A stretch of DNA of 64,000 nucleotides, from positions 260,678 through 324,677 of the forward strand of contig JBDTZG010000001.1 of NCBI GenBank assembly GCA_040005235.1. Reading direction: 5' to 3'. Under the pieces are notes generated by a model. The model was not told where the DNA came from, made no database searches, and was given only the letters and a program-made list of their open reading frames with translations. Made by a program: the position numbers and the translations under genes. Source of the DNA: Acidobacteriota bacterium. GTDB lineage: Bacteria > Acidobacteriota > Thermoanaerobaculia > Multivoradales > UBA5704. Positions 1 to 64,000 of this stretch are shown here, piece by piece (within the stretch, counting starts at the first letter, position 1; each line of letters begins with the position of its first letter).

Positions 1-1053
1 GACCGGCTCCACAATGCGATGTACTACCAGCTGGGCGCCTGCGAATCGCTCATCGAACTATTGCGCGCCCTCTTCCCCGACGGCGAAGACCGCCCGCCCC
101 GGCTTAGGAAGGAGAGCGACCAGAGCTGGACCCTCAACACCCTCGCCAATTCCTACGGCCTCTCCGGCCAACTGCGGCGGGCGGTGCCGTTGTTCGAACA
201 AGCGGCTGTGATCGATGAGCGCCGTGACGATAAGAATGCCCTCGCCATCGGCCTCGGGAACTTGGCAACCCCGCAAGTCGTGATCGGCGGCCTGCGTTCC
301 GCCGAGGCCAACCTCCGGCGGTCGATCGAGATCTGCCGGGAGATCGACGATGCGTTTTGGGAGGCGGTCGCCCACCGAGAGTTCGGCCGGTTGCTCGGAA
401 TGCGGGGCCGATGGGAAGAGAACGAGGCGGAGCTGGCGGCGGCGCTGGCGGGATTCGAGAAAATGGATCACGTCCAAAGCCAAGGCATCGTCTAGGCCTA
501 CCGCGCGCTCCTTCACCTGCTGCGCCTCCGCGCCAGAGAAGCCCTCGATCCGGCGAACGATCGTGAGAACGCCCTCGCCGCCGCGCGTCGCGCCCTGGAG
601 CTGGCGGACGAATATGCCCGAACGGACTACCCGGTCGAGCGCGACTATGTCCGCGCCCATTGGCTGCTCGGCGCGGCCTGGCGCGAGAGCGGAGACCTGG
701 AGCAAGCCGAACGGCACCTGACCGAGGCGCTGGAGCGGTGCCGGCGAATCAACCTCGTCGAGTTCGAGGCCGACATTCTGATCGACCTCGGCCGCTTGCG
801 ACGGGCGCAGGGCGACGCGGCCGAAGCACGGCGGCTGGGAGTGGAGGCCATGACGGTCGCGGAGCGCTGCGGGTACGTGCTCAAGGGGGCGGACGCGCAC
901 CTGCTTCTTTCGGAACTGGATCGCGCGGAGGGAAAGACCGCCTCGGCCCGCGAGCATGCCTTGGCGGCGCGCCGGCTCGCGACGTGCGACGGGGACGACT
1001 TTATGTACAAGGTGGCTTACGAGGAGGCGGAGGCGATTCTGGGGGGCTTGTAA
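1..1053 (+). pseudogene. TPR-repeat protein, 3' part (runs off window start), interrupted by an in-frame TAG at 493-495
   Basis: Frame 1 is open from base 1 to TAA at 1051-1053 except for one TAG (...QSQGIV*AYRALLHL...). ORFs 19..495 and 796..1053 share this frame. TPR-like helices occur on both sides (AEANLRRSIEICREI; AERHLTEALERCRRIN). Confidence 0.75.
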
Positions 1054-1104
1054 AGGCTCCCTCGGTGTCGGCCTCGACGCCAAGGTCGTTTCGTCCTCGG
1101 GCTC

Positions 1105-1190
1105 CCTGGGACCGCCGGCGGCCTCGCCGGCTTCGACGAGGCGGAAACGTCGGCGCTTCGAAGGCCGGCGGGGACGCCGGCGCTCCCAGG
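1105..1190. repeat. Inverted pair of CCTGGGA(C/G)CGCCG-type REP palindromes
   Basis: cctgggaccgccggcggcctcgccggc (1105-1131) and gccggcggggacgccggcgctcccagg (1164-1190) lie between convergent genes. They have the same terminal motif as the REPs flanking the RAYT at 63.2-63.9 kb. Confidence 0.8.
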
Positions 1191-1227
1191 ATCCCGTAGG
1201 GAAAGCCGCTCGGCGACTCGTTCCCTT

Positions 1228-4200
1228 CTACTCAAAATACCCCGCCACATCCACGATCACATGCACCGTCCCCGATCCCAACACGAACGCCGAGGCCGCG
1301 TAGCTTCCGCTGCCGTCGGTCGCGAGTTGAACCAGCGCGTTGTTCGTGCGGGTCTGGCCGGCGCTGAAGTTCAGTGTCGCGACCCCCGGGGCGGGGAGGT
1401 CGCCGGGGTAGAGGGTGAGGAAGCCGAGTGAAGTCGGTGCCGTCACCGTGACGTTCGCCGCGATGGCGGTCGCGGTCGTCGGCACGCCGCAGAGTCCGTG
1501 GGCGGCTCGGATGCGGGGCACTCCTGAGGCGAGCGGTCCGGCTCCGTCGCTGCGACTGTCGTAGAGCCGGCAGGGGGTCACGGTGAAGTACTGGCCGAGG
1601 TTCGCGTTTTTGGCGGCGAAGACGTCGGATGCGCGGTTTCGGTCGTCGGCCACCAGGTCGCTCGACGTCGAGGCGAACACCACGACGCTGCCGTCGGCGC
1701 TGATCTGCGGGTTCGCGGAGGCCCCGCTCGGCCCGGGCGTCGGACCGGCGAACGGCCGGCTCACAAGCGCGTTCGTGGCGTGGAGGCGATCGAAGAGAAA
1801 GACGTTAGTCCGTGCCGGCGAACCGGCGGCGAGCGCCGCGCCGCTTGCGTAGGCGAAGAATCGGCCGTCGCGGCTGATGGACGGCGGGCTCGCCGCGTCG
1901 ATGCTGAACGCGAGCAGGGGATTGCCCACCGCGTGGCTGATGAGGGTGCTGGTTCCGGTCAGCCGATCGAACAGGAAAAGATCGGAGATGCCGTTGCCGT
2001 CGCTTTGCCCCGTCACCAGGTCGGTCGCCCGGCAGGAGTAGGCGACATAGCGTCCGTCACCGCTCGGCCGCGCCTCGTCGCAGGGGGCGTTGCCGGTGGT
2101 GGCGGGGGTTCCGGCTTTGCGGCTCACCAAGACGTTGACCGTCGTCGTCCGATCGAAGAGGAAGACGTCATCCCCGCCATTGCCTTCGACCTGGCTCGAA
2201 ACGACGTCGAACGCATCGCTGCGAAACGCGACCCATCTTCCGTCGGCGCTGATCTCCGGCGCATGCGAGGTTCCGACCACCGGGCCGTTCGGGGTGTCGA
2301 AGGAGCGGCTCGCCAAGTCGGCGACGCCGGTCTGGGCGTCGTACACGAAGACGTCCAAAAATCCCTGGTTGTCGAACTGCCCGGGAGAGACGTTCGAGCC
2401 GAGGCTTTCGAAGGCCAGATAGCGACCCGAGGCGTCGAGCGAGACGTGTCCGGACGGGGCGTTCGCCGCGGTGGTGGTGGAGCTGTTGTCGTGGCTTGCG
2501 AGGACCGTGGTTCCGGCGACTCGATCGAACAGGAAGACGTCCGGCCCGTTGTTGGTATCGATCTGCCCGGACACCAGGTTGATCGCGCCGCTCACGAACG
2601 CGAGGAATCGCCCATCGGCCGAGATCGCATGGGGCGCCGGGTCGTCGAACAACGCCTTGCCGGCGGGCGAGATGGCGATCCTCTGCACCGAAGCGGCGAC
2701 GCGGTCTTCGAGGTAGAGACCGACGGTGCCCGGCGGCAGAGGCGTGGCGACGAGGTCGGTCGCCGCGCTCCAGAACGCGAAATAACGGCCGTCCGCGCTC
2801 GCGATTCCGGCGTCTGAAAGATCGCTTCCTCCGGCGAGCGGAGCGCCCGAGGCATGGCTCACGATCGCGGACGTCGCCGCCGTCCGATCGCGTCGGTAGA
2901 CCTGGGTCGGGCCGGCGAATCCGATCTGCCCGGCGACCAGCCCGATCGCGCTGCTGGTGAAGGACACGTACCGACCGGTCGCGTCGAGCGCGGCGATCGG
3001 CCGGCCGAGCACGTAGCTCGCTCCGCCGTTGGTCGCCGAGGGACGGTCGGCCGCTCGGCGGGTGATCAGGTGGTTGGTCGTCTGATCCCACTCGAACAGC
3101 TCGGAGGTGCCGTTCGTATCGGTGATCCCCGCGACCAGATCGACTGCCGGGCTCGAGTAGACGACCGCCGTTCCGCTACTCGAGATCGCGAGAGCTCGTT
3201 CGCCGAACTGGGGGAGGCCGGCCCGGTTGGCCGCACCCGCGGCATGCGAGATGAGGGTCAAATCTCCCGTAAGGCGGTCGTACAGAAAGACGTCGGAACC
3301 GCCGCCGGTGTCGACCTGACCCGTCACCAGCCCGGGATCGGGACTCGCGAACGCCACCCATCGCCCGGCGCCGGCGCGAGAGATCGCCGGGTGTGTGGCG
3401 TTGGTCCCTCCCACGCTGAAATCGCCGCTCTTGTGGCTCGCGAGCGCTATGCCGCCGCTCTGTTCGGAAAAGAGGAAAACATCGCTCGTCGTCGGGTCGG
3501 GATCCCCCGCCCCCCCGATATGGTTTCTCCCGAAACCCGCAAAGGCGACCCAGAGAAAAGCTTTGTCGCCCGTCATCGAAAGCTCGGTGACGCCGCCATC
3601 GCCCGTGGTCGTCGGCGAGACGGCGGTGTGGCTCACCAAGATCGTCGAGCCGCTCGGCCGGCGCCAGAAGAAAGCGTCGGCCGCGCCGTTCGTGTCGGTT
3701 CCGCTCGCCACCAGATTGGTTGCAGTCGAAAGGAAGGCCACCGCATCGTCGGCGATCGCGAGCCGGCCGGTGGCGCTGCCGTTGCCCGCCGTCACCAACG
3801 ATCCGGCAGCGTGACTCACTAGCGCGGTCGTGTCGCTCGCCTGGTCCCAGTGGAAGACGTCGGCCTCGCCGTTGGTGTCGATCTGGCCGGCCACCAGGTC
3901 AGCGGCAAAGCTAAGGAAGGCGACCCTGCCAAACGAGTGCGCCGGAGAAAACGACGGCCCAGCGCCAGTCTTCGCAGGGTTGCCGGCGACGTGGCTGACG
4001 AGAGTGATGATTCCCGAATCTCGGCTCCAGAGGAAGACGTCGGTTTCACCGTTGGGATCAACCTGGCCGGCGACCATGTCGGTCGCTGCGCTGGCGAAAG
4101 CCACCCAGGCCCCATCGCCCAGGAGCGTCGCGGAGACGACTCCTCCGTTGCCGGTGGTGGCGGGGAAACCCGCGGCGTGGCTGACCAGGACGTTGGTGCC

Positions 4201-4665
4201 GGCGGTGCGATCCCAGAGATAGACGTCGTAACCGGAATTGGCATCGGTGACCCCGGCCACCAGGTCCGACGCTCCCGACAGATACGCGACGTAGCGACCG
4301 TCGTCGGAAATCTCCGGATTTCCGGAAGTCCCCGCGGCCGCCGTCGTGGCGCCGCCCACCGTGTGGCTCACTAGCGTCGTGGTTCCCAGGGTGCGGTCCC
4401 ACAAGAAGACGTCCGCACCGTCGTTGCCGTCGATCTGCCCGTCCGCAAGGCCGATCGAATCGCTCGAATACGCGACGTACCGGCCGTCGAGGCTGGCCGC
4501 GGGCCGTAGGTCGAAGCCGGCCCCAGGTACCTCGCCGATGGCGGTATCCGAAATCGTCGCGGCGCGCGAGATCAGCTCGACCTGAGGCAAGAGGGCGGCG
4601 GGGAAGAGGAATACGGCAAGGACCGTCATGCGGAGAAGGGTGGCGGCCGGGGGCGTCGTTATCAT
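1228..4665 (-). CDS. Secreted TolB/PD40-like beta-propeller repeat protein with a conserved C-terminal domain
   Basis: 1145 aa with a signal-like N-terminus and many P-x-ISxDGRYVAFxSxAxxLVxGxxDxNxxxDVFLxDR repeats. Ends in an FTVTPCRLYDSR...CGVP...NVTV...GFLTLYP...LNF...GQTR.NNA...VHVIVDVAGYFE domain. Confidence 0.85.
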   Translation of the reverse strand: MITTPPAATLLRMTVLAVFLFPAALLPQVELISRAATISDTAIGEVPGAGFDLRPAASLDGRYVAYSSDSIGLADGQIDGNDGADVFLWDRTLGTTTLVSHTVGGATTAAAGTSGNPEISDDGRYVAYLSGASDLVAGVTDANSGYDVYLWDRTAGTNVLVSHAAGFPATTGNGGVVSATLLGDGAWVAFASAATDMVAGQVDPNGETDVFLWSRDSGIITLVSHVAGNPAKTGAGPSFSPAHSFGRVAFLSFAADLVAGQIDTNGEADVFHWDQASDTTALVSHAAGSLVTAGNGSATGRLAIADDAVAFLSTATNLVASGTDTNGAADAFFWRRPSGSTILVSHTAVSPTTTGDGGVTELSMTGDKAFLWVAFAGFGRNHIGGAGDPDPTTSDVFLFSEQSGGIALASHKSGDFSVGGTNATHPAISRAGAGRWVAFASPDPGLVTGQVDTGGGSDVFLYDRLTGDLTLISHAAGAANRAGLPQFGERALAISSSGTAVVYSSPAVDLVAGITDTNGTSELFEWDQTTNHLITRRAADRPSATNGGASYVLGRPIAALDATGRYVSFTSSAIGLVAGQIGFAGPTQVYRRDRTAATSAIVSHASGAPLAGGSDLSDAGIASADGRYFAFWSAATDLVATPLPPGTVGLYLEDRVAASVQRIAISPAGKALFDDPAPHAISADGRFLAFVSGAINLVSGQIDTNNGPDVFLFDRVAGTTVLASHDNSSTTTAANAPSGHVSLDASGRYLAFESLGSNVSPGQFDNQGFLDVFVYDAQTGVADLASRSFDTPNGPVVGTSHAPEISADGRWVAFRSDAFDVVSSQVEGNGGDDVFLFDRTTTVNVLVSRKAGTPATTGNAPCDEARPSGDGRYVAYSCRATDLVTGQSDGNGISDLFLFDRLTGTSTLISHAVGNPLLAFSIDAASPPSISRDGRFFAYASGAALAAGSPARTNVFLFDRLHATNALVSRPFAGPTPGPSGASANPQISADGSVVVFASTSSDLVADDRNRASDVFAAKNANLGQYFTVTPCRLYDSRSDGAGPLASGVPRIRAAHGLCGVPTTATAIAANVTVTAPTSLGFLTLYPGDLPAPGVATLNFSAGQTRTNNALVQLATDGSGSYAASAFVLGSGTVHVIVDVAGYFE

Positions 4666-4761
4666 GGGGGGCTCGCGATCGGTAGAGGGACGGAGGATGG
4701 CCGGATCTTATCCGTCCGCGCTATCCTTCGGCTCGCCCCTTCCTTTCTTGGAGTCCTTGCG

Positions 4762-5802
4762 ATGGCTCAGATCAGCCGCTTTCTCTTCCTCCGCCACCTG
4801 CGCGCGGAGCCGAACCAGACGATCCTCCATTTCCATCGCGGCAAGCTTGCGCGGAGCGGGCCGGGCATCGCCTACTGGTTCCATCCGCTGTCGGCCGCTG
4901 TGCTCCAGGTGCCGGTGGAAGACATCGCGAGCACGTTCGTGCTGCGGGAGCGTTCGGCCGACCTCCAGGAAATCGCGGTGCAGATTACCCTCGCCTATCG
5001 CGTGGCGGACGCCGAAAAGGCCGGCCGGCGGATCAACTTCACCATCGGCCTCGGCACCGGCGCCTGGCTCGAACAGCCGCTCGAACGGCTCGCCGGCCTC
5101 TGGTCGCGCTGGGCGCAGGAGCCCGTGCGCGAAACCCTGATGCGCTTGGCCCTGGTCGACGCCGTGCGCACCGGAGCCGCGACGATCCGCGCGGCGCTCG
5201 ATCCGGCGCTCCGCGGCAACGTCGAAGCGGCGGAGATGGGGCTCGCGCTGGTGAGCGTCCAGGTCGACCAGGTGGTGCCGAACGCGGAGAACGAGAAAGC
5301 TCTCCAGACGCCGACCCGAGAGGCGATCCAGCAGAAAGCGGACGAGGCGACGTTCCAGCGTCGCGCGATGGCGGTTGAAAAAGAGCGGGCGATCAAGGAG
5401 AACGAGCTCGCGACCGAGGTCGAGCTGGCGCGGCGGCAGGAAGAGCTGATCCGCCAGGAGGCGTCGAACCGGCTGCTCTCGGTCCGCGAGGACGCCGGGG
5501 CGCAAAGGCTGGCGATCGAGGCGCAGGCCGAGCGCGAGGGGATCGCCGCCGAGGCGGCTTCGCGTGACGCGAAAACCCGCGCGGCGGGCGAAGCGGAAGC
5601 CAAGCGCCTGCTGCTCGACACCGATCTCGCCGCCGAAGCGCGACGGGCGGAAATCTGGTCCGTCGCGCCGCCCTCCGTGCTGCTCGGCTTCGCGCTTCAG
5701 CAGTTCGCGGGCAAGATCGGCTCGATCGAGCATCTGAACGTCACGCCCGATCTGCTCGGCGACCTGCTCCAGCGCTTCGCCCTGCGCCAGTCTGGGGAGT
5801 AA
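4762..5802 (+). CDS. SPFH/band 7 (flotillin-like) domain protein
   Basis: 346 aa; band-7 core (DLQEIAVQITLAYRV) and coiled-coil AIQQKADEATFQRRAMAVEKERAIKENEL; C-terminal IEHLNVTPDLL. Confidence 0.85.
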   Translation: MAQISRFLFLRHLRAEPNQTILHFHRGKLARSGPGIAYWFHPLSAAVLQVPVEDIASTFVLRERSADLQEIAVQITLAYRVADAEKAGRRINFTIGLGTGAWLEQPLERLAGLWSRWAQEPVRETLMRLALVDAVRTGAATIRAALDPALRGNVEAAEMGLALVSVQVDQVVPNAENEKALQTPTREAIQQKADEATFQRRAMAVEKERAIKENELATEVELARRQEELIRQEASNRLLSVREDAGAQRLAIEAQAEREGIAAEAASRDAKTRAAGEAEAKRLLLDTDLAAEARRAEIWSVAPPSVLLGFALQQFAGKIGSIEHLNVTPDLLGDLLQRFALRQSGE

Positions 5803-5808
5803 GCGCAC

Positions 5809-6732
5809 GTGGCGCACGCGCCGTCCCGCAGCCGGCCGCGGGTCGTGTTGGTGACCCGCAAGACCTCCCTCGAAGGTCTGCGCGAGTCGCGGGGCACGCT
5901 CGATCAGGTGCGCTTCTACCTCGCCTCGCGCGGCCAGGACATCGCCTGGCACCAAGAGGCGCACGACCGCTTCGTCGCCGCCTACGCGCAGGTCGAGGGC
6001 GCGATCCCCGCCGACCAGCGCCGGGTGCGGATCGACCGCGGCGACCTCGATCGGTTCCTGTTCGCGCCCGACGATCTGATCCTTGTGGTCGGCCAAGACG
6101 GCCTGGTCGCGAACGTCGCGAAATACCTCTCGGGCCAGAGGGTGATCGGCATCAACTCCGACCCCGAGCGCTTCGACGGCGTGCTCTGCCGCCACCCGCC
6201 CGGAATGGCGCCGATCCTGCTCCACTGGGCGGCGGGCGGCCCCGGCGGCCCCTTCCGGATCGAAACCCGCACGATGGCGCTCGCCGAGCGCGAAGACGGA
6301 CAGACGCTCTTGGCGCTCAACGAGGTGTTCGTCGGCCATCGCACCCACCAGTCGGCCCGCTACACGATCGAAGTCGGCGGGAAAAGCGAGCGCCACTCCT
6401 CCTCCGGAGTCCTTTGCGCCACCGGCACCGGAGCGACCGGCTGGGCGCGCTCGATCTGCGAGCAGCGGAAGGTGAAGAAAAAGCTGCCGCGCGCGACCGA
6501 CCCGCATCTCGCCTGGATGGTCCGCGAGCCGTTCCCCTCCGTCTCGACCGGCGTGGCGCTCGACTTCGGACTGCTCGCCTCGGGCGCCCGGCTGGTGCTC
6601 CATTCCGAAATGGCCGAAGGGGGGGCGATCTTCGCCGACGGCATCGAAAGCGACGCGCTCGAATTCTTGGGAGGGCAGAGCGTCACCGTACGCCGCGCGG
6701 ACGAAGCGCTCCATCTGGTGGTGCCGGCCTAA
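5809..6732 (+). CDS. NAD kinase-like (ATP-NAD kinase family) protein
   Basis: Motifs VVGQDG (GGDG variant), LALNE and SSGVLCATGTGATGW; starts 6 bp after the SPFH gene. Confidence 0.8.
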   Translation: MAHAPSRSRPRVVLVTRKTSLEGLRESRGTLDQVRFYLASRGQDIAWHQEAHDRFVAAYAQVEGAIPADQRRVRIDRGDLDRFLFAPDDLILVVGQDGLVANVAKYLSGQRVIGINSDPERFDGVLCRHPPGMAPILLHWAAGGPGGPFRIETRTMALAEREDGQTLLALNEVFVGHRTHQSARYTIEVGGKSERHSSSGVLCATGTGATGWARSICEQRKVKKKLPRATDPHLAWMVREPFPSVSTGVALDFGLLASGARLVLHSEMAEGGAIFADGIESDALEFLGGQSVTVRRADEALHLVVPA

Positions 6733-6739
6733 GGCGGCC

Positions 6740-6784
6740 GAAAAGAAAGACCCGCCGGGCTAAAAGGCCGCCAAGCCCGGCGGG
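6740..6784 (-). terminator. Rho-independent terminator of the peptide gene
   Basis: 11-bp stem cccgccgggct (6751-6761)/agcccggcggg (6774-6784), followed on the minus strand by TCTTTCTTTT. Confidence 0.75.
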
Positions 6785-6790
6785 CTGTCG

Positions 6791-7006
6791 CTAGCAGGCC
6801 TGCCCAGAGACGCAGCCGGTCTGCGTCACGCAGGGGCTGACGACGGTGGCGCAGTTGACGTTGCTCTTGCAGGTGAAATACAGCGTGTTGCAGCCCGAGG
6901 TGATGCAGCCCGGGACGGTCGTGGCGCCGACGGCGCCTTCCAGCTCGCCTTCGAGCGCCCGAACCGTTTCCCGATTGAGATTGAGCTTCTTGATCGACTT
7001 GCGCAT
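6791..7006 (-). CDS. 71-aa lanthipeptide-like RiPP precursor
   Basis: MRKSIKKLNLNRETVRALEGELEGAVGA-TTVPGCITSGCNTLYFTCKSNVNCATVVSPCVTQTGCVSGQAC. KKLxLxxETVxxL leader, VGA cleavage-like site, core with 7 Cys and many Ser/Thr; RBS AGAAGGAG upstream; own terminator. Confidence 0.8.
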   Translation of the reverse strand: MRKSIKKLNLNRETVRALEGELEGAVGATTVPGCITSGCNTLYFTCKSNVNCATVVSPCVTQTGCVSGQAC

Positions 7007-7122
7007 GGGTGTCTCCTTCTTCCGAGAGAGCGCCGCCCACACCGCGGGCTCGATGCTCGCGGGCAGGCGTTGCGGTTCTGACGCAAGAGGCGGAAGACGA
7101 GGAGAAACGGGGCCAGGCGGTC

Positions 7123-7540
7123 CTACGACCGAAGCGGAGCCACCTGCATCGAGACCCTCTTCGTTCCGGCTCCCGTCGGCTGCTGGCCGACCTCCCGAAA
7201 GCCGAATTTCGCATGGAAGTGGTGAGACCCTTCGTTCGGCGGCTCGACGTCGATCTCGCACGTCACCCGCGGCACTCCGATCTCGCGCGCGTAGGCGAAC
7301 AGGTCGCATGCCGGGTAGTCTCGCGGCCCGCTCGCCCGCCTCCGATCTCGCGCGCGTAGGCGAACAGGTCGTCATACAGGAGAGAGCCGAACCCCTTGCC
7401 TTGAGCCGTGCCGGCGACCACCACGCGGTCGACGTAGAGAAAGCTCGCGTAGCGCTCGACATCGGGCTCAAGAAGTGCTCGGACTCCAAATTGAGCGCGA
7501 GGATCGTCTCGAAGTCGGCGGGGGTGGCGTTGCGGATCAT
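7123..7540 (-). pseudogene. Disrupted GNAT acetyltransferase
   Basis: Three pieces in shifting frames: MIRNATPADFETILALNLESEHFLSPM / ERYASFLYVDRVVVAGTAQGKGFGSLLYDDLFAYARE / IGVPRVTCEIDVEPPNEGSHHFHAKFGFREVG...*. An internal segment appears deleted, and there is a 32-bp duplication (7275-7306 = 7340-7371). Confidence 0.75.
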
Positions 7541-7606
7541 TTTGGAGGCTTGGCTCCCAGGGAATGTCGGTCAACGATACCAGGCGCCCTTTTGGATCGG
7601 AATGAA

Positions 7607-7690
7607 GGGCGGCCACGGGGGGCCGCCCCTACACAGATTTTCCCTTCGCCACCTGAAACCCGATGTAGGGGCGGCCCCCCGTGGCCGCCC
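7607..7690. repeat. Inverted pair of GTAGGGGCG-type REP palindromes
   Basis: gggcggccacggggggccgcccctaca (7607-7633) and its reverse complement tgtaggggcggccccccgtggccgccc (7664-7690). Confidence 0.8.
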
Positions 7691-7793
7691 TGGGCTCACG
7701 ACATTCTTTGACCCGGGGTGAAAAAACTGGCAGCATTTTGCCCCGAGTCCTCCTTTGATGCCGAAGCGAAACCAACGCTAGAAAGCAGGCACT

Positions 7794-10334
7794 TTGCGTA
7801 AACCACCCTCAGACGACGCGCCTTCGCGGCGCGCGCCGAAGGAATCTTTCGGTGTCCCCCAGAACGCCGTCGTTTCTGCGGCGCCGGCCGCGGGCCCGGG
7901 AGCCGACCGGTTTGTCTGCATCCACGGGCACTTCTATCAACCCCCGCGGGAAAACCCCTGGCTCGAAGCGATCGAGCGGCAGCCTTCGGCGCGGCCGTAC
8001 CACGATTGGAACGAGCGGATCAGCGCGGAGTGCTATGCCGTCAACGCGCGGGCTCGGGTGTTGGACGAACGGGGACGGCTGGTGCGGCTGCTCGACAACT
8101 ACTCGCGGATCAGCTTCAACTTCGGCCCGACGCTGCTCGCCTGGATGGAGCGGGCCGATCCGGAGACCTATGCCGCGATCCTTGGCGCCGACCGGAAGAG
8201 CGTCGAGCGCTCGGGGCACGGCGCGGCGCTCGCGCAGGCGCATGGCCATTTGATCCTGCCGTTGGCGAACACGCGCGACAAGCGGACGCAGGTACTCTGG
8301 GGGATCGCTGACTTCCGTCATCGGTTCGGCCGCGCTCCCGAGGGGATGTGGCTCGCGGAGACCGCGGTCGACGTCGAGACGCTGGAGGTGCTCGCGGAGT
8401 GCGGCATCAAGTTCACGATCTTGGCTCCGCATCAGGCGGCCCGGGTGCGCCCGACGGGGGAGAAGACCTGGCGGGAGGTGCCGGGCGCCTCGATCGATCC
8501 CTCGCGCGCTTACTCTGCGGTGCTCCCTTCGGGGCGCGAGATCGCCTTGTTCTTCTACGACGGGCCGCTCTCCCGCTCGATCGCGTTCGAGGGGATGCTC
8601 CACAGCGGCGACCTGTTCGCCGAGCAGCTGGCCGGGGCGTTTCCCTTGCGGGGTGGGGCGAAGCTGGTCCATGTCGCGACCGACGGCGAGAGCTACGGCC
8701 ATCACCATCGGCACGGCGAGATGGCGCTCGCCGCCACTCTGTTGCGTCTGGAAGGGCGCGGTCTCGCGCAAGTGGTCCATTACGGCGAATTTCTGGCGCT
8801 TCATCCGTCGGAGTGGCAGGTCGAGATCGTACCGAACACCTCGTGGAGCTGCGCCCACGGCATCGAGCGGTGGCGCTCGGATTGCGGCTGCAACGCGGGG
8901 GGCGGCCCGGGATGGAACCAGACCTGGCGCGCGCCGCTGCGCCAGGCGCTCGACGACCTGCGCGACCGGTTGGCGGTGCGCTATGAGCGCGCCGCGGTCG
9001 ACCTGCTTTTCGACCCATGGCGGGCGCGCGACGCTTATATCGACGTCGTGCTCGACCGCTCGGAAACAACGCTCGACCAGTTCCTCGCGGCCCAAGCGCG
9101 CTGGCCGCTCAAAGCGGCCGAGCGGGTGCGGGTGAGAAAGCTCCTTGAGCTGGAGCGCCAGGCCATGGCGATGTTTACCAGCTGCGGCTGGTTCTTCAGC
9201 GACCTCGCCGGGATCGAGACGCGCCAGGTGTTGCTCCATGCCGGGCGGGCGATCGAGCTGGCGGAAGAGCTATTGGGCGAGCCGTTCGAGCCGGAGTTTT
9301 TAGCGGCCCTCGCCGCCGCGCGGAGCAACGACCCGAAGTTCGGCGATGGGCGGGCGATCTATCAGGCATCGGTCAAGCCGGCGCGCGTGGCGCTTTCGGC
9401 GGTCGCCGCCCACGATGCGATTGCCGCGCTGTTCTCTCGCCCCGCCGAGGCCGCCGAGCCGGGGTTGGAAGAAGGGCGGATCTACGCCTTTACCGTCGCC
9501 CGCCGGATCTTGAGGCGCGGCAACGGCGGGCCGCTCAAGCTGCTGCTCGCCGAGGTGGACGTCACCTCCGAAATCACCGGCGAAAGCGGCGGGTTCACCT
9601 ACGCGGCGTTCGCCTGGGGCGACCCGAACGTCCAAGTAGGGGTTCGGCCGCGCCTCGGACCGGCGCTCGAGCCGCAAGAGATCGCCGAGGTCGAAGAGGC
9701 GCTCCGGCTGGCCGATCCGGCGCAGGTGGTGCGCTGGCTCGACCGGCGGTTTCCGGTCCAGCACGCGCTCGACGCCCTGTTCGGCGACGACCGCGAGCGG
9801 CTGCTCGAGCGGATCCTGCGCGCGACGATCGAAGAGGTGGAAGGCCAGGGGCGCGAACAGTTCGAGCGCCACGCCCCGCTGATGCGCCGGCTGGCCGGAG
9901 TGGGTCTCGCCTTGCCCGGTGCGCTCCGGAGCGCGGCCGAGATGGCGATCTACGCCGAGTTGAAGCACGCCTTGCGCGATGCGGGGAGCGATCTCGCCGA
10001 GATCCGCCGTCGGCTGATCGAGGTACGCGATTGGGGTCTGGCGCTCGATCGCGAGGGGGTGCGCTACCTGCTGGAGCCGGCGATGACGGCGCAAGCCGAG
10101 CGGCTGCGTCGCGATCCACTCGACGCCGGGGCGGCGATCCGGCTGGAGGCGCTGCTCGACCTGGCGGGCGCGCTGCCGTTCGCGCTCGACCATCTGCCGA
10201 CCCAGGTCGCCCTCTATCGGCTGTTCGAGGAGCGCGCCGACCTGCTGGTCGAGCGGGCGGAGGAGGATCGGGAGGGGGCCGAGGCCCTCGCGCGGCTGGA
10301 GCGGTTGGCCGAGCGGCTGGCGATTCGACTTTGA
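7794..10334 (+). CDS. Glycoside hydrolase family 57 / DUF3536 protein (start uncertain)
   Basis: CIHGHFYQPPRENPW, SFNFGPTLL, PEGMWLAETAVD, ATDGESYGHH, TSWSCAHGIERW, MFTSCGWFF. Confidence 0.9.
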   Translation: MRKPPSDDAPSRRAPKESFGVPQNAVVSAAPAAGPGADRFVCIHGHFYQPPRENPWLEAIERQPSARPYHDWNERISAECYAVNARARVLDERGRLVRLLDNYSRISFNFGPTLLAWMERADPETYAAILGADRKSVERSGHGAALAQAHGHLILPLANTRDKRTQVLWGIADFRHRFGRAPEGMWLAETAVDVETLEVLAECGIKFTILAPHQAARVRPTGEKTWREVPGASIDPSRAYSAVLPSGREIALFFYDGPLSRSIAFEGMLHSGDLFAEQLAGAFPLRGGAKLVHVATDGESYGHHHRHGEMALAATLLRLEGRGLAQVVHYGEFLALHPSEWQVEIVPNTSWSCAHGIERWRSDCGCNAGGGPGWNQTWRAPLRQALDDLRDRLAVRYERAAVDLLFDPWRARDAYIDVVLDRSETTLDQFLAAQARWPLKAAERVRVRKLLELERQAMAMFTSCGWFFSDLAGIETRQVLLHAGRAIELAEELLGEPFEPEFLAALAAARSNDPKFGDGRAIYQASVKPARVALSAVAAHDAIAALFSRPAEAAEPGLEEGRIYAFTVARRILRRGNGGPLKLLLAEVDVTSEITGESGGFTYAAFAWGDPNVQVGVRPRLGPALEPQEIAEVEEALRLADPAQVVRWLDRRFPVQHALDALFGDDRERLLERILRATIEEVEGQGREQFERHAPLMRRLAGVGLALPGALRSAAEMAIYAELKHALRDAGSDLAEIRRRLIEVRDWGLALDREGVRYLLEPAMTAQAERLRRDPLDAGAAIRLEALLDLAGALPFALDHLPTQVALYRLFEERADLLVERAEEDREGAEALARLERLAERLAIRL

Positions 10335-10398
10335 TGCCGCGCCAAAAACCGGCGTCCGGCCAATCCGGCAGGTCGGAAAGCGCGCCAGAAAGACATCC

Positions 10399-10431
10399 AG
10401 AAACGAGAAGACCCCCCTCGGAAGGGGGGTC
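10399..10431 (-). terminator. Rho-independent terminator
   Basis: Hairpin gacccccct-cgga-aggggggtc (10410-10431), followed on the minus strand by TTCTCGTTTCT. Confidence 0.7.
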
Positions 10432-10596
10432 GATACGGGGTTGGTTCCGTCTCTCCGGTGGGATTTTTGGCTTCACCCCTGTAGACAAGGGGAATTCGGA
10501 GGACTGTGAGACGGGGTGAGATCGTGAGATCTCTTTTTTAGGTGGGATGGTAGTTGGTAGGTCGGTTCCTTCCCCGTGGGATATCTCGTTGACTGA
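10399..10596 (-). ncRNA. Putative sigma54-dependent small RNA (~190 nt) with repeated RUCYCAC motifs
   Basis: Lies between a sigma54 promoter (10608-10623) and a terminator (10399-10431); lower GC than the flanking genes; no credible ORF; six GTGRGAY copies on the + strand. Confidence 0.55.
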
Positions 10597-10607
10597 CTTT
10601 CACTAGA

Positions 10608-10623
10608 AGCAAGCGGTGTGCCA
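10608..10623 (-). promoter_or_regulatory. Sigma54 (-24/-12) promoter
   Basis: Minus strand TGGCACACCGCTTGCT matches TGGCAC-N5-TTGC(A/T). Confidence 0.75.
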
Positions 10624-10651
10624 GGTCGATTCGCCGCTTCCGAGGGTCTCT

Positions 10652-12355
10652 TTACTCCCGACGGGACAGCAGGAATCGGACCAGGAACCCTGCCGACAGC
10701 GCCCCGGGCAGCAGCGCCCATAGATTGCCCGCGGTGCCCAAAAGGGCCGCCGCGATGGCCAGGCTCCCGGCCAGAACGGCCCAACTGAGGCGCTGCATCA
10801 CTTTCTCCATCCGCACGGCGATGCGGCGCGCCTCCCGGCCGGGCTCGCTGCGGATCTGGAGGGCGCCCCTTTCCGCGCGCGCCAGGAAGGCATCGAGCCG
10901 GCGCGGCAGACCGAACGCCGACCGTGCGCCGGCCCAGACCTCGGCAAGTTGGGCGGCAAAATCGCGCGATATCTCTTCTTTGGCGATCCGCTCGGCGAAC
11001 GGCAGCGCCTCGGCCCAGGGGTCGAAATCGGGATCTAGACCGGTGGCGAGCCCTGCCAGCAGCCCCACCGCGCGCGACACGAACAACAGCTCCACCTGCA
11101 CCTGAAACGGCATTTCGTACAGTAGGTCGCGGTACTTCCGCAGAAAATACCGAGCTTCGGACATGGCGACGTCGCGCAGCTTGCCGACGCTCACGCCCCA
11201 GAACCGGGCGAACAGCTCGGCGTGGACCTCCTCCAATCGGTCGAGGTCGGCGTCTGGCAGCAGCACGCCCGCCGCGGCGTAGGACTGGACCAGTCGCGCG
11301 GCGTCCCGCGTGCCCAGGGCGATCGCGTATTCGCGGAGCGCGCCGCGCAGGTGGGACGGGACGGTCGCCATCATGCCGAAGTCGATGTAGATGATCCTGA
11401 ACGGCCGTCCCGTGCCGGTCTCCGGCGGCGGATCGTCATCGTCGTCTAAAGGCCGGACGAACAGATTGCCCGGGTGGGGGTCAGCGTGGACGAACGACAG
11501 CTCGAAGATCTGGCGCATGGTCGAGCGGAACAGCCGGCGCGCGACTGCGGCCGGATCGATCCCGGCCTCGATCAGCCCGGCGCGGTCATTCACCTTGAGT
11601 GCGGTGACGTTCTCGGCCGCGAGCACCCGGCGGGACGACGCTTCGCGAAAGATTCGCGGCGCGCCAATCCCGGGATCGGCGGCGAACAGCTCGGCGAAGC
11701 GTTCCGCGTTGTCCGCCTCCTTCACGAGGTCGAGTTCCGCGCGCGTGGTGGTCGAAATCTCCTCGGCGAGCCGTTCGAGGTCGACCCGGCGGCGGATCTT
11801 CCGGGAGGCCCGGAGCAGGCGGATCGCAAGCGCCGCCGCCGCGAGATCCGTCTCGACCAGGATCTCGATCCCAGGACGGAGCACCTTGACCACCGCGGCC
11901 CGGCCGTCCAAGAGGGTCGCCGGATGGACCTGAGCAAGCGACGCGGCGCCGAGGACTTGCGGCGAGACCTCGGAAAACGGCGAGCGGCCGGGAAACTCTT
12001 CCTCGATCCGCGCCTGGATGGCGGCGAACGGGGCTGGAGGCACCTCGTCCTGGAGCCCGGCCAGCTCCGCGGCGATCTCCGCGGGGAGGATGTCCACCCG
12101 GGTGCTCAGGAATTGGCCGATCTTGATCAGCACCCCGCCCATCTCGGCCGCGAGCCCGCGATACCTCCGGGCGATCGCCAGCCAGCGCTCGGCGGGAGAG
12201 CGGCGCAAGGGGGCGAGCGGGGGAAACGCCAAAATCACGTCCCACCAGAACGCATGGACGAACGTCCGCAGCACGAACCGGCGCAACTTTCGATACCGGC
12301 GCCGATCGCGGGCCGGCGGGGGAGAGGGCGAGGGATCTGAAATTGTCGGGGTCAA
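10652..12355 (-). CDS. AarF/ABC1/UbiB family atypical kinase
   Basis: GGVLIKIGQFLSTRVDILP, LQDEVPP, AASLAQVH, VVKVLRPG, HADPHPGN, IDFGM; C-terminal TM segments. Confidence 0.92.
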   Translation of the reverse strand: MTPTISDPSPSPPPARDRRRYRKLRRFVLRTFVHAFWWDVILAFPPLAPLRRSPAERWLAIARRYRGLAAEMGGVLIKIGQFLSTRVDILPAEIAAELAGLQDEVPPAPFAAIQARIEEEFPGRSPFSEVSPQVLGAASLAQVHPATLLDGRAAVVKVLRPGIEILVETDLAAAALAIRLLRASRKIRRRVDLERLAEEISTTTRAELDLVKEADNAERFAELFAADPGIGAPRIFREASSRRVLAAENVTALKVNDRAGLIEAGIDPAAVARRLFRSTMRQIFELSFVHADPHPGNLFVRPLDDDDDPPPETGTGRPFRIIYIDFGMMATVPSHLRGALREYAIALGTRDAARLVQSYAAAGVLLPDADLDRLEEVHAELFARFWGVSVGKLRDVAMSEARYFLRKYRDLLYEMPFQVQVELLFVSRAVGLLAGLATGLDPDFDPWAEALPFAERIAKEEISRDFAAQLAEVWAGARSAFGLPRRLDAFLARAERGALQIRSEPGREARRIAVRMEKVMQRLSWAVLAGSLAIAAALLGTAGNLWALLPGALSAGFLVRFLLSRRE

Positions 12356-12395
12356 GGGCTTAAGGCTCGCTACCGTTGTGGCAGGATTGTCGCCG

Positions 12396-13250
12396 ATGTT
12401 CGCTCCGCCAACGACCGCCGCAGGCCCTCGGGGTGACGCGCCGTCCTCTCGAGATGACGGGCTCGTCCTCCGCTCGCTCGATACGCCGGAAGATTTTCAC
12501 GCCTGTGTCGAGCTGCAACGCGCGACTTGGGGGCTGCATTTCAGCGACTTGGTTCCGGCGAGCCTGCTCAAGGTGAGCCAGAAGGTGGGAGGGCTCGCCA
12601 TAGGAGCCTTCGATCCGTCCGGGGCGATGCTCGGTTTCCTGTTCGGCCTCTCCGGCGTGGTCGGCGGCCGGCCGGCGCACTGGTCGCACATGCTGGCGGT
12701 CGTTCCCGCCGCCCGCGACCGGGGTCTCGGAGTTCGGCTCAAGCGCCACCAGCGCGAAGTCCTGCTCGAACAGGGGGTCGAGGTCGTCCGCTGGACCTTC
12801 GATCCGCTCGAGGCGAGAAACGCCCACCTGAACCTCGACCGCCTGGGCGCGGGCGTCGAAAGCTACGTCGAAGAGATGTACGCGGGCGAAGAAGGCTCCG
12901 ACCTCGCCGAGGGGATCGGCACCGACCGCTTCATCGTCCGCTGGGACCTCGCCTCGAAACGTGCCGAAGAGGCGCTCGCGGGCCGGCTGCCGAAAGACCC
13001 GGAGCGCTACGCGGACTCAGCCGTCGTCTCACCGGAGAACGGGATGGACGATCCGCTCCCCGAAGCGCTCCATGTCCGGATTGAAGTTCCGCGCTCAATC
13101 CAGGATCTCAAAGCCGCCAACCTCGACCGCGCCGCCGCCTTCCGGACCTCCACCCGCCGGGCCTTCGAGCACTACCTCGCGGTGGGCTATCGGGCGGACA
13201 CGCTGCTCGCCGAAGGGGATCGGCGATTTTATGGATTGGTGCGGACGTAA
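12396..13250 (+). CDS. GNAT acyltransferase (probable D-amino acid N-succinyltransferase type)
   Basis: HWSHMLAV...RDRGLGVRLK...WTFDPLEARNAHLN...LGA; directly upstream of OSBS/NSAR. ATG 12396 preferred to 12018, which overlaps the aarF gene. Confidence 0.8.
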   Translation: MFAPPTTAAGPRGDAPSSRDDGLVLRSLDTPEDFHACVELQRATWGLHFSDLVPASLLKVSQKVGGLAIGAFDPSGAMLGFLFGLSGVVGGRPAHWSHMLAVVPAARDRGLGVRLKRHQREVLLEQGVEVVRWTFDPLEARNAHLNLDRLGAGVESYVEEMYAGEEGSDLAEGIGTDRFIVRWDLASKRAEEALAGRLPKDPERYADSAVVSPENGMDDPLPEALHVRIEVPRSIQDLKAANLDRAAAFRTSTRRAFEHYLAVGYRADTLLAEGDRRFYGLVRT

Positions 13251-13261
13251 GATCCACCCCT

Positions 13262-14395
13262 ATGCGCCTCACCTCCCTCCATCTCCGCGAGATCCGGATG
13301 CCTCTTATCGAGCCGTTCCGCATCTCTTCGGGCGTTCAGGCGATGCGGCGGATTCTTCTGGTCGCGGCAACGGATGAGGACGGCCGGGTCGGTTGGGGGG
13401 AATGCACGGCGGGGGAGGAGCCGAACTACAGCTCGGAGACGATCGATACGGCTTGGCTGGCGATCCCGGAATGGGTGGCTCCTAGGGTCTTGGGGCGCGA
13501 GATCGGCGGACCGTGTTCGGTGCGGCCGCTTCTGGAGCACAACTTCCGTGGCCATTCGATGGCTAAGGCTGCCGTCGAGGTTGCAGTTTGGGATCTGGAG
13601 GCGCAGCGGCGCGGGCTGCCGCTCGCCGTGCTGATGGGCGAAGGCCGGGGAGAGATCCGCAAGGAGATCGAAGTGGGGATCTCGCTCGGCATTCAGGCGA
13701 GCCCGCGGGATCTGGCGGAGAAGGCGGCGGCTTGCCTCGCGCGTGGTTATCGAAAGATCAAGATCAAGATTGGGCCGGGGGAGGACCTGGACTACCTGGC
13801 CGCGGTACGCGAGGCGCTGGGGAGCGAGGCGCCGCTGATGGCCGACGCCAACAACGCGTACGGCCGCGCCGATTTCGACCGGCTGGTGGCGCTCGACGAG
13901 TTTGACCTGATGATGATCGAACAGCCGCTCGCCTGTGATGACCTATTGCGTCATGCGGAGCTGCAGAAGCGGCTTCTAACCCCCATCTGCCTGGACGAAT
14001 CGATCACCAACCTTGACCGGGCGGAAGACATGGTGGCGCTCGACGCGGGCCGGATCGTCAACATCAAGGTCGGGCGCGTCGGCGGCATCGCCTCGGCCCT
14101 TTCGATCCACGATTTCTGCCGCTCCCGCGGCGTCCCGGTCTGGTGCGGAGGCATGCTCGAATCGGGGATCGGCCGGGCGGTGAACGTCGCCCTCGCGGCG
14201 CTTCCCGGATTCACCATACCAGGTGACATCTCGCCGTCTGAGCGCTACTGGGAGCGCGACGTCGTCACCCCCGAATGGACGATGGACGGGCACGGCCGCA
14301 TCCGCGTACCCGCCCGGCCGGGGCTCGGGGTCGCGGTCGACCTCGACCGGATCGAAGATCTCACCGCGCGCGCCGAGGTGCTCCGAACGACCTGA
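13262..14395 (+). CDS. menC: o-succinylbenzoate synthase / N-succinylamino acid racemase (enolase superfamily)
   Basis: KIKIK, DAN, EQPL, LDESI, NIKVGRVGG, WCGGMLESGIGRA, PGDISPS. Confidence 0.88.
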   Translation: MRLTSLHLREIRMPLIEPFRISSGVQAMRRILLVAATDEDGRVGWGECTAGEEPNYSSETIDTAWLAIPEWVAPRVLGREIGGPCSVRPLLEHNFRGHSMAKAAVEVAVWDLEAQRRGLPLAVLMGEGRGEIRKEIEVGISLGIQASPRDLAEKAAACLARGYRKIKIKIGPGEDLDYLAAVREALGSEAPLMADANNAYGRADFDRLVALDEFDLMMIEQPLACDDLLRHAELQKRLLTPICLDESITNLDRAEDMVALDAGRIVNIKVGRVGGIASALSIHDFCRSRGVPVWCGGMLESGIGRAVNVALAALPGFTIPGDISPSERYWERDVVTPEWTMDGHGRIRVPARPGLGVAVDLDRIEDLTARAEVLRTT

Positions 14396-14410
14396 ATGGG
14401 GGAGAGGCGA

Positions 14411-14436
14411 CGTGGGGCGAGGCATGCCTCGCCCCC
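14411..14436. repeat. GTRGGGGCG-type REP-like palindrome
   Basis: cgtggggcgaggcatgcctcgcccc between convergent genes. Confidence 0.6.
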
Positions 14437-14449
14437 GGTCTTGCCGACC

Positions 14450-17179
14450 CTAGAAGTTGTAACGGAAGCCGAGCCGGAACTGGCGCGGCGCGTTGTAGGT
14501 GAGAGGGCTGTTGAAGTTCGAGCCGTCGCGGGTTTCGACCGTGACCGCCCGCCCCTGGTTGGTCGCGTTGAACACGTCCAGGATGATCCCCAGCCGGTCG
14601 CCGCCGATCTTCGGCTGCCACTCGGCGCGAAGGTCCACTTCGTTGCGCGCGGGCAGCCGGCGGCTGCCGCGGCGTTCGCCGTAGTAGCGGAACGCCCCTT
14701 GCTCGAAGTCGAAGCACTCGCCGTCGACCAGCAGGCAGTTGCTGCGCAGGGTGTAGGCCGTTCCTGTGAGGAAGGTGTAGTTGCCCGACAGCGACAGGTT
14801 CAGCTTCGGGATCATGTAGGTCCCTTGGATCTTCACCTGGTGCGTGTTGTCGTTGGTCAAGGCGCCATCGGCGTTGACCAGCGAGTTCGGCGTGTCGAGG
14901 AAGGCTCCCGGTCCGCCATTGCCGCCGCCGGTGCTCGAGAAGCTGACGTTGTCGATCGTTCCCCGCGATTTCGAGTAGACGTAGGAGGCGAGCAGCTGCC
15001 AGTTGTCGCGCAGCCGCCGGGTGAGGGTGACGGTCGCGGCCTTGTAAGTGCGCTTGAGGCCCTTGGGGTTGGTAATCAGGAGGACGTCGTCGGCCGAGTT
15101 CAGGTAGTTGTAGAGCGTCACTTGCTGGCCGGTGCTCACGCGGTCGCCGGTCGCCGGATCGCGCACCCCGACGAAGCCGGTCACCGGCACGAAGACGCCG
15201 TCGCGGCTGACCGTTTCGATGAAGTCCTTGTTCTCCCGGTAGACCAGCGAGGTCGAGAGGGTGAGCCCGGGAGTGAGCTCGCGGTCGTAGCCGATCAGGT
15301 ACTGGTCGAGGTAGGGGTGCTTCAAGTCCTTGTCGATCGCGTATCGGCCACCCGCCCCTTCGACGACCAGATCGGTAAAGCCACTTGGGAAGATCCGCCT
15401 TTGGTCGATGCCGTGGAACGCGTCGGGATCGACCCAGTAGAAGTAGGTGCCGAACAGCGCCTCGTAATAGCGGCCGTAGTGCGCTTTGATCAGGTTCTTG
15501 CCCGAGCCGGTGACGTCCCAGGCGATGCCGATCCGCGGGGCGATCGGGTTGGTCGAATAGACGTTGCCGTTGGTGACGTCGCCGCGGTTCAGGTCGATCC
15601 GGACGCCGGGGTTGATCGTCAGGTTCGAGGTGATCCGCCAGGTGTCCTGGGCATAGGCGGAAACGCGCTTGTTGGTCGCGTGGACATCGTAGTCGCCGCC
15701 GAAATAGCCAAGGGTGTACGGGACGTACTCGTCCGAGCCGGTCCCCGGATCGGGCGCCGTGCCGTAGTTGTCGTAGAACCAGGCTCCCGTAGTGTAGCCG
15801 TAGCGGCTGCGCACCGTCGAGCGCTCGATCTCCATGCCGAACTTGAAGTCGTGATCGCCCTTCAAGAAATCGGCCGCGTGGTGGCTGACCGAGGCGTTCG
15901 CCTGCTGGCGGTCGCGATCGGCCTTGTAGTAGTAGTAAGAGTTGTCGGAGAAATTGGTGCCGTCGTAGCGGCCGGGGATGTTGTATCCCTCGTTCGGATC
16001 GAGGTAGTAGTAGCCGGTAAAGCCGCCGTAGGCGAAATTCCAGATGGTGTCGGACGAAGTCACCTTGTGCGCCGAGAAGTTCCAAACGATCTCCGGCGCG
16101 TCTTCGGTCACCGTCGCTTCAAGCGGCGTCTGCGCGTCGCCGCCGCGGCCGGTGACGTCGAAGCGATCCCACTCGCTCCAGCCGTCGACGCTAAATGACT
16201 CGCTCGGCGCCCACGAGAGCTTGCCGAACACCCTGGGGTCGCGCTCGGTGCGGATCGGTCCGCCGTCCGACGTGTCGTCCGCGACGTACTGGCCGGAGAG
16301 GAAATACCAGAGCCGGTCCTTGGTGATCGGGCCGCCCCACTGGACGTTCGTGTCGTACGACTTGTCGGTCGTCGGAGTGAGCCCGGGGACGTCCGAGTTG
16401 TTGCCGGTGAGCGCGTCGTTCGTGAAGTAGCTCTCGACGCTTCCTTTGATCCGGTTGCCGCCGCTCTTGGTGATGCTGTTGAACACGACCCCGGTAAAGC
16501 CGCCGTATTCGGCCGGCGCACCCAGGCCGACCAGCTGGGCCTCCTCGACGATGTTGAAGTTGACGAACGCCCAGGCGGTGCCCCCTTCGGGGTCCGAGAC
16601 GTCGACGCCGTCGAGCTGGTAGGCATTGGCCGAGGAGCCCCCGCCGCCGAACGCGGAGTCGTTGTTGATCCCGGGCGCCAGGTTGATCACGTCGACCTGA
16701 AAGCGGCTCGCCGGAATGTTTTCAAGGTAAGTGGTCGGCAGGTTGGTGCTGGTGCCGGAGCTTTGGACGTCGATCGTCGGCGCTTCGCCCACGACCACGA
16801 GGGTCTCTTCGAGAGCTTTGATCCCGAGCTTGATCGGCAGCTCCGTCGAGGAGCCGAGCGACAGGGTCACCCCTTCGCGCCGGACGCTCTGGAAGCCTTC
16901 GAGCGAAGCGTTGATGGTGTAGACGCCCGGTGCGATCTCGGGGAAGCGGAAGCGGCCGTCGGAATCGGTGATGGCGGTGCGGGCGCCGCCGATCAACGCG
17001 GGGCTGGAGATTTCGACCGTCACGCCGGGCAGGGCCTCGCCGTCGTCTCCCGCCACGCGGCCGTTGAGCGCGCTGGTGGTTTTGCTCTGAGCCCACAGAT
17101 TGCCCGAGGCGCCCGCGATGAGCAGCAGAGCGGCTGCGGTTCGGGCCAATGTTTTTCGGTGCCGCGACAACATCGACAT
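14450..17179 (-). CDS. TonB-dependent receptor with N-terminal carboxypeptidase-regulatory-like domain (Oar-like)
   Basis: Signal peptide, GEALPGVTV...TDSDGRFRF, GAPAEYGGFTG..N.ITKSGGN, YAQDTW, PRIGIAWD; terminal PRQFRLGFRYNF. Confidence 0.92.
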   Translation of the reverse strand: MSMLSRHRKTLARTAAALLLIAGASGNLWAQSKTTSALNGRVAGDDGEALPGVTVEISSPALIGGARTAITDSDGRFRFPEIAPGVYTINASLEGFQSVRREGVTLSLGSSTELPIKLGIKALEETLVVVGEAPTIDVQSSGTSTNLPTTYLENIPASRFQVDVINLAPGINNDSAFGGGGSSANAYQLDGVDVSDPEGGTAWAFVNFNIVEEAQLVGLGAPAEYGGFTGVVFNSITKSGGNRIKGSVESYFTNDALTGNNSDVPGLTPTTDKSYDTNVQWGGPITKDRLWYFLSGQYVADDTSDGGPIRTERDPRVFGKLSWAPSESFSVDGWSEWDRFDVTGRGGDAQTPLEATVTEDAPEIVWNFSAHKVTSSDTIWNFAYGGFTGYYYLDPNEGYNIPGRYDGTNFSDNSYYYYKADRDRQQANASVSHHAADFLKGDHDFKFGMEIERSTVRSRYGYTTGAWFYDNYGTAPDPGTGSDEYVPYTLGYFGGDYDVHATNKRVSAYAQDTWRITSNLTINPGVRIDLNRGDVTNGNVYSTNPIAPRIGIAWDVTGSGKNLIKAHYGRYYEALFGTYFYWVDPDAFHGIDQRRIFPSGFTDLVVEGAGGRYAIDKDLKHPYLDQYLIGYDRELTPGLTLSTSLVYRENKDFIETVSRDGVFVPVTGFVGVRDPATGDRVSTGQQVTLYNYLNSADDVLLITNPKGLKRTYKAATVTLTRRLRDNWQLLASYVYSKSRGTIDNVSFSSTGGGNGGPGAFLDTPNSLVNADGALTNDNTHQVKIQGTYMIPKLNLSLSGNYTFLTGTAYTLRSNCLLVDGECFDFEQGAFRYYGERRGSRRLPARNEVDLRAEWQPKIGGDRLGIILDVFNATNQGRAVTVETRDGSNFNSPLTYNAPRQFRLGFRYNF

Positions 17180-17350
17180 ACACGCCTCCTCGAAATGGCT
17201 CCCGCCCCCCGAAGGGCCGGGTCCGCGCTTGGGTGGCAGACGAAGAAACCTGGAGCGATCGTAACAGAATCGTCGCGCGAAGGAGGCGGGATGGGACGAG
17301 CGGCGAGCTGGCGGGCGGAGGCTGCCGACTCTGAGCGAAGGGCCTTCTCG

Positions 17351-18577
17351 TCAATCCTTATACGGGTCGAATTCGTCCGCCCCTGCCATCGCCACGATCA
17401 GCGGCCGCAGCGTCGCCTGAACCTCGATCGTCAAGCCTTGGGCCGCCAGCACGTCGGGCAGGCGGCGGTAGGCGTGGGGCGATTCGTCGAGACCGCCGCC
17501 GCGCAGGATCACGCCTTTTTCTTCCAGCCACTGCGCCATCATCTGGGGAGTGACCAGCCCGGCGCGGATCAGCTCGCCGGTCTTGCGGTTTCGTTTCCCC
17601 GCGGCCTGGGTGCGCGACATCACGCGGCCGGCGCCATGGACGGTTGAGTAGAGCGACTGTTCCTGGAGTGCGCGCACTTGGGGATCGTCGCTGGTCCGTC
17701 CGACCAAGATCACCGAGTCGTCGCCCATGCTGCCGCCGACGAAGCCGCGCTGGCCCGGAAACGCCGGGGTCGCCCCTTTGCGCACGACGATCCGCTCCTC
17801 GCCGTCGTGGGTTTCGCGCCAGGCGAAATTGTGGTGGTTGTGGACCAGGTCGGTCTCTGTCCCGCCGAGGATCGACACGGTTTTCCGCGCCACCCATTCG
17901 CGGCCGGCGTAAGCGTAGCGACCGGCCAGCTCCATCAGGTGGTAATAGGCGTCGCCCGCGGGGGAGTCGAGATCGAACAGCACCTCGGTCTCCGGCACCC
18001 GGGTGCCCCAAGCCTCTCCCGCGCCGATCGCCAAAAACCCGGAGGCGACGGTATGACCGAAGCCGCGCGAGCCGAAATGGACGCCGACCCAAAGGAAACC
18101 GTCGTCGTCCACCAGCACGTCCACATAGTGGTTGCCGCTGCCGACCGTGCCGAGCTGGGCGCGCGCCTTCTCTTTGAGGTTGCTGCGATGGTGCGCGGGA
18201 ATCCCCTCCCACGCCGGATCTTCGAACAGCGGATGGCCGACCGGCGCGTCGTCCGAGTGGTTCTTGCGGCCGACGCCGAACGAGATCTCGGCCGCGATCT
18301 CGTCGGCGAAGCGGGTGAGGTCGCGCCGCTCGAACCGCTCGGCGAGGAGATCGGTCCGGATCGCGCAGTTGCCGCAGGCGATGTCGAACCCGACACCCAC
18401 CACCGAGACCCGGTTCTTATACGCCGCGACGCCGCCGATCGGCATTACGTAGCCGAGGTGGCCGTCGGCCATCAGGGCGACCCGCTCGGCATGGACGGCG
18501 ACATCGCGCAACTGATCCAGGGTCTTCTCTTCATGGACGCCGAACACGGCGCCGATTTTCGGGTTCACCGCCTTCAT
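17351..18577 (-). CDS. rtcB: RtcB family RNA ligase
   Basis: DGHLGY, VGFDIACG, GTVGSGNHY, HFGSRG, HNHHN, RKGATPA, STVHGAGR. Confidence 0.92.
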   Translation of the reverse strand: MKAVNPKIGAVFGVHEEKTLDQLRDVAVHAERVALMADGHLGYVMPIGGVAAYKNRVSVVGVGFDIACGNCAIRTDLLAERFERRDLTRFADEIAAEISFGVGRKNHSDDAPVGHPLFEDPAWEGIPAHHRSNLKEKARAQLGTVGSGNHYVDVLVDDDGFLWVGVHFGSRGFGHTVASGFLAIGAGEAWGTRVPETEVLFDLDSPAGDAYYHLMELAGRYAYAGREWVARKTVSILGGTETDLVHNHHNFAWRETHDGEERIVVRKGATPAFPGQRGFVGGSMGDDSVILVGRTSDDPQVRALQEQSLYSTVHGAGRVMSRTQAAGKRNRKTGELIRAGLVTPQMMAQWLEEKGVILRGGGLDESPHAYRRLPDVLAAQGLTIEVQATLRPLIVAMAGADEFDPYKD

Positions 18578-18611
18578 CGCACGAGTTTAGTACCGATGGC
18601 CCTTTCCTTCG

Positions 18612-19289
18612 TCATCCGAGCCCGGCGGCTTGCGCGATCAGAAATAACCCCGAAACAATTACGACGGCCCCGACGGCACGCGCAACGCGCTCGCCGGACG
18701 GGGCGAGGCGCTCAAGCGTAATCGCCGCCGTCACGACCGCCATCGCGCGCAGGTCCATGACTCCGAGGACCAGAAGGAGCACCGTGAGAGGAGCGCAGCA
18801 GTGGAAGCACCTAAGCCCGAGGTGCAGGCCGTGCCGCCAGGCCGTGCCGGCGTCGGCCGGCAGGGTGCGACCGTGCCCGGGCTCCTCCCGACAGCAGGCG
18901 AGTTGACGCGCCTTCCACGCGGAAAGCTGGAGAAAGCCGGCGAGGAGGACGACAATGCCGATCGCGATGCGCGCGAGTGCCGGCAGCTTCATCGCGATCG
19001 TCGCGAGGGCTGCCCCGAGTGGAAATACTGCGATTCCGAACGCGGTCCAGACGAAGAAGTACCCCACGCCCACGAGCGCGGTCAGCCGGCCGAGGCGCTC
19101 TTCGCCGGTTCTTTCGGCGGCCTGGCGATAGCGCCACAGCATCGGAACCAGGGACGGCAGCATCATCGCCACCATCATCACGACCCACATGCCGAGAAAC
19201 GAAGCCGCGGCGCCCGGCCAGGTCTGGCCGGGCATCCGCATCCACGCCATCGACATCGTCCAGCCGCCGGGCATCGGCATCCCGCCCAT
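18612..19289 (-). CDS. DUF2182 predicted metal-binding membrane protein
   Basis: MWVVMMVAMMLPS, WKARQLACCR, GLRCFHCC, LGVMDL; follows DUF899. Confidence 0.85.
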   Translation of the reverse strand: MGGMPMPGGWTMSMAWMRMPGQTWPGAAASFLGMWVVMMVAMMLPSLVPMLWRYRQAAERTGEERLGRLTALVGVGYFFVWTAFGIAVFPLGAALATIAMKLPALARIAIGIVVLLAGFLQLSAWKARQLACCREEPGHGRTLPADAGTAWRHGLHLGLRCFHCCAPLTVLLLVLGVMDLRAMAVVTAAITLERLAPSGERVARAVGAVVIVSGLFLIAQAAGLG

Positions 19290-19292
19290 CGC

Positions 19293-20057
19293 TCAGGCCG
19301 CCTTGTACTCGTCGTGGCGGCGCCACCAGACGCCCGTGTCGTTGCGCCCCTTGGGAGCGCGATCGAGCCATTGATACATGCCCCAGATCCCGTCCACCCC
19401 GCGCGAGTAGGCGGAGTAGGTGTGGTACACGACGCCGTCCTCCAGTACGAAGGCGCTCACGCCCGGCCTCTCGCGCATGTACGTGGCCGCGTCGACTCCG
19501 GACCCTGCCGCCATCTCGGCCACCGGCCCTGCGGCCTCGGCATCCGGGGCCAACGGGCGGGCGCGGCGGTAGTTGTATTCGATGCCCCCTACGTGCTGTT
19601 GCTCCTCGGTGAACCCGACGCTCCAATCGAAGTTGAAGTCGCCGCCGAACGACGACGCCCACGGGAACGTCCAGCCCATTCGCTTCTGATAGGCCTGCAA
19701 CTTCGCCCATGGCGCCCGCGACACGGCGGCCAGCGTGACGTCGTGATTCGCGAGGTGGACCACGGTGCCGTCGAACCCGTCGGCGATCGCCGAGCAGGAC
19801 GGGCATCCCGCCGCAAAGTCGGGTCCGAACATAAAGTGATAGATCAGGAGCTGCGAGCGCCCATCGAACAGATCCGCCAACGTTGCCGTCCCTTTGGCGG
19901 TTTCGAATCGGTATTCCTTGTCGATCCGCACCCAGGGCAGCTCCTGCCGCCGCCGCGCGAGATCGTCGCTCTGCCGCGTCAGCTCCTTTTCCGCTTCGAG
20001 CAGCTCGAGCCGCGCGTCCAACCACTCTTTTCGGGTTCCGATCTTGTGAGTCGTCAT
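19293..20057 (-). CDS. DUF899 thioredoxin-like protein
   Basis: RRRQELPW, LADLFDGRSQLLIYHFMFGP, GCPSCS, YHTYS, WLDRAPKGRN. Confidence 0.9.
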   Translation of the reverse strand: MTTHKIGTRKEWLDARLELLEAEKELTRQSDDLARRRQELPWVRIDKEYRFETAKGTATLADLFDGRSQLLIYHFMFGPDFAAGCPSCSAIADGFDGTVVHLANHDVTLAAVSRAPWAKLQAYQKRMGWTFPWASSFGGDFNFDWSVGFTEEQQHVGGIEYNYRRARPLAPDAEAAGPVAEMAAGSGVDAATYMRERPGVSAFVLEDGVVYHTYSAYSRGVDGIWGMYQWLDRAPKGRNDTGVWWRRHDEYKAA

Positions 20058-20155
20058 CGTTCGATTCTCCTTCCACCCCGGGGTGGATGTTGGTCTTGCG
20101 ATAGCCTAGGCGCCGGGGTTCGAGCGGTGGGAGTGACAAATGTGACGGGATTTCA

Positions 20156-21382
20156 ATGGACTCGTTGATCACTGCCGCGGCGCATGCGCTCGCCGCGGGC
20201 GATCCGCTCGGCGCCTTGAAGCGGGTTGCCCTCCGCGACGACGCGCCGGGTCTGGCGCTGCGCGGCCTCGCGATGGCGCAGCTCGGCGATCTCGCCCGGG
20301 CGAGGTCGCTCTTGCAGAGGGCCGCGCGCGCCTTCGGTTCGAAAGAGGCCGTGGCCCGTGCCAAGTGCGTCGTCGCCGAGGCCGAGATCGCTCTGGTTTC
20401 GCGCGACTTGGGTTGGCCCGAAAGGTCGCTCGACGCGGCGCGGGCGACGCTCGAAAGGTCTGGCGACCGGGCCAACGCGGCGCACGCGCGGGTTCTTGGA
20501 ATCCGCAGAAACCTTCTCATCGGGCGCCTGGACGAAGCGGAGCGCGCTCTCGCCGTTCTCGATCCGGCACCCCTGCCCCCCGCACTCCGAGCCGCTCACG
20601 AACTGGTGATCGCGGGAATCGCGGTGCGGCGCTTGCGGATTGAGGTCGCGCGCACCGCCCTTGCCCGCGCCGAACGGGCGGCGCGCGAGGCGCGCATCCC
20701 CGCGCTCTTGGCGGAGGTAGAAAGCGCGGCCAACGTTCTCCAAATGCCCGCCGCGCGCCGGATCGCCGACGGTGAGGAGCGGCTGCTCCGGCTCGATGAG
20801 GTCGAGGTGCTGCTCGCGTCGGACGCCTTCGTGGTGGATGCGTGCCGTCACGCGGTCTATTGCGCGGGCGCGGCGGTCTCGCTTTCGACCCGGCCGGTGC
20901 TGTTCGCGCTCGCTCGCGCGCTTGCCGAAGCGTGGCCGGGAGACGTCGGGCGGGACGCGCTGATTTCGCGCGCCTTCGGCTCGCGGTTCGTCGACGAATC
21001 GCATCGCGCGCGGCTGCGGGTCGAAATCGGACGGCTCCGCGCGCTGCTCGGCGAAGCGGCCGAGGTGAGGGCCACGAAGCTTGGTTTCTCTCTCGCGCCG
21101 CTCAAGGCACGCGCGGTCGTCGTCCTCGCGCGTCCGGTCGAAGCCGAAGGGGAGCACGCGGAGGTGCTGGCCTTTCTCGCCGACGGCGAATCGTGGTCCA
21201 GCTCAGGCCTCGCCCTCGCGCTACAGACGAGCCAGCGCACCGTGCAGCGGGCGCTCGACTCGTTGTCGGCATCCGGCAAGGTGCAGGCGGTGGGCGGCGG
21301 GCGCGCCCGACGTTGGATGACCCCTCCTACCTTGGGATTCACGACGACTTTGTTACTCCCGGCTCCTCTGTCGATTGACTAA
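20156..21382 (+). CDS. Helical-repeat / HTH domain putative regulator
   Basis: MDSLITAAAHALAAGDPLGAL N-terminus; winged-HTH-like RLRVEIGRLR; C-terminal HTH WSSSGLALALQTSQRTVQRAL. Confidence 0.8.
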   Translation: MDSLITAAAHALAAGDPLGALKRVALRDDAPGLALRGLAMAQLGDLARARSLLQRAARAFGSKEAVARAKCVVAEAEIALVSRDLGWPERSLDAARATLERSGDRANAAHARVLGIRRNLLIGRLDEAERALAVLDPAPLPPALRAAHELVIAGIAVRRLRIEVARTALARAERAAREARIPALLAEVESAANVLQMPAARRIADGEERLLRLDEVEVLLASDAFVVDACRHAVYCAGAAVSLSTRPVLFALARALAEAWPGDVGRDALISRAFGSRFVDESHRARLRVEIGRLRALLGEAAEVRATKLGFSLAPLKARAVVVLARPVEAEGEHAEVLAFLADGESWSSSGLALALQTSQRTVQRALDSLSASGKVQAVGGGRARRWMTPPTLGFTTTLLLPAPLSID

Positions 21383-21391
21383 GATCCGGCC

Positions 21392-22036
21392 ATGAGCACT
21401 TCCACTGCCGAGATCGTTCGTGAGTACGGCCCGTTTCCGGGGGCCGACCGCGTGCATGGCGTCACCTACGACGGCGAAAACGTCTGGTTCGCTACGGGAG
21501 ATCGTTTGCAGGCCTTCGATCCCGAAAGCGGAATGCCGCTGCGCTCCCTCGACGTCGCCGCGCATGCCGGAACCGCGTTCGACGGCGAGCACCTGTTTCA
21601 GCTCGCGGAGGACCGCATCCAGAAGATCGATCCCCAGACCGGCCGCGTTCTAGCGACGATCCCGGCACCCGGAAAAGGCGGCGACTCGGGCCTTACCTGG
21701 GCCGAGGGAACGCTCTGGGTGGGGGAGTATCGGGACCGGAAGATCCATCAGATCGATCCCGAATCCGGGGCGATCCTGCGCACGATCGAATCCAACCGCT
21801 TCGTCACCGGCGTCACCTGGCTCGACGGCGAGCTTTGGCACGCTACCTGGGAAGGGGACGAAAGCGACTTGCGGCGCGTCGATCCTCAGACGGGTGAGGT
21901 CCTGGAGAGGCTGGAGATGCCGCCCGGCATCAACGTTTCGGGGCTTGAGTCCGACGGCGTCGACCGGTTCTTCTGCGGCGGGGGAGGAAGCGGAAAAGTG
22001 AGGGCGGTCCGCCGGCCCGGTTCCGCGACCCGGTAA
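21392..22036 (+). CDS. Glutaminyl-cyclase-like beta-propeller protein
   Basis: Repeated HGVTYDG / AGTAFDG / SGLTWAEG / TGVTWLDG / SGLESDG blades. Confidence 0.75.
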   Translation: MSTSTAEIVREYGPFPGADRVHGVTYDGENVWFATGDRLQAFDPESGMPLRSLDVAAHAGTAFDGEHLFQLAEDRIQKIDPQTGRVLATIPAPGKGGDSGLTWAEGTLWVGEYRDRKIHQIDPESGAILRTIESNRFVTGVTWLDGELWHATWEGDESDLRRVDPQTGEVLERLEMPPGINVSGLESDGVDRFFCGGGGSGKVRAVRRPGSATR

Positions 22037-22086
22037 TTGCAGCAGGCGCAGCGGGTACAGCGGGCGCTGCTACGATATCGACCTCC

Positions 22087-24582
22087 ATGGCCCGATCTCG
22101 CCCGCGCGTCCCGCCTCCCGCAGCGCCTCCCGTTGCGGGCGTTGCGCCGCGCAACTCCCGCCCCTTCCGTCCCTTCCGCTCGCGCCGGGCGATCGTCTTG
22201 GCGGCCGGGGTGGTGCTCCTTCTCGGTATCGCCGCCTGGTTCGGGCTTCGGCGTTCGGGGCCGCTCGGCGGCCTGCCGCGCGGTCTCGCCCCCGGCGACT
22301 TGAACGTCCTCCTGATCACGCTCGACACCACGCGCGCGGACCGGCTCGGCTGCTACGGCGCCTCGGGGGTGGAAACCCCCAACCTCGACGCGCTCGCCGC
22401 GCGGGGCACGCTGTTCGAGCGGGCGATCTCGCCGGTTCCTCTGACGTTGCCGGCGCATACCTCCCTGATGACCGGCGAGCTGCCGGCGATGCACGGCGTG
22501 CGCGACAACGGCGGGTTTCGCGTCGGGCCTGAGAAGGTCACCCTCGCCGAGGTCCTCGCTGCCCAAGGCTGGGCGACCGGCGGTTTCGTCTCGGCCTACG
22601 TGCTCGATCACCGGTGGGGGATCGGCCAGGGCTTTGGTACCTATTACGACGACTTCGATCTCGCCAAGTTCAAGACCATGAGCATGGGGGACATCCAGCG
22701 CCGCGGCGACGTGACGGTCGAGCACGCCCTGCAATGGATCGGCGAGCGGGGGGAGGGGAAGAAATTCTTCGCCTGGGTCCACCTCTACGACCCGCATTCG
22801 CCCTACGACCCGCCCGAGCCGTTCGCGACGCGCTACAAGGGGCATCCCTACAACGGCGAGATCGCCTGGACCGACGAGCTGGTCGGCCGCCTGCTGGAGG
22901 GTCTCGAAGCGCGCGGTTTGGCCGAGCGGACGCTCGTCGCGGTGATCGCCGACCACGGCGAGAGCCTGGGCGAGCATGGCGAGCATGGTCACGGCTTCTT
23001 CCTCTACGAGCCGACCACCCACGTGCCGCTGCTGCTCGCGGGACCGTACGCCGGCCTCGCCGGGCGGCGGATCGCCTCGGTGGTGCGCAATGTCGACCTC
23101 GCCCCGACGCTGCTCGACCTGCTCGGGATCGGCGGCCCGGCCGGTTCCGGCGGTTCTGGCGGTGCCGGAGAACGCCTCGTGGGTCAGGGCCGGAGCCTCG
23201 TGCCTCTGCTCTCGCAATCCGCCCCCGCGGACAACCCGCCCGGCTACAGCGAGGCGTTCTATTCCCGGTTCCACTATGGCTGGAGCGAGCTGCGTTCGAT
23301 CCGAACTAAAGAGTGGCACTTCATCGAGGCGCCGAAGCCGGAGCTGTACGACCTCACCGCCGATCCGGGCGAGCTGAAAAACCTGGCGGCCGACGATCGC
23401 CGGACGGTCGCCGAGCTGCGCGGCCGGCTCGCGGCGCTCGACCGCGAAGTGGACGCCGCGATCGAGAAGGAGCGCGCGGCGCACCCCGCCGGATCGAAGT
23501 CGGGGGCGGGGGCGCCGGTCGAAGAGGACGAGGAGACGCTCCGCAAGCTCGCGGCGCTGGGCTACGTCGGCTCGATGGGCGACGCCGCGGCGGGCAAGAT
23601 CTTCCGCGAGCTGCCCGACCCGAAAGACCGGCTGGACGTCTACAACCTGATGAACCAGGCGCGCGAGCAGCTCTCCGCCGGCAAATCCGACGAGGCGATC
23701 GCCACCTATACCCAAGTGCTCGCGCTCGATGGCCAGGTGATCGACGCCTGGTTCGGGCGCGGCAACGCGAAGTTCCAGAAACAGCAATGGGCGGCGGCGG
23801 CGGAAGATTTCCGCCAGACGCTTAAGCGGCGGCCCGACCACGACTACGCGATGATCGGCCTCGCCGACACGCTGGTGGCGACAGACCGGATCGACGACGC
23901 CGTGCTCGGCTATCGGAAATTCCTCGACCAGGACCCGGACAACGGCCAGATCTCCTACCGCCTGGCGCAGGTGCTGCTGGACGCCGGACGAGATGACGAG
24001 GCGGAGCGCTGGTTCGCCCGCACGCTCGAAATCGAGCCGGGCACCGCGCGCGCCGAGGTCGGCCGGGCGGTGGTGGCGTTTCGCAAAAAAGACTTCGGCG
24101 GCTCGGAATCGGCGCTCGGCCGAGCGCTCGCGATCGACCCCAAGGCGCGCCACGCCCGCTACAACCTGGCGCTGGTGAAAGAGTCCGAAGGCGACGTCGG
24201 TGGCGCCGAGGCGGCCTACCGTGCCGAGGTGGCCGATTACCCCGACGCCTACAAGGCGTGGTTCAACCTCGGACGGCTGCTCGCGCGGCGGGGCGACGTG
24301 CGCGGGGCCGAAGCGGCGTTTTCGCGCACCGTCGCCGCGGATCCGGATTTTGCGGTCGGTCGTTTTTACCATGCCCAGGCGCTGCTCGAAGCCGGCGATG
24401 TAAAGGGCGCCGAGGCCGAGGCGCGCCGAGGCCTGGCGCTCGATTCAGATTCCTCGTTCGCGGCGCTCGGGCATTACGTCCTCGCCGACCTGTTGAAACG
24501 CGCCGGGCGCGGGGCGGAGTCTGCGGCCGAGCTGCGCCGCGGCCAGGCGCTCGAAGCGCGCGGCCTGGGCCGAAAGAGATAG
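22087..24582 (+). CDS. Membrane-anchored sulfatase-like hydrolase with C-terminal TPRs
   Basis: NVLLITLDTTRAD, PLTLPAHTSLMTG, WVHLYDPH, ADHGE, LAALGYV, then multiple TPRs. Confidence 0.88.
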   Translation: MARSRPRVPPPAAPPVAGVAPRNSRPFRPFRSRRAIVLAAGVVLLLGIAAWFGLRRSGPLGGLPRGLAPGDLNVLLITLDTTRADRLGCYGASGVETPNLDALAARGTLFERAISPVPLTLPAHTSLMTGELPAMHGVRDNGGFRVGPEKVTLAEVLAAQGWATGGFVSAYVLDHRWGIGQGFGTYYDDFDLAKFKTMSMGDIQRRGDVTVEHALQWIGERGEGKKFFAWVHLYDPHSPYDPPEPFATRYKGHPYNGEIAWTDELVGRLLEGLEARGLAERTLVAVIADHGESLGEHGEHGHGFFLYEPTTHVPLLLAGPYAGLAGRRIASVVRNVDLAPTLLDLLGIGGPAGSGGSGGAGERLVGQGRSLVPLLSQSAPADNPPGYSEAFYSRFHYGWSELRSIRTKEWHFIEAPKPELYDLTADPGELKNLAADDRRTVAELRGRLAALDREVDAAIEKERAAHPAGSKSGAGAPVEEDEETLRKLAALGYVGSMGDAAAGKIFRELPDPKDRLDVYNLMNQAREQLSAGKSDEAIATYTQVLALDGQVIDAWFGRGNAKFQKQQWAAAAEDFRQTLKRRPDHDYAMIGLADTLVATDRIDDAVLGYRKFLDQDPDNGQISYRLAQVLLDAGRDDEAERWFARTLEIEPGTARAEVGRAVVAFRKKDFGGSESALGRALAIDPKARHARYNLALVKESEGDVGGAEAAYRAEVADYPDAYKAWFNLGRLLARRGDVRGAEAAFSRTVAADPDFAVGRFYHAQALLEAGDVKGAEAEARRGLALDSDSSFAALGHYVLADLLKRAGRGAESAAELRRGQALEARGLGRKR

Positions 24583-24673
24583 GATCGAATCTTGGCCCGA
24601 TGATGGCGGCGGAAGTGTGAGGTTTCGGACTTCAACGGTCGGCTTGTCCCCTGGCGCGCAAGAGGATTTGAGG

Positions 24674-26266
24674 ATGCGGAAGGAAGCGGTGGATTCCCTT
24701 GCGCCGGAGGAAGGCGACCGGCGCGCCGCCGCGGATTCGTGGGGCGCAGCGGCTCCGATCCGTCGCATTCTCGCGGTCGACGACCATCCGGACATTCTGC
24801 TGCTGGTCGAGCTGACGCTGCGCCGCGCCGGCTTCGAGGTCGAGACCGCCTCCCATCCCGGCCGGGTGGAAGCGCTGCTCGATCGCCACGCGTTCGACGC
24901 CGTGATCCTCGATCTCTCGCTGCCCGAAATCTCCGGCCTCGAAGTCTTGCGCCGCCTGCGCGACTCGCCGCGCCATCGCGACCTGCCGGTGATGATCCTG
25001 TCCGCCCATGGCGAGAGCGCCGATCGGGTACGCGGCCTGCGCGAAGGGGCCAACGACTACCTGGCGAAACCGTTCGAGCCGGAAGAGCTGCTGCTGCGGG
25101 TGAAGAACCTGGTCACCGGCCGGCCGGCCGCCCAGGCGGCCGCAGCACCGCCGACTCACCAGCTCTCGGGCTCGCTCGATGGCTATCCGCTCTGGGACCT
25201 GTTGCAGTCGCTGGAGCGCTCCGCCCGCTCCGGGCGGATTTCGATCGAGCGGGCCGGACAGACGATCGACCTGATTCTTCGCGAGGGGGGCCTGGTCCAC
25301 TCCCAAGTGAGCGTGCGCGGCAGCGTTTCGCTGGTCGGTGAAGAAGCGGCGATAGTGGCGCTCACCAGCACCGAAGGGACGTTCCGCTTCTTCGACGAAG
25401 CGCCCCGCGTGCCGGCCGAAGCGCGGCCGGTCGACGTGGCGCACCTGCTGATGACCGCGGCCTGGCTGTCCGACGAGATGGCGAACCGTGCCCCCTTTCT
25501 GGTCGACTGGGACGAGCCGATCCGGCTGGGTGATCGCAGTGCGGTGGAGATCCCTCCAGAGCTGTTGAGCCCGGGGGGCGAGCGGGTGCTCGGCACGCTG
25601 GTCGCCGAAGCGAGCACCACCCGCCGGGCGCTCCACGATCGGGGGCTCGCGGCGCCGGTGACGATCGATCTGCTGCTCGCCACCCTCGCCCAGCACGGCG
25701 CTCTGATCTCGCTCGATCCCGTCGCCACCAGCCGGCGGGAGCAGGTGCGCGCGCTCGCCGCGGTCGATCGGCTCCACGGAGGCGCCCGGGGTCTCGCCTC
25801 TACCCACATCCTGCTGCTCGCGTCGGCCGGCGCCTGGCACCGTTTCATCGCCCAGCTCGGCGCCTGGGTGCCGCCGGTCGAGGGTTGGTGGGAGCGCCTG
25901 GAATCGATCGCCCGCGAGCGTGGCGGCAGCATCAAGCTCGTAAGCCCGGGGGGCGAAGTGGCGCTCCACCTTTTGGCCTTCGACGCCTCGACGCTTGCGC
26001 GAGCCGAAAACGTCCTGCCGCTCTGCCTCGGCGCCGGCATCTGGTGGGGAGACGACGACCCGCAGCTGGCGTCAGGGCTCGTCGAACGGGCGGAACGATC
26101 GCCCGGTTTCCTGGCCGGCGTCTGGATCCCGATCGAGCAGGTCCCGAGCGAAAAAACCGCCGCCGGAGCCGATCCCGTGACCCCGGTCCTCGCCGGCCGA
26201 GAGCGGTGGTGCCGGGTCGCCGATTCGCCGCAAAATCTCTCTTCGTTCTTGGAAAGTCTCCTCTAG
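24674..26266 (+). CDS. Response regulator with DUF4388 (PatA-like) domain
   Basis: ILAVDD, ILDLSLPEISG, GANDYLAKPF; LSGSLDGYPLWDLLQ...G.F.F DUF4388. Confidence 0.85.
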   Translation: MRKEAVDSLAPEEGDRRAAADSWGAAAPIRRILAVDDHPDILLLVELTLRRAGFEVETASHPGRVEALLDRHAFDAVILDLSLPEISGLEVLRRLRDSPRHRDLPVMILSAHGESADRVRGLREGANDYLAKPFEPEELLLRVKNLVTGRPAAQAAAAPPTHQLSGSLDGYPLWDLLQSLERSARSGRISIERAGQTIDLILREGGLVHSQVSVRGSVSLVGEEAAIVALTSTEGTFRFFDEAPRVPAEARPVDVAHLLMTAAWLSDEMANRAPFLVDWDEPIRLGDRSAVEIPPELLSPGGERVLGTLVAEASTTRRALHDRGLAAPVTIDLLLATLAQHGALISLDPVATSRREQVRALAAVDRLHGGARGLASTHILLLASAGAWHRFIAQLGAWVPPVEGWWERLESIARERGGSIKLVSPGGEVALHLLAFDASTLARAENVLPLCLGAGIWWGDDDPQLASGLVERAERSPGFLAGVWIPIEQVPSEKTAAGADPVTPVLAGRERWCRVADSPQNLSSFLESLL

Positions 26267-26322
26267 TCCGGCCCCTCGGCCGGCCGGCTTTCAAAGACCT
26301 AGGGCTCGCGAAAGGGCGATAC

Positions 26323-28125
26323 GTGGAGCGGCAGACCCTGCTCGTCATCGATGCGCAAGAAGAGCGGCGCCGCGCTCTCGCGACCGGTCTTTCCGAGCTC
26401 GCCTACGAGGTGATCCCCGCCGTCACGCTCGACCAGGGGCGGGCGTTCGCCGCCGGCCTCGATCCGCAGGTGCTGGTGCTTGCCGGAGCGCCGGCCGAAC
26501 CGCCCGAGTCGTACGCCGATCTGCTCGCCCGGGCGGAGACCCCCGGCATCACCGTGCTGTTTCTCGCCGCCACTCCGGCGCAGGAGGCCGCAGCGCCCGA
26601 TCGCACGTTGATTCTGCCCCTCGCCGTCGCCGCACCCGCCCTGCTGCTCGAACGGGTCCGCCTGCTGCTGCTCGGTCGCGAGTTGCTCCTCGACGCCGAC
26701 GTCGAACAGGGCGCGCTCGTGGGCGACGTCTCGCGCTGGCCCTTCTTCGCCCTTCTGCCGCGCCTAGAAGGCGCCAAGGCGCGGGGCCGGCTGGTGCTGC
26801 CGGCGGGGGAGATCGTTCTCGATCGGGGAGAGGTGGCGTCCGCGCGCGCGGGCCAGGCGACCGGCTTGAAGGCGTTCTGCCGCCTCGCCGCACCCCGGGC
26901 CGAGGGGATCTTTCGCTTTTACCCCGAAAGCACGCCACCCGAGCGGTCGATCGACCTGCCGACCCGCGAGCTGCTCGCGCGCGCGATCGAAGACAGCCTG
27001 GGCGAGGCGCCCGATCCGCGGACGCGAATCGAGCTGAAGCTCGGCCGCGCCCTATTCGACGCGACGCTCACCCCGCTGCAACGGGAGATTCTCTCGATCG
27101 TGGGCGAGGGGATTCTGGTCGGCCGCCTGCTCGACGGCCTGGCGGCGCCGGACGGCGAGATCGCCCGCGAGATCCGCTCGCTCGAAGCTCGCGGCCTGGT
27201 CGAGGTCCGCCTGTTCCGCGAACGGGTGGCGATCGTCACCGACTCCTCCGCCGACCTGCCCTACGCGGTGCTCAAGCGCGAGGGCATTCACCTGGTGCCG
27301 CTGTCGGTGATCTTCGGCCATCAGACCTACCGCGACGCGGTCGATCTGACGCCGCGGCAGTTCTACGACCTGCTCTCCTCGCGCAGCTCGCATCCGTCCA
27401 CCCAGCCGCCCTCGGTCGAAGATTTCGCCGCCCAATACCGGCGGCTGCGCGGCGCCTCGCACGTTCTCTCGATCCACCTGTCGCGCAAGATGTCGCTCAC
27501 CGAAGAGCATGCGGCGCTCGCCGCCCAGGCGATCGAACGCGAAGAGCCCGACGGCATCGACCCGCCGCTGCCGACGATCCGCGCGATCGACAGCGAACAG
27601 GCGAGCCTGCCGCTCGGCCTGCTCGTCCTGTTCGCCGCCCGGCTCGCCCAGCGCGGTCTGGCGGTGGAAGACATCGCCCACCGCATCGAAGGCATGCGCC
27701 GCCGGCTCCACGCCCATTTCGTCGTCGACACGCTCGAATTTCTCGCCCGAGGCGGCCGCATCGGCCGCGCGCAAGCGATGATGGGCAAACTGCTCGGCAT
27801 CAAGCCGATCCTCGGCCTCTCCGAAGGCGAAGTCGGCCCGGTCGATCGCGTTCGAGGCGGCCGGGCGGCACAGCGCAAGATGGTCGATCTATTGAAGAAG
27901 AAGGTCGACCCCCGCCGCCCGGTGATCGCCGGGGTCGCTCACGCCGCCGCTCCCCTCTGGGCCGAACGGCTGGAAGCAATCCTCCGCGCGGAATTCCAAA
28001 TCGCCGACTTCCTGCTCGCCGAAATGGGGCCGATCGTCGGCACCCACGTCGGCCCGGGAACCGTGGGCGCCGTGGTCTTCCAGCCGTCGGCCGAAGAACT
28101 GGAGCTGTTGCTGCCCGTGAGTTGA
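26323..28125 (+). CDS. DegV family fatty-acid-binding protein fused to pseudo-receiver and DUF4388-like domains
   Basis: C-terminal IVTDSSADLP, STQPPS, IHLSRKMS, VDTLEFLARGGRIG, IKPIL, GTHVGPG. GTG start at 26323 preferred. Confidence 0.85.
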   Translation: MERQTLLVIDAQEERRRALATGLSELAYEVIPAVTLDQGRAFAAGLDPQVLVLAGAPAEPPESYADLLARAETPGITVLFLAATPAQEAAAPDRTLILPLAVAAPALLLERVRLLLLGRELLLDADVEQGALVGDVSRWPFFALLPRLEGAKARGRLVLPAGEIVLDRGEVASARAGQATGLKAFCRLAAPRAEGIFRFYPESTPPERSIDLPTRELLARAIEDSLGEAPDPRTRIELKLGRALFDATLTPLQREILSIVGEGILVGRLLDGLAAPDGEIAREIRSLEARGLVEVRLFRERVAIVTDSSADLPYAVLKREGIHLVPLSVIFGHQTYRDAVDLTPRQFYDLLSSRSSHPSTQPPSVEDFAAQYRRLRGASHVLSIHLSRKMSLTEEHAALAAQAIEREEPDGIDPPLPTIRAIDSEQASLPLGLLVLFAARLAQRGLAVEDIAHRIEGMRRRLHAHFVVDTLEFLARGGRIGRAQAMMGKLLGIKPILGLSEGEVGPVDRVRGGRAAQRKMVDLLKKKVDPRRPVIAGVAHAAAPLWAERLEAILRAEFQIADFLLAEMGPIVGTHVGPGTVGAVVFQPSAEELELLLPVS

Positions 28126-28139
28126 AGCCCGGGAAACCC

Positions 28140-28186
28140 GCGAGCGGTTGAAACCGCTCGCTACGTAACGACGTCCCTGACGGGAC
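28140..28186. repeat. Palindromic REP-like element
   Basis: Hairpin gcgagcgg-ttgaaa-ccgctcgc followed by palindrome gtccctgacgggac. Confidence 0.55.
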
Positions 28187-28220
28187 GTGAACCGCCGCCG
28201 TTCCGACAGTTAATCCTTTC

Positions 28221-28344
28221 GGGTGTTGCTCGTCCTGGGACCGCCGCCGTCTCCGTGGCGTTGCTTCTCTTCCGCTCCGACTAGAGAGATGAATGCCGCC
28301 CCGCAGCGGGGCTTTTCCCCGGGACCGCCGAGCACCAGCTCGGC
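28221..28344. repeat. Two CCTGGGACCGCCG-type REP copies
   Basis: cctgggaccgccgccgtctccgtggc (28234-28259) and ccgggaccgccgagcaccagctcggc (28319-28344). Confidence 0.7.
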
Positions 28345-28362
28345 ACCAACGATCCGCCTCCG

Positions 28363-28656
28363 CTATGGAGCCAGTTCTAGCAAGACCTCAGGGTGCATTC
28401 TGGCGACCTTGATTAGAGTCTTCTTAGCCCCCGAGGGTTCCCTGCGCCCTTGCTCCCAGTCCTGAAGCGTGCGAACAGAAACTCCCAGCAGCGCGGCGAA
28501 CGAAGCCTGGGACAATCCCGCCCCTTGGCGGGCTTCGACGATGCCGGGAGACGCGGGGGTATGCACCCGTCCGCGCAATCCAGCTTTCATTTCACGAACC
28601 GACTGAAGCAATTGCGCCCCAAGCTCCTCACCGGAGGCAGCAAGCAACTGTTCCAC
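28363..28656 (-). CDS. XRE-family HTH protein (HigA/NadS-like antitoxin)
   Basis: LLQSVREMKAG...ARQGAGLSQASFAALLGVSVRTLQDWEQGRREPSG...HPEVL. Confidence 0.85.
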   Translation of the reverse strand: MEQLLAASGEELGAQLLQSVREMKAGLRGRVHTPASPGIVEARQGAGLSQASFAALLGVSVRTLQDWEQGRREPSGAKKTLIKVARMHPEVLLELAP

Positions 28657-28685
28657 GAGGACTTTCCCCCGACAACCTGGCCGAA

Positions 28686-28728
28686 GGGTGTGCTCGTCCT
28701 GGGACCGCCGGCGTCTCGCCGGCGTTTT
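28686..28728. repeat. REP copy forming a direct repeat with 28221-28262
   Basis: gggtgtgctcgtcctgggaccgccggcgtctcgccggcgtt versus gggtgttgctcgtcctgggaccgccgccgtctccgtggcgtt. Confidence 0.75.
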
Positions 28729-28826
28729 CCTTTCGAAGTGCCTCGTCTCTCTGTAGACAAAAGTTGTACGTTGATTCGGTGCCTGTATGGGTCTAGCGTT
28801 GTCACAACAACCCTAAGGAGGAAAGC

Positions 28827-29096
28827 ATGAAAATCTTTCGGCTTTCGCTGTTGTTGCTCGCGCTCGTCTCACCGGTCATGGCCCAGGACTCCGCCAAGAA
28901 GACCGATCCGCCACAGAAGGGCGGCGGCGCTCCCGTGCTGGACAAGAGCCTGTTCAAGCCTGCGGAGACGGCTTGCTGGGGCGACTATTATTGCTATGCG
29001 AACCCTGAGATCACTTACGAGTGCTGCGACGGACTCGCTTGCCAAGCGGTGTGTGAAGACACGTGCCGCGGACATTGCGATGGATACGACGAGTAG
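28827..29096 (+). CDS. Small secreted Cys-rich protein (89 aa)
   Basis: AGGAGG RBS; signal peptide MKIFRLSLLLLALVSPVMA; C-terminal 40 aa with 8 Cys; terminator downstream. Confidence 0.8.
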   Translation: MKIFRLSLLLLALVSPVMAQDSAKKTDPPQKGGGAPVLDKSLFKPAETACWGDYYCYANPEITYECCDGLACQAVCEDTCRGHCDGYDE

Positions 29097-29111
29097 TTGC
29101 TGACCGCTAAC

Positions 29112-29148
29112 CCCCGGGAGCGGTACTCGGCGCTCCCGGGGTTCTTCT
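29112..29148 (+). terminator. Rho-independent terminator
   Basis: Stem ccccgggagcg/cgctcccgggg followed by ttcttct. Confidence 0.75.
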
Positions 29149-29185
29149 GACCGCGCGAGCTCCTGCTCGACGCGCTGAAACCCTC

Positions 29186-29689
29186 CTAGGGCTTTAGGCC
29201 CGATTCCCGCGTCATCTCGATCATCGTCCGACGGAATCCCGCGCGGGCGAACAGGCGTTGCGCCGCCCCGTTTTTCTCCGCCGTCGAGAGCACGACCCGG
29301 GGCGCGCCTTTCTCTTCGAGAGCTTCAAGCGTCGCGTCGAGCAGCAGACGGCCGATGCCCTGTCCGCGATGTGCCGGATGGACCACGATGTCGTACAGCA
29401 CGCCCGCCGGGCCGCGCAGCGACATGTAATCCGTCCCCTCGACTCCGGCATACGTGTAGCCGACCACCTCGCCGCGGTCCTCGGCGACCCGGAGGATGAC
29501 GTTCGGCTCGTCGAGCTGCGTGCCGAGATACGCGCCGTATCCGTGCTCGGTCTGCGGCGTCGCCGGGATGAAGCGATCCGGGTCGAAGTCGTGGTGCGTG
29601 CGGACCAAGAGCGCGCCGAGCCGGCCAATCGCTTCGAGGTCCGCGGGCGCCGCGGGGCGGAGGAGAACGGCCGCTCGCTCTTCGTTCAT
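29186..29689 (-). CDS. GNAT family N-acetyltransferase
   Basis: VHPAHRGQGIGRLLL, NGAAQRLFARAGF. Confidence 0.88.
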   Translation of the reverse strand: MNEERAAVLLRPAAPADLEAIGRLGALLVRTHHDFDPDRFIPATPQTEHGYGAYLGTQLDEPNVILRVAEDRGEVVGYTYAGVEGTDYMSLRGPAGVLYDIVVHPAHRGQGIGRLLLDATLEALEEKGAPRVVLSTAEKNGAAQRLFARAGFRRTMIEMTRESGLKP

Positions 29690-29788
29690 ACCCTCATCTT
29701 AGACCGTGCTCCTCGATCGCCGAGACTTCGGGGCCGCTGTTTCCCAGCTTGCGCGGTTGCATCATTTTCCTCCAGAGTCTTTAGATCG

Positions 29789-30847
29789 TCATTCGGATTT
29801 GAGAGAAGCCATGTCGATCGAGAAGCGGTACTTCACATCCGAACGGAGCATTCTCTCGAACGCCTCATTGACCTTCTGAATGGGGATGACCTCGACGTCG
29901 GCGGTGATGCCGTGGGCGCCGCAAAAGTCGAGCATCTCCTGGGTCTCGGCGATGCCGCCGATCAGCGAGCCGGAGAGTCTGTGGCGTCCGAAGATCAGGG
30001 CGAAGGCCGAGACGGCCAGAGGCTTTTCCGGCGCGCCGACGAGAGTCATGTTGCCGTCGATGCCGAGCAAATTCAAATAGGCGTTGACGTCGTGATCGGC
30101 CGAGACGGTGTCGAGGATGAAGTCGAAGCTGCCCGCGTGCTTTTCCATCTCGTTGGCGTTCTTGGAAACCACGATCTCATCGGCGCCGAGGCGCAGCGCG
30201 TCGTCTTTCTTGTCGGGCGACGTGGTGAAGACGACGACCTGGGCACCGAACGCATGAGCGAGCTTGACGCCCATGTGGCCCAGCCCGCCGAGACCGACCA
30301 CGCCGACTTTCTTGCCCGGGCCGACGCCCGCGCGGCGCAAGGGCGAGTAGGTGGTGATGCCGGCGCAGAGAAGCGGGGCGGCACCGGCGAGGTCGAGGTT
30401 TTCCGGGAGGCGTAGGACGAAGCGCTCATTGACCACGATGCTGTCGGAATAGCCGCCGTAGGTGACGCCGCCGAGGTGCGGGTCTGGCGAGTTGTAGGTA
30501 AAGGTGCCCGCGGCGCAGAACTGCTCGAGGTGAGCCAGGCACTGGGGGCAGGTACCGTCCGAGTCGACGATACAGCCGACCCCGGCGAGGTCGCCCGCTT
30601 TATGCCGGGTAACACCCGAGCCGACCTGGGTGATCCGGCCGATGATCTCGTGGCCGGGGACCAGCGGGTAGACCGTCGGACTGGCGCCGCTCCATTCGTT
30701 CCGCGCCTGGTGGAGGTCGGAGTGGCAGATGCCGCAAAAGAGGATTTCGATCTGTACGTCGTGCTCGCCGGGATCGCGCCGCGCGATCGTCGTAGAGGCG
30801 AGTGGCGAGGTCGGACTGTCGGTGGAATAGGCTTTCGCGTTGAACAT
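29789..30847 (-). CDS. Zn-dependent NAD(P) alcohol dehydrogenase (cinnamyl-ADH/YahK-like)
   Basis: CGICHSD, PGHE, APLLCAGITTYSPL, GLGGLG, DVKYRFSID; AGGAG RBS before ATG 30847. Confidence 0.92.
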   Translation of the reverse strand: MFNAKAYSTDSPTSPLASTTIARRDPGEHDVQIEILFCGICHSDLHQARNEWSGASPTVYPLVPGHEIIGRITQVGSGVTRHKAGDLAGVGCIVDSDGTCPQCLAHLEQFCAAGTFTYNSPDPHLGGVTYGGYSDSIVVNERFVLRLPENLDLAGAAPLLCAGITTYSPLRRAGVGPGKKVGVVGLGGLGHMGVKLAHAFGAQVVVFTTSPDKKDDALRLGADEIVVSKNANEMEKHAGSFDFILDTVSADHDVNAYLNLLGIDGNMTLVGAPEKPLAVSAFALIFGRHRLSGSLIGGIAETQEMLDFCGAHGITADVEVIPIQKVNEAFERMLRSDVKYRFSIDMASLKSE

Positions 30848-30946
30848 GGAGGCTCCTGAGGTCATGGGGCGAAAACGTCGATTCGCCCGCCTTGGTTTGC
30901 CCCATGGTACCCGCTCTTGTCGGCTCGGTTGGCGATCGAGAGCCTC

Positions 30947-32158
30947 CTACCCGCGCACCAGCTCCACCCGCCGGTTCTGGCTCCGGCCGACTGCCGTGTC
31001 GTTCGAGGCCACGGGCTTGGAGGCGCCGAGGCCGACCGCGGTCAGGCGCGCGGCGGCGATGCCGCCCTGGACGAGGTAGGCCTTCACCGACTCGGCGCGG
31101 CGCTTCGAGAGCGGCTGGTTATGCTCGGCGCCGCCGGACGCGTCGGTGTGCCCCTCGATCATCATCTTCCAGCCGGCGTTGGCCTTGAGCAGAGCGGCAA
31201 TGCGGTCGAGCGTGGGTTTGGACTCGTCCTTGATCACGTCCGAGTCGGTGTCGAAATTGATGCCGTAGACGCGCGTCCGTCCTTCCGTCTGCAGATCCTG
31301 GGTCATCTGCTCCTGGGCGCCTCCCGACCAGTGGGGGCAGCTGCCCACGGTGGCGCTCTTGCGGGTGCCGTTCCAGAAGCCTCCGGGCCCGGTTTCACCC
31401 TCGTTCCACCAGAGGCCGAACAGCTGCTTGCCGTCGGGGGAGAAGACCATGATCGCCGGACCTTTCTGGCCCTCGTCTTCCCGCCAGATGAACTTCATGA
31501 CGCGCCCCTCAATGCCGCCCGTCAGCACACCGCTGTCATGCTCGTAGCAACCGGTCACCGAGGTGCCCTGCTGCTTGAGGTGGAAGTCGCTGAAGTTGGT
31601 CTCGTACGTTCCGCTCGCGTCGGGGAAGGGGGTCTTCGTGAGCTGCGTGCCGTAGGCCCGGAAGTCCATCAGCTCCATGTAGTCCTTGGCGCCGTGATTG
31701 GTCTTGATGGTCAGGCGCAGCCAGCGGCCGGGTACCTCGGCGGATACGGGGAATTTCTGGTTGTCGGCCTTGTCCTTGAGAGCGACCTCGGCGATTTTCT
31801 TGAAGCCGTCCTTGGCGCTGGTTTCCGAGACCTCGACGAGGACATCCTTCGCCCCTCGGTTCTCGCCGTCGGTGCTCCCGGTATCGAACTCGAGCCTCTG
31901 GAGGGCCGTCCTCTCGGGGAGGGCGACGACGACTATCTGCGGGGTGAGCACCCCCTCGGGCGTTGCCCAGCCGGTGTCCGGTCGTTCGTCGAAGATCCAG
32001 AAGGCGGACCACCCTTCGCCGTACTCCTGGGGCTTCTGGACCACCAGGGCACCGGACGAGAACGACACCAAGCTCGGCTCGGGGGCCGGCGGCGCCGCGG
32101 AGGAAGATCGCGCGAGAAGCAGAGTGGCCAGAACAAGGGGCGAAGTCAATCGACGCAT
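30947..32158 (-). CDS. OmpA-family protein with N-terminal discoidin-like beta-sandwich
   Basis: Signal peptide; C-terminal GINFDTDS...IEGHTD...LSKRRAESV...NRRVEL. Confidence 0.9.
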   Translation of the reverse strand: MRRLTSPLVLATLLLARSSSAAPPAPEPSLVSFSSGALVVQKPQEYGEGWSAFWIFDERPDTGWATPEGVLTPQIVVVALPERTALQRLEFDTGSTDGENRGAKDVLVEVSETSAKDGFKKIAEVALKDKADNQKFPVSAEVPGRWLRLTIKTNHGAKDYMELMDFRAYGTQLTKTPFPDASGTYETNFSDFHLKQQGTSVTGCYEHDSGVLTGGIEGRVMKFIWREDEGQKGPAIMVFSPDGKQLFGLWWNEGETGPGGFWNGTRKSATVGSCPHWSGGAQEQMTQDLQTEGRTRVYGINFDTDSDVIKDESKPTLDRIAALLKANAGWKMMIEGHTDASGGAEHNQPLSKRRAESVKAYLVQGGIAAARLTAVGLGASKPVASNDTAVGRSQNRRVELVRG

Positions 32159-32258
32159 GGGGAAAACTCCTTCGAGTCAGGAGGACGTCTCGGTCCTTTC
32201 CTGATACGAACATGGATACCACAGCCGGCCTCCAGCGGAGGCGGAGTGGTGAGTTTTT

Positions 32259-32338
32259 CCTGGGAGCGCCGAGCACCAGCTCGGCATCGCGGCGGGGAGA
32301 ACCTAAAAACGGCTGAGCTGGTGCTCGGCGCCCCCAGG
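32259..32338. repeat. Inverted REP pair nearly identical to the RAYT-flanking REPs
   Basis: cctgggagcgccgagcaccagctcggc (32259-32285) and gctgagctggtgctcggcgcccccagg (32312-32338). Confidence 0.85.
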
Positions 32339-32402
32339 GAAAGGCCCCGCCAAGAGAGCGGGGGAGAGGTAGGCAGGCTCCCCCCCGAGAAGCGCCTTCC
32401 CT

Positions 32403-32835
32403 TTACCGCTTACAGAAATAGCCGCGGTCGTAGTAGTTGGGCCGGCCGCTGCCGTCCTTGAAGGTGGGTGTTGTAGTTCTCGACCCGCAGCGAGCCGGCG
32501 TCGAGCAGGCCGGTGACGATCGTGTCCTTGAAGGGGAAGTTGTAGATCGCAGTAAACGCGATCGCCGGACCGCCCGCGACCGAGGTCGCGTAGGCGAGGC
32601 CCTTGACCGCCCCCCAATCGCAGGGGGTGGGGACGCAGGCGCCGAAGACGTGGACGTTGAGCACGCCGCCCGTCTCGGTGATCTCGACGCGAACGATGCC
32701 GCGGGTCGCTTTGTGGCAGGCTTGCCACGTGCCGATCAGCGGAGCGGCGGTGGCAGCTGCGGCGGCTTCGGCGGCGGCGCCTGCTTTGGCGGCGTGAGGG
32801 GTGTCGTTCGGAGTGTTGAACTTGGGATCGGACAT
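32403..32835 (-). pseudogene. Small beta-rich hypothetical protein with a +1 frameshift near its 3' end
   Basis: GTW...RGI...VHVFGACVPTPCDWG motif. Removing one CACC of the CACCCACC tandem (about 32463-32470) gives ...VENYNTFKDGSGRPNYYDRGYFCKR*. Confidence 0.6.
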
Positions 32836-33058
32836 GAGAGGGTAGCTCCGCTCGGAGCGCGAGCCCGGACCGCTCCGGGCAGGGCCGGCGCCAGACGCGC
32901 CTATTGGAGTTGGCGAAGGGGAAGCTGCTACGTTACGTGCGGAGTCCGAATTCTTGAAATCGGCGCGACGCCCTGCGGCCCGCTTCCGTAAGATCGACAG
33001 AACCGACACTATGAGGAGCCGCGTGCGGGTACCGGCGCGGCGTCAGAGGGAGATCGTC

Positions 33059-35803
33059 ATGATTCGCCGGGCCGCGCTTCGCCTCTCAATCGCCGTCTTT
33101 GTCGCAGTCTTTGCCGTCACGGGCCTTCCTGGAATCGGCGCGACTCCCGCGATGCTGGTGCGCGATCTGCGTCATCAGCCCGGCCCGAACCTTTCTTCGA
33201 ACCCTTCCGCGATGGTCTCGCTGGGCAGCGTGGCTCTGTTTGCGGCGCGCACTCCCTTGTTGGGCAACGAACTGTACCGGACCGACGGCACCGCCGGGGG
33301 TACCTCGCTCGTCGCGGACCTCTGCCCCGGAATCTGCGATTCGATCGACTCCGAACCACCGGTCGCGGTCGCCGGCCGCGCGTTCTTTCTCGCCGAGGAC
33401 GGCGCGCGGGGCAACGAGCTCTGGACCAGTGACGGCACACAGGGGGGGACGCGGCCCCTTCTGGATGTCGCGCCGGGGCCGGCTGAAGGTTTTTACTTCT
33501 TCCTTCTCGATGGCGGCGACCGTTTGCTGTTCGAGACCTTCGGCCCGCCCTTCGAAGGGCGTGACTTCTGGTCGAGCGACGGCACGGTCGCAGGCACCGT
33601 TCGGTTCGCGCACCTGGCGGACGGCCCGGAGGGTGGGATCGTGATCCCTGGAGACCCCGCGCCCGGAGGTCCGCTGTCGGGCGGCCGGAGGCTCTATCTG
33701 CACAATTTCAGCCCCGCCGCTTCCCTCGACGAGCTTTGGGAGAGCGACGGCACGGCGGCTGGAACCCGGCGGGTGCTCGCGCTTTCATCCGACGCGGAAG
33801 AGTCGATCTGCTCGGATCGTCCGGATCTGCCGCGGGTTGAGGCGGGCGATCTCTATTTTGCCGCGGGCACCGCGGTCACCGGTTGCGAGCTCTGGCGAGT
33901 CTCCCACGGCGTAGCCGCGCCTTTCTCGGATCTGGGCGCAGGGGCGACTTCCTCGCACCCGAGATCCTTCGTTCGCCAAGGCGCCTGGACGCTCTTCACG
34001 GTCGATCGGGTCGAAGGAGGAAGCGAGCTGTGGACCACCGACGGCACGCTCGAACGGACGCTGCCGGCCTCCCCGGCCGGTTCGCGTGTCGGCACCTCTC
34101 CGGCCTACCTGGGCAGCCATTCCGCGCGCGCCTACTTCGCCGCCGAAACCCCCGAAGAGGGGCGCGAGCTGTGGGCGACCGAGGGACCTCCGGGGACATT
34201 CCGGTCGCTCGTAGATTTCGTGGTCGGGCCGGGTTCTTCAGACCCGCAGCCGGCGGGCGTGGCGCGCAACCGGCTCTTTTTCTGGACCTCTCACCCGGAT
34301 CGGGGAAACGAGCTTCGGGCCGCGTCCTTGGGCGACATTCGAACCGTCGCGCGCGCTCGTGAACAGGGGGCGCCGGGTGCTTTCGCGGCGGTCGGAGAGC
34401 GGGCGGTCTTCGGCGCGGATCTCGGCCTCGGCCTGGGCGTCGAGCTGGCGGTGACCAACGGGTTCCCGGGAAGCACCGGATTGGTGCGCGACCTGGCTGA
34501 GGGCGATCCCTCCTCGTTCCCGAGACAGCTCACCCGGGTGGCGGATCGCCTTCTGTTTACCGCGATCGACGACGCCCTCGGCGGCGAAGTTTGGCGAACC
34601 GACGGCACGACAGCAGGGACCGAGTTGGTCGCCGACCTGACCCCGGGCCGGCCTGAGGGAGCGCTTTCCCCCTTCCTCCTCGCGCCGACCGCTTCGGGAG
34701 TGGTGCTCGAAGCGCCGGACGGTTCGATTCGCCACGCCCCTGCGCGGCGCGGCGGCATCGACCTGTTGTTCCGCCCCGCGAGCGAGGTTCGCGGAGCCCA
34801 ACCGGGGTTCCGCCTCGGCGCCAAGGCTCTGTTCTTCGCTCCGGTGGGCGACGCCGAGACTCCGCGGTTCGAGCTCTGGCGATCGGATGGACGTCCCGCG
34901 ACGACCCGGCGGCTGGCCGGCATCGCGGGATTCGGCAGTTTGGGTTACGCGGTGAATTCTGCGGTCGATCCTGAACGAGGCCGTGCCTTCTTCATTCCCT
35001 CGTTCATCGATGTCCAGTTCGGGCTGATCCCCCAGGGACTCTGGATCACCGACGGCACCGCGGACGGCACCCGGCGCGCTCTCGCCGACCCGTGCGATCA
35101 CTGCTCCGGCAACTTTGGCGACGCCATCATCGGCCCCGGCGGGCGGTTTTTCTACGTTGCCGAAGACCGCGGCGAAGACGTCTCCCAGCTTTGGGCGAGC
35201 GACGGCACACAGCCCGGGACCGAGAAGCTGGCCGAATCGCCGAACCTCATCGACGGCGATCCGATCCGCTCGCTCGCGCGGCTCGGCGACCTGCTCTTGT
35301 TCGCCGCCTCCGACCCGGAGCACGGCCAGGAACTGTGGGTGAGCGACGGCACGGCAGGCGGTACCCGCCTCCTGGTCGATCTACGTCCGGGCGCAGCGCC
35401 GTCGTGGCCGGATGGGATCACCGTGGTCGGCGACCGGGCCTTCTTCTCGGCCGACGACGGGATCGCCGGCCGCGAGCTGTGGGCGACCGACGGCACGGAG
35501 GAGGGGACCTATCGCGTCTCCGACCTGCGCCCGGGGACTCGCTCCGCGGTACCGCAGGCTCTCACCGCGATCGGCAACCGGTTGGTGTTCGCGGCCGACG
35601 ACGGCCGGCACGGGCTTGAGGTTTGGGTCAGCGACGGCACCGCCGACGGAACCCGGCTCGCGAGCGACGTGCAGGCCGGACGATTGCCCTCCTCTCCGAG
35701 CGATTTCGTTGTACTCGGTTCCGATCTGCTGTTCGTGGCCTCGCGCGCCACGACCGGGCGCGAGCTGTTTCGTCTGCCGCTTGCGGCGCTCGACACGCCC
35801 TGA
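33059..35803 (+). CDS. ELWxxDGT repeat secreted beta-propeller protein (paralog 1)
   Basis: Signal peptide and many GxELWxSDGTxxGT repeats. Confidence 0.9.
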   Translation: MIRRAALRLSIAVFVAVFAVTGLPGIGATPAMLVRDLRHQPGPNLSSNPSAMVSLGSVALFAARTPLLGNELYRTDGTAGGTSLVADLCPGICDSIDSEPPVAVAGRAFFLAEDGARGNELWTSDGTQGGTRPLLDVAPGPAEGFYFFLLDGGDRLLFETFGPPFEGRDFWSSDGTVAGTVRFAHLADGPEGGIVIPGDPAPGGPLSGGRRLYLHNFSPAASLDELWESDGTAAGTRRVLALSSDAEESICSDRPDLPRVEAGDLYFAAGTAVTGCELWRVSHGVAAPFSDLGAGATSSHPRSFVRQGAWTLFTVDRVEGGSELWTTDGTLERTLPASPAGSRVGTSPAYLGSHSARAYFAAETPEEGRELWATEGPPGTFRSLVDFVVGPGSSDPQPAGVARNRLFFWTSHPDRGNELRAASLGDIRTVARAREQGAPGAFAAVGERAVFGADLGLGLGVELAVTNGFPGSTGLVRDLAEGDPSSFPRQLTRVADRLLFTAIDDALGGEVWRTDGTTAGTELVADLTPGRPEGALSPFLLAPTASGVVLEAPDGSIRHAPARRGGIDLLFRPASEVRGAQPGFRLGAKALFFAPVGDAETPRFELWRSDGRPATTRRLAGIAGFGSLGYAVNSAVDPERGRAFFIPSFIDVQFGLIPQGLWITDGTADGTRRALADPCDHCSGNFGDAIIGPGGRFFYVAEDRGEDVSQLWASDGTQPGTEKLAESPNLIDGDPIRSLARLGDLLLFAASDPEHGQELWVSDGTAGGTRLLVDLRPGAAPSWPDGITVVGDRAFFSADDGIAGRELWATDGTEEGTYRVSDLRPGTRSAVPQALTAIGNRLVFAADDGRHGLEVWVSDGTADGTRLASDVQAGRLPSSPSDFVVLGSDLLFVASRATTGRELFRLPLAALDTP

Positions 35804-35903
35804 GGGTTTGGGATCGAACCCCGGAGGGCTGACGCCGAACCTCTGTGAATTCTGGGACAAACCCGGTAGGGTCGGTTTCACACCCCTCTGGAGGAACCGA
35901 TCG

Positions 35904-38660
35904 ATGATTCATTCCGGCGCAATCCGCACTTCGGCCGTCGCTGCGCTCCTCGCTTCGTTCGTGACGGTTGCCTACGCCGCAACCCCCGCGGCGTTGGTGC
36001 GCGATGTGCGCCGAAAAGTCGGTCCGAACCTGTCGTCGAATCCCTCCAACATGGTCTCGCTCGGCGACCGCGCGCTGTTTTGGGCGAGCACGCCGCTCAT
36101 CGGTCACGAGCTGTACCGGACCGACGGCACGGCCGCGGGAACGTCCCTGATCACCGATCTCTGCCCGGGGAGCTGCGATTCGCTCTCCTTGCCGGCGCAC
36201 CCGCCGATCGTCGTCGCCGGCTATGCCTTCTTTCTCGCCACGGACGGCGCGCGCGGGACGGAGCTTTGGCGCAGCGACGGTACGGCGGCCGGCACGCGGC
36301 CGATGATCGACCTGGCAGCCGGTCCGGAAGACGGCTTCTACCTCTTCCTGATCGGCGGCGGTGACCGCGCGCTGTTCGCGACGTTGCCTCCGTCCGGCGA
36401 GGGGATCGATCTCTGGCAAAGCGACGGCACGGCGGCGGGGACCGCGGCGTTCGTGCACCTTGCGGACGGTGCGGCGAGCGCGCTCCCTTGGCCCCACGGC
36501 GCCGCGGCGCTGGGGCGGCTCCCCGGCGGGCAGCGGCTCTATTTTCCGGATTTTTTGGTCGGGGGTGACGGCGGGGTCTGGGAGAGCGACGGCACGGCGG
36601 CCGGTACGCGACCGGTCCAAACTCTGCCGGAAGCCGGCCGGGTCTTCTGCACGGAGCGGAGCGACCTGCCGCGGGTGACAGCAGGGGGCCTGGTGGTTTC
36701 CTTTTCGGGCGCTGGCGAGGGAAACGACTGCGAACCCTGGCTCGCGGCGGACGGCGTGGCGCGCCCGATCGCGGACCTCGCTCCGGGGCCGGAAGGCTCG
36801 TTCCCCTACGGTTTCGTCCGCCTCGGCTCGGTCACCCTTTTCGCCGCCACAGTGCCTGGCCTCGGCGGGGAGCTGTGGCGAACCGATGGCACGGCCGCAG
36901 GCACGTTTCTCCTCGGCGACGCCAACCCGGGAGCCGAGAGCGCCCACCCCTTGTTCCTCGGCGACCTGGGGGGAGAGGCGTATTACAGGGAGTGCGACGA
37001 CGCCGCAGGTTGCGAGCTTTGGGCGACGAACGGCGCGGCGGGAAGCCTGCGCCGGGTGGCCGACCTCACGCCCGGCCCGGAGTCTTCCGATCTGGAGTCG
37101 GTGGGGGTGGCCGGCGATCGGCTCTGGTTCAAGGCGTTCGGCGCCCGCGGCGGCTCGAAACTCTGGACGATCGATACGGCCGGAACGCTCGATTCGATAG
37201 CGACCCTCGGTGCGGGGGACGATGTCCGCACCGCTTTTGCCGCCGTCGGGCCGCTCGCCGTCTTCGGCGCCGATCTCGGCGAGGGCTTGGGGATCGAGCT
37301 GGCGGTGAGCGACGGCACGGCCGCGGGGACCCGGCCGCTCCGCGATCTTCTGGGAAGAGACGCTTCCTCGTTCCCGGATCAGCTCACCCGGACGGCCGGA
37401 CGGGTCCTGTTCACCGCGACCGACGATACCCACGGCAATGAAGTCTGGCGGACCGACGGCACGACCTCGGGAACTCAACTCGTAGCCGACCTCACGCCGC
37501 CGGGAGAGTCGTTCGACGGTGCGGCTTTTCTCGCGCCGACCGCCACCGGCGTGGCCCTCCAGGCGCCCGACGGCTCGATCCGCCACGCCCGGGCGAGGAG
37601 CGGGGGCATCGATTACCTGTACCGCCCCGGGGGGGAGTTTCCAAGTGCCGACTCCGGTTTCCGCCTCGGCGGCAGAGCGAACTTCTTCCTTACGGCGGGC
37701 GACTTTCCCGTGGCGACGCTGGAGCTTTGGCGGGCCGACGGCACCTCCACGGGGAACGGGCAACTCGCCGAGATCAAGCGCTTCAACCCGGTCGTCGGCT
37801 ACCAGGTGACCGTCGCCGTCGCCCCGGACGGCCGGAGTGCGTACTTCCTGCCGGTCAATACCGACGGAAAAGTGGGCGACATCGCCGACGGCCTCTGGAC
37901 AACCGATGGGTCGGCCGCCGGTACGCATCAGGTGGTGGCCGAACCGTGCGCCCCCTGTTCCGGCGTGCGCGCGGGCGACGCGATCGTCGGCCCCGGCGGA
38001 AAATTCTTCTACGTGGTCCGCGACATCGTCGATCGCTTTTCGCAGCTCTGGGTGAGCGACGGTACTCCGGCCGGGACCTTGAAGCTGCTCGAAGGCCCGG
38101 GAAGGTTCGATGGCGGATCGATCCGTTCGCTCGCCCGGGTCGGATCCCTGCTAATTTTCGCCGCCTTCGACTCGGTGCACGGCCAGGAGCTCTGGGCGAG
38201 CGACGGCACGATCGCGGGCACGCGGCGGCTCGCCGACCTGCGCCCGGGGCCTTTGTCTTCCTGGCCCGATGAGCTGACCTCCTTGGGCGGACGGGTCTAC
38301 TTTTCCGCCGATGACGGCAGGACCGGCCGCGAGCTCTGGTCCACCGACGGCACATCCGCGGGAACGAAACGGGTCGACGACCTGCGACCCGGATCGCGCT
38401 CCTCGGTACCCCAATCGCTCACCGCGATCGGCAATCGACTGGTTTTCGCCGCCGACGACGGAAAGTCAGGGCTCGAAGTCTGGTCGTCCGACGGCACCGC
38501 CGCGGGCACCCGGCTCGCGAGCGACGTGCAGCCGGGACGTTTGCCCTCCTCCCCGGGCGATTTCGTCGCCCTAGGCTCCGATCTGCTGTTCGTCGCCTCG
38601 CGCGCCACGACCGGGCGCGAGCTGTTCCGTTTGCCGCTCTCGGCGCTCGGCCCTCCCTGA
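35904..38660 (+). CDS. ELWxxDGT repeat secreted beta-propeller protein (paralog 2)
   Basis: Same repeats; N- and C-termini collinear with paralog 1 (GPNLSSNPS.MVSLG; ASRATTGRELFRLPL). Confidence 0.9.
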   Translation: MIHSGAIRTSAVAALLASFVTVAYAATPAALVRDVRRKVGPNLSSNPSNMVSLGDRALFWASTPLIGHELYRTDGTAAGTSLITDLCPGSCDSLSLPAHPPIVVAGYAFFLATDGARGTELWRSDGTAAGTRPMIDLAAGPEDGFYLFLIGGGDRALFATLPPSGEGIDLWQSDGTAAGTAAFVHLADGAASALPWPHGAAALGRLPGGQRLYFPDFLVGGDGGVWESDGTAAGTRPVQTLPEAGRVFCTERSDLPRVTAGGLVVSFSGAGEGNDCEPWLAADGVARPIADLAPGPEGSFPYGFVRLGSVTLFAATVPGLGGELWRTDGTAAGTFLLGDANPGAESAHPLFLGDLGGEAYYRECDDAAGCELWATNGAAGSLRRVADLTPGPESSDLESVGVAGDRLWFKAFGARGGSKLWTIDTAGTLDSIATLGAGDDVRTAFAAVGPLAVFGADLGEGLGIELAVSDGTAAGTRPLRDLLGRDASSFPDQLTRTAGRVLFTATDDTHGNEVWRTDGTTSGTQLVADLTPPGESFDGAAFLAPTATGVALQAPDGSIRHARARSGGIDYLYRPGGEFPSADSGFRLGGRANFFLTAGDFPVATLELWRADGTSTGNGQLAEIKRFNPVVGYQVTVAVAPDGRSAYFLPVNTDGKVGDIADGLWTTDGSAAGTHQVVAEPCAPCSGVRAGDAIVGPGGKFFYVVRDIVDRFSQLWVSDGTPAGTLKLLEGPGRFDGGSIRSLARVGSLLIFAAFDSVHGQELWASDGTIAGTRRLADLRPGPLSSWPDELTSLGGRVYFSADDGRTGRELWSTDGTSAGTKRVDDLRPGSRSSVPQSLTAIGNRLVFAADDGKSGLEVWSSDGTAAGTRLASDVQPGRLPSSPGDFVALGSDLLFVASRATTGRELFRLPLSALGPP

Positions 38661-38775
38661 TACCTTCTGTTCCCTCTGGCCTTTCCTCGGACCCTGCCGT
38701 AAGCTCGGGCCTCTTTCCCGGCGGACGCCGGGGCCGGGAATCCAAAGCCAAATCTTCTTGCGGGGGAGTGGACCT

Positions 38776-39876
38776 ATGGCAGGTAGGACGGTTGGGATCT
38801 ACGTCGACGTCGAAAACATCACGCGCAACGGCGGTTTCGGCATGCAGTACGACGTGCTGCGCGAATTCGCTTGCCGCGACGGCGCGGACGCCGCGCGCAT
38901 CAACGCCTACGTGCGCTTCGACGAGGAGCGGTCGCGGCGCAACGATCCCACCTACGCCAAGGTGCTGGAGTTCCACAACCGTTTGCGCGACATCGGCTAC
39001 AAGGTGGTGGAAAAGCCGATTCGGTGGCAGTTCGATTCGGTCACCGGCGAGCGCTACGGCAAGGCGAACGCCGACATGGACATGGCCGTCGACATGCTGC
39101 TCCAGTCCGAACGGCTCGACAGAGTCCTGCTCGCGACGGGCGACGGCGACTTCACCAAGGTGATCGAGGCGCTCCAGTACCGCGGCCTGCGCATCGAGGT
39201 GGTGGCGTTTGAAAACGTCGCCGAGTCGCTGCGCAACCAGGCCGACCTGTTCGTCTCCGGTTACCTCATCCCGAACTTGCTGCTGCCGCCGAGCCAGGCC
39301 GACCGGCGCCACTGGAACGACGAAGGATCGCGCGTGCGCGGCATCTCCTACTGGGTCGACAAAGAGAAGAAGTACGGCTTCATCCGCTTCCTGACCACCG
39401 TCAACGACAACCTCTGGATCTACGACTCGCGCCGCCCGGGCTCGCCCTACGGCAACAGCTTCTTCCACATCTCGCAGCTGCGCGACTCGAACGTCTTCGA
39501 CCGCCTGCCCAACCGCGAAGTGATTCTCGAATACACCCTGCGAAAGGGCGAAAAAGGCTGGGAGGCCGAGGACATCGTGGCGGTCGGCGGCATGCCGCGC
39601 GCGCCGTTCTCCCCCTGGTCGCCGACCTCCGCGGCGGCGGCGCACCTGATGGCGACCGAGACCGGCACCCATGCGATCGCGGCGCTCCGCTCCGAGACCG
39701 GCACGCACTCGATCGCCGGGCTCCGCGGTGACACGGGCACCCATTCGATCGCGGGCTTGAGGGCGCCCGTCTGGGCCGAGCGCGAAAGCGCCGCGCGTAC
39801 CTCGTCTCCGGTGCCGAGCGACCTCGAACCCGAAGGCGATTCCGACGACGACGAGGAAGACGCGGGCAATCGGTAG
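38776..39876 (+). CDS. NYN (LabA/DUF88 PIN-like) domain protein with cold-shock/OB-like domain and C-terminal repeats
   Basis: YVDVENI, KANADMDMAVD, LATGDGDF, LRNQADLF; KKYGFI...FFHISQL OB-like motifs; 3x 12-aa repeat. Confidence 0.85.
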   Translation: MAGRTVGIYVDVENITRNGGFGMQYDVLREFACRDGADAARINAYVRFDEERSRRNDPTYAKVLEFHNRLRDIGYKVVEKPIRWQFDSVTGERYGKANADMDMAVDMLLQSERLDRVLLATGDGDFTKVIEALQYRGLRIEVVAFENVAESLRNQADLFVSGYLIPNLLLPPSQADRRHWNDEGSRVRGISYWVDKEKKYGFIRFLTTVNDNLWIYDSRRPGSPYGNSFFHISQLRDSNVFDRLPNREVILEYTLRKGEKGWEAEDIVAVGGMPRAPFSPWSPTSAAAAHLMATETGTHAIAALRSETGTHSIAGLRGDTGTHSIAGLRAPVWAERESAARTSSPVPSDLEPEGDSDDDEEDAGNR

Positions 39877-39892
39877 GTTTCGCCCGGGAGGT

Positions 39893-40068
39893 GACGGGGA
39901 GGGAGACGCCCCGACGTGGGTGGACCTGGAGGATCTGGGGTTGAGGACTGGGACGTCTCTACAAAAACGCTGTCGTATCGGGACGGGGAGGGAGATGCCC
40001 CGACGTTGGTGGAACCGGTTTGTCTGGAGTAATGGACTGGGGACGTCTCTACAAAACGCTGTCGTATC
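39893..40068. repeat. Imperfect tandem duplication (period ~89 bp) of a GTAGAGACG-type hairpin element
   Basis: Units 39893-39979 and 39982-40068, each gacggggagggaga(c/t)gccccgacg...gggacgtctctacaaaa(a)cgctgtcgtatc. Confidence 0.75.
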
Positions 40069-40173
40069 AAGGGCAGTTGGGTTCGTGGCCACGGGTGCCA
40101 AGAAGGCGAGGAACACCGCGAGCGGACCTTTCACGGTGATGACGGCCGCCTCGAACTCGATCAAAATAGCGCC

Positions 40174-40800
40174 ATGCCTCCCTTTCTCTGGAACGGCCCC
40201 GACGACGCTCCCGTCACCCTTGTCCTCGCCCACGGTGCCGGTGCGCCGATGGATTCGCCGTTCCTCGAAAAGTTCGCGCGCGGTCTGGCGGAGAGTGGAA
40301 TTCGGGTCGCGCGGTTCGAATTTCCCTACATGCACGCTCGGCGGGAAGGGGGCCGCGGAGGCGCTCCCGATCGGACCCCCGTGGCGCTCGACGCTTGGCG
40401 TGCGGCGTACGCTTTGGTTCAGGCCGGCGCAGCGGGCCGTGTAGCCATTGGCGGCAAATCGTTCGGTGGGCGGATGGCGAGCTTGATCGCCGACGAGGTG
40501 GAGGCCGCGGGGCTCGTCTGCCTCGGCTATCCGTTCCATCCGCCCGGGCGGCCGGAAAAGCCGCGCACGGCGCACCTCGAAGCGCTGCGCACGCCGACAC
40601 TGATCGTCCAGGGAACGCGCGATCCGTTCGGCACGCCGGACGACATCGGCGGGTATGTGCTCTCGCCCGCGATCCGGATCAAATGGCTCGAATCGGGTGA
40701 GCACTCGTGGAAGCCACTCGCGCGTTCGGGAAGGACCGAGGCGCTGAACATGGAACAGGGGATCGAGGCGACCGCGGGCTTTTTGGCCGCGCTGCCTTAA
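40174..40800 (+). CDS. Alpha/beta hydrolase (KANSL3/Tex30-like)
   Basis: LAHGAGA, IGGKSFGGR, LGYPFHPPG, VQGTRDPFG, GEHS. Confidence 0.88.
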   Translation: MPPFLWNGPDDAPVTLVLAHGAGAPMDSPFLEKFARGLAESGIRVARFEFPYMHARREGGRGGAPDRTPVALDAWRAAYALVQAGAAGRVAIGGKSFGGRMASLIADEVEAAGLVCLGYPFHPPGRPEKPRTAHLEALRTPTLIVQGTRDPFGTPDDIGGYVLSPAIRIKWLESGEHSWKPLARSGRTEALNMEQGIEATAGFLAALP

Positions 40801-43367
40801 GAAACCCGGGCGTGGAGCTCCTCCAGGATCGCCGCGAGATCAGGCTTCAACTCCAGGACGCCCGCAAGCGGATCGTCTCCCAGCGAGCGCACCCGGCGGG
40901 GGACCGAGCGGATCGTGAACTTGCTAGGGGAAAGCGAGCTTTTCAATTCCTCCCAGCGCAGGGGGGTCGAGACGGTGGCCCCCGGCCGCGGCCGGGCGGA
41001 GAACGGCGCCGCGATCAGTTTGCCGCGGCCGTTCTGGAGAAAATCGATATAAACCCGGCCGCGGCGGGCGGCGAGGTTGCGTTCGATCGTCGCGATCTTT
41101 GGGAGCGTATGAGCCGCGTGGCGGGCGATCACCTCGGCGAGCTGGCGCGCCTGCTCGAAGCCGCATTGGCGACCGAGCGGCAGCAGGATGTGAAGCCCCG
41201 AGCCGCCACTGGTCTTCAAGAACGGCGTCCAGGCGATCTCACGGCAGAAATCGCCCAAGAAACGCGCGATCGCGATCACGTCGGCGAACGGCGCCCCTTT
41301 GGGATCGAGATCGAGGATCGTCCAGTCGGGCCGGTCGAGATCGTCGGCGCGGCTCGCCCAGACGTGGAGCGGAATGACGCCCAGATTCGCCAGGAAGGCG
41401 AGCGCGTCCGCGTCGTCGCACAGGATGTAATGGATGTCGCGCGGCCCCTGCTCGCCCGATTCGCTGCGGATCGCGACCGTCCGGACCCATTCGGGCAGGA
41501 AGCTCGGCGCGTCTTTTTGATAGAAAGATTTTCCCGCGATGCCGTCCGGATAGCGATCGAGCACCAGCGGCCGGTTGTACAGATAGGGGAGGAGCGTCGG
41601 CGCGATCGCCTGATAGAAGTCGATCAGATCCCCTTTGGTGTAGCCCTCCTCGGGCCAGAACAGTTTCTCCCGGTTGGTGAACGTGAGCTTGCGTTTAAGG
41701 GAGGCCGCAGGGGGAGGAGTCGGCGGCTCGGCGCCGTCTTCGCCTTCCCCGGCCGGGCCCGAACCTCCCTCGCGCACGCACTCCTCGACCGGCTTGTCGT
41801 CGCGCAGGCGAAGAAAGACCGGGTGGCGCAGATGGCCGTCGTTCGTCCATTCCTTGAAGCGGATCTCCGTCGCGAGCTTGGGCTCCAGCCAAACGTGGTG
41901 GCCGGTCTTGGGGAGAACGCCCGTGGCGATCGGCTTGTCGCGCCGGAACGGTTCGAGCGTTTGCCGCAGGTCGTTCAGCTGTTTTTCGGTAAAGCCGCTG
42001 CCGACGCTGCCGGCGTAGCTCCACCCCTCGGGGATCTTCACCGCCAGATGGAGCGCGCCGAAACCCGGCCGGCCGCGCGATTCGGATTCCTTCCAGCCGA
42101 CGATCGCAAAATCGCCCGTCCGGTCGACGCGAATCTTCAGCCAATCGGCGTGGCGGCCATTGCGGTAAGGACCCGCCGCCCGCTTCGCCATGATTCCTTC
42201 GAGGCCGAGCGCTGCCACCGCGTCGTGCAGGTCGATACCACGCTCTTCCACGTGATCGGTATAGCGAATCACCCCCACCTTCGGCAGCATGGCCTCCAGG
42301 AGGTGTTTCCGGTCGAGCAGCGTCAACGGTCGAAGGTCATATCCTTCAAAAGCAATCAGGTCGAAAGAAAACAGCGTCGCGGGATTTTCCACAGCCGCCT
42401 TTTCCGCTTCGAGGGCGCCGCCGATCAAGCCGCGCTTTTGCAGCCGCTGGAAGCCCGGATGCCCCGACTCTTCCACCACCACGACCTCGCCATCGAGCAC
42501 GAACGAGGAAAAGGGGAGGGCGACGATCGCACGGGCGATCTCGGGGAACGTTCGCGTCGCGTCGCGCCCACTGCGATAGAGCAGCCGCGCTCCCTCCGCG
42601 CTCTTTTCGGCGAGCAGCCGGTAGCCGTCGTACTTGAGCTCGAACAACCACCCGGGCTTGGTGAACGGCTTCTCTCGCGTCTCGGCGAGCATCGGCTTCA
42701 CGTCTTTCGCTTGCACCTCGCGCTCGGGCGCTTTGAGCCGCGACAGCTCAGAGCGCAAATGGGCCTCGCGTGGATCGCCGTCGCGCAGGTCTTCGAAGGT
42801 GAGCCCGGAGAGGATGGAGGTGGGCGAGAACCCCGCCTCGCCGGAGGCGTTCGCCCATTCGTCGCGCTCTTTGATCAGCAGCCAGCCTTGGGGATCCTTC
42901 TTGAGCTTCACCAGAGTCCACCGGCCGCGCAGTTTGTAACCTTTCAATTCGAACAGCAGCTTGCCGGTCTGTAACCCCTCTTCCATGTCGAGCAACGGCA
43001 CGTATCGGCCGCGATCCCAGACGATCATTTGCCCCGCGCCGTAATTGCCTTTTGGGATGATCCCTTCGAACTCGGCATAGGCGAGCGGATGATCTTCCAC
43101 CGCGACCGCCATGCGCTTTTCGTGCGGATCGTCCGAAGGACCCTTGGGCACCGCCCACGATTTGAGCGCGCCGCCAATCTCCATCCGCAGGTCCCAATGG
43201 AGGGCGCGCGCGTTGTGCTGTTGGACCACGAACAGGCGCGGCCGCTCCTCGCCGTCCACCCCCATGGGTTCGGGGGTGTGCTTCGCGTCGCGTTTTGCGC
43301 GGTACTTCTCGAGGCTCGAAGAGCTTGAGGCGCCACTTCGAGCGGGGGCGGATTTCTCTGGTTTCAT
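40797..43367 (-). CDS. ligD: NHEJ DNA ligase D (phosphoesterase-ligase-polymerase)
   Basis: FVVQQHNARALHWDLR, KSWAVPKGP; ELKYDGYR, EGIMAKR, WLKIR; DLDP, KTSGGSGLH, YIDFLQN. Confidence 0.95.
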   Translation of the reverse strand: MKPEKSAPARSGASSSSSLEKYRAKRDAKHTPEPMGVDGEERPRLFVVQQHNARALHWDLRMEIGGALKSWAVPKGPSDDPHEKRMAVAVEDHPLAYAEFEGIIPKGNYGAGQMIVWDRGRYVPLLDMEEGLQTGKLLFELKGYKLRGRWTLVKLKKDPQGWLLIKERDEWANASGEAGFSPTSILSGLTFEDLRDGDPREAHLRSELSRLKAPEREVQAKDVKPMLAETREKPFTKPGWLFELKYDGYRLLAEKSAEGARLLYRSGRDATRTFPEIARAIVALPFSSFVLDGEVVVVEESGHPGFQRLQKRGLIGGALEAEKAAVENPATLFSFDLIAFEGYDLRPLTLLDRKHLLEAMLPKVGVIRYTDHVEERGIDLHDAVAALGLEGIMAKRAAGPYRNGRHADWLKIRVDRTGDFAIVGWKESESRGRPGFGALHLAVKIPEGWSYAGSVGSGFTEKQLNDLRQTLEPFRRDKPIATGVLPKTGHHVWLEPKLATEIRFKEWTNDGHLRHPVFLRLRDDKPVEECVREGGSGPAGEGEDGAEPPTPPPAASLKRKLTFTNREKLFWPEEGYTKGDLIDFYQAIAPTLLPYLYNRPLVLDRYPDGIAGKSFYQKDAPSFLPEWVRTVAIRSESGEQGPRDIHYILCDDADALAFLANLGVIPLHVWASRADDLDRPDWTILDLDPKGAPFADVIAIARFLGDFCREIAWTPFLKTSGGSGLHILLPLGRQCGFEQARQLAEVIARHAAHTLPKIATIERNLAARRGRVYIDFLQNGRGKLIAAPFSARPRPGATVSTPLRWEELKSSLSPSKFTIRSVPRRVRSLGDDPLAGVLELKPDLAAILEELHARVS

Positions 43368-43397
43368 CGGCGTTTAGACCAGAGTATGATAGCTCGC

Positions 43398-44300
43398 ATG
43401 AGCGCACGAGCCTACGCTTCCGGCACCGTCTCCTTCGGCCTCGTTTCGATCCCGATCAAGCTCTATTCGACCGGGGAAGCCTCGACCGGCATCCATTTGA
43501 ACATGCTGCACAAGAAATGCGGCACGCGGCTGAAGCAGCAATACATCTGTCCGACCGATAACGAAATCGTCGGAAAAGACGAGATGGTGAAGGGATTTGA
43601 GTACACCAAGGGGCAATACGTTCTGTTCAGCGAGGACGAGCTCAAAGCCCTGATGCCCGAGCCGACCAACGCGATCGACATCACGGAGTTCATCCCGCTG
43701 GATAAAGTGGATCCGATCTATTTCGAGAAAACCTATTACCTCGGTCCGGACAAGGGGGGCGACCGCCCTTACCTGCTGCTCTCCCAGGCGATGCGCGACA
43801 CCGGCCGTGCGGCGATCGCCCGCTACCGGGCGCGCGGGAAGGACTACCTGGTGCTACTCCGGCCATTCGAGCAGGGCGTCGTCATGCAGCAGCTGCGCTA
43901 CGCCGACGAGATCCGCTCGTTCTCCGAAGTGCCGATCGGCAGCGCCGAGGTGAAACCTCAGGAGCTGAACCTGGCGAAGATGCTGATCGACCAGATCGCG
44001 GGCGAATCGTTCGCGCCGGCCCAATACGAAGACGAAGTGAAGAAGAAGACCCGCGCGCTGATCGACAAGAAGGTCGAAGGTGAAGAGATCACCGCCGCGG
44101 TCGAAGAGGCGCCGAAGGCGCAAATCATCGATCTGATGGCAGCCTTGAAAGCGAGCCTCGCGAACGCGGGCGGGGCGGCCAAAGGCGACGCCAAAGCCGA
44201 CCGCAAGCCGGCCAAGCCGAGCCCGAGAAAGCCCGGCAAAGCGGACGAGGAGAAGCTGGCCGAAGTCACCCCGATACGCAAGAGGGCCGCGCGCGGGTAG
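43398..44300 (+). CDS. ku: NHEJ Ku protein
   Basis: SFGLVSIPIKLY, VKGFEY, IYFEKTYYLGP, IIDLMAALKASL, basic tail. Confidence 0.95.
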   Translation: MSARAYASGTVSFGLVSIPIKLYSTGEASTGIHLNMLHKKCGTRLKQQYICPTDNEIVGKDEMVKGFEYTKGQYVLFSEDELKALMPEPTNAIDITEFIPLDKVDPIYFEKTYYLGPDKGGDRPYLLLSQAMRDTGRAAIARYRARGKDYLVLLRPFEQGVVMQQLRYADEIRSFSEVPIGSAEVKPQELNLAKMLIDQIAGESFAPAQYEDEVKKKTRALIDKKVEGEEITAAVEEAPKAQIIDLMAALKASLANAGGAAKGDAKADRKPAKPSPRKPGKADEEKLAEVTPIRKRAARG

Positions 44301-44306
44301 GGCCTT

Positions 44307-47300
44307 CTACCCGAGCACCACCCGCACCGCGTGCTCCCGGCCGTCGTCCACCAGCGGGATCTCCTCCGTCTCGACCGGCGCGCCGTCCAGCTCGCGGGAG
44401 GCGACTCCCTTCATCACCGAGCTGGGGTTTAGAACCTCGATCCGATAGAGCGCGGTGCCGAAGCGGAGCTCGATCGAAAAGTCGCGCCAGGTGCGGGGGA
44501 TGCATGGGTCGAGGTGGAGCGCGGCGCCGCGGATGCGGCAGCCGAGAATCCATTCGACGGCGGCGCGGTACATCCAGGAGGCCGAGCCGGTGTACCAGGT
44601 CCATCCTCCCCGGCCGACGTGCGGCGGCTCGGCGTAGACGTCGGCGGCGACGACGTAGGGCTCGACCTTGTAGCGGTACACCCCGGCGCGGGTCGAGGCG
44701 TGATGGATCGGGTTGAGCAGCGCGAACAGCTCGCCGGCCCGGTCGCCGTCGCCCAGCTCGGCGAAGGCGATCACCGTCCAGATCGCGGCATGGGTGTACT
44801 GGCCGCCGTTCTCGCGCACCCCCGGTGGGTAGTCTTGAATGTAGCCGGGGTCGTGGCTTCCCGCCCCGCGCGAGGAGGGGTCGAACGGCGGCGCGAACAG
44901 GCGGATCAGGCCGTTGCCGCGCTCGACCAGATGGGCATCGACCGCGTTCATCGCGCGCGCCGCCCGGGAGGGATCGGCGGCGTGAGAGATCACCGCCCAG
45001 GATTGGGCGATCGAGTCGATCCGGCATTCGGCGTCCGCCGCCGAGCCGATCGTCGCGCCATCGTCGTAGTAGGCCCGGCGGTACCAGGCACCGTCCCAGC
45101 CGGCGTCTTCGAGCGCGGCGCGGAGCGTCGCGGCGCGGGCCCGCCAGGCGGCCGCCCGCTCGGGCTCGCCCCGTTCCTCGGCGAACGGCGCGAAGGCGTC
45201 GATCACCGACAAGAGGAACCAGCCGAGCCAGATGCTCTCGCCTTTGCCTTCCAGGCCCACCCGGGAAAAACCGTCGTTCCAGTCGCAGGAGCCGATCAAC
45301 GGCAGGCCGTGAGGGCCGGGCAGCAGCGCGCGGTCGATCGCCCGGGCGCAATGTTCGTAGAGCGGCGCCCGCTGGGCGGAAATCTCGGGCAGGCGGTAGT
45401 CCTCGTGCTGCCCGGCGGCGATCGGCGGCTGGTCGAGGAACGGCACCTCCTCGTCGAGCACCGCGCGTTCGCCCGTCGTGGCGACGAAGTGCGCCGCGGC
45501 GAAGGGCAGCCAGAGCAGGTCGTCCGAACAGAGCGTGCGGACGCCGCGGCCGCTCGGCACGTGCCACCAATGCTGGACGTCCCCTTCGACGAACTGGCGC
45601 GACGCCGCGCGGAGCAGCTGATCGCGGGCGACGTTCCGGTCGGCGACGGCGAGGGCCATCGAATCCTGCAATTGATCGCGGAAACCGAACGCGCCGCTCG
45701 ACTGGTAGAACGCGGTGCGCCCCCAGATCCGGCTGGAGAGCGCCTGATAGAGCAGCCAGCGGTCGACCAGCAGATCGAACGCCGGGTCGGGCGTGCGCAC
45801 GGTGAGAGCGCCGAGAACCACGTCCCAGCCGGCCTCGACTTGCTCGAATAGGGCGCTCGCGTCGGTGGCGGAGTAGCGGGCGATCAGGTCGAGCGCCTCG
45901 GCGCGGTCCGTGCCCTGGCCGAGCAGGAAGACGACCTCCGTGCCGCCGCCGGGCGTCAGGTCGAGGCGGGTGAGCAGGGCGGCGCAGGGATCGAGTCCGG
46001 CGCCCATGCGGCCGGACCAGGGGGTGCGTCGGATCATCCCCGCGGGGGTGGCGAGCGTGCCATGCCGGCCGAGGAATTCGCGCCGGTCCGCGGTGGCGGC
46101 GACCTTGCCGCCGGAGAGCCAGGCGAAGGAGACGCGGGAGCGAAAATCCTCGTTCCAGGAGTTGGCGGCGAGCAGGGCGCCGGTCGCCGGGTCGCGTTCG
46201 GTGACCACGAACGGGGCCGAGGCGGCGCGCGAGTTGCCCAGCACCCACTCGACATAGGCGGCGACCGACAGGCTGCGCCGCCGTCCCGACAGGTTCTTGA
46301 GCGTCAGGCGCGCGATCCGGACCGGCTCCTTCGGCGCCACGAAAACCAGCAGCTCGAGCCCGATGCCGTGCCCGGCGTGCTCGAACCGGCTCCAGCCCTG
46401 GCCATGGCGGCAGACGTAAGTGCCCGTCTCATCGCGGATCGGCAGCGCGGTGGGGCTCCACAGCTCGCCGGTCTCCTCGTCGCGGACATAGATCGCCTCG
46501 CCGGGCGGATCGCAGACCGGATCGTTCGACCAAGGGGAGAGGCGGTTTTCGCGCGCGTTCTCGGCCCAGGTGTAGCCGGCGCCCGATTCCGAGATCTGAC
46601 AGCCGAATCGGGGGTTGGCGATCACGTTCAGCCATGGGAGCGGCGTCCTCTGGCCGGCATTGAGGACGATCACGTACTCGCGGCCGCCGCGGGCGAATCC
46701 GCCGAGGCCGTTCCACTGCGCAAGGTCGCGATCGGCTGCAGCGGAAAGCAGCGCCGGAGCCTTGGCCGTGAGCGGGCTTCTGGGCAGCGCTGGGGGAGCG
46801 GCGATGCGCGCCGAAGTGAGGCGTTGGAGCTGCTCGGGAAGCGACCCCTGGTGCGCCACCAGCACGACGCGGGCGACCGTGCGCAGGAGGTCGCGATGTT
46901 CCTCGGGCATTTGATCGGCGCGCAGGACGAACACCGTCCCGGTCGGAGCGCCGGAGTGGGCAAAAGTCGCGCCCCCTTGGGTCTGCGCGGTGCGCACGAT
47001 GCTCTGCAGCTCCGCCTGCAGCTCCTGGACGTAGGCGCTCGGCTGTTCGTTCAGGATCACCAGGTCGGTGGCCAAACCCTTGGTGCGCCAGAACTGATGG
47101 GCGAGGACGAGCTGGCGGGCGATCTCGCGGTCTTCGATCTGGGAGATGCGCAGGAGCACGATCGGCAGGTCGCCCGAGATCCCGTGGCCCCACAGTGCGC
47201 TCACGCCCAGGCGGTTGCGCGCGAGGATCGCGGAAGAGGCGCGCAGGTCGGGGTTGGCGAATACCAGATCGGCCGCGAGGCGAAGGTAGAGGTGCGCCTC

Positions 47301-50300
47301 GTCGGGCTGGATGCCGAAATGCCGCTGCTCGACCTGCGCGAGCGTCCAGGCGAGGCCGGACGCCCGTCCGTAGGCGCTCGCCTCGGAGAATTTTTCGACC
47401 AGCCGGACGGCCTCCTCTCGGCTGGCGGCCGCCCCGGTGACGAACAGCGCGCGGACTTTGGCCCCGGGCGGCACGATCACTGTGCGGCGCAGGCTGAACA
47501 CAGGATCGAGCACCGAGCCGACGGTGCCGGAAAGCGGCCGTCCTTCGACGATCGCCAGCGGCCGGCGCAGGCCGAAGCCCCGGCCGAGGAACCGTGCGCG
47601 GTCGGTTTCGTGCTCCGGCGGCCCCACGGTCTCTCCCTCGACCGCGAGCACGTGGGCCGCCCATGGGGCGGGTCCGGCTCCCGAGCCGCTCGCGCGCCGG
47701 GTGGCGAGCAGGGCGTGCGGCCAGCGCAGCGCCTCGGTCGCGACGAACAGTTTGGAAAACGCCGGGTGCGCCTCGTCGGCCCCCTGGGTAGCGAGCGAGA
47801 TCTCGGCGTAGGAGGTGATCTCGATCGAGCGCGGCTCGTCGCCGCTGTTGGTGAGCGTCAGCCGCCGCAGCTCGGCGTTCTCCTCGGTCGAGACGATCAC
47901 CTCCATCTGACAGGACACGGCGCCGTCGGTGCGCCGGATCTCCACCTTTTCGGCCGACAGCTGGACGCGGTAGCTGTCGGGTTCGACCGCGGTCGGCTGG
48001 TAGCCGGCGGACCAGACCTTGCCGGAGGACAGATCGCGCAGATAGAAGAACGTGCCGGAATCGTCGCGCGTCGCGTCCTCGCGGAAGCGGGTCACCGCCA
48101 GGCCGCGGAAGCGGCTCCAGCCGGCCCCGGAGCTGGTGACCAGGACGGCGTAGTCGCGGTTGGCGAGCAGATGAATGCGCGGGGTCGAAAGGTGCGGCGT
48201 ATCGAACAGGCGCAGACCGGAATGTACCCCGGCGCGGACCCGCAGCGCGGGCTTCTCCTCGGGCGCCGGGCGAGCCACCACGACGTCGCGCGGCGTCCGC
48301 TCCTGGAGCAGCAGCTCGACCGCCCGCCCGAGCGGATGACCGTGGAAACGCCGCCGCAGCGCGCCGTCCGCCAGAACGTCGGCGAGCGCCAGCAGAGTCA
48401 TCCCCTGGTGGTGCGCCATATAGGTGCGGATCACCGCGAACGACTCGCCTTCAGGTACCCGGCGACTGGTGAAATCGAGCGCCTCGTAAAAGCCGTAGCG
48501 ACCGCGCGCGCCGAGTTGGTCGAAACGCCGGAAATTGGCGATCGCAGCCTCCGGCTCGAACAGCGTCGCGAGGCCGGTCGCATAGGGTGCGATCACCAGC
48601 TCGTCGGCCGGGGCGCGGCGCAGCCCCAGGCGCGGCACGCCGAACGGCCCGTACTGATAGTTGAGCTCCAGGTCGCGCTCGTTGTAGGCGCTCTCGGAGA
48701 TCCCCCACGGGACGCCGTGCTCGGCGGCGTAGCGGATCTGTTCGCCGACCACCAGCCGGACGGTCGTCCCGAGCAGGCTGCGCTCCGGTTCGAGCAGCAC
48801 CAGGCTAGGCATCAGATACTCGAACATCGATCCCGACCATGAAAGCAGGGCCGAGCCGCGGCCGATCGGCGTGAGCGGCCGGCCGAGCCGGAACCAGTGC
48901 TCGTGCGCCACGTCGCCCTTGGCGATCGCCAGTAGGCTCGTCAGGCGCGCTTCGGAAGCGAGCAGGTCGTAGCAGGAGGGGTCCGCCTGCCGCTCGTCTG
49001 CGCGGAAGCCGATCACCAGCAGCTTGCGGACGGGGTCGAGCAGGAACGCGAAATCCATCTCGCGCGCGAAGCGCTCGGCGCGTTCGGCGAGGGCGGCGAA
49101 GCGCTCGGCCAGGCGGGCGGTCAGATCGGCGTCTTCAGCCGCTTGGAGGTCGCGGGCGTAACTCGCCGCCGTCCGCTCCAGCGCCTCGGCCCAGGATTGA
49201 GCCTCCGCCGCCGCGGCGCCCGGATTCGCCGCGGCCAGCGCGCTCGCGATGTCGGTGAGCCCTTGGGCGCTGCGGCGGACCGCGGTGATGTCCGCCAGCT
49301 CGGTCCCGGCGTTCCTCACGCTCCGCGCCGCGGGCATCGAGCGGATCGCCCGATCGAGGCCGTCGAGCGCCGCTTCGAGGTCGCGCGCGCCGACCGCTCC
49401 TCCCTTGCCGGTCGCTGGAGCGCGAGCCGCCGAGTCGCGGACGAGCGCCAGGACGTCGGCCAGGCCCCGGTTGACGGCCTCGCGCCGGATCGGCGATCGA
49501 GGGTCCGCCGCGGTCGGGCCGGCCAGCTCCAGGCAAGCGGTCGAGAGCGCGATCAGGTGGCCGCACAGGTTGCCGCTGTCGACCGTCGAGACGTAGCGCG
49601 GCTCCAGGGTGGCGAGCGTCCGGGTGTCGTACCAGTTGAACAGATGGCCGTTGTAGCGCTCCAGGCGGTCGAGGGTCGAAAATGTCGCCTCCAACCGTTC
49701 GAGCGTCTCGATCCGGCCCGCCCATCCGAGGTCGTAGGCGGTGACGTTCGAGAGCAGGGCGAGCCCGATGTTGGTCGGCGAGGTCCGGGGCGCGACTTTC
49801 GGCTGCGGGTCTTCCTGGAAATTGTCGGGCGGCAGGAAATTCTCGGTCGCGTTGGTGAAGCGCTCGAAGAAACCGAAGCATTGGCGGCCGATCCGCCGCA
49901 GATACAGCTGCTGCGCCGGTTCGAGCGATTCGCGCGATGCGAAAACCGTGGGCAGGCTCAGAATGCGCGCGAAGAGGGGGGCCAGGAGCCACAGGGAGGC
50001 AAACGGCAAGGTCGCCGGAAACGCCGAGGGCCGAAGCAACGCCACCAGCGCCGGGGTGAGGACCGCCGCGATCGGCGCGCCGATCAAACGGAGGTAGAAG
50101 CCGGACCGGTCCAGGGTGGCTCCCGCCCCGGCCTGCGCGGCGGTCACCCATTCGAGCATCCGTCGGCGGACGATCAGGCGATAGAGGGTGCGGAAGATCG
50201 AGTCGAGCCGAAGGACGGCCCGGGCGGGCAACAGGGCGATGCTCACCTCCGACTGCGTGAGAACCGTCTGGAGGTCGCCGAGCAGGGCGCCGACGTGGGT

Positions 50301-52967
50301 GCGCTTGGCGATGCCGCGCCGGGTCGGCAGCAGGCCGACGATCGTCGAGAGGAGGCTCGGCAGGATCATCAGGGCGATCACCGCGAGGTCCCAGACCCCC
50401 GCGCCGAAGGCCCCCGTCGGCACCAGCAGCCAGCCCAGAAGCAGCAGCAGGAACGATGCGGGGGCGGCGAGCGAACGGCGCAGGTTGTCGAGCATCTTCC
50501 AGCGGGTGAGGGCGGAGAGCGGGTTCCTCTCGCGCCCGCCGGAGGCGGTCGGCGCCGTGGGCAGAAGCCAGGGGAGCAGTTGCCAGTCGCCGCGCACCCA
50601 CCGGGATTGGCGCGAGGCGTTGGCCAGCAGGTGCGACGGGAATTCGTCGAATAGGACGATGTCGCTCGCGAGGCCGGCGCGCGCGAATCCCCCTTCGAAC
50701 AGATCGTGCGACAGCAGGGCGTTTTCCGGCGCCCGGTCGAACAGCGCGGTCTCGAAGGCGTCGACCTCGTAGATCCCCTTGCCGACGTACGACCCCTCGC
50801 CGAACAGGTCCTGGTAGACATCGGAGATCGCGGCGACGTAGGGATCGACCCCGGTCGGACCGGAGAAACTCCGCTGATAGAGCGAGTCGTCGCCATAGGC
50901 CGGCAGCAGCGAGACGACCCGCGGCTGGAGGATGCCGTACCCGGAGATCACCCGCCGGGTGCGCGGATCGAACTGCGGCCGATGCAGCGGATGCCCGAGG
51001 GCGCCGACCATCGCGCCGACCGCGCCGGGCGGCAGCCGGGTGTCGGCGTCCAGGGTGATCACGTAACGGACCCCCGACGGCACCTCCGGCGGGCCGGCGT
51101 CCCCTTCGAAACTGGTGTCGGTGGCGCCGCGCAGCAGGCGGTTCAGCTCGTGCAGCTTCCCGCGCTTGCGCTCCCAGCCCATCCAGCGCCCCTCGCTCGG
51201 ATTCCACAGCCGGCGGCGATGGAGCAGGAAGAAACGCGGCCCGGTCTCATCGCCATCCTGGAGCGGTCCGTACCGTTCGTTCAACCGGGCGATCCCTTCG
51301 GCGGCGCAGCCGAGCAGGTCGGCGTCCGCCTCCGTCTGCTGGCTCGCCGCGTCGGCGAAATCGGCGAGCAGGGCGAAACCCACGGAGCCCTCGGGATTCG
51401 CCAGGTAGTGGACCTCCAGGCGTTCCACCTGCTCGTCGATCGCCGACGCTTCGAGCAGCGTGGGCACGACGACCAGGGTTCTCAACTCCGGAGGAGGACC
51501 GGCTTTGAGCGCGAGCTTGGGCAGCCGCCGGGCGGGGACCCAGGCCGCGACCAGGCGGTTGACGATCGCGAAGCTCAGATCCGAGACCGGAACCAGCGCT
51601 AGCAGGGCGAGCAGCGAGAGCCCCGGGCCGGAGACTCCGGCTTGGCGCAGGAAGTAGAGGGCGGGCGCGAGCAGCAGGGCGGTGACGAACGCCGCCCCGC
51701 CGAGATAGCCCGGAAGCCCCGCGGCGACCGCCGCCCGGGTGATCCGCTGCCGGAAAGTCGGGCGAAAGCCGATCTCGCGCTCGAACGCGCGGCGGCCGGG
51801 GCCGACCAGGACGGAACCCACGTGCCCCTTCGCCGACTCGCCGGCCGGTTCGGGAGTCGCGGTGGCCCCGGTGTCCACGGGGTTCCCAGTCCCTGTGTTT
51901 CCGACCCTCTCGATCGCCCGTTCGGCCACTTCGATCTCGGCCCTCCGGGCGCCGCGCGCCAACTCCTCGATCGCGTGGCGATACAGGTCCCGGCTCTCGA
52001 AATCCTGCAGCTCGTAGACGCCGGACGGATCGCGCCGGAGCACGTCGTCGACCAGGGAGGCTTCCTCGACGAAGCGTGCCCAATCGAAGGCCGCGATCCG
52101 TCGCATGCTGTAGATGACGTTGGCGACGCTCACCTGGGTCACGGCCTGGCGCTGGTGCTCCAGATGGATGACCTCGTCCTCGCCCGCCCCGCTCGCTTCG
52201 ATCAGCGCGCAAAGCCGGGCGAGCAGGGGAGTCGCTTCCCGGTCCTGCTCGCGCAGGCGCTGCAGGAGCTGGACGGCGAACGCCAACTCGGGGCTTTCGG
52301 GGGAAAGATCGAGCCGGCTTAGGGCCTCGTCCTGCCGGGCTCCGAGGCCGAGCACGCCATCGGCGATCGCGTCGGCCCGGGCACGCGCAGCGAGCCGCGC
52401 CACCACCCCGTCGGCCAAGCGGCGGAGATTTTCGATCAGCGCGATGCGCAGATGGATTCCGATCGCCCAAAGCTCGCCGATGCGCAGCGGGACGCCGCGC
52501 TGGTAGCCCCGGACGAAGCGCAGCAGAAGATCCGGATCGAAGCGGCTGTCGGTGTGTTCGACGAAACTCAACGAGAGCGCATAGACGCGCGGCAGCCCCT
52601 CCCACGGGCCCGCGTCGAGTTTCGGCAGCTCGCGGTAGAAACGCGGCGAGAGATCCTGCCGGATCTGCCGCTCCTGCTCTTCGACCAGGTAAAAGTTGTC
52701 GACCAACCAGGCCGCCCCGAGGGTGATCGCCCGCTGCTCGCCAACCGCTTTCTCAAGCGCGATACGCGCCGCTCGCAGGGCGGTGCGGTTGTCATGCAGC
52801 CGTGGCAGCAGCGGCCGGCCGCGGCGGGAGCGCGCGGCGACCTGCGCGGCGCCCAACTCCTCGGCGCGCTGCTCCAGCGGATCGGCGCCCAAGATCTCGC
52901 CACGAATCGGCTCAAGGCGCACAGGGCGAGGAAGGCTGGCGGAGGGATCGGCGGTGGATGATTTCAT
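44307..52967 (-). CDS. ndvB: Cyclic beta-1,2-glucan synthase (Cgs/NdvB/ChvB)
   Basis: About 2890 aa; WLVDNFY, GWERKRGKL, TLDADT, LLSHDLFEG, RWVRGDWQL, LPPDNFQE, SWSGSMFEYLMP, YQSSGAFGFRDQLQD, RENGGQYTH, GWTWYTGS. Confidence 0.93.
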   Translation of the reverse strand: MKSSTADPSASLPRPVRLEPIRGEILGADPLEQRAEELGAAQVAARSRRGRPLLPRLHDNRTALRAARIALEKAVGEQRAITLGAAWLVDNFYLVEEQERQIRQDLSPRFYRELPKLDAGPWEGLPRVYALSLSFVEHTDSRFDPDLLLRFVRGYQRGVPLRIGELWAIGIHLRIALIENLRRLADGVVARLAARARADAIADGVLGLGARQDEALSRLDLSPESPELAFAVQLLQRLREQDREATPLLARLCALIEASGAGEDEVIHLEHQRQAVTQVSVANVIYSMRRIAAFDWARFVEEASLVDDVLRRDPSGVYELQDFESRDLYRHAIEELARGARRAEIEVAERAIERVGNTGTGNPVDTGATATPEPAGESAKGHVGSVLVGPGRRAFEREIGFRPTFRQRITRAAVAAGLPGYLGGAAFVTALLLAPALYFLRQAGVSGPGLSLLALLALVPVSDLSFAIVNRLVAAWVPARRLPKLALKAGPPPELRTLVVVPTLLEASAIDEQVERLEVHYLANPEGSVGFALLADFADAASQQTEADADLLGCAAEGIARLNERYGPLQDGDETGPRFFLLHRRRLWNPSEGRWMGWERKRGKLHELNRLLRGATDTSFEGDAGPPEVPSGVRYVITLDADTRLPPGAVGAMVGALGHPLHRPQFDPRTRRVISGYGILQPRVVSLLPAYGDDSLYQRSFSGPTGVDPYVAAISDVYQDLFGEGSYVGKGIYEVDAFETALFDRAPENALLSHDLFEGGFARAGLASDIVLFDEFPSHLLANASRQSRWVRGDWQLLPWLLPTAPTASGGRERNPLSALTRWKMLDNLRRSLAAPASFLLLLLGWLLVPTGAFGAGVWDLAVIALMILPSLLSTIVGLLPTRRGIAKRTHVGALLGDLQTVLTQSEVSIALLPARAVLRLDSIFRTLYRLIVRRRMLEWVTAAQAGAGATLDRSGFYLRLIGAPIAAVLTPALVALLRPSAFPATLPFASLWLLAPLFARILSLPTVFASRESLEPAQQLYLRRIGRQCFGFFERFTNATENFLPPDNFQEDPQPKVAPRTSPTNIGLALLSNVTAYDLGWAGRIETLERLEATFSTLDRLERYNGHLFNWYDTRTLATLEPRYVSTVDSGNLCGHLIALSTACLELAGPTAADPRSPIRREAVNRGLADVLALVRDSAARAPATGKGGAVGARDLEAALDGLDRAIRSMPAARSVRNAGTELADITAVRRSAQGLTDIASALAAANPGAAAAEAQSWAEALERTAASYARDLQAAEDADLTARLAERFAALAERAERFAREMDFAFLLDPVRKLLVIGFRADERQADPSCYDLLASEARLTSLLAIAKGDVAHEHWFRLGRPLTPIGRGSALLSWSGSMFEYLMPSLVLLEPERSLLGTTVRLVVGEQIRYAAEHGVPWGISESAYNERDLELNYQYGPFGVPRLGLRRAPADELVIAPYATGLATLFEPEAAIANFRRFDQLGARGRYGFYEALDFTSRRVPEGESFAVIRTYMAHHQGMTLLALADVLADGALRRRFHGHPLGRAVELLLQERTPRDVVVARPAPEEKPALRVRAGVHSGLRLFDTPHLSTPRIHLLANRDYAVLVTSSGAGWSRFRGLAVTRFREDATRDDSGTFFYLRDLSSGKVWSAGYQPTAVEPDSYRVQLSAEKVEIRRTDGAVSCQMEVIVSTEENAELRRLTLTNSGDEPRSIEITSYAEISLATQGADEAHPAFSKLFVATEALRWPHALLATRRASGSGAGPAPWAAHVLAVEGETVGPPEHETDRARFLGRGFGLRRPLAIVEGRPLSGTVGSVLDPVFSLRRTVIVPPGAKVRALFVTGAAASREEAVRLVEKFSEASAYGRASGLAWTLAQVEQRHFGIQPDEAHLYLRLAADLVFANPDLRASSAILARNRLGVSALWGHGISGDLPIVLLRISQIEDREIARQLVLAHQFWRTKGLATDLVILNEQPSAYVQELQAELQSIVRTAQTQGGATFAHSGAPTGTVFVLRADQMPEEHRDLLRTVARVVLVAHQGSLPEQLQRLTSARIAAPPALPRSPLTAKAPALLSAAADRDLAQWNGLGGFARGGREYVIVLNAGQRTPLPWLNVIANPRFGCQISESGAGYTWAENARENRLSPWSNDPVCDPPGEAIYVRDEETGELWSPTALPIRDETGTYVCRHGQGWSRFEHAGHGIGLELLVFVAPKEPVRIARLTLKNLSGRRRSLSVAAYVEWVLGNSRAASAPFVVTERDPATGALLAANSWNEDFRSRVSFAWLSGGKVAATADRREFLGRHGTLATPAGMIRRTPWSGRMGAGLDPCAALLTRLDLTPGGGTEVVFLLGQGTDRAEALDLIARYSATDASALFEQVEAGWDVVLGALTVRTPDPAFDLLVDRWLLYQALSSRIWGRTAFYQSSGAFGFRDQLQDSMALAVADRNVARDQLLRAASRQFVEGDVQHWWHVPSGRGVRTLCSDDLLWLPFAAAHFVATTGERAVLDEEVPFLDQPPIAAGQHEDYRLPEISAQRAPLYEHCARAIDRALLPGPHGLPLIGSCDWNDGFSRVGLEGKGESIWLGWFLLSVIDAFAPFAEERGEPERAAAWRARAATLRAALEDAGWDGAWYRRAYYDDGATIGSAADAECRIDSIAQSWAVISHAADPSRAARAMNAVDAHLVERGNGLIRLFAPPFDPSSRGAGSHDPGYIQDYPPGVRENGGQYTHAAIWTVIAFAELGDGDRAGELFALLNPIHHASTRAGVYRYKVEPYVVAADVYAEPPHVGRGGWTWYTGSASWMYRAAVEWILGCRIRGAALHLDPCIPRTWRDFSIELRFGTALYRIEVLNPSSVMKGVASRELDGAPVETEEIPLVDDGREHAVRVVLG

Positions 52968-53073
52968 CGTAGCGGGTCTGAGAACGGCGGCCCGCGGCAC
53001 GGCTCGTGCGCCTTCGGGCGCTACTGCGCACCCGGCTCGATTCGACCCACCGCCCCTGAGCATATCCCGAGCC

Positions 53074-53089
53074 TGCAAAGGCGTTGCCC
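53074..53089 (-). promoter_or_regulatory. Candidate sigma54 promoter upstream of the glucan synthase
   Basis: Minus strand GGGCAACGCCTTTGCA (GG-N10-GC); inverted repeat ggcaa-tct-ttgcc at 53142-53154 further upstream. Confidence 0.45.
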
Positions 53090-53321
53090 GGATTCGGTCG
53101 GGGAACTCCCAGAAAGGCTCCCGCGAAGGGCCCAGCTTGATGGCAATCTTTGCCGCTAAGGGCTAGCGTTCTTCTCCGCGCTCCGGCATCGGACCGACCC
53201 GTCGCTCGATTCGCACGGCGATTCGCATGATCTCGCGCCGCTGCCGTGGTGTTCGATGTCCTGCTCGTCACCATGCTCGAATCCCACAAATGCGGCCCCC
53301 GGGTGGGGCTCGGGCCGCACT

Positions 53322-55858
53322 CTACGGATCGCGCAGGTTGTAACCGTAGATCGCAAACTTCTGCGCACCTCCCGCCACGTTCTCACCGGTAACCTTGAGC
53401 GTCAGCTGCTGGCCGGCGGCAAAGAAACCGGCCGGGACGAAAATCGCCTCGACGTTGTTGATCGCATCGACGAACGGAGGCTTGGCATCCGGCAGGAAGC
53501 GCTGCGAATACCCGTCGTCCAACCCGCCGCGATTCTCATGGAAGTTGTTGCCGGCGAAATAGGCCCCCGATCCGACCTCCTCGGCGAGCAGACCGAGGTT
53601 GTTGACGAGAGCCGCCTGCGAGCTGCCGAACGCCTGGGTCGGCGGATCGGACCAGACGAGCACGATCAAGGTTTCGCGCGCCGGATCGTCCACCGTACGG
53701 GTCCAGGTGCGTTGCTGGCCGGTTGAAACGGCGAGGCCCTGATTGTCTTTCCGGTAGAAGCGAGCTGCTCCATCGGTCAGGCGGTTCAGATCGACCCGCC
53801 CCCATCCGCTGTTCGGACTCGGCCGGTGGTCGTTGGTAAGAAAGTTGCCGAGATCGGCCGCCGTGGCGATCAGCGCCGCCTTGATCAGGCTCGGGGACGG
53901 ATCTCCATCACGGTCCATGAACCACTTGCGGGCGTGCGCCGAGACCCCGGCGACCACCGGCGCCGCAAAGCTGGTCCCGGTGCCGTAGGAGTGGTACCCC
54001 ACGGGCGGTGTTGGGTAGACCAGTGTGCATGCTACCGTGCTCTCGTACGCGGCAAAATCGAACGGCACGGTGGAAAAGACGCGCACCCCGGGAGCGACCA
54101 GATCCGGCTTGATCCGCGTCGTATGAGCCATCGCGGGGCCGGGGAGGGGTCCGTACGAACGTCCGCGCCCGCTGAACGAGCCGATCCGCGCGATGTGCAG
54201 CGCGTCGAGGTCGGGGGGGGGGTGTTGTTTGGATTCTCCTGGCAGGCGAGGGGAGGCCCCTGCGAGACCGGCCGATAGTTGGCGGAGGCGCCCACCGAGA
54301 TGACGTTCTTCGCCGTCGCAGGTGTCGACACCGTGTCGCGAAAGATCGTCGAAGTCGCGTAGTCCCAGGCCTGGTTGCCCGCCGAAAAGACGATCGTCAT
54401 CGGTTGGGCTCCCGCGATGAAGCTGTTCGCATCGCGAACCCGCGCATCGAAGAACTGGGCGCTATCGTCGTACGAGGCGACCGCCCGCTCAACACCGCTG
54501 ACCGTTTGACGAAGATTCCAACTGTTGGTCGCAATCGCGGCCCCTACAGCCAGGTCGTCGGCGTAGGCCTGCTCGTGGTCTTCGAGGTCGTCGATATGCA
54601 AAAACTTCGTTGCCGCGACCCTGCACGTCGGACAGATCCCGGTGCCATAGGCGAACCCTTGCGGGTCGAGCTCGTTTGTTTTTGCTCCGTTGCCTGCCAC
54701 GATCCCCGCGACCATGGTGCCATGGCCAATTAGGTCGCCCGTATCGCTCAAGGAGGGGGGCTGCTTTTTGAGCGAGACGAAACGCGTTGAGATCTCAAGG
54801 TCGGGATGGGGGACATCCTCCTCCTCTCCCTTGTTGTCGAATCCCGAATCATGAATGGCAACCACCTGCGGATGGGTCGGCGACTCCAGCCCTCGAGCGA
54901 CCAGCCAGGCGCGGTAGCCGGGGGTCGTGACGCTCGCGCCGTCATGGTTGCCGGCGACGATCTGGCCCTGGCGCTCGTCGCTCCACTCGCCACTACCTCG
55001 TGCGACCACGCTCAGCAGGTCGGGCTCGTCGGCGACGATCTGGCGCAGCGCGGCCGGGGTGGTCTGGATCTCGGCCAGCGGATAGCCGAGCTCGGAGGTG
55101 CGCGCGTTGTTCCACAGGCCCGCACTCGGCCAGCGTTCGGCCTTGGCGCCCAGATCGGTCCCGGGCAAGAACTGGAGAACGTAACCGAGGGGCCGGGTTC
55201 CCTCGAACAGATCCGCCGCCGCACGATCCGAGGCGAGCCAGGGCTCGGCCCAGGCGATGCGGCTGGCTACACCACAGGCGGCAAGCGCATCGAGCCCGCC
55301 GCCGCGCAGCAGCAGGGTGCGCTGCTGGAAGTACGCGATCCTCGTGAAGCCGCAGCTTTCGAGCGCTTCCTGCCATTCGTCCCGCAAGGGATAGGCGAAC
55401 TGAGCGAGCAGTAATCCGGGGATCGGTTTCGGTTCGACCACCGCCCCACCAGCCAGAGCGTGCGCCCCCGGGACGGAGGGATCGAATCCGAAGTGGGGCA
55501 ACTCGATCCAGCGATCCGGTCCGACCCCAACGGTCAAGCCGTTCCCGACCGCGGCGAGACGGGCTTTCTCGGCCGCCTTGCCCGGCAGGTAGGTCGAGAC
55601 GAAGCTGTCGTACTCGATCGCTCCAGGACCGAGCAAGGCGGTCACGCCCTTCGGGATCGGCGCGTAGACTTCGCCGGGTGGCAGTTCCGCGACCGCCTCG
55701 GCGTCGCGGCCGTGATCGATCAGGCGCTTCTGAATCTGAAGGTAGGTGAGGCCCTCGTAGGCGGAAGCCACGTCAGCGGCGTAGAGGCTACTCGACAGCG
55801 TGAGCAATGAACAGGAAAAGGCCACAAAAGCGCACAGTAGGTTCGGCTTGCGACGCAT
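53322..55858 (-). pseudogene. Secreted S8 (subtilase) serine protease, frameshifted at a C10 homopolymer
   Basis: 5' ORF: signal peptide, VAIHDSG (Asp), GHGTMVAG (His), FSAGN. 3' frame: FSGRG, IKPDLVAPG, GTSFAAP (Ser), GWGRVDL. The frame changes at G10, 54213-54222. Confidence 0.85.
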
Positions 55859-55934
55859 TTTATTTCCTTATTATAAATGTTCGGGTGCGATAAAGTTCTT
55901 GTCGCTCTGGACTTCGACCGGCAGCCGGCCCACC

Positions 55935-56483
55935 TCAGCGGATAGAGGAAACATCGAAATCGGCGGAGTACTCGACCTGATTGAAGTAATCGTCGATCGC
56001 GCGAATTGTTCTTTCGACTTCCTGTGAGCAGATCGGAAGGTCAGGGAGGTCACCGGCGCCCAAGGAGGCTCGAAATGCGTTCCGCCTCGGGCCTTGCCCG
56101 TACCAGGTAATTTCGATGAAGCCGCTGAGCACTCCGCCCGTATCGATCTGGCAGTTTTTATGGATCCCGACCCGATTTGTCGTCAGCGCGCTACGCAGTC
56201 GACTCAGCAGTATAGGTGAGCCTACGCCTCGGCGCAGGAATGAGTTGAAGGGTCGATCCCCAGTCCGGAGCCAGATATTGTTGATCGTGGCGCCTCCGAC
56301 CGACACGAATGAATCACCGTCGGAGAACTCGAGCAGAGGGGGGGAAGGTATCGTATTGAATCCGTACCGGGTCGAATGCATCCGAACCAGCGGTCGAAGG
56401 TCCACACCGTCGAAAATGTCGGCGGCGGGCGCGGCGGTGGCCACGCTGAAGCCGAGGAGCAAGGGAATGAGGGCGTTTCGCAA
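55935..56483 (-). CDS. Hypothetical secreted protein (182 aa)
   Basis: GGAGG RBS before TTG 56483; signal peptide MRNALIPLLLGFSVATAAPA; co-oriented upstream of the S8 protease. Confidence 0.65.
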   Translation of the reverse strand: MRNALIPLLLGFSVATAAPAADIFDGVDLRPLVRMHSTRYGFNTIPSPPLLEFSDGDSFVSVGGATINNIWLRTGDRPFNSFLRRGVGSPILLSRLRSALTTNRVGIHKNCQIDTGGVLSGFIEITWYGQGPRRNAFRASLGAGDLPDLPICSQEVERTIRAIDDYFNQVEYSADFDVSSIR

Positions 56484-56710
56484 GTTAATCCTCCCGTTCA
56501 GCGGACCGCCGCGGCAGGCCCTGAAAGTTTTTCTGGCTTCCCGGCCGGGACCGGGGGCTGGCGCGGATCCGCGATCCCGGGGCATCGGTGCCATTGCTGG
56601 AAACATAACAGAAATCTGCATTACAGGATCATTGCGCACGCTGGAACAAGCCGGAACACAGCCGTGGTTATTTCAGGGCGAAATTCGCCGCCGACAGGAG
56701 TACGGCTATT

Positions 56711-57157
56711 TCAGGAGACGGGTTCTGACGCGGCCGCTCCGCCGCCCGGCGGCGGCCCCATTTTCCGCTCGAACCGGACGGCCAGGCGCATGACTTCCCT
56801 GCGCTGCTCTTCCACCCATTCGGCCAGCCGCAGGTCGGCCGGATCGCGCCGGGCTCCGGTCTTCGCCCGCGCCTCTCCCCGCCACCGCAGCCTGCGGGCC
56901 GCTTCGCCCAAAACCTCTTGGTGGTGGCGGAATTCGCCCCCCACCGCCCGGATCTCCGACCGCTCGACCGATTCGCCGAGCAAGCTCGGATCGGCCGGCC
57001 CCGCTTCCCTCACCAGAGCCTCGGTGACGAACTCGAGAACTGCGCGGATGTGCGGAATCCGCTGAAAACGCAGCAGCACGGTCTCCCGCAGCAGGCCGAT
57101 CCTCCGCCTCGTCGCCTCCTCCAGGCGTTCCAGGTGCTTTTCGACCTTCTCGTTCAT
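56711..57157 (-). CDS. Hypothetical helical protein (148 aa)
   Basis: ATG start 25 bp downstream of the 57183 ORF; charged helical composition. Confidence 0.55.
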   Translation of the reverse strand: MNEKVEKHLERLEEATRRRIGLLRETVLLRFQRIPHIRAVLEFVTEALVREAGPADPSLLGESVERSEIRAVGGEFRHHQEVLGEAARRLRWRGEARAKTGARRDPADLRLAEWVEEQRREVMRLAVRFERKMGPPPGGGAAASEPVS

Positions 57158-57182
57158 CGGAGTACGGCCCCGAGCGCGATCC

Positions 57183-58037
57183 TCACGAGACCGTCTCCTC
57201 GGCCCGCCGCTCCTGGTCGCGCAGCGCGGTAATGAGCGCGTAGCCGCGGTGATCCGCCGCGACTTTCACGATCACCCGCTTTCTCTCGATCTCCCAACGG
57301 GCCGGGCAGTTGAGCAGCCGCCCCAGGTCGATCACGCGGCGACCGGATTCGATCCGCGTCGCGGCGGAAGGTTCCTCGAAGATGAGCACGAACCAGTTGC
57401 CGTCGGGGCTCAATGCCCAGTCGTCCATGGCTGCCCGGGGTGCGGAGAAGCCGAGGGGTGGAATCAGAAACAAAGGCGGCATGCCGTCGATGACGGGGAG
57501 TCCTCCAGAAGTTGGATGGGCCGGCCGGGGGGCGCCTTGGCGCCTCGCGCGGCGGCGCGTGCGGATCAATTGGAGGAAAGGGCTCGGGTCAGCTGCGCCC
57601 TTTCGGAGGATCGCGGCCCAGACGCGCAAGGTGATCAGGCCGCCCTCGGGCAGGTTCTTCGCCTCTTCGCGCGCCAGGTTTTCGATCCGTCCGGCAAGCG
57701 CGGGCAGCCGCTCGGGGAGATTCAGATACAGAAGACAGCGGCCCACCTCCAGCGTCGCCTCTGCGGCGGCGAGCGGCTCTCCGGCGACCTCATAAGCCCA
57801 GGCGGCCCGTTCGAAATGGGCGGCTGCGTTTAGATGGTCACCGTCTCGGGTCGCTTGCTCGCCGCGGTGCATCAATAGCCGGCCGAAGCGGCGCAGGCTG
57901 GCGAGGTCGGCCTCGGCGCGCGGCTCCGGGGAATTCGCCGGGGAAAAAGCGGGACGCGCGTAGATCCTTACCGTCCGCGCGCCCCGTGGATGAGTTGGGC
58001 GACTTCTGCTCGAATTGCGGGTGGGGGTGTCGCCCAT
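57183..58037 (-). CDS. Hypothetical protein with TPR-like segment (start uncertain)
   Basis: LNAAAHFERAAWAYEVAGEPLAAAEATLEVGRCLLYL helix pair; divergent from the XRE-TPR gene. Confidence 0.55.
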   Translation of the reverse strand: MGDTPTRNSSRSRPTHPRGARTVRIYARPAFSPANSPEPRAEADLASLRRFGRLLMHRGEQATRDGDHLNAAAHFERAAWAYEVAGEPLAAAEATLEVGRCLLYLNLPERLPALAGRIENLAREEAKNLPEGGLITLRVWAAILRKGAADPSPFLQLIRTRRRARRQGAPRPAHPTSGGLPVIDGMPPLFLIPPLGFSAPRAAMDDWALSPDGNWFVLIFEEPSAATRIESGRRVIDLGRLLNCPARWEIERKRVIVKVAADHRGYALITALRDQERRAEETVS

Positions 58038-58255
58038 GGGAAGGACGATAGGCAGAAACGTCACCGCAGTATTCGCAGCTCTTGCAAATTGCATTCGGAT
58101 TGCGCTGCTTGACACAGTCATCTCAGGGAAAGACGCGAGGGCGGGGGATGGCCGATCGGGCGTGCCTCATTACGTTTCGACGGGCCGAAGGACACGCAAT
58201 TCCGTGTCACGCAAAAGGCTTGGTGCGCACTCAACAAAATCAGAGAGATCCCAAC

Positions 58256-59698
58256 ATGCGCAGCCGCCCGATCGCCTCGGTCTTGCCGACCGCATACAAA
58301 GCCCTGTGCGCCGTCCTTGGCTGGGACCCGGGGGAGTTTGCCCGGGCACTGGGCCTTTCGCGCAGCACGCTCTGGCGGATCGAAGCGGATCTCTCCGAGC
58401 TGACCGCAGAGCGCCAGGCCGCCGCGAACGCGATCCTGGGCGTCACCGACGAGGAAATCGAGGCCGCCGTGCATCTGGTGACGCTGGTGGCCGAACGGCA
58501 GGCCCGGGAGGCCGCGGGATCTTCATCGCCCGGCGCCACCCGCCGCCGCGCCCGCATCGCAAAGGAGCTCAATGCGGCGGTCCGCGATGCCCGCGCGTTC
58601 CTCGAAGCGCAGCTCCGGGCGATCGAGGTGGAGGAGGCGAAAGAGGACGCCGCCCGGCTGTGGCACGACCTGGCCGCGGACTCAGCCGGCGAACGGAAAC
58701 TCGCGGTCGAGACCTGCGACGAGTTTCTCACCCCGGCATTCATCGCCCGACTGTGCGAGGAGAGCGTCAACGCCGCCCCGCGGCGTGCAAAGGATGCGGT
58801 CGAGCTGGCCGACTTGGCCCTCCAGGTCGCGGAGCGGGCACCGGGCACGGAGCGTCGTCGTGCCAACCGCTTGCGCCAGGCCTGGGCGTTCGTCGCCAAC
58901 GGCCACCGGGTGAGCAACGCCTTCGGCAAGGCGGACGCGGCGTTCGCCCGAAGCCGCGAGATCCGGCCGGAGGGGCCGGCCGAAGAACCGGAGTTTTTCG
59001 ACCCCGCCCGGCCGCTCGATCTCGAAGCCTCGCTGCGGCGCAATCAGGGGCGCCACGGGGAGGCGTTGGTGTTGCTCGAACAGGCGCTGGAGGTCTGTTG
59101 GCCCGCATCCCGTTCGAGGCTCCTGCTGATTCAGGCGGTCACATGGGAGCAGGAGGGGGAGCCGGAAAAGGCGCTCGCAGCGCTGGAAGAAGCCCGGCCC
59201 GCGATCGAGCGGGGCGAGGGGGGGCCGCGGTCCCGCCGGGTTTTGTGGTTCAACCAGGTCAAGAACCTGATCCAGCTGGGGCGGCCCGGCGAGGCGGCAG
59301 AGTTGCTGCCGGAGTTGAGGCTTCTGGCGATCGACGACGATCTGGACACGTTGCGGGTGCGCTGGCTGGCGGCGGTGGTCGAGGCCGATCTGGGACGACG
59401 GAGCGAAGCGTTGGTCGAGCTCCGTGCGGTGCGGCGGGAGTTTGCGGCGCGGAGCTTGCCGGTGGACGCCGCGCTGGCAGGCCTGTATGAAGCGCAGGTT
59501 CTGCTTGCCGAGGCGCGGCACGAAGAGATTCGGGCGCTGGTGCAGGAGATGCGTCCGATCTTCGATGCGCTGGGCTTGGAACGCGAATCGCTCGCGGCGG
59601 TGCGGCTGTTCCTCGAAGCCGTGAAACGCGACGCGGCGACCGCCGCCATGGCGCGCGACGCGGCCCGCGCGCTCTGCCGGCTGCCGCGCCGCGCATGA
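58256..59698 (+). CDS. XRE-HTH + TPR protein (paralog 1)
   Basis: N-terminal GWDPGEFARALGLSRSTLWRIE HTH; TPR array (RLCEES, AWAFVAN, ADAAFARSR, LDLEASLRR, VKNLIQLGR, LRVRWL). Confidence 0.85.
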   Translation: MRSRPIASVLPTAYKALCAVLGWDPGEFARALGLSRSTLWRIEADLSELTAERQAAANAILGVTDEEIEAAVHLVTLVAERQAREAAGSSSPGATRRRARIAKELNAAVRDARAFLEAQLRAIEVEEAKEDAARLWHDLAADSAGERKLAVETCDEFLTPAFIARLCEESVNAAPRRAKDAVELADLALQVAERAPGTERRRANRLRQAWAFVANGHRVSNAFGKADAAFARSREIRPEGPAEEPEFFDPARPLDLEASLRRNQGRHGEALVLLEQALEVCWPASRSRLLLIQAVTWEQEGEPEKALAALEEARPAIERGEGGPRSRRVLWFNQVKNLIQLGRPGEAAELLPELRLLAIDDDLDTLRVRWLAAVVEADLGRRSEALVELRAVRREFAARSLPVDAALAGLYEAQVLLAEARHEEIRALVQEMRPIFDALGLERESLAAVRLFLEAVKRDAATAAMARDAARALCRLPRRA

Positions 59699-59705
59699 AA
59701 CTAAA

Positions 59706-60047
59706 TCAATGGTGGGGTGCGCCGTTGGGGTCCGCTTCGAGGCCGACGTCTTGCGAACCAGGATTCGCGAACGGTCGTCCGTTAGGATCCATCTCGAGGC
59801 CGACGTTGCCGATGACGAGGTGCGGCGCAGTTCGACCGTCCGGATCGGCTTCGAGGCCGATGCTCGGCCGGCCGCTCGGATCGGCCTCCAGGCCGATCTC
59901 CGCCCAGAGCCTCGACAGCAGGCTCCAGGGAGAAGTGAACAAGGCCCAATCCTTCGGCGCGGCCCCGGCGGGTCCGGCGAGGAGCGCCAGGCCGAGCAGG
60001 AAACCAGCGGCGGTGCGGTAAGCGTGGCGGTGCGGGGGGAGGGTCAT
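59706..60047 (-). CDS. Small secreted precursor with four (I/V)GLE(A/M)DPxG repeats (113 aa)
   Basis: AAGGAG RBS; signal peptide ...AAGFLLGLALLAGPAGA; WSLLSRLW helix; IGLEADPSG, IGLEADPDG, VGLEMDPNG, VGLEADPNG. Confidence 0.8.
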   Translation of the reverse strand: MTLPPHRHAYRTAAGFLLGLALLAGPAGAAPKDWALFTSPWSLLSRLWAEIGLEADPSGRPSIGLEADPDGRTAPHLVIGNVGLEMDPNGRPFANPGSQDVGLEADPNGAPHH

Positions 60048-60197
60048 GTGGGTCTCCTTGAGTTTCGAGGGCGGTCGGCCGGCGGGACTGCCGGCCGGAA
60101 CCCCTCGAAAGTGAAAGTGTCCGTTGAACCGATTGTTGCGCCGATTGCATGGGACGTGCAGCGGCGGCGTGCGTCAGGCCTGGGAAGGAGGTTCTCC

Positions 60198-61673
60198 GTG
60201 AGAAGCAAGAACGATTCACCGACGGTGATTCGAACCGCAAGGGCGGTCGAGGGGTGGACGCAGAGCGACCTGGCCGACCGGCTGCGCACCGCGCCGAGCA
60301 CCATCTCGCGCGCCGAAAGGGAGGGCGCGGAGCCGCCGCCGCCGAGCCTGATGGAGCGCATCTCCGCCGCCACGGAAGGGCGCCTTCCCTTCGTCGAGCA
60401 GTTCGTCGCCTCCTATCGGATTCTCCAGAGCTCGCGCCGCGGGCCGGTCGAAAGCGCCGCCGACCGGGCGGAAGACCTGGCCGCCGAGCTGGCGAGCCGG
60501 TTTGCCGCCCACCTCGCCCCGGCCCTCACCGCTCTCTCGGCGGCCGGCGACGGAGCGGAGGAGAGCGAGACGGCCCCCATCGCGGAACAGCGGGCCGAGG
60601 CGGAGGAGCTGTTCGAGCGGCTCGTTTTGCGCTCGGAAGAAGAGCGCCGGTTCATCGTCCGGAAGGGGCGGCGGTATCGCAGTGCCGCGCTCTGCGAACG
60701 ACTCTGCGACGAGAGCGTCGACGCGGCCGCGAAGAGCGCAGAGGACTCCCTGGCGTGGGCGCGGCTCGCGCTGCGCGTCGCCGAGCGGCTACCCGGACCC
60801 GGAAGGGAACGGTCGAAGGGATTGGGCTATGCCTGGAGCTTCCTCGGCAACGCTCGGCGGGTGGCGAACGAATTCCCGGCGGCCGACGCGGCATTCGCGC
60901 GCTCCCGGACGTTCTACGCCGTGGCCGGCGACGCAGCTCCCGGCTGGTTCGACGAGGCGCGGGCGCTCGACCTCGAAGCGTCCCTCCGCCGCAACTGGGG
61001 AGATTTCGGCCAAGCGCTCGCCCTGCTCGACCAAGCGCTCGCCGTCTGTCAGCCCGCCAACCGGACGAGAATCCTATTGAACCAAGCATCAACCCTGGAG
61101 CAGGACGGCCGGCCTGACCGGGCGTTGCTCGCGCTGGCGGAGGCCCGGCCCGCGATCGAACGAGGCGAGGGGGGCTTACGCTTCCGTTGCGTACTACATT
61201 TCAACACGGTCAAGAACCTGATCCAGCTGGGCCGGGCGACCGAAGCGGAGCCTTGGCTACCCGAGCTGCGGCGGATCACCGCGGAGCTGAACAACGACCT
61301 CGACAAATTGCGCCTCCGTTGGCTGGAGGGGGCGGTCCAAGCGGATCTCGGCCATCGCCCGGAAGCCCTCGCCCAAATGGCCCGGATCCGCGCGGAGTTC
61401 GCGGCCCTTTCCCTCCCGGCGGACGCGGCACTGGTGGGCCTTCACGAGGCGGAGATCCTGCTGCTCGACGACCGGACCGGAAAAGTCCGCGCCCTCGTCC
61501 GCGCGATGGGCCCGATCTTCGAATCCCTCGGCTTACAGCGCGAAGCGCTCGCCGCCTACCGCCTGTTCGTCGCGGCGGTCGAGCGCGAGGCCGCCACCGT
61601 CTCGATGGCCCGCGAGCTGGCGAAAGCGATCGAACGGGCCGGCGCGCGGCTTGAGGGGTCGGGGGCGGGTTGA
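60198..61673 (+). CDS. XRE-HTH + TPR protein (paralog 2)
   Basis: AGGAGG RBS before GTG 60198; IRTARAVEGWTQSDLADRLRTAPSTISRAE HTH; TPR array collinear with paralog 1. Confidence 0.88.
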   Translation: MRSKNDSPTVIRTARAVEGWTQSDLADRLRTAPSTISRAEREGAEPPPPSLMERISAATEGRLPFVEQFVASYRILQSSRRGPVESAADRAEDLAAELASRFAAHLAPALTALSAAGDGAEESETAPIAEQRAEAEELFERLVLRSEEERRFIVRKGRRYRSAALCERLCDESVDAAAKSAEDSLAWARLALRVAERLPGPGRERSKGLGYAWSFLGNARRVANEFPAADAAFARSRTFYAVAGDAAPGWFDEARALDLEASLRRNWGDFGQALALLDQALAVCQPANRTRILLNQASTLEQDGRPDRALLALAEARPAIERGEGGLRFRCVLHFNTVKNLIQLGRATEAEPWLPELRRITAELNNDLDKLRLRWLEGAVQADLGHRPEALAQMARIRAEFAALSLPADAALVGLHEAEILLLDDRTGKVRALVRAMGPIFESLGLQREALAAYRLFVAAVEREAATVSMARELAKAIERAGARLEGSGAG

Positions 61674-61792
61674 GCCCGGCCGGCAAGAAGTTGGCGAGCA
61701 GCCGCGCGGAAGGGCTGGCCGTGGAGCTTTTCCCCAGGGTCATTCCGGGCGAGAACGCTGCACGCTCCAGCGGGGCGGCCGTGTGAAAAATC

Positions 61793-63091
61793 TCACGGGT
61801 TCGGCGATTGCCGCGGGGCGTTGTCTACCCGCAGTTGAGGGTGCTTCAGGAAGATCCGCTGGTCTTCGTCGATGATCATGAGAGCGCGCTCGGGCTCGAT
61901 CCGGAAGCGCTTTGGCGAGAGGTCGATGTTCACCCCTAACTCCTGCACTGTGTAGTGGAGTTCGGCGAGCGATTCGCCGTTCTCTCCCAATCCCGCGAGC
62001 ACAATGTGCCAAGGGAACGCAAAAGAGCTTCCCTTGGGCGTCCGGTAGTCGAGTAGCTCCAATCGCGTAAGGACTCTACCTCCCGGGCGGACCAGCTCGA
62101 TCTGGCGGACCTGGCTTGCCTGGCCGTCGATTTCGACGCGGAAGAAGTAGGCCTCGCCACCGAGGTAGCCCCCGGGAAGCTCAAGCACCAGACCTTCTTT
62201 CGTCTCACGCCCCATCGCGGCTCCCACTCGAGCCTGCCAGCGCGTTGGATCCAGGATGGAATTTCTGGTCGGGATACAAGGCGAGCAGTCGTCGTCTTCC
62301 CAGCCGAGAAAACCCACCGGTAAAAACAACGGATTCGGGAAGGGAAAGGGTGCTGCTCCTGTCGATCGGCGCGAAAGGTGGAGGCGTTTATCTTCGGGAT
62401 AGAAAAGCTGGTACGTGGCTCCATCGAATGCCGCTTCGACCGCGGGAGCAAGCCCAAACCGGGGATCGATGCCTGCACTTGCAAAGACCCGATTCCCTTC
62501 TGCTGCATAGGCGAACGAACCTTCGCTGCTGCGATCCGGCCGCCAAGCCCAAACGGCCGCGCGGAAACTAACCGAGCGGAGGTTCTGGTAGAAAGCGACC
62601 AGGTCGCGTAGAGCCCGTTCGGTTCGCAGCGCGAGGCCCCGTGATCCGCCCACCGGAACATAGGCCGACCTTGGGGCAACCGGCGGGATCGAGGGCCGGC
62701 TCCAAGCGGCAAGCTGGTCTTGATCGACTGGCTGGAGCATTTGATTCAAAATCTCGGGGGAGGTATCGCACGGTATGCCGGCTCCGCATTCACGACATCC
62801 GCCGCCTCCGGTCGAGGCACCACAAATGGAAGTTGAGAGGGGATTGCCACAAGGACATCGAGCCGGGATCATCCCTAACAAGAAGCAACTCTTGGTTCCA
62901 CACGCCCCTCCGGCATTCCACCCCTCCCCGGTGTTAGCCACCAAGGTTACTGGAACTAAAGAGGTCGGACTTTTAATGCATGCCGGCTCTAGGGGGGCGC
63001 AACTCAGAACATCAGTGTGACAGGTGAACTGGGCAGATCCAGCGACCGAGAAGGATGCAGAGAAGGCCAGGGCACAGAGTAGGGTTCGCAT
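61793..63091 (-). CDS. Secreted protein with Cys-rich N-terminal domain and LolA-like C-terminal domain
   Basis: Signal peptide; 11 Cys in about residues 24-108; C-terminal AAFDG...YQ, FPWHI, VNIDLSPKRF resembling lipoprotein-sorting folds. Confidence 0.65.
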   Translation of the reverse strand: MRTLLCALAFSASFSVAGSAQFTCHTDVLSCAPLEPACIKSPTSLVPVTLVANTGEGWNAGGACGTKSCFLLGMIPARCPCGNPLSTSICGASTGGGGCRECGAGIPCDTSPEILNQMLQPVDQDQLAAWSRPSIPPVAPRSAYVPVGGSRGLALRTERALRDLVAFYQNLRSVSFRAAVWAWRPDRSSEGSFAYAAEGNRVFASAGIDPRFGLAPAVEAAFDGATYQLFYPEDKRLHLSRRSTGAAPFPFPNPLFLPVGFLGWEDDDCSPCIPTRNSILDPTRWQARVGAAMGRETKEGLVLELPGGYLGGEAYFFRVEIDGQASQVRQIELVRPGGRVLTRLELLDYRTPKGSSFAFPWHIVLAGLGENGESLAELHYTVQELGVNIDLSPKRFRIEPERALMIIDEDQRIFLKHPQLRVDNAPRQSPNP

Positions 63092-63188
63092 CTCTATCCT
63101 CGTTTCTCAGATACCACGCACAGGCTGCGCCTCTCTCTCTCTCTTGTCAACCCCCCGGAGGTGGCCGGGTCGCTCCCCCGCCCAAGCG

Positions 63189-63215
63189 GCCGAGCTGGAG
63201 CTCGGCGCTCCCAGG
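63189..63215. repeat. REP upstream of RAYT
   Basis: gccgagctggagctcggcgctcccagg. Confidence 0.85.
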
Positions 63216-63263
63216 AGAGACGCCCGCGGGGGAGAAATCTCCATTCCGGGGTCGATTCCTCGC

Positions 63264-63851
63264 CTGGGATGGTCCTCGCGAGGATATTTGCCCCATCGCG
63301 ACGAAGTGGGGCTGATTCAGTCGCTCACTTTTCGCTTGGCCGATTCCTTGCCCCAGGAAATGCTTCGTCAAATGGATCAGGAGCTGGCGGCTCAGCCGAG
63401 CTCCATACGAGACGTGGAGCGGCGCAAACGAATGGAGAGCTGGCTCGACGCAGGCCTGGGGTGCTGCGCGCTCGCGCATCCCAAAATGGCCGAGACGGTA
63501 GAAAACGCTCTCCTCCATTTCGACGGCGGGCGCTATCGGCTGCTGGCCTGGTGCATCATGCCGAATCACGTGCATTCGTTGATTGAACCCATCGCGCCCT
63601 TGCCGGAGATCGTGAAGTCTTGGAAATCGTTCACCGGTCGCTGGGCTCTTCGGCATGCTGTCGCGCTTGGGCTCCGCATTCCGGGAAAAGGTTTTTGGAT
63701 GCGGGAGGCTTGGGACCGCTTTATCCGAGATGACACGCATCTACAGCGGACAATCGACTACATCCATCGGAACCCCGTGAAGGCCGGACTTTGCGTAAGC
63801 CCCAACGCCTGGCGTTGGTCGAGCGCGCATTTCGATCCAGCCGCCGATTGA
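63264..63851 (+). mobile_element. REP-associated tyrosine transposase (RAYT, Y1 HUH family); start uncertain
   Basis: GWSSRGYLPH, TFRLADSLP, AWCIMPNHVH (HUH), VKSWKSFT, FW...WDRFIRD, YIHRNPVKAGL, WRWSS; flanked by REPs. Confidence 0.9.
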
Positions 63852-63855
63852 GATC

Positions 63856-63960
63856 CCTGGGGGCGCCGAGCTCCAGCTCGGCACCGAGGCGGCGAGGTCG
63901 CCAAAACAGCCGAGCTGGAGCTCGGCGCTCCCAGGAACTACCCTTCCCAGGAACTACCCT
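63856..63960. repeat. Inverted REP pair downstream of RAYT plus a short tandem duplication
   Basis: cctgggggcgccgagctccagctcggc (63856-63882), gccgagctggagctcggcgctcccagg (63909-63935); cccaggaactaccct twice (63930-63960). Confidence 0.85.
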
Positions 63961-64000
63961 GCCGGCGGCGGACCAGGTCGAGTTCCAGGTCCTCGAGGCC

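Follow-up and report, generated by a model that had tools for sequence, protein, structure and literature searches.

The locus analysed here, which lies within a 64,000-nt stretch of an Acidobacteriota genome (hereafter the window), is best explained as a genuine non-coding RNA gene of about 195 nt that is transcribed as a unit of its own, with a sigma-54 promoter, an intrinsic terminator, a conserved fold and a block of conservation that runs from the promoter to the tail of the predicted transcript. The copy in the window, single and relocated, represents an RNA family that is found across one order of the Acidobacteriota. The conserved repeated feature of this family is a set of four single-stranded CC-N2-CC sites, present order-wide at fixed places, instead of the RUCYCAC motif that had been singled out in a preliminary description of the same DNA (Table 1). 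The Acidobacteriota are among the most abundant soil bacteria, and none of the top-ranked literature matches described a small RNA or a sigma-54-dependent RNA from this phylum.

Table 1. Features of the RNA gene and its flanks in window coordinates; in the entries for the CC-N2-CC sites, the number after each letter is its per cent conservation in that alignment column.
Feature	Position	Strand	Basis or remark
Sigma-54 -24/-12 promoter element, TGGCACACCGCTTGCT	10608-10623	minus	exact consensus match
Predicted primary transcript, ~197 nt	10401-10597	minus	conservation block from promoter to tail
P1 5' strand, ACGGGGAAGGAACC	10564-10577	minus	inverted repeat I1
CC-N2-CC site 1 (CCUACC), junction J1/2	10556-10561	minus	C97 C75 N N C94 C97
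CC-N2-CC site 2 (CCCACC), inside RUCYCAC copy 10542-10548	10541-10546	minus	C99 C93 N N C97 C99
P2 hairpin: GAGAUC, 4-nt loop, GAUCUC	10518-10533	minus	97.6% paired, compensatory changes in 6/6 pairs
YC-N2-CC site 3 (UCCUCC), junction J2/4	10498-10503	minus	C85 C60/U39 N N C91 C98
P4 hairpin: CCCC, loop, GGGG, nearly invariant	10476-10492	minus	94.8% paired
CC-N2-CC site 4 (CCCACC), junction J4/1	10457-10462	minus	C100 C97 A78 A88 C99 C94
P1 3' strand, GGAACCAACCCCGU	10435-10448	minus	inverted repeat I1
Intrinsic terminator: 9-bp GC stem, UUCC loop, U-rich tail	10401-10431	minus	inverted repeat I3, 100% complementary
GH57+DUF3536 gene, flank	7794-10334	plus	
ABC1/UbiB-type kinase gene, flank	10652-12355	minus	

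The promoter, which had been described as a near-consensus -24/-12 element on the minus strand, proves to be a perfect one. Its exact TGGCAC-N5-TTGCT is the sole match within the window to TGGCAC-N5-TTGCW, the pattern used for scanning, which we take to be the sigma-54 consensus; 0.04 matches to this pattern are expected in the window, and at least one match was seen in 4 of 100 shuffles. In the whole genome the pattern has 13 matches, as against 2 for the reversed control pattern. The promoter is likewise conserved in relatives, its GGCAC and TTGC blocks being invariant in all eight copies of the genus, and family-wide counts gave a sigma-54 element at 87 of 92 copies of the RNA in one case and at 108 of 113 in the other. 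An additional GGAA box recurs 5' of the -24 element in 47 of the 108 copies. The genome encodes rpoN (Sigma54_DBD, 221 bits in a profile search) and about 19 strong activator genes (19 of the 25 Sigma54_activat matches exceed 130 bits), and as the RNA is read from a sigma-54 promoter, one of these enhancer-binding activators would be required for its expression. A candidate activator gene adjoining the RNA, as is the case for crcZ and qrr1, was sought and found neither in the flanks here nor elsewhere in the order. In a search for co-regulated genes, the exact type-A promoter word was uninformative, being recovered once per genome, and only at the RNA, in five of five genomes.

The transcript would begin near position 10597, about 12 nt downstream of the GC of the -12 element, and its predicted 3' end falls in the U-rich tail. 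The two arms of the terminator form a perfect 9-bp inverted repeat (10410-10418 and 10423-10431) followed on the RNA strand by UCUUCUCGUUUC, in agreement with the GC hairpin and pyrimidine tail that had been noticed at this end of the element; the U tail is interrupted. Among the eight genus copies the stem is kept and the loop is variable, and 81 of 112 family copies scored positive in a crude scan for terminator-like hairpins followed by a U tail. The earlier statement that the element holds no credible ORF also stands. There is no ATG on the RNA strand between 10597 and 10401, and the only minus-strand ORFs touching the RNA run through its limits, namely 10473-10784, which starts upstream of the promoter, and 9595-10488, which passes through the terminator antisense to the GH57 gene. 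Furthermore, 1-base indels are scattered along the element among the eight genus copies. A protein-coding small ORF is ruled out by these observations taken together.

Contigs from four RNA libraries, derived from four soil metatranscriptome studies, cover parts of 10434-10625; these four were taken from 24 listed sequencing runs with small word shares, and stretches without cover were given no weight. The contigs of X1 (152 nt, 10435-10586) and X2 (156 nt, 10440-10595) fall entirely within the RNA body, that of X4 reaches across the promoter as far as 10625, and that of X6 continues for 255 unlike nucleotides beyond the RNA body. All four differ by 1-4 letters and must therefore come from relatives. 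These are contigs carrying neither strand nor end information nor a DNA control, and as such they weakly support transcription of the RNA.

The conservation of the element is sharply bounded. In seven of seven further genomes of the same genus (g1) it begins at TGGCAC and ends after the terminator, with the flanks diverging on either side, and the identity of the RNA within the genus is 80-97%. Covariance models detect the RNA in 90 of 92 genomes of the taxonomic family and 110 of 151 genomes of the order, and in 0 of 114 genomes of the class outside the order. Within the order it was found in 0 of 19 near-complete genomes of genus g18 and in 5 of 21 genomes of family f7. The number of matches per genome varies from one to six, with one match in most genomes outside family f1. 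A known RNA family is ruled out by searches of Rfam 15, which has no matching family: the gathering-score search of the whole window gave no matches, the E-value search of 10300-10720 gave four weak matches (E 0.86-6.5) that all fall far below the gathering scores, and a search with 20 diverse family members gave three weak, unrelated matches. The proposal of an unannotated, independent small RNA is accordingly upheld by the confinement of conservation between promoter and terminator, the retention of the sigma-54 element, the order-wide presence, the lack of an Rfam family and the RNA-library contigs over the RNA body.

Covariation supports a fold that consists of a closing helix, P1, and two hairpins, P2 and P4, with three long G-poor junctions left unpaired. 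Over the three helices 93.6% of positions are paired, as against 54-72% when the partners are slid, and 19 of the 23 pairs change on both sides, a number reached by none of 500 shuffles; this support persists on a structure-blind MAFFT alignment. P1, whose arms correspond to inverted repeat I1 (10435-10449 and 10563-10577), is 90.7% paired family-wide with both-side changes in 11 of 12 pairs, and it too is backed by the structure-blind alignment. It contains A.A mismatches in the genus of this genome, and the same positions in G020 form 12 uninterrupted pairs, 10 of them Watson-Crick and 2 G-U. The loop of P2 reads UCAC here; none of the seven other genus copies shares it, and five of them have UUCG or CUCG. 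The four C and four G columns of P4 are 94-100% conserved. The conserved core measures about 160 nt, and its length and architecture are kept across the order. The three junctions are 24-31 nt long, with 9-15% G and 37-42% C. Since the G-rich segments are all used in P1, P2 and P4, the C's of the junctions are left without an intramolecular partner. A further helix, P3 (CCGUCUC at 10514-10508 with GAGACGG at 10453-10447), does appear in the single-sequence fold, in the genus RNAalifold prediction and as inverted repeat I6; it was rejected, being only 59.1% paired family-wide, with a 5' strand that changes without compensation within the genus.

An architecture conserved to this degree, with near-invariant nucleotides in the junctions and P4 and a single match in most genomes outside family f1, might also be expected of a structured RNA of another kind, such as part of a stable ribonucleoprotein or scaffold, or one in which the junction C's engage in tertiary contacts. 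We consider this unlikely, given that sigma-54 dependence implies conditional rather than housekeeping expression, that the RNA was not found in any of the 19 near-complete g18 genomes or in most of family f7, and that its copy number varies between one and six matches per genome. The junction C's without a partner, in a molecule whose G-rich segments are already taken by the helices, also speak against such a role.

The fold bears directly on the motif that had been placed at the centre of the preliminary description, namely six copies of GTGRGAY on the plus strand, read as RUCYCAC repeats of a possible protein sponge. Within the element RTCYCAC was recovered on the minus strand at exactly the places given, 10458, 10506, 10516, 10524, 10542 and 10576. 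The total of 21 copies in the window is not above chance (24.4 expected), but 6 of the 21 are crowded into 125 nt of a single strand, against about 0.02 predicted there from the rate over the whole window. These six are not independent, because the copies at 10516 and 10524 constitute a single 8-nt tandem duplication (D5). Among 113 members of the RNA family the motif has a mean of 0.49 copies per RNA, and at least three copies are present in one member, that of this window; only this genome has the copy at 10524-10530, the seven other genus copies showing other letters there. A functional unit made up of six such repeats is not supported. Nor are all six single-stranded, the copies at 10516 and 10524 lying inside hairpin P2 and that at 10576 entering helix P1. 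The longer repeat, AUCCCAC-purine run-GGAACC, does exist as sequence (D1, D3), but it is not a separate repeat, its two copies being the two strands of P1 with compensatory changes between them. A sponge of the CsrA type is not supported either: the genome, which is 100% complete, gave no match to CsrA (PF02599), and of the three GGA triplets of the RNA two belong to the strands of P1 and not one is placed in a hairpin loop.

The genomic setting of the RNA varies across the order. Many genomes contain two or three tandem copies, often upstream of mutY. In 30 of 43 non-redundant loci this gene (by Pfam assignment) follows on the same strand, at a distance of 50-188 nt from where the model ends. 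The flanks elsewhere in the order are mutY, a RimK-like gene or an S49 peptidase, and the ABC1 and GH57 flanks are specific to genus g1 (12 of 88 loci, duplicates included). The recurrence of mutY would fit a cis-acting leader or attenuator, that is, a conditional termination switch, riboswitch-like or protein-dependent, acting on read-through from the sigma-54 promoter to a downstream gene, which would be mutY in most of the order, with the window copy as a relocated orphan. The three-way junction with its conserved nucleotides, the terminator directly after it, and the X6 contig with its 255 nt past the RNA body could all be accommodated by such a switch. It is nevertheless very improbable in view of genus g1, in which the gene after the RNA is convergent in eight of eight genomes and yet the RNA has retained 80-97% identity, and of the tandem arrays, in which every copy is provided with a sigma-54 promoter and most with a terminator-like hairpin as well. 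The terminators are strong, with 12-bp GC stems and U tails in many copies, the junctions of 24-31 nt are long for an aptamer, and no conserved anti-terminator was noticed, short of a systematic scan. With a convergent gene next to it, the RNA of this genome has nothing downstream to regulate, which counts in favour of an action in trans.

The feature that is retained throughout the order is the set of CC-N2-CC sites in the junctions. Their flanking C's are 91-100% conserved, with the exception of one column in site 1 (C75) and two in site 3 (C60/U39 and C85). Site 4 lies inside the RUCYCAC copy at 10458-10464 and follows an A-run of four A-rich columns; such A-runs are short and are conserved only before this site. 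The pattern CCNRCC occurs 3.3 times per RNA as against 1.05 times in shuffles, and 85 of 113 RNAs have at least three copies. In this genome site 3 resembles an anti-Shine-Dalgarno sequence, and its complement is 2.6-fold enriched around predicted start codons. Around predicted start codons, 6-mers complementary to the CC-N2-CC sites show no enrichment (ratios of about 0.9-1.2), and an anti-Shine-Dalgarno reading was therefore rejected as a general rule for these sites.

As the most likely mechanism we tentatively favour Hfq-assisted base-pairing in trans, with somewhat less than even confidence in the trans action, the part of Hfq and the pairing combined. The sigma-54 promoter and its enhancer-binding activator would couple the RNA to some signal, and P1, P2 and P4 would hold open three G-poor, C/A-rich junctions presenting the four CC-N2-CC sites. 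These exposed C-rich sites may then pair, in association with Hfq, with G-rich stretches of target mRNAs in trans, and the dose would depend on the redundancy of contact sites and on additional copies of the gene, as has been described for LhrC. Hfq is encoded in this genome (61.9 bits), and genus g18 contains neither Hfq (0/19) nor the RNA (0/19), a co-absence drawn from one lineage. In family f7 all 21 genomes have Hfq but only 5 of them contain the RNA, and three incomplete genomes (G146, G163 and G174) contain the RNA and gave no Hfq match.

At the order level there is no contiguous invariant seed, the flanking C's being fixed and the two middle positions freely variable, and the RNA is for this reason a poor fit to a shared mRNA target. 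Targets were predicted in one genome with crude GC3-based gene calls (5457 ORFs, 5380 start regions), and the RNAduplex energies against these start regions were no better than those of five shuffles per segment; the exception is J1/2, which has a slight edge (-31.6 as against -27.3 to -29.0 in its five shuffles). The top match falls on a G-rich element that precedes a BNR/Sortilin-like gene. This candidate site is kept in G003 and G002 and absent in G001, that is, present in three of the four genus genomes examined, and we regard it as a lead only.

The same pattern of fixed flanking C's and free middle positions is more suggestive of CC pairs being recognised than of Watson-Crick pairing, which brings in the possibility of a protein decoy with a new motif. 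The RNA would then be an order-wide, sigma-54-controlled decoy whose CC-N2-CC sites titrate an RNA-binding protein, be it a so far unknown one, perhaps a divergent Hfq-like protein, or else Hfq or the second Hfq-like protein, with sigma-54 induction and tandem copies setting the titrating dose as for CrcZ and CrcY. Such a decoy is consistent with the threefold excess of CCNRCC over shuffles, with the lack of enrichment of site complements at start regions and of any excess in duplex energies, and with the two or three tandem copies of many genomes, rising to six matches in one of them (G022). CrcZ and CrcY, according to the cited part of PMC5113210, are likewise RpoN-dependent and antagonise Hfq/Crc. 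We hold this alternative to be less probable than base-pairing, as CsrA was not found in this genome, four sites are few for a sponge, and no candidate protein gene is linked to the RNA, its neighbours being mutY and the RimK-like gene or ABC1 and GH57. Moreover, we know of no bacterial RNA-binding protein with CC-N2-CC specificity, and base-pairing sRNAs are far commoner than sponges.

The analysis defines an order-wide RNA family whose type of promoter, fold and variation in copy number are well supported and whose short motif is sharply conserved, and thereby offers an entry point to post-transcriptional regulation in the Acidobacteriota. The family is also a clean test case for distinguishing repeated C-rich sites that serve as redundant seeds from those that serve as a protein decoy. 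Its covariance model can be used at once in genome annotation and in counting transcripts in soil metatranscriptomes. Should the RNA turn out to be a decoy, it would point to a code of RNA-protein recognition that is new, and to a post-transcriptional switch, likewise new and global in reach, in a major soil phylum that has been little studied.

Several known systems share individual features with this family. CsrB, RsmY and RsmZ contain a short motif repeated in an otherwise variable RNA, with many GGA motifs in hairpin loops, and occur in several copies per genome. The present family resembles them in its short repeated motif and in the multiple copies of many genomes, and differs in that no CsrA gene was found in this genome, in the placement of its three GGA triplets outside hairpin loops and in the lack of an Rfam match. 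GlmY of the Enterobacteriaceae is, in the cited parts of PMC3045617 and PMC4152352, a sigma-54/GlrR-dependent sRNA acting as a protein decoy; the likeness lies in a sigma-54-dependent small RNA for which decoy action may be compared. It belongs to another phylum, has another architecture and shows no Rfam sequence or structure match to the RNA described here. The Qrr sRNAs are about 100 nt in length and have dispersed copies and a long invariant seed. The sigma-54/LuxO- and Hfq-dependent Qrr sRNAs of Vibrio, as far as the cited part of PMC10162802 describes them, agree with our family in the sigma-54 promoter, the several paralogues, the small size with a terminator and the Hfq-containing host. 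The RNA is, in contrast, about 190 nt long, has tandem copies and no long invariant seed, and gave no Rfam match to them.

The repeated Hfq/Crc-binding motif of CrcZ is A-rich, unlike the C-rich CC-N2-CC sites of the present family. CrcZ and CrcY of Pseudomonas share with it an RpoN-dependent promoter, paralogous copies, a short single-stranded repeated motif and the presence of Hfq in the genome, to the extent covered by the cited part of PMC5113210, which places crcZ just downstream of cbrB. No activator gene adjoins the RNA here, in contrast to this position of crcZ, and the phylum is another one; the CrcZ model of Rfam gave no match at E<=10 in 10300-10720, nor at E<=1 in 20 family members. 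LhrC of Listeria, in the cited part of PMC4132741, is a five-copy, G-poor sRNA under the two-component system LisRK, in which three redundant UCCC/CU-rich sites pair with a G-rich region upstream of the start codon. Relative to that account, control is by sigma-54 here rather than by LisRK, and sequence complementary to the conserved sites shows no enrichment near start codons, whereas the LhrC sites pair with the ribosome-binding region. The RNA of the window has three AUCCCAC copies containing UCCC, although UCCC itself is not conserved in its family. What the family has in common with LhrC1-5 and with the UCCC-motif sRNAs of Firmicutes (RsaE, RNAIII), on the evidence of the parts of the literature cited, is a G-poor, multicopy RNA with redundant C-rich sites exposed in loops or single strands.

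Sigma-54-dependent transcription of the RNA is suggested by the -24/-12 element TGGCACACCGCTTGCT, which is the window's sole perfect match to the sigma-54 consensus pattern TGGCAC-N5-TTGCW (0.04 expected). Such matches number 13 in the genome of the window (G000), against 2 with a reversed control, and this genome encodes RpoN and about 19 strong enhancer-binding activators. Transcription would start near 10597, and the following ~195 nt contain neither an ATG nor a credible ORF. The preliminary description had placed this promoter, an ORF-less stretch of ~190 nt, and a terminal GC hairpin with a pyrimidine tail in the gap between convergent genes, and all of these are seen in the window. Some of the neighboring ORFs lacking Pfam matches are probably shadow frames of real opposite-strand genes in this 66% GC genome.

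Coordinates of the RNA, its neighbors in the window, and matching contigs from the metatranscriptome libraries X1, X2, X4 and X6
Feature	Position	Strand	Remarks
Sigma-54 -24/-12 element	10608-10623	minus	28 nt past the ABC1/UbiB-type kinase stop codon
P1 (closing helix)	10577-10564 with 10448-10435	minus	inverted repeat I1, 73% complementary, A.A mismatches
P2	10533-10518	minus	hairpin
P4	10492-10476	minus	hairpin
CC-N2-CC sites 1-4	10561-10556, 10546-10541, 10503-10498, 10462-10457	minus	column conservation
Intrinsic terminator	stem 10410-10418 / 10423-10431, then U-rich tail	minus	perfect 9-bp GC stem
ABC1/UbiB-type kinase gene	10652-12355	minus	upstream of the RNA
GH57+DUF3536 gene	7794-10334	plus	next gene after the RNA, convergent to it
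RtcB RNA ligase gene	17351-18577	minus	~7 kb from the RNA
Long ORFs without Pfam match	4708-6714 (-), 6791-7540 (-), 12360-12827 (-), 14396-16198 (+)		
Further ORF without Pfam match	12018-13250	plus	
X1 contig	10435-10586		152 nt, wholly inside RNA body
X2 contig	10440-10595		156 nt, wholly inside RNA body; ends 2 nt from predicted start
X4 contig	10460-10625		plus 19 unlike letters; crosses promoter
X6 contig	10434-10569		plus 255 unlike letters

Searching 41 relatives at the DNA level recovered the stretch from 7/7 other genomes of its genus (g1), with one weak match in a single genome of a second genus. In the eight-genome alignment, identity starts at TGGCAC and stops past the terminator tail; the sequences diverge on either side, and scattered single-base indels mark the element as non-coding. 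The exact core pattern occurs in 8 public records, all of them Acidobacteriota MAGs. A first covariance model (9 sequences) detected the RNA in 90/92 genomes and 11/11 genera of the GTDB family, and a second (70 copies) in 110/151 genomes and 53/63 genera of an order sample; model E-values are rough, and the genomes counted are related, uncultured MAGs rather than independent samples. By family, the latter matches comprise f1 21/21, f2 6/6, f3 7/8, f4 8/8, f5 18/22, f6 1/1, f7 5/21, f8 1/21, f9 21/21, f10 10/10, f11 10/10 and f12 1/1. This sample includes one unpublished genome (G216), on which no conclusion rests. All 14 matches among 151 genomes of a class-level sample fall within families of the same order, with none in its 114 genomes from families f13-f22. 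A search of Rfam 15 with the window region and diverse family members returned no matching family.

The promoter is similarly conserved: NGGCAY-N5-YTGCW stands directly upstream of 87/92 distinct family copies, the remaining five having a near-variant or being cut by a contig end, and GG[CT]A[CT]-N5-NTGC is found at 108/113 order-wide copies, its GG mostly 29-33 nt ahead of the model start. In a crude scan, 81/112 copies were followed by a terminator-like hairpin and U-rich tail, many with 12-bp GC stems. Separately, 47/108 copies from several families have a GGAA(T) box 2-24 nt 5' of the -24 GG (loci L043, L071, L074, L059, L107, L121, L123 and L126; ~10626-10650 in the window), and direct repeats lie 5' of the -24 element in L074 (CTCAGGAACGG, three copies) and L071 (CAGGAATGCGGA, two copies). 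Judging from sequence, the box may serve as a site for an activator or accessory factor, one that is unusually near a sigma-54 promoter.

Genomes of g1, including that of the window, carry one copy of the RNA, whereas in most of the family's other genera 2-3 copies stand in tandem, ~250-300 nt apart and each with its own promoter; two sequence subtypes can be recognized. Three-copy arrays are seen in genus g7 (G022 contigs C5 and C25; G013:C3:6341538-6342229; L056), and the six matches of G022, lying on two contigs with identical scores, may reflect either contig duplication or a genuine second array. The ABC1/GH57 flanks recur at 12/88 loci (duplicates counted), every one from g1. Outside g1, mutY (HhH-GPD + NUDIX_4) follows the RNA or array on the same strand, 50-188 nt past the model end, in 30/43 non-redundant loci. 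From loci L037-L116 (e.g. L037:1736-2815, L039:2-697), the ancestral site appears to have been flanked by mutY and a divergent RimK-like ATP-grasp gene, with relocation to the ABC1/GH57 gap apparently having occurred in g1. This synteny suggests a cis-acting mutY leader, but the g1 copies are orphan yet conserved and every tandem copy has a separate promoter, and we consider such a role very improbable. The rtcBA genes of E. coli are sigma-54/RtcR-dependent; no link between the RtcB gene of the window and the RNA was seen, because the position of the RNA differs in other genera.

The RNA folds into three helices separated by single-stranded junctions (J1/2, J2/4 and J4/1). In the second model, P1, P2 and P4 were represented by only 8, 6 and 4 bp, respectively; across the 113 copies aligned to it, the helices P1 (12 bp), P2 (6 bp) and P4 (5 bp) are 93.6% paired, as against 54-72% with partners slid by 1-3 columns; 19/23 pairs change on both sides, and 0/500 shuffles match any of five measures. 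P1 is 90.7% paired with co-variation in 11/12 pairs, P2 97.6% with co-variation in 6/6, and P4 94.8% and nearly invariant. Since this alignment leans towards the model, the fold was recounted on 70 family copies aligned with MAFFT, blind to structure, which gave 93.5% pairing (41-66% slid) and 12 pairs changing on both sides (0/500 shuffles). An additional helix from a single-sequence fold, with family-wide pairing of only 59.1%, was not adopted. Some other structural role for the RNA seems improbable. The junctions (mean lengths 31, 24 and 25 nt) are poor in G (9-15%), with 37-42% C and 27-40% A.

Across the order, four CC-N2-CC sites are conserved, each occupying a fixed place in these junctions. 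Their flanking C's are 91-100% conserved, excepting three positions (C75 at the second position of site 1; C60/U39 at the second and C85 at the first of site 3), and both middle positions vary. CCNRCC occurs 3.3 times per RNA (3.0 within junctions) versus 1.05 in shuffles, with at least three copies in 85/113 RNAs. The preliminary description had instead emphasized six RUCYCAC repeats as the sites of a possible protein sponge. All six are present on the minus strand, packing 6 of the 21 RTCYCAC matches of the window into 125 nt (window total ordinary, with 24.4 expected). Across the family they average 0.49 per RNA, and at least three copies occur in 1/113; on sequence comparison, the repetition is a property of the window's genome and not of the RNA family. 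The copy at 10524-10530 is restricted to G000, the loop letters differing in all seven of the other genus copies (UUCG or CUCG in five); together with that at 10516 it forms the P2 arms and loop (5' arm plus loop, and 3' arm, respectively). The copy at 10576 extends into P1, that at 10506 is kept in only 4/9 aligned copies (eight genus genomes and G020), and those at 10542 and 10458 enclose two conserved CC-N2-CC sites. A proposed longer repeat (AUCCCAC, purine run, GGAACC) exists as sequence but is accounted for by P1: its two GGAACC blocks pair with each other as the strands of lower P1, and their counterparts in G020, GGUUCC and GGGGCC, lengthen P1 there to an unbroken run of 12 pairs (10 Watson-Crick, 2 G-U).

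Four RNA libraries from four studies, taken from 24 listed runs, each contain one contig matching the RNA. The UUCG loop letters of relatives in the X1, X2 and X4 contigs, and another loop variant in X6, indicate that all four come from related organisms. The contigs, which carry neither strand nor end information and have no DNA control, hint weakly at a discrete transcript.

Taken together, the analysis establishes that the RNA has a promoter of sigma-54 type and a terminator, that its body is non-coding, that its three-helix fold co-varies and leaves C-rich sites exposed, and that it is conserved across the order. The RNA would require an active sigma-54 activator for its synthesis, would act in trans, since nothing lies downstream of it in g1, and would touch its partner via the four exposed CC-N2-CC sites. 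Hfq-helped base-pairing with G-rich mRNA segments ranks first, tentatively and at somewhat under even chances, on account of the prior for promoter-to-terminator small RNAs, Hfq co-occurrence and the LhrC precedent; LhrC is described as having five gene copies and as G-poor with three redundant UCCC/CU-rich sites (PMC4132741). Hfq is found in G000 (61.9 bits) and in 129/151 order genomes, and the RNA occurs without an Hfq match in three genomes, all incomplete. Genus g18 (e.g. G031, G108) lacks both (0/19 each; sampled genomes 97-99% complete, many in 1-4 contigs), a joint absence that is a single lineage event and not a statistic, and family f7 has Hfq in 21/21 genomes and the RNA in only 5/21. 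Besides the canonical Hfq, G000 has a second, weak Hfq/Sm-like match at G000:C66:104872-105027 (22.6 bits, 127-aa frame), and many order genomes have two PF17209 matches.

Targets were sought in G000 only, with crude home-made gene calls. Duplex energies against its start regions were not better than for shuffled segments, a slight J1/2 edge excepted, and CC-N2-CC complements were not enriched around start codons (ratios ~1). The only enriched complement, that of UCCUCC in site 3 (2.6-fold), equals the Shine-Dalgarno sequence, which explains its enrichment. The best site, a G-rich element preceding a BNR/Sortilin-like gene (G000:C63 ~3615-3639; L162, also L163 and L165), is complementary to both J1/2 CC-N2-CC sites over one block of 6 nt and one of 8 nt, with a scan energy of -31.6 kcal/mol (-32.7 when recomputed). 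G003 and G002 retain this element, their protein-coding part beginning further downstream, but G001 lacks it. The absence of complementary sites at start regions, like the pattern of constant CC pairs around variable middle positions, fits protein recognition better than Watson-Crick pairing. We know of no bacterial protein with CC-N2-CC specificity, and a protein decoy acting through these sites, which ranks second, is judged unlikely, albeit a serious rival. The existence of RpoN-dependent decoy RNAs is shown by CrcZ and CrcY (PMC5113210), and the sites could possibly define a new protein-RNA recognition system.

The top-ranked full-text literature matches included no characterized small RNA of Acidobacteria, sigma-54-dependent or other. 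No activator gene adjoins the RNA at loci whose neighbors were examined, and no CsrA gene was found in G000 (100% complete). In these respects, as in its motif and lack of an Rfam match, the RNA differs from CrcZ/CrcY, Qrr, GlmY, LhrC and the UCCC-motif small RNAs, and it belongs to none of them. We file it among the regulatory small RNAs controlled by sigma-54, sharing its sigma-54-dependent input with CrcZ/CrcY, Qrr and GlmY, and its redundant C-rich sites with LhrC and the UCCC-motif small RNAs.

Follow-up and report, generated by a model that had tools for sequence, protein, structure and literature searches.

A multiplied cassette of HTH-TPR regulators and a secreted repeat peptide in an acidobacterium, and its possible role in RRNPP-like peptide sensing

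Does a secreted repeat peptide lying between two XRE-HTH and TPR proteins in acidobacterial DNA belong to a peptide-sensing circuit of the RRNPP type, or does the arrangement serve some other purpose? The question arises from a window of 64,000 nucleotides (the whole stretch of DNA analysed here), in which the first-pass annotation had recognised a candidate RRNPP-like module and an Acidobacteriota-like host. The host assignment agrees with the homologs, which carry the names of Thermoanaerobaculia MAGs. The source organism is a soil acidobacterium.

In the window, U2 and U1 are read leftward, R1 rightward, the peptide gene leftward and R2 rightward, so that U1 and R1 diverge from one promoter region and the peptide gene and R2 from another. 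The features are as follows.

56711-57157, minus strand: U2, 148 aa, last gene of the arm divergent from R1
57183-58037, minus strand: U1, 284 aa if ATG 58037 is the start; the ORF is open to 58121
57510-57917, minus strand: free-standing copy of the regulator C-terminal helices within U1, with a C-terminal extension added
58038-58255: divergent promoter region of U1 and R1, holding the inverted repeat GACACG-N6-CGTGTC at 58191-58208
58256-59698, plus strand: R1, 480 aa, ATG 58256, XRE-HTH and TPR regulator
59706-60047, minus strand: propeptide gene, 113 aa, with AAGGAG ahead of its ATG
Propeptide aa 1-29: Sec-type signal peptide (basic n-region, hydrophobic core, AGA/AP), judged by eye
Propeptide aa 34-50: conserved pro-helix, W..LS.LW
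Propeptide aa 51-61, nt 59865-59897, minus strand: unit 1, [IV]GLE[AM]DPxG
Propeptide aa 63-73, nt 59829-59861, minus strand: unit 2, same motif
Propeptide aa 82-92, nt 59772-59804, minus strand: unit 3, same motif
Propeptide aa 101-111, nt 59715-59747, minus strand: unit 4, same motif
60048-60197: divergent promoter region of the peptide gene and R2; a GC-rich imperfect hairpin/palindrome occupies 60051-60122, adjoining the peptide RBS
60198-61673, plus strand: R2, 491 aa, GTG 60198, second XRE-HTH and TPR regulator

The structural claims of the first-pass annotation hold in every detail: the ORF coordinates of the two paralogs are exact, all six sequence blocks that they were said to share are present, the signal-peptide gene lies between them on the opposite strand with its four C-terminal motifs, and the gaps are 7 bp (59699-59705) on the convergent side towards R1 and 150 bp (60048-60197) on the divergent side towards R2. 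Its inventory was incomplete, in that R1, the peptide gene and R2 were correctly listed but U1, U2 and the membership of the peptide in a family of about 30 copies, mostly with cysteine loops, were overlooked. A peptidase gene of the S8 family near the cassette is split over two frames and shows no linkage to other cassettes.

R1 and R2 share 55% identity over 353 aa (E 2e-108); the GTG start of R2 has GGAAGGAGG just upstream. In Pfam, both N-termini match HTH_31/HTH_3 and there is a weak TPR_12 match; the R1 matches lie under the curated cut-offs, and the HTH_3 match of R2 exceeds its cut-off. The AF2 model of R1 (mean pLDDT 93.4) is all-helical, with an HTH, long linker helices and about 8 helical hairpins, and no membrane segment was seen in it. 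R1 homologs number 191 at E<=1e-5 and are named HTH/TPR proteins from Thermoanaerobaculia MAGs. Across all cassette types, the R1 position, convergent with the peptide gene, retains a full-length regulator; the R2 position elsewhere holds a full-length, half-length or HTH-only paralog.

The propeptide (GC3 0.78) belongs to a family with no name in Pfam, NCBIfam, PHROG or PADLOC, which nevertheless has 1958 cluster representatives in public data according to a family profile search. A simple heuristic assigns a signal-like N-terminus to 143 of the 147 family representatives; precursors carry 3-4 units, the last of which ends 4 residues before the C-terminus in 93/147. D-P-x-G is invariant in all paralogs, and in 135/147 representatives its turn is closed by a C-x7-C loop. 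The window peptide is of the cysteine-free minority type, most copies having such loops, and the cysteine-free types, including that of the window, retain the same cassette organisation.

The units bear the marks of selection. In the window, 3-5 of 7 conserved codons differ synonymously among the four units, with a single amino-acid change. Among 143 precursors with 468 units, the two residues preceding D-P have an identity of 0.54 within a precursor versus 0.21 between precursors, a likeness reached by 0 of 1000 permutations. Relative to the L076 ortholog, codon changes in aa 17-50 (signal core and pro-helix) comprise 1 nonsynonymous and 6 synonymous; in the unit region (aa 63-113) there are 15 of each kind, and one unit has been lost. 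Every unit is under purifying selection, and unit sequences are cassette-specific. Within the clade of the window, unit 2 is conserved across paralogs and units 1, 3 and 4 change together; the precursor thus seems to hold two unit classes, which could separately address R1 and R2.

The cassette in the window has many sisters, being of a lineage-specific type that is highly multiplied. In this genome, 30 ORFs are peptide-like (E<0.01), 12 of them newly found with an HMM built from the other 18, and an R-family ORF lies within 400 bp of 28/30. In related MAGs, an R gene is present at 18/25 peptide loci and a peptide ORF at 63/78 receptor loci, and the linkage persists over four different gene orders. 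The objection that peptide genes might not be enriched beside XRE-TPR homologs fails, because these counts show them to be strongly so. The arrangement is beyond chance, since it appears again and again in this genome and also in related ones, and the differences among units are largely synonymous. Co-variation of receptor and peptide, the other genomic check proposed at first pass, was also found: mapped onto the tree of 96 linked receptors, peptide type shows 9 changes, where 200 shuffles gave 24-38, and the greater the distance between receptors, the lower the motif identity, which drops from 0.58 to 0.12 (Spearman -0.24; no value as low in 500 Mantel permutations). Peptide type thus tracks the receptor tree; this co-divergence, and the adjacency too, would also follow if a regulator were simply co-inherited with the gene that it regulates.

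U1 adds a further component. We place its start at ATG 58037 on the basis of conservation with the C18 paralog. Profile comparison by hhalign aligns the U1 family with R1 residues 368-478 (probability 81%, E 1.2e-5, 110 columns), and TPR families match 8/10 U1-family members, weakly. U1 thus resembles a SinI-like antagonist in being an adjacent small protein homologous to the C-terminal interaction region of the regulator. Its matches in the genome number 15; in 12 cases the match diverges from a long R gene and sits upstream of it, and a thirteenth neighbours a cassette. U2 (GC3 0.83) has no match in Pfam or NCBIfam; its three clear paralogs (C107, C85 and C18) each lie directly 3' of a U1 paralog beside a cassette.

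Both divergent promoter regions contain conserved elements. GACACG-N6-CGTGTC, a candidate operator, is kept as a block in 10/11 upstream regions aligned from related cassettes. The window has a single occurrence, where chance predicts 0.28 and 26/100 shuffles contain at least one; genome-wide the repeat is convincing near R genes solely at C118 and C18. The inverted repeat at 60051-60122 has 33-nt arms that are 73% complementary. This hairpin is conserved in 12 related cassettes, and C137 and L084 have other sequence with the same pairing; single-sequence folds lie 1-4 sd under mononucleotide shuffles, and RNAalifold yields a weak consensus. The region between the peptide gene and R2 holds further conserved blocks beyond the hairpin.

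How closely, then, does the cassette resemble the RRNPP(A) systems (NprR-NprX, PlcR-PapR, AimR-AimP, Rap-Phr)? Both combine a cytoplasmic regulator, made of an XRE-type HTH at the N-terminus and a superhelix of TPRs, with a small adjoining gene whose product, a propeptide exported by Sec, has its candidate active part at the C-terminal end, and both occur as numerous diverged paralogous pairs per genome. Repeated units in a single propeptide are likewise shared with Rap-Phr, in which tandem pheromone units are reported to occur (PMC11343458). There are differences too. RRNPP pheromones have been characterised as short linear peptides that carry no modification (PMC12998947), whereas the units of the window family have an invariant D-P-x-G turn, mostly disulfide-closed. 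The peptide gene of the window is convergent with one receptor and divergent from the other, cassettes of this type often contain two receptor paralogs and a tail-only protein, and the host phylum has an outer membrane. RRNPP(A), found in Bacillota or their mobile elements, is treated as a Firmicutes/Gram-positive family in the sources at hand (PMC10075063, PMC9765709, PMC12700828), whereas homologs of the window genes come from Thermoanaerobaculia/Acidobacteriota MAGs; our literature search found no acidobacterial or Gram-negative counterpart of RRNPP(A).

Sequence homology to RRNPP receptors was not detectable. At E<=0.1, the Pfam and NCBIfam families that the receptors match are generic HTH and TPR ones, none of them specific to RRNPP; no RRNPP receptor is among the 60 best PDB sequences in a search with the receptor family profile; and Pfam RNPP_C, a model that behaved oddly on control genomes, matches nothing in the genome at E<=0.01. 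Structural comparison, which had been proposed at first pass with Foldseek against PlcR, NprR and AimR, gave a divided answer. The best 50 Foldseek matches to the R1 fold are LGN, APC and designed TPRs and no RRNPP receptor, whereas RRNPP receptors make up 5 of the best 15 VIA matches to the R1 model, with Z scores of 19.8 for NprR-NprX (rmsd 4.3 over 291 residues), 18.6 for RapI, 18.1 for phi105 Rap, 17.9 for RapH and 17.1 for pLS20 Rap. APPBP2, LGN (Z 20.6) and APC subunits tie with these receptors in VIA, so the fold identifies nothing narrower than a TPR superhelix; judged from the model, the likeness to NprR and Rap equals that to generic TPR superhelices. The original proposal of an RRNPP-like module accordingly stands as regards an HTH and TPR protein beside an exported propeptide, and not as regards sequence kinship.

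We give an even chance to the reading that we prefer, namely that the cassette is an RRNPP-like private peptide-sensing circuit, in which HTH-TPR regulators respond to their own exported multi-unit peptide. The 113-aa precursor would be exported by Sec and its signal peptide cleaved after AGA, with the conserved pro-helix perhaps aiding export or processing. The four [IV]GLE[AM]DPxG(R)(P/T) units, or C-x7-C disulfide loops in most sister cassettes, would then be set free, build up extracellularly and re-enter the cell, possibly via the genome's single Opp/Dpp-type ABC importer (one SBP_bac_5 gene and two permease genes are present). Inside, R1, R2 or both may bind the units through the TPR superhelix, which would alter HTH occupancy of operators in both divergent promoters, such that the cassette would regulate itself and possibly neighbouring genes too; U1 would modulate regulator oligomerisation in the manner of SinI on SinR. 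This reading would require units of about 10 residues to cross the outer membrane twice, and none of the exporter, the protease and the importer belongs to the cassette.

The same arrangement might instead reflect a regulated secreted effector, with R1 and R2 controlling the peptide gene, the TPR domains sensing something other than the peptide, and the peptide acting outside the cell or in the periplasm, for example as an antimicrobial, a kin-discrimination peptide or a multi-headed protease inhibitor. We consider this rather unlikely while taking it seriously: it predicts adjacency and co-divergence just as well, the common promoter region of the peptide gene and R2, in which non-coding blocks are conserved, suits a regulator and its target, and the invariant D-P-x-G could have a structural or enzymatic role instead of a signalling one. 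Indeed, with C-x7-C closure in 135/147 representatives the turn resembles a structural scaffold, and the reactive sites of Bowman-Birk and SFTI-type inhibitors are nine-residue disulfide loops. However, cysteine-free types hold to the same organisation, unit residues are cassette-specific and follow the receptor, the cassette has no conserved gene for immunity, export or a target, and it would be hard to explain why there should be some 30 effectors under separate regulation, with one or two TPR sensors apiece.

Two further explanations appear improbable to us. If the units were the cores of a multi-core RiPP-type natural product, with enzymes encoded elsewhere and the HTH-TPR proteins acting as pathway regulators or leader-binding partners, the leader-like pro-helix preceding variable repeated cores and the presence of 3-4 cores in each precursor would be accounted for, and Thermoanaerobaculia are reported to be rich in RiPP clusters (PMC13083261). 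Yet the window cassette contains no modifying enzyme recognised by Pfam or NCBIfam; the sole recurrent neighbours observed belong to the R and U families, with the scan of flanks at other loci limited to the R and peptide HMMs; Sec signal peptides are unusual in RiPP precursors, although present in bufferins (PMC11626156); and the cysteine-free units have no obvious pattern of modifiable residues except D/E/N. Similarly improbable is a switch that involves no peptide sensing, in which R1, R2 and U1 form a repressor/anti-repressor system (SinR/SinI or CI/Cro-like) that makes the expression of neighbours bistable and the peptide is a mere output or acts before export, e.g. as a secretion-stress sensor. 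The duplication of the regulator tail in U1, with 13/15 copies beside cassettes, the truncation of the R2 position (HTH-only or half-length) in many cassettes and the conserved repeats in the two divergent promoters would all fit such a switch, which nevertheless leaves unexplained both the exported peptide with cassette-specific, selected units in every cassette and the loci in which a peptide gene is paired with an R gene and R2 is missing.

Comparison with other systems places the parts of the cassette individually. In Bacillus subtilis, the XRE-HTH regulators SinR and SlrR are each accompanied by an adjoining small gene (SinI, SlrA) that copies the C-terminal interaction region, as in the window; the sequences are unrelated, and U1 copies TPR-like helices, not the helical hook of SinR. 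In MalT-type (SUPR) regulators, as in R, a TPR sensor domain governs a DNA-binding domain: R1 matches MalT domain III with a VIA Z of 16.6, and TPR_MalT (PF17874) is listed for several R homologs in precomputed Pfam annotation. R nonetheless has no NTPase domain and an N-terminal HTH of XRE type, and MalT, a sugar sensor, has no linked peptide gene. The RGSGR peptides of PatS and HetN act upon HetR in Anabaena, likewise a case of a ribosomal peptide signal and a cytoplasmic DNA-binding protein in a diderm, but the proteins are unrelated, and PatS is not known to have a Sec signal peptide, a TPR receptor or multi-copy cassettes.

Returning to the peptide-sensing reading, we would tentatively extend it, at somewhat short of even confidence, to a soil lineage of Thermoanaerobaculia with dozens of private pheromone channels, in which 3-4 turn-forming, usually disulfide-cyclised units per precursor address their own HTH-TPR receptors and U1 is an antagonist. 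The receptor family could also supply the outgroup that is missing for tracing where RRNPPA receptors came from, an origin that has been named an open question (PMC12700828). Should the peptide be merely a regulated effector, the cassettes would still represent a large family of secreted repeat peptides that is unnamed and under strong selection. Textbooks treat peptide signalling through cytoplasmic TPR receptors as Gram-positive biology; if the circuit is real, this design of quorum sensing arose or survived in a diderm, soil-dominating and hardly cultured phylum, the two-way passage of a peptide across the outer membrane would turn into a concrete question, and about 2000 natural receptor-peptide pairs would be at hand for studying the evolution of specificity.

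The seven genes that concern us lie side by side in the window, the two regulators and the secreted peptide at one end and a U1-U2 arm and its neighbours at the other:

53322-55858, minus strand: S8 subtilase gene, split over two overlapping frames
55935-56639, minus strand: ORF of 234 aa with a hydrophobic N-terminal stretch, no Pfam family, GC3 0.66
56711-57157, minus strand: U2, small gene with three clear paralogs in the genome, each directly following a U1 copy
57183-58037, minus strand: U1, free-standing copy of the regulator C-terminal helices, 15 matches in the genome
58256-59698, plus strand: R1, regulator of 480 aa, ATG start
59706-60047, minus strand: peptide gene, 113 aa, AAGGAG upstream of its ATG
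60198-61673, plus strand: R2, regulator of 491 aa, GTG start behind GGAAGGAGG

The ORFs of the regulators and the peptide, and the gaps of 7 bp (R1-peptide) and 150 bp (peptide-R2), match the positions proposed in the first-pass annotation, and all six sequence blocks that it quoted as common to R1 and R2 were found. The two regulators share 55% identity across 353 residues (E 2e-108), and Pfam places HTH_31/HTH_3 at the N-terminus of both, followed by a weak TPR_12. The AlphaFold2 model of R1 (82 homologs; mean pLDDT 93.4) comprises, besides the HTH, a pair of long linker helices and some eight helical hairpins. By tblastx against related loci, the DNA upstream of R1 is also conserved. Over its whole length, the U1 profile matches R1 residues 368-478, the final ~110 of the protein (hhalign probability 81%, E 1.2e-5); 12 of the 15 U1 matches stand divergently upstream of a long R gene and a thirteenth adjoins a cassette. 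In the window clade, the layout comprises five genes (U2, U1, R1, peptide and R2). PHROGs and PADLOC returned nothing for R1, U1 or U2 and only a generic HTH for R2, and the peptide has no family in Pfam, NCBIfam, PHROGs or PADLOC.

The window cassette, which lies on contig C118, is one copy of a multi-copy cassette and not a single locus. When the 6.2-Mb genome (140 contigs) was searched, R2 gave 48 matches and the peptide 26, eight of them below E 1e-3; an HMM built from 18 peptide paralogs and run on all stop-to-stop ORFs then retrieved 30 ORFs at E<0.01, including 12 beyond those used to build it. The proposal that such peptide genes accompany XRE-TPR homologs held within the genome, with an R-family HMM match within 400 bp of 28 of the 30 peptide ORFs. 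Four arrangements recur:

long R, convergent peptide gene, second long R: the window and contigs C18, C137, C79 and C8
long R, convergent peptide gene, half-length R in second place
long R, convergent peptide gene, HTH-only R in second place
peptide gene followed by R on the same strand

Elsewhere in the class, the peptide was matched in 11 of 150 other genomes (31 candidates scored per genome). The three that belong to the window's family carry at least 27, at least 22 and at least 9 copies, and one from a neighbouring family carries three. An R gene is present in 18 of the 25 peptide loci from other genomes; the remaining seven, all from other families, match only weakly and only at the C-terminus. 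Another 300 genomes, sampled across the phylum, gave no peptide match at E<=1e-5 (15 candidates scored per genome). In the reverse direction, the 18 closest receptors were used as the query against species-representative genomes, and the resulting 78 loci, skewed towards close relatives by the narrow alignment (A3) used for the scan, carried Acidobacteriota-type labels in 77 cases (Thermoanaerobaculia, Thermoanaerobaculaceae, Thermoanaerobaculum, 'Holophagales' or Acidobacteriota) and a Deltaproteobacteria label in one; a peptide-family ORF was found in 63 of them. A search of sequencing runs yielded two DNA runs from one study, one of them perhaps the source sample itself, and zero RNA runs, and is uninformative on expression.

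Among 1.84 billion cluster representatives, the peptide profile matched 1958 proteins at E<=1e-3, of which 468 pass E<=1e-10; nearly all of the matched proteins are 80-160 aa long. Among the 147 short proteins of the best 150 representatives, on which our description of the family is based, a signal-like N-terminus occurs in 143 and an h..h..hW helix in 116; 89 carry three units and 41 carry four, and in 93 the last unit stops four residues short of the C-terminus. The units follow the consensus [DEK]-x-G-C-x-[ILV]-D-P-[NDS]-G-R-C, with D, P and the two G almost invariant and the position behind the first Cys varying most. Cys-loop types account for 135 of the 147; the other 12, the window peptide among them, are cysteine-free or mixed, with L/A...P/T in place of C...C, and one mixed precursor, P0144, shows the transition between the two types. 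At the N-terminus of the window precursor itself, a basic n-region and a hydrophobic core lead up to AGA|AP, together judged by eye to be a signal peptide; the helix DWALFTSPWSLLSRLWAE and the four units IGLEADPSGRP, IGLEADPDGRT, VGLEMDPNGRP and VGLEADPNGAP follow. The ESM Atlas clusters closest to the peptide were Acidobacteriota 'hypothetical protein' entries scoring 0.89 (bar 0.9), and all structure rows had TM <0.35. RTX-type calcium repeats and RHS/YD repeats were considered as relatives of the DPxG unit and rejected by eye for misfit of register.

Similar repeats were also seen in other settings. Three public proteins of 670-780 aa (P0130, P0149 and P0253) each hold six or seven stretches resembling the unit region, and P0130 contains dozens of G-x-[IL]DPNG[RK] repeats within the larger protein. 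Six loci in other families of the class (L051-L055 and L063, in genomes G079, G039, G043, G131 and G071) encode small peptides with hydrophobic N-termini and G-x-G-[IL]-D-P-[ND]-G repeats that often end in ...DPNG/DPEG, with neither the W..LW helix nor an R gene in the 3-kb locus. Locus L057 (genome G020) has a long array of ~9-residue xxIDP[ND]Gxx repeats adjoining a partial R gene.

The four units of the window peptide are not young DNA repeats: pairs of units differ synonymously at 3-5 of 7 conserved codons, with one amino-acid difference (A/M). Across 143 precursors and 468 units, identity at the two residues before D-P is 0.54 within a precursor and 0.21 between precursors, a within-precursor value reached by 0 of 1000 permutations, whereas the x of DPxG is nearly free (0.31 within, 0.22 between). 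Locus L076 has an R1 that is 82% identical to that of the window, and the peptide next to it is the ortholog of the window peptide. In a comparison of the two orthologs, aa 17-50 (signal core and pro-helix) showed one nonsynonymous and six synonymous codon changes, and the unit region (aa 63-113) showed 15 of each and the loss of one unit. The units thus evolve fast between cassettes and remain alike within one.

This divergence follows the receptors. A FastTree phylogeny was made for the long R proteins that accompany 96 of the peptides; switches between Cys and non-Cys peptides number nine on it, as against 24-38 when the labels are shuffled (200 shuffles). Where receptors are closely related (p-distance below 0.2), their peptides have an identity of 0.58 at the two variable residues, and this drops to 0.12 for receptors more than 0.65 apart (Spearman -0.24 between unit identity and receptor distance; 0 of 500 Mantel permutations as low), and the nine nearest receptor loci (L076-L084) all have the window gene order and cysteine-free peptides. 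The co-variation of receptor and peptide anticipated in the first-pass annotation is therefore borne out: the two have been copied and passed on jointly, and they diverge in step. This does not prove contact between them, because co-inheritance alone gives the same pattern, and a complex prediction of R1 120-480 with peptide 30-113 (alignment inputs; score 0.01, mark 0.32), made without controls, gives no answer. The main rival explanation is that the regulators control a secreted effector peptide, and we regard it as less likely, at about half the likelihood that we give to peptide sensing. Within the window clade (59715-59897 and L077-L082), unit 2 (G[IL]EADPxGR[TS]) is kept across paralogous cassettes, and units 1, 3 and 4 vary together (LVV, AVV, LEM, LEA), a pattern that suggests two classes of unit in a cassette with two full-length receptors.

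Both divergent spacers contain conserved elements. The U1-R1 spacer carries GACACG-N6-CGTGTC at 58191-58208, kept in 10 of 11 related cassettes; its count is not significant, with 5 of 194 genome hits (<=2 mismatches) near R genes and ~2.4 expected. The peptide-R2 spacer carries a GC-rich imperfect hairpin at 60051-60122, with 33-nt arms, directly upstream of the peptide ribosome-binding site. It is kept in 12 related cassettes, and in C137 and L084 the sequence differs and the pairing is the same, although the RNAalifold consensus is weak; since it has no T-run, it is not an intrinsic terminator. An operator common to both promoters was rejected, as no 7- or 8-mer occurs in both intergenic sets (at least six cassettes each). 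AT-rich palindromes are found in other cassette types and are absent from that of the window.

Of the adjoining genes, the S8 subtilase has Pfam positions 5-195 in 54032-55858 and 199-288 in 53322-54131, and its split reflects either a frameshift or misassembly near 54032-54131. It was rejected as a cassette-linked processing enzyme, as only the window pair among 11 PF00082 matches in the genome lies near a cassette. All three genome copies of the 55935-56639 ORF lie within ~2.5 kb of cassettes (the window, C8:54687-55235 and C59:67035-67343), and it may represent regulated 'cargo' of the U1-U2 arm. On contig C8 (64502-68900, locus L075), the single SBP_bac_5 (Opp/Dpp-type) gene of the genome and two permease genes lie 4.7 kb from a cassette, separated from it by a histidine kinase gene and an uncharacterised gene; because this concerns one of ~30 cassettes, we consider it a coincidence. 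Beyond R2, G+C falls to 0.60-0.62 at 61700-64000 (~0.70 elsewhere), a region with a 432-aa Cys-rich ORF (61793-63091; hydrophobic N-terminus, a single and distant paralog, on C10) and, at 63024-63851, a gene for a REP-associated tyrosine transposase. The context at 38758-53078 is ordinary chromosome, with an NYN-domain protein, the NHEJ pair LigD and Ku, and a 2923-aa GH94/glucoamylase protein, which we take to be a cyclic beta-1,2-glucan synthase-like enzyme.

The first-pass annotation likened the module to RRNPP peptide quorum sensing, and that analogy stands for layout; membership of the family is not supported. By sequence, the receptors do not appear to be RRNPP members: no RRNPP-specific family matched them in Pfam or NCBIfam, the best 60 PDB sequences for the family profile include no RRNPP receptor, and Pfam RNPP_C has no match in the window genome. 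The structural comparison with PlcR, NprR and AimR is ambiguous at the level of the predicted fold. Foldseek against the PDB returned LGN, APC subunits and designed TPRs among its best 50 and no RRNPP receptor, whereas a Foldseek-independent search ranked NprR-NprX third (Z 19.8, rmsd 4.3, 291 residues), with four Rap proteins in the best 15, MalT domain III at 16.6, PlcR at 15.0 and AimR at 14.9; these matches are tied with the generic TPR proteins APPBP2 and LGN (Z 20.6). Three papers treat the RRNPP family as one of Firmicutes (PMC10075063, PMC9765709, PMC12700828), one of them describing its outgroup as still sought (PMC12700828), and propeptides with several pheromone units are documented in another (PMC11343458). 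Among the works listed on RRNPP in Gram-negatives, on acidobacterial quorum sensing and precursor peptides and on Thermoanaerobaculia peptides, we found no description of the cassette.

A self-contained peptide-sensing circuit is the most economical reading of the cassette, and we give it an even chance of being correct. The results establish linkage, selection and co-divergence, and binding, processing, transport and transcription belong to the inferred part of the model. In such a circuit, the precursor would be exported and its units released, those of the Cys type probably being oxidised, and the units would be taken up again, the genome having one Opp/Dpp-type importer. Binding to the TPR domain of R1, of R2 or of both may follow; these regulators would control the two divergent promoters, and U1, by its likeness to the regulator C-terminus, might act as a tail-mimic modulator.
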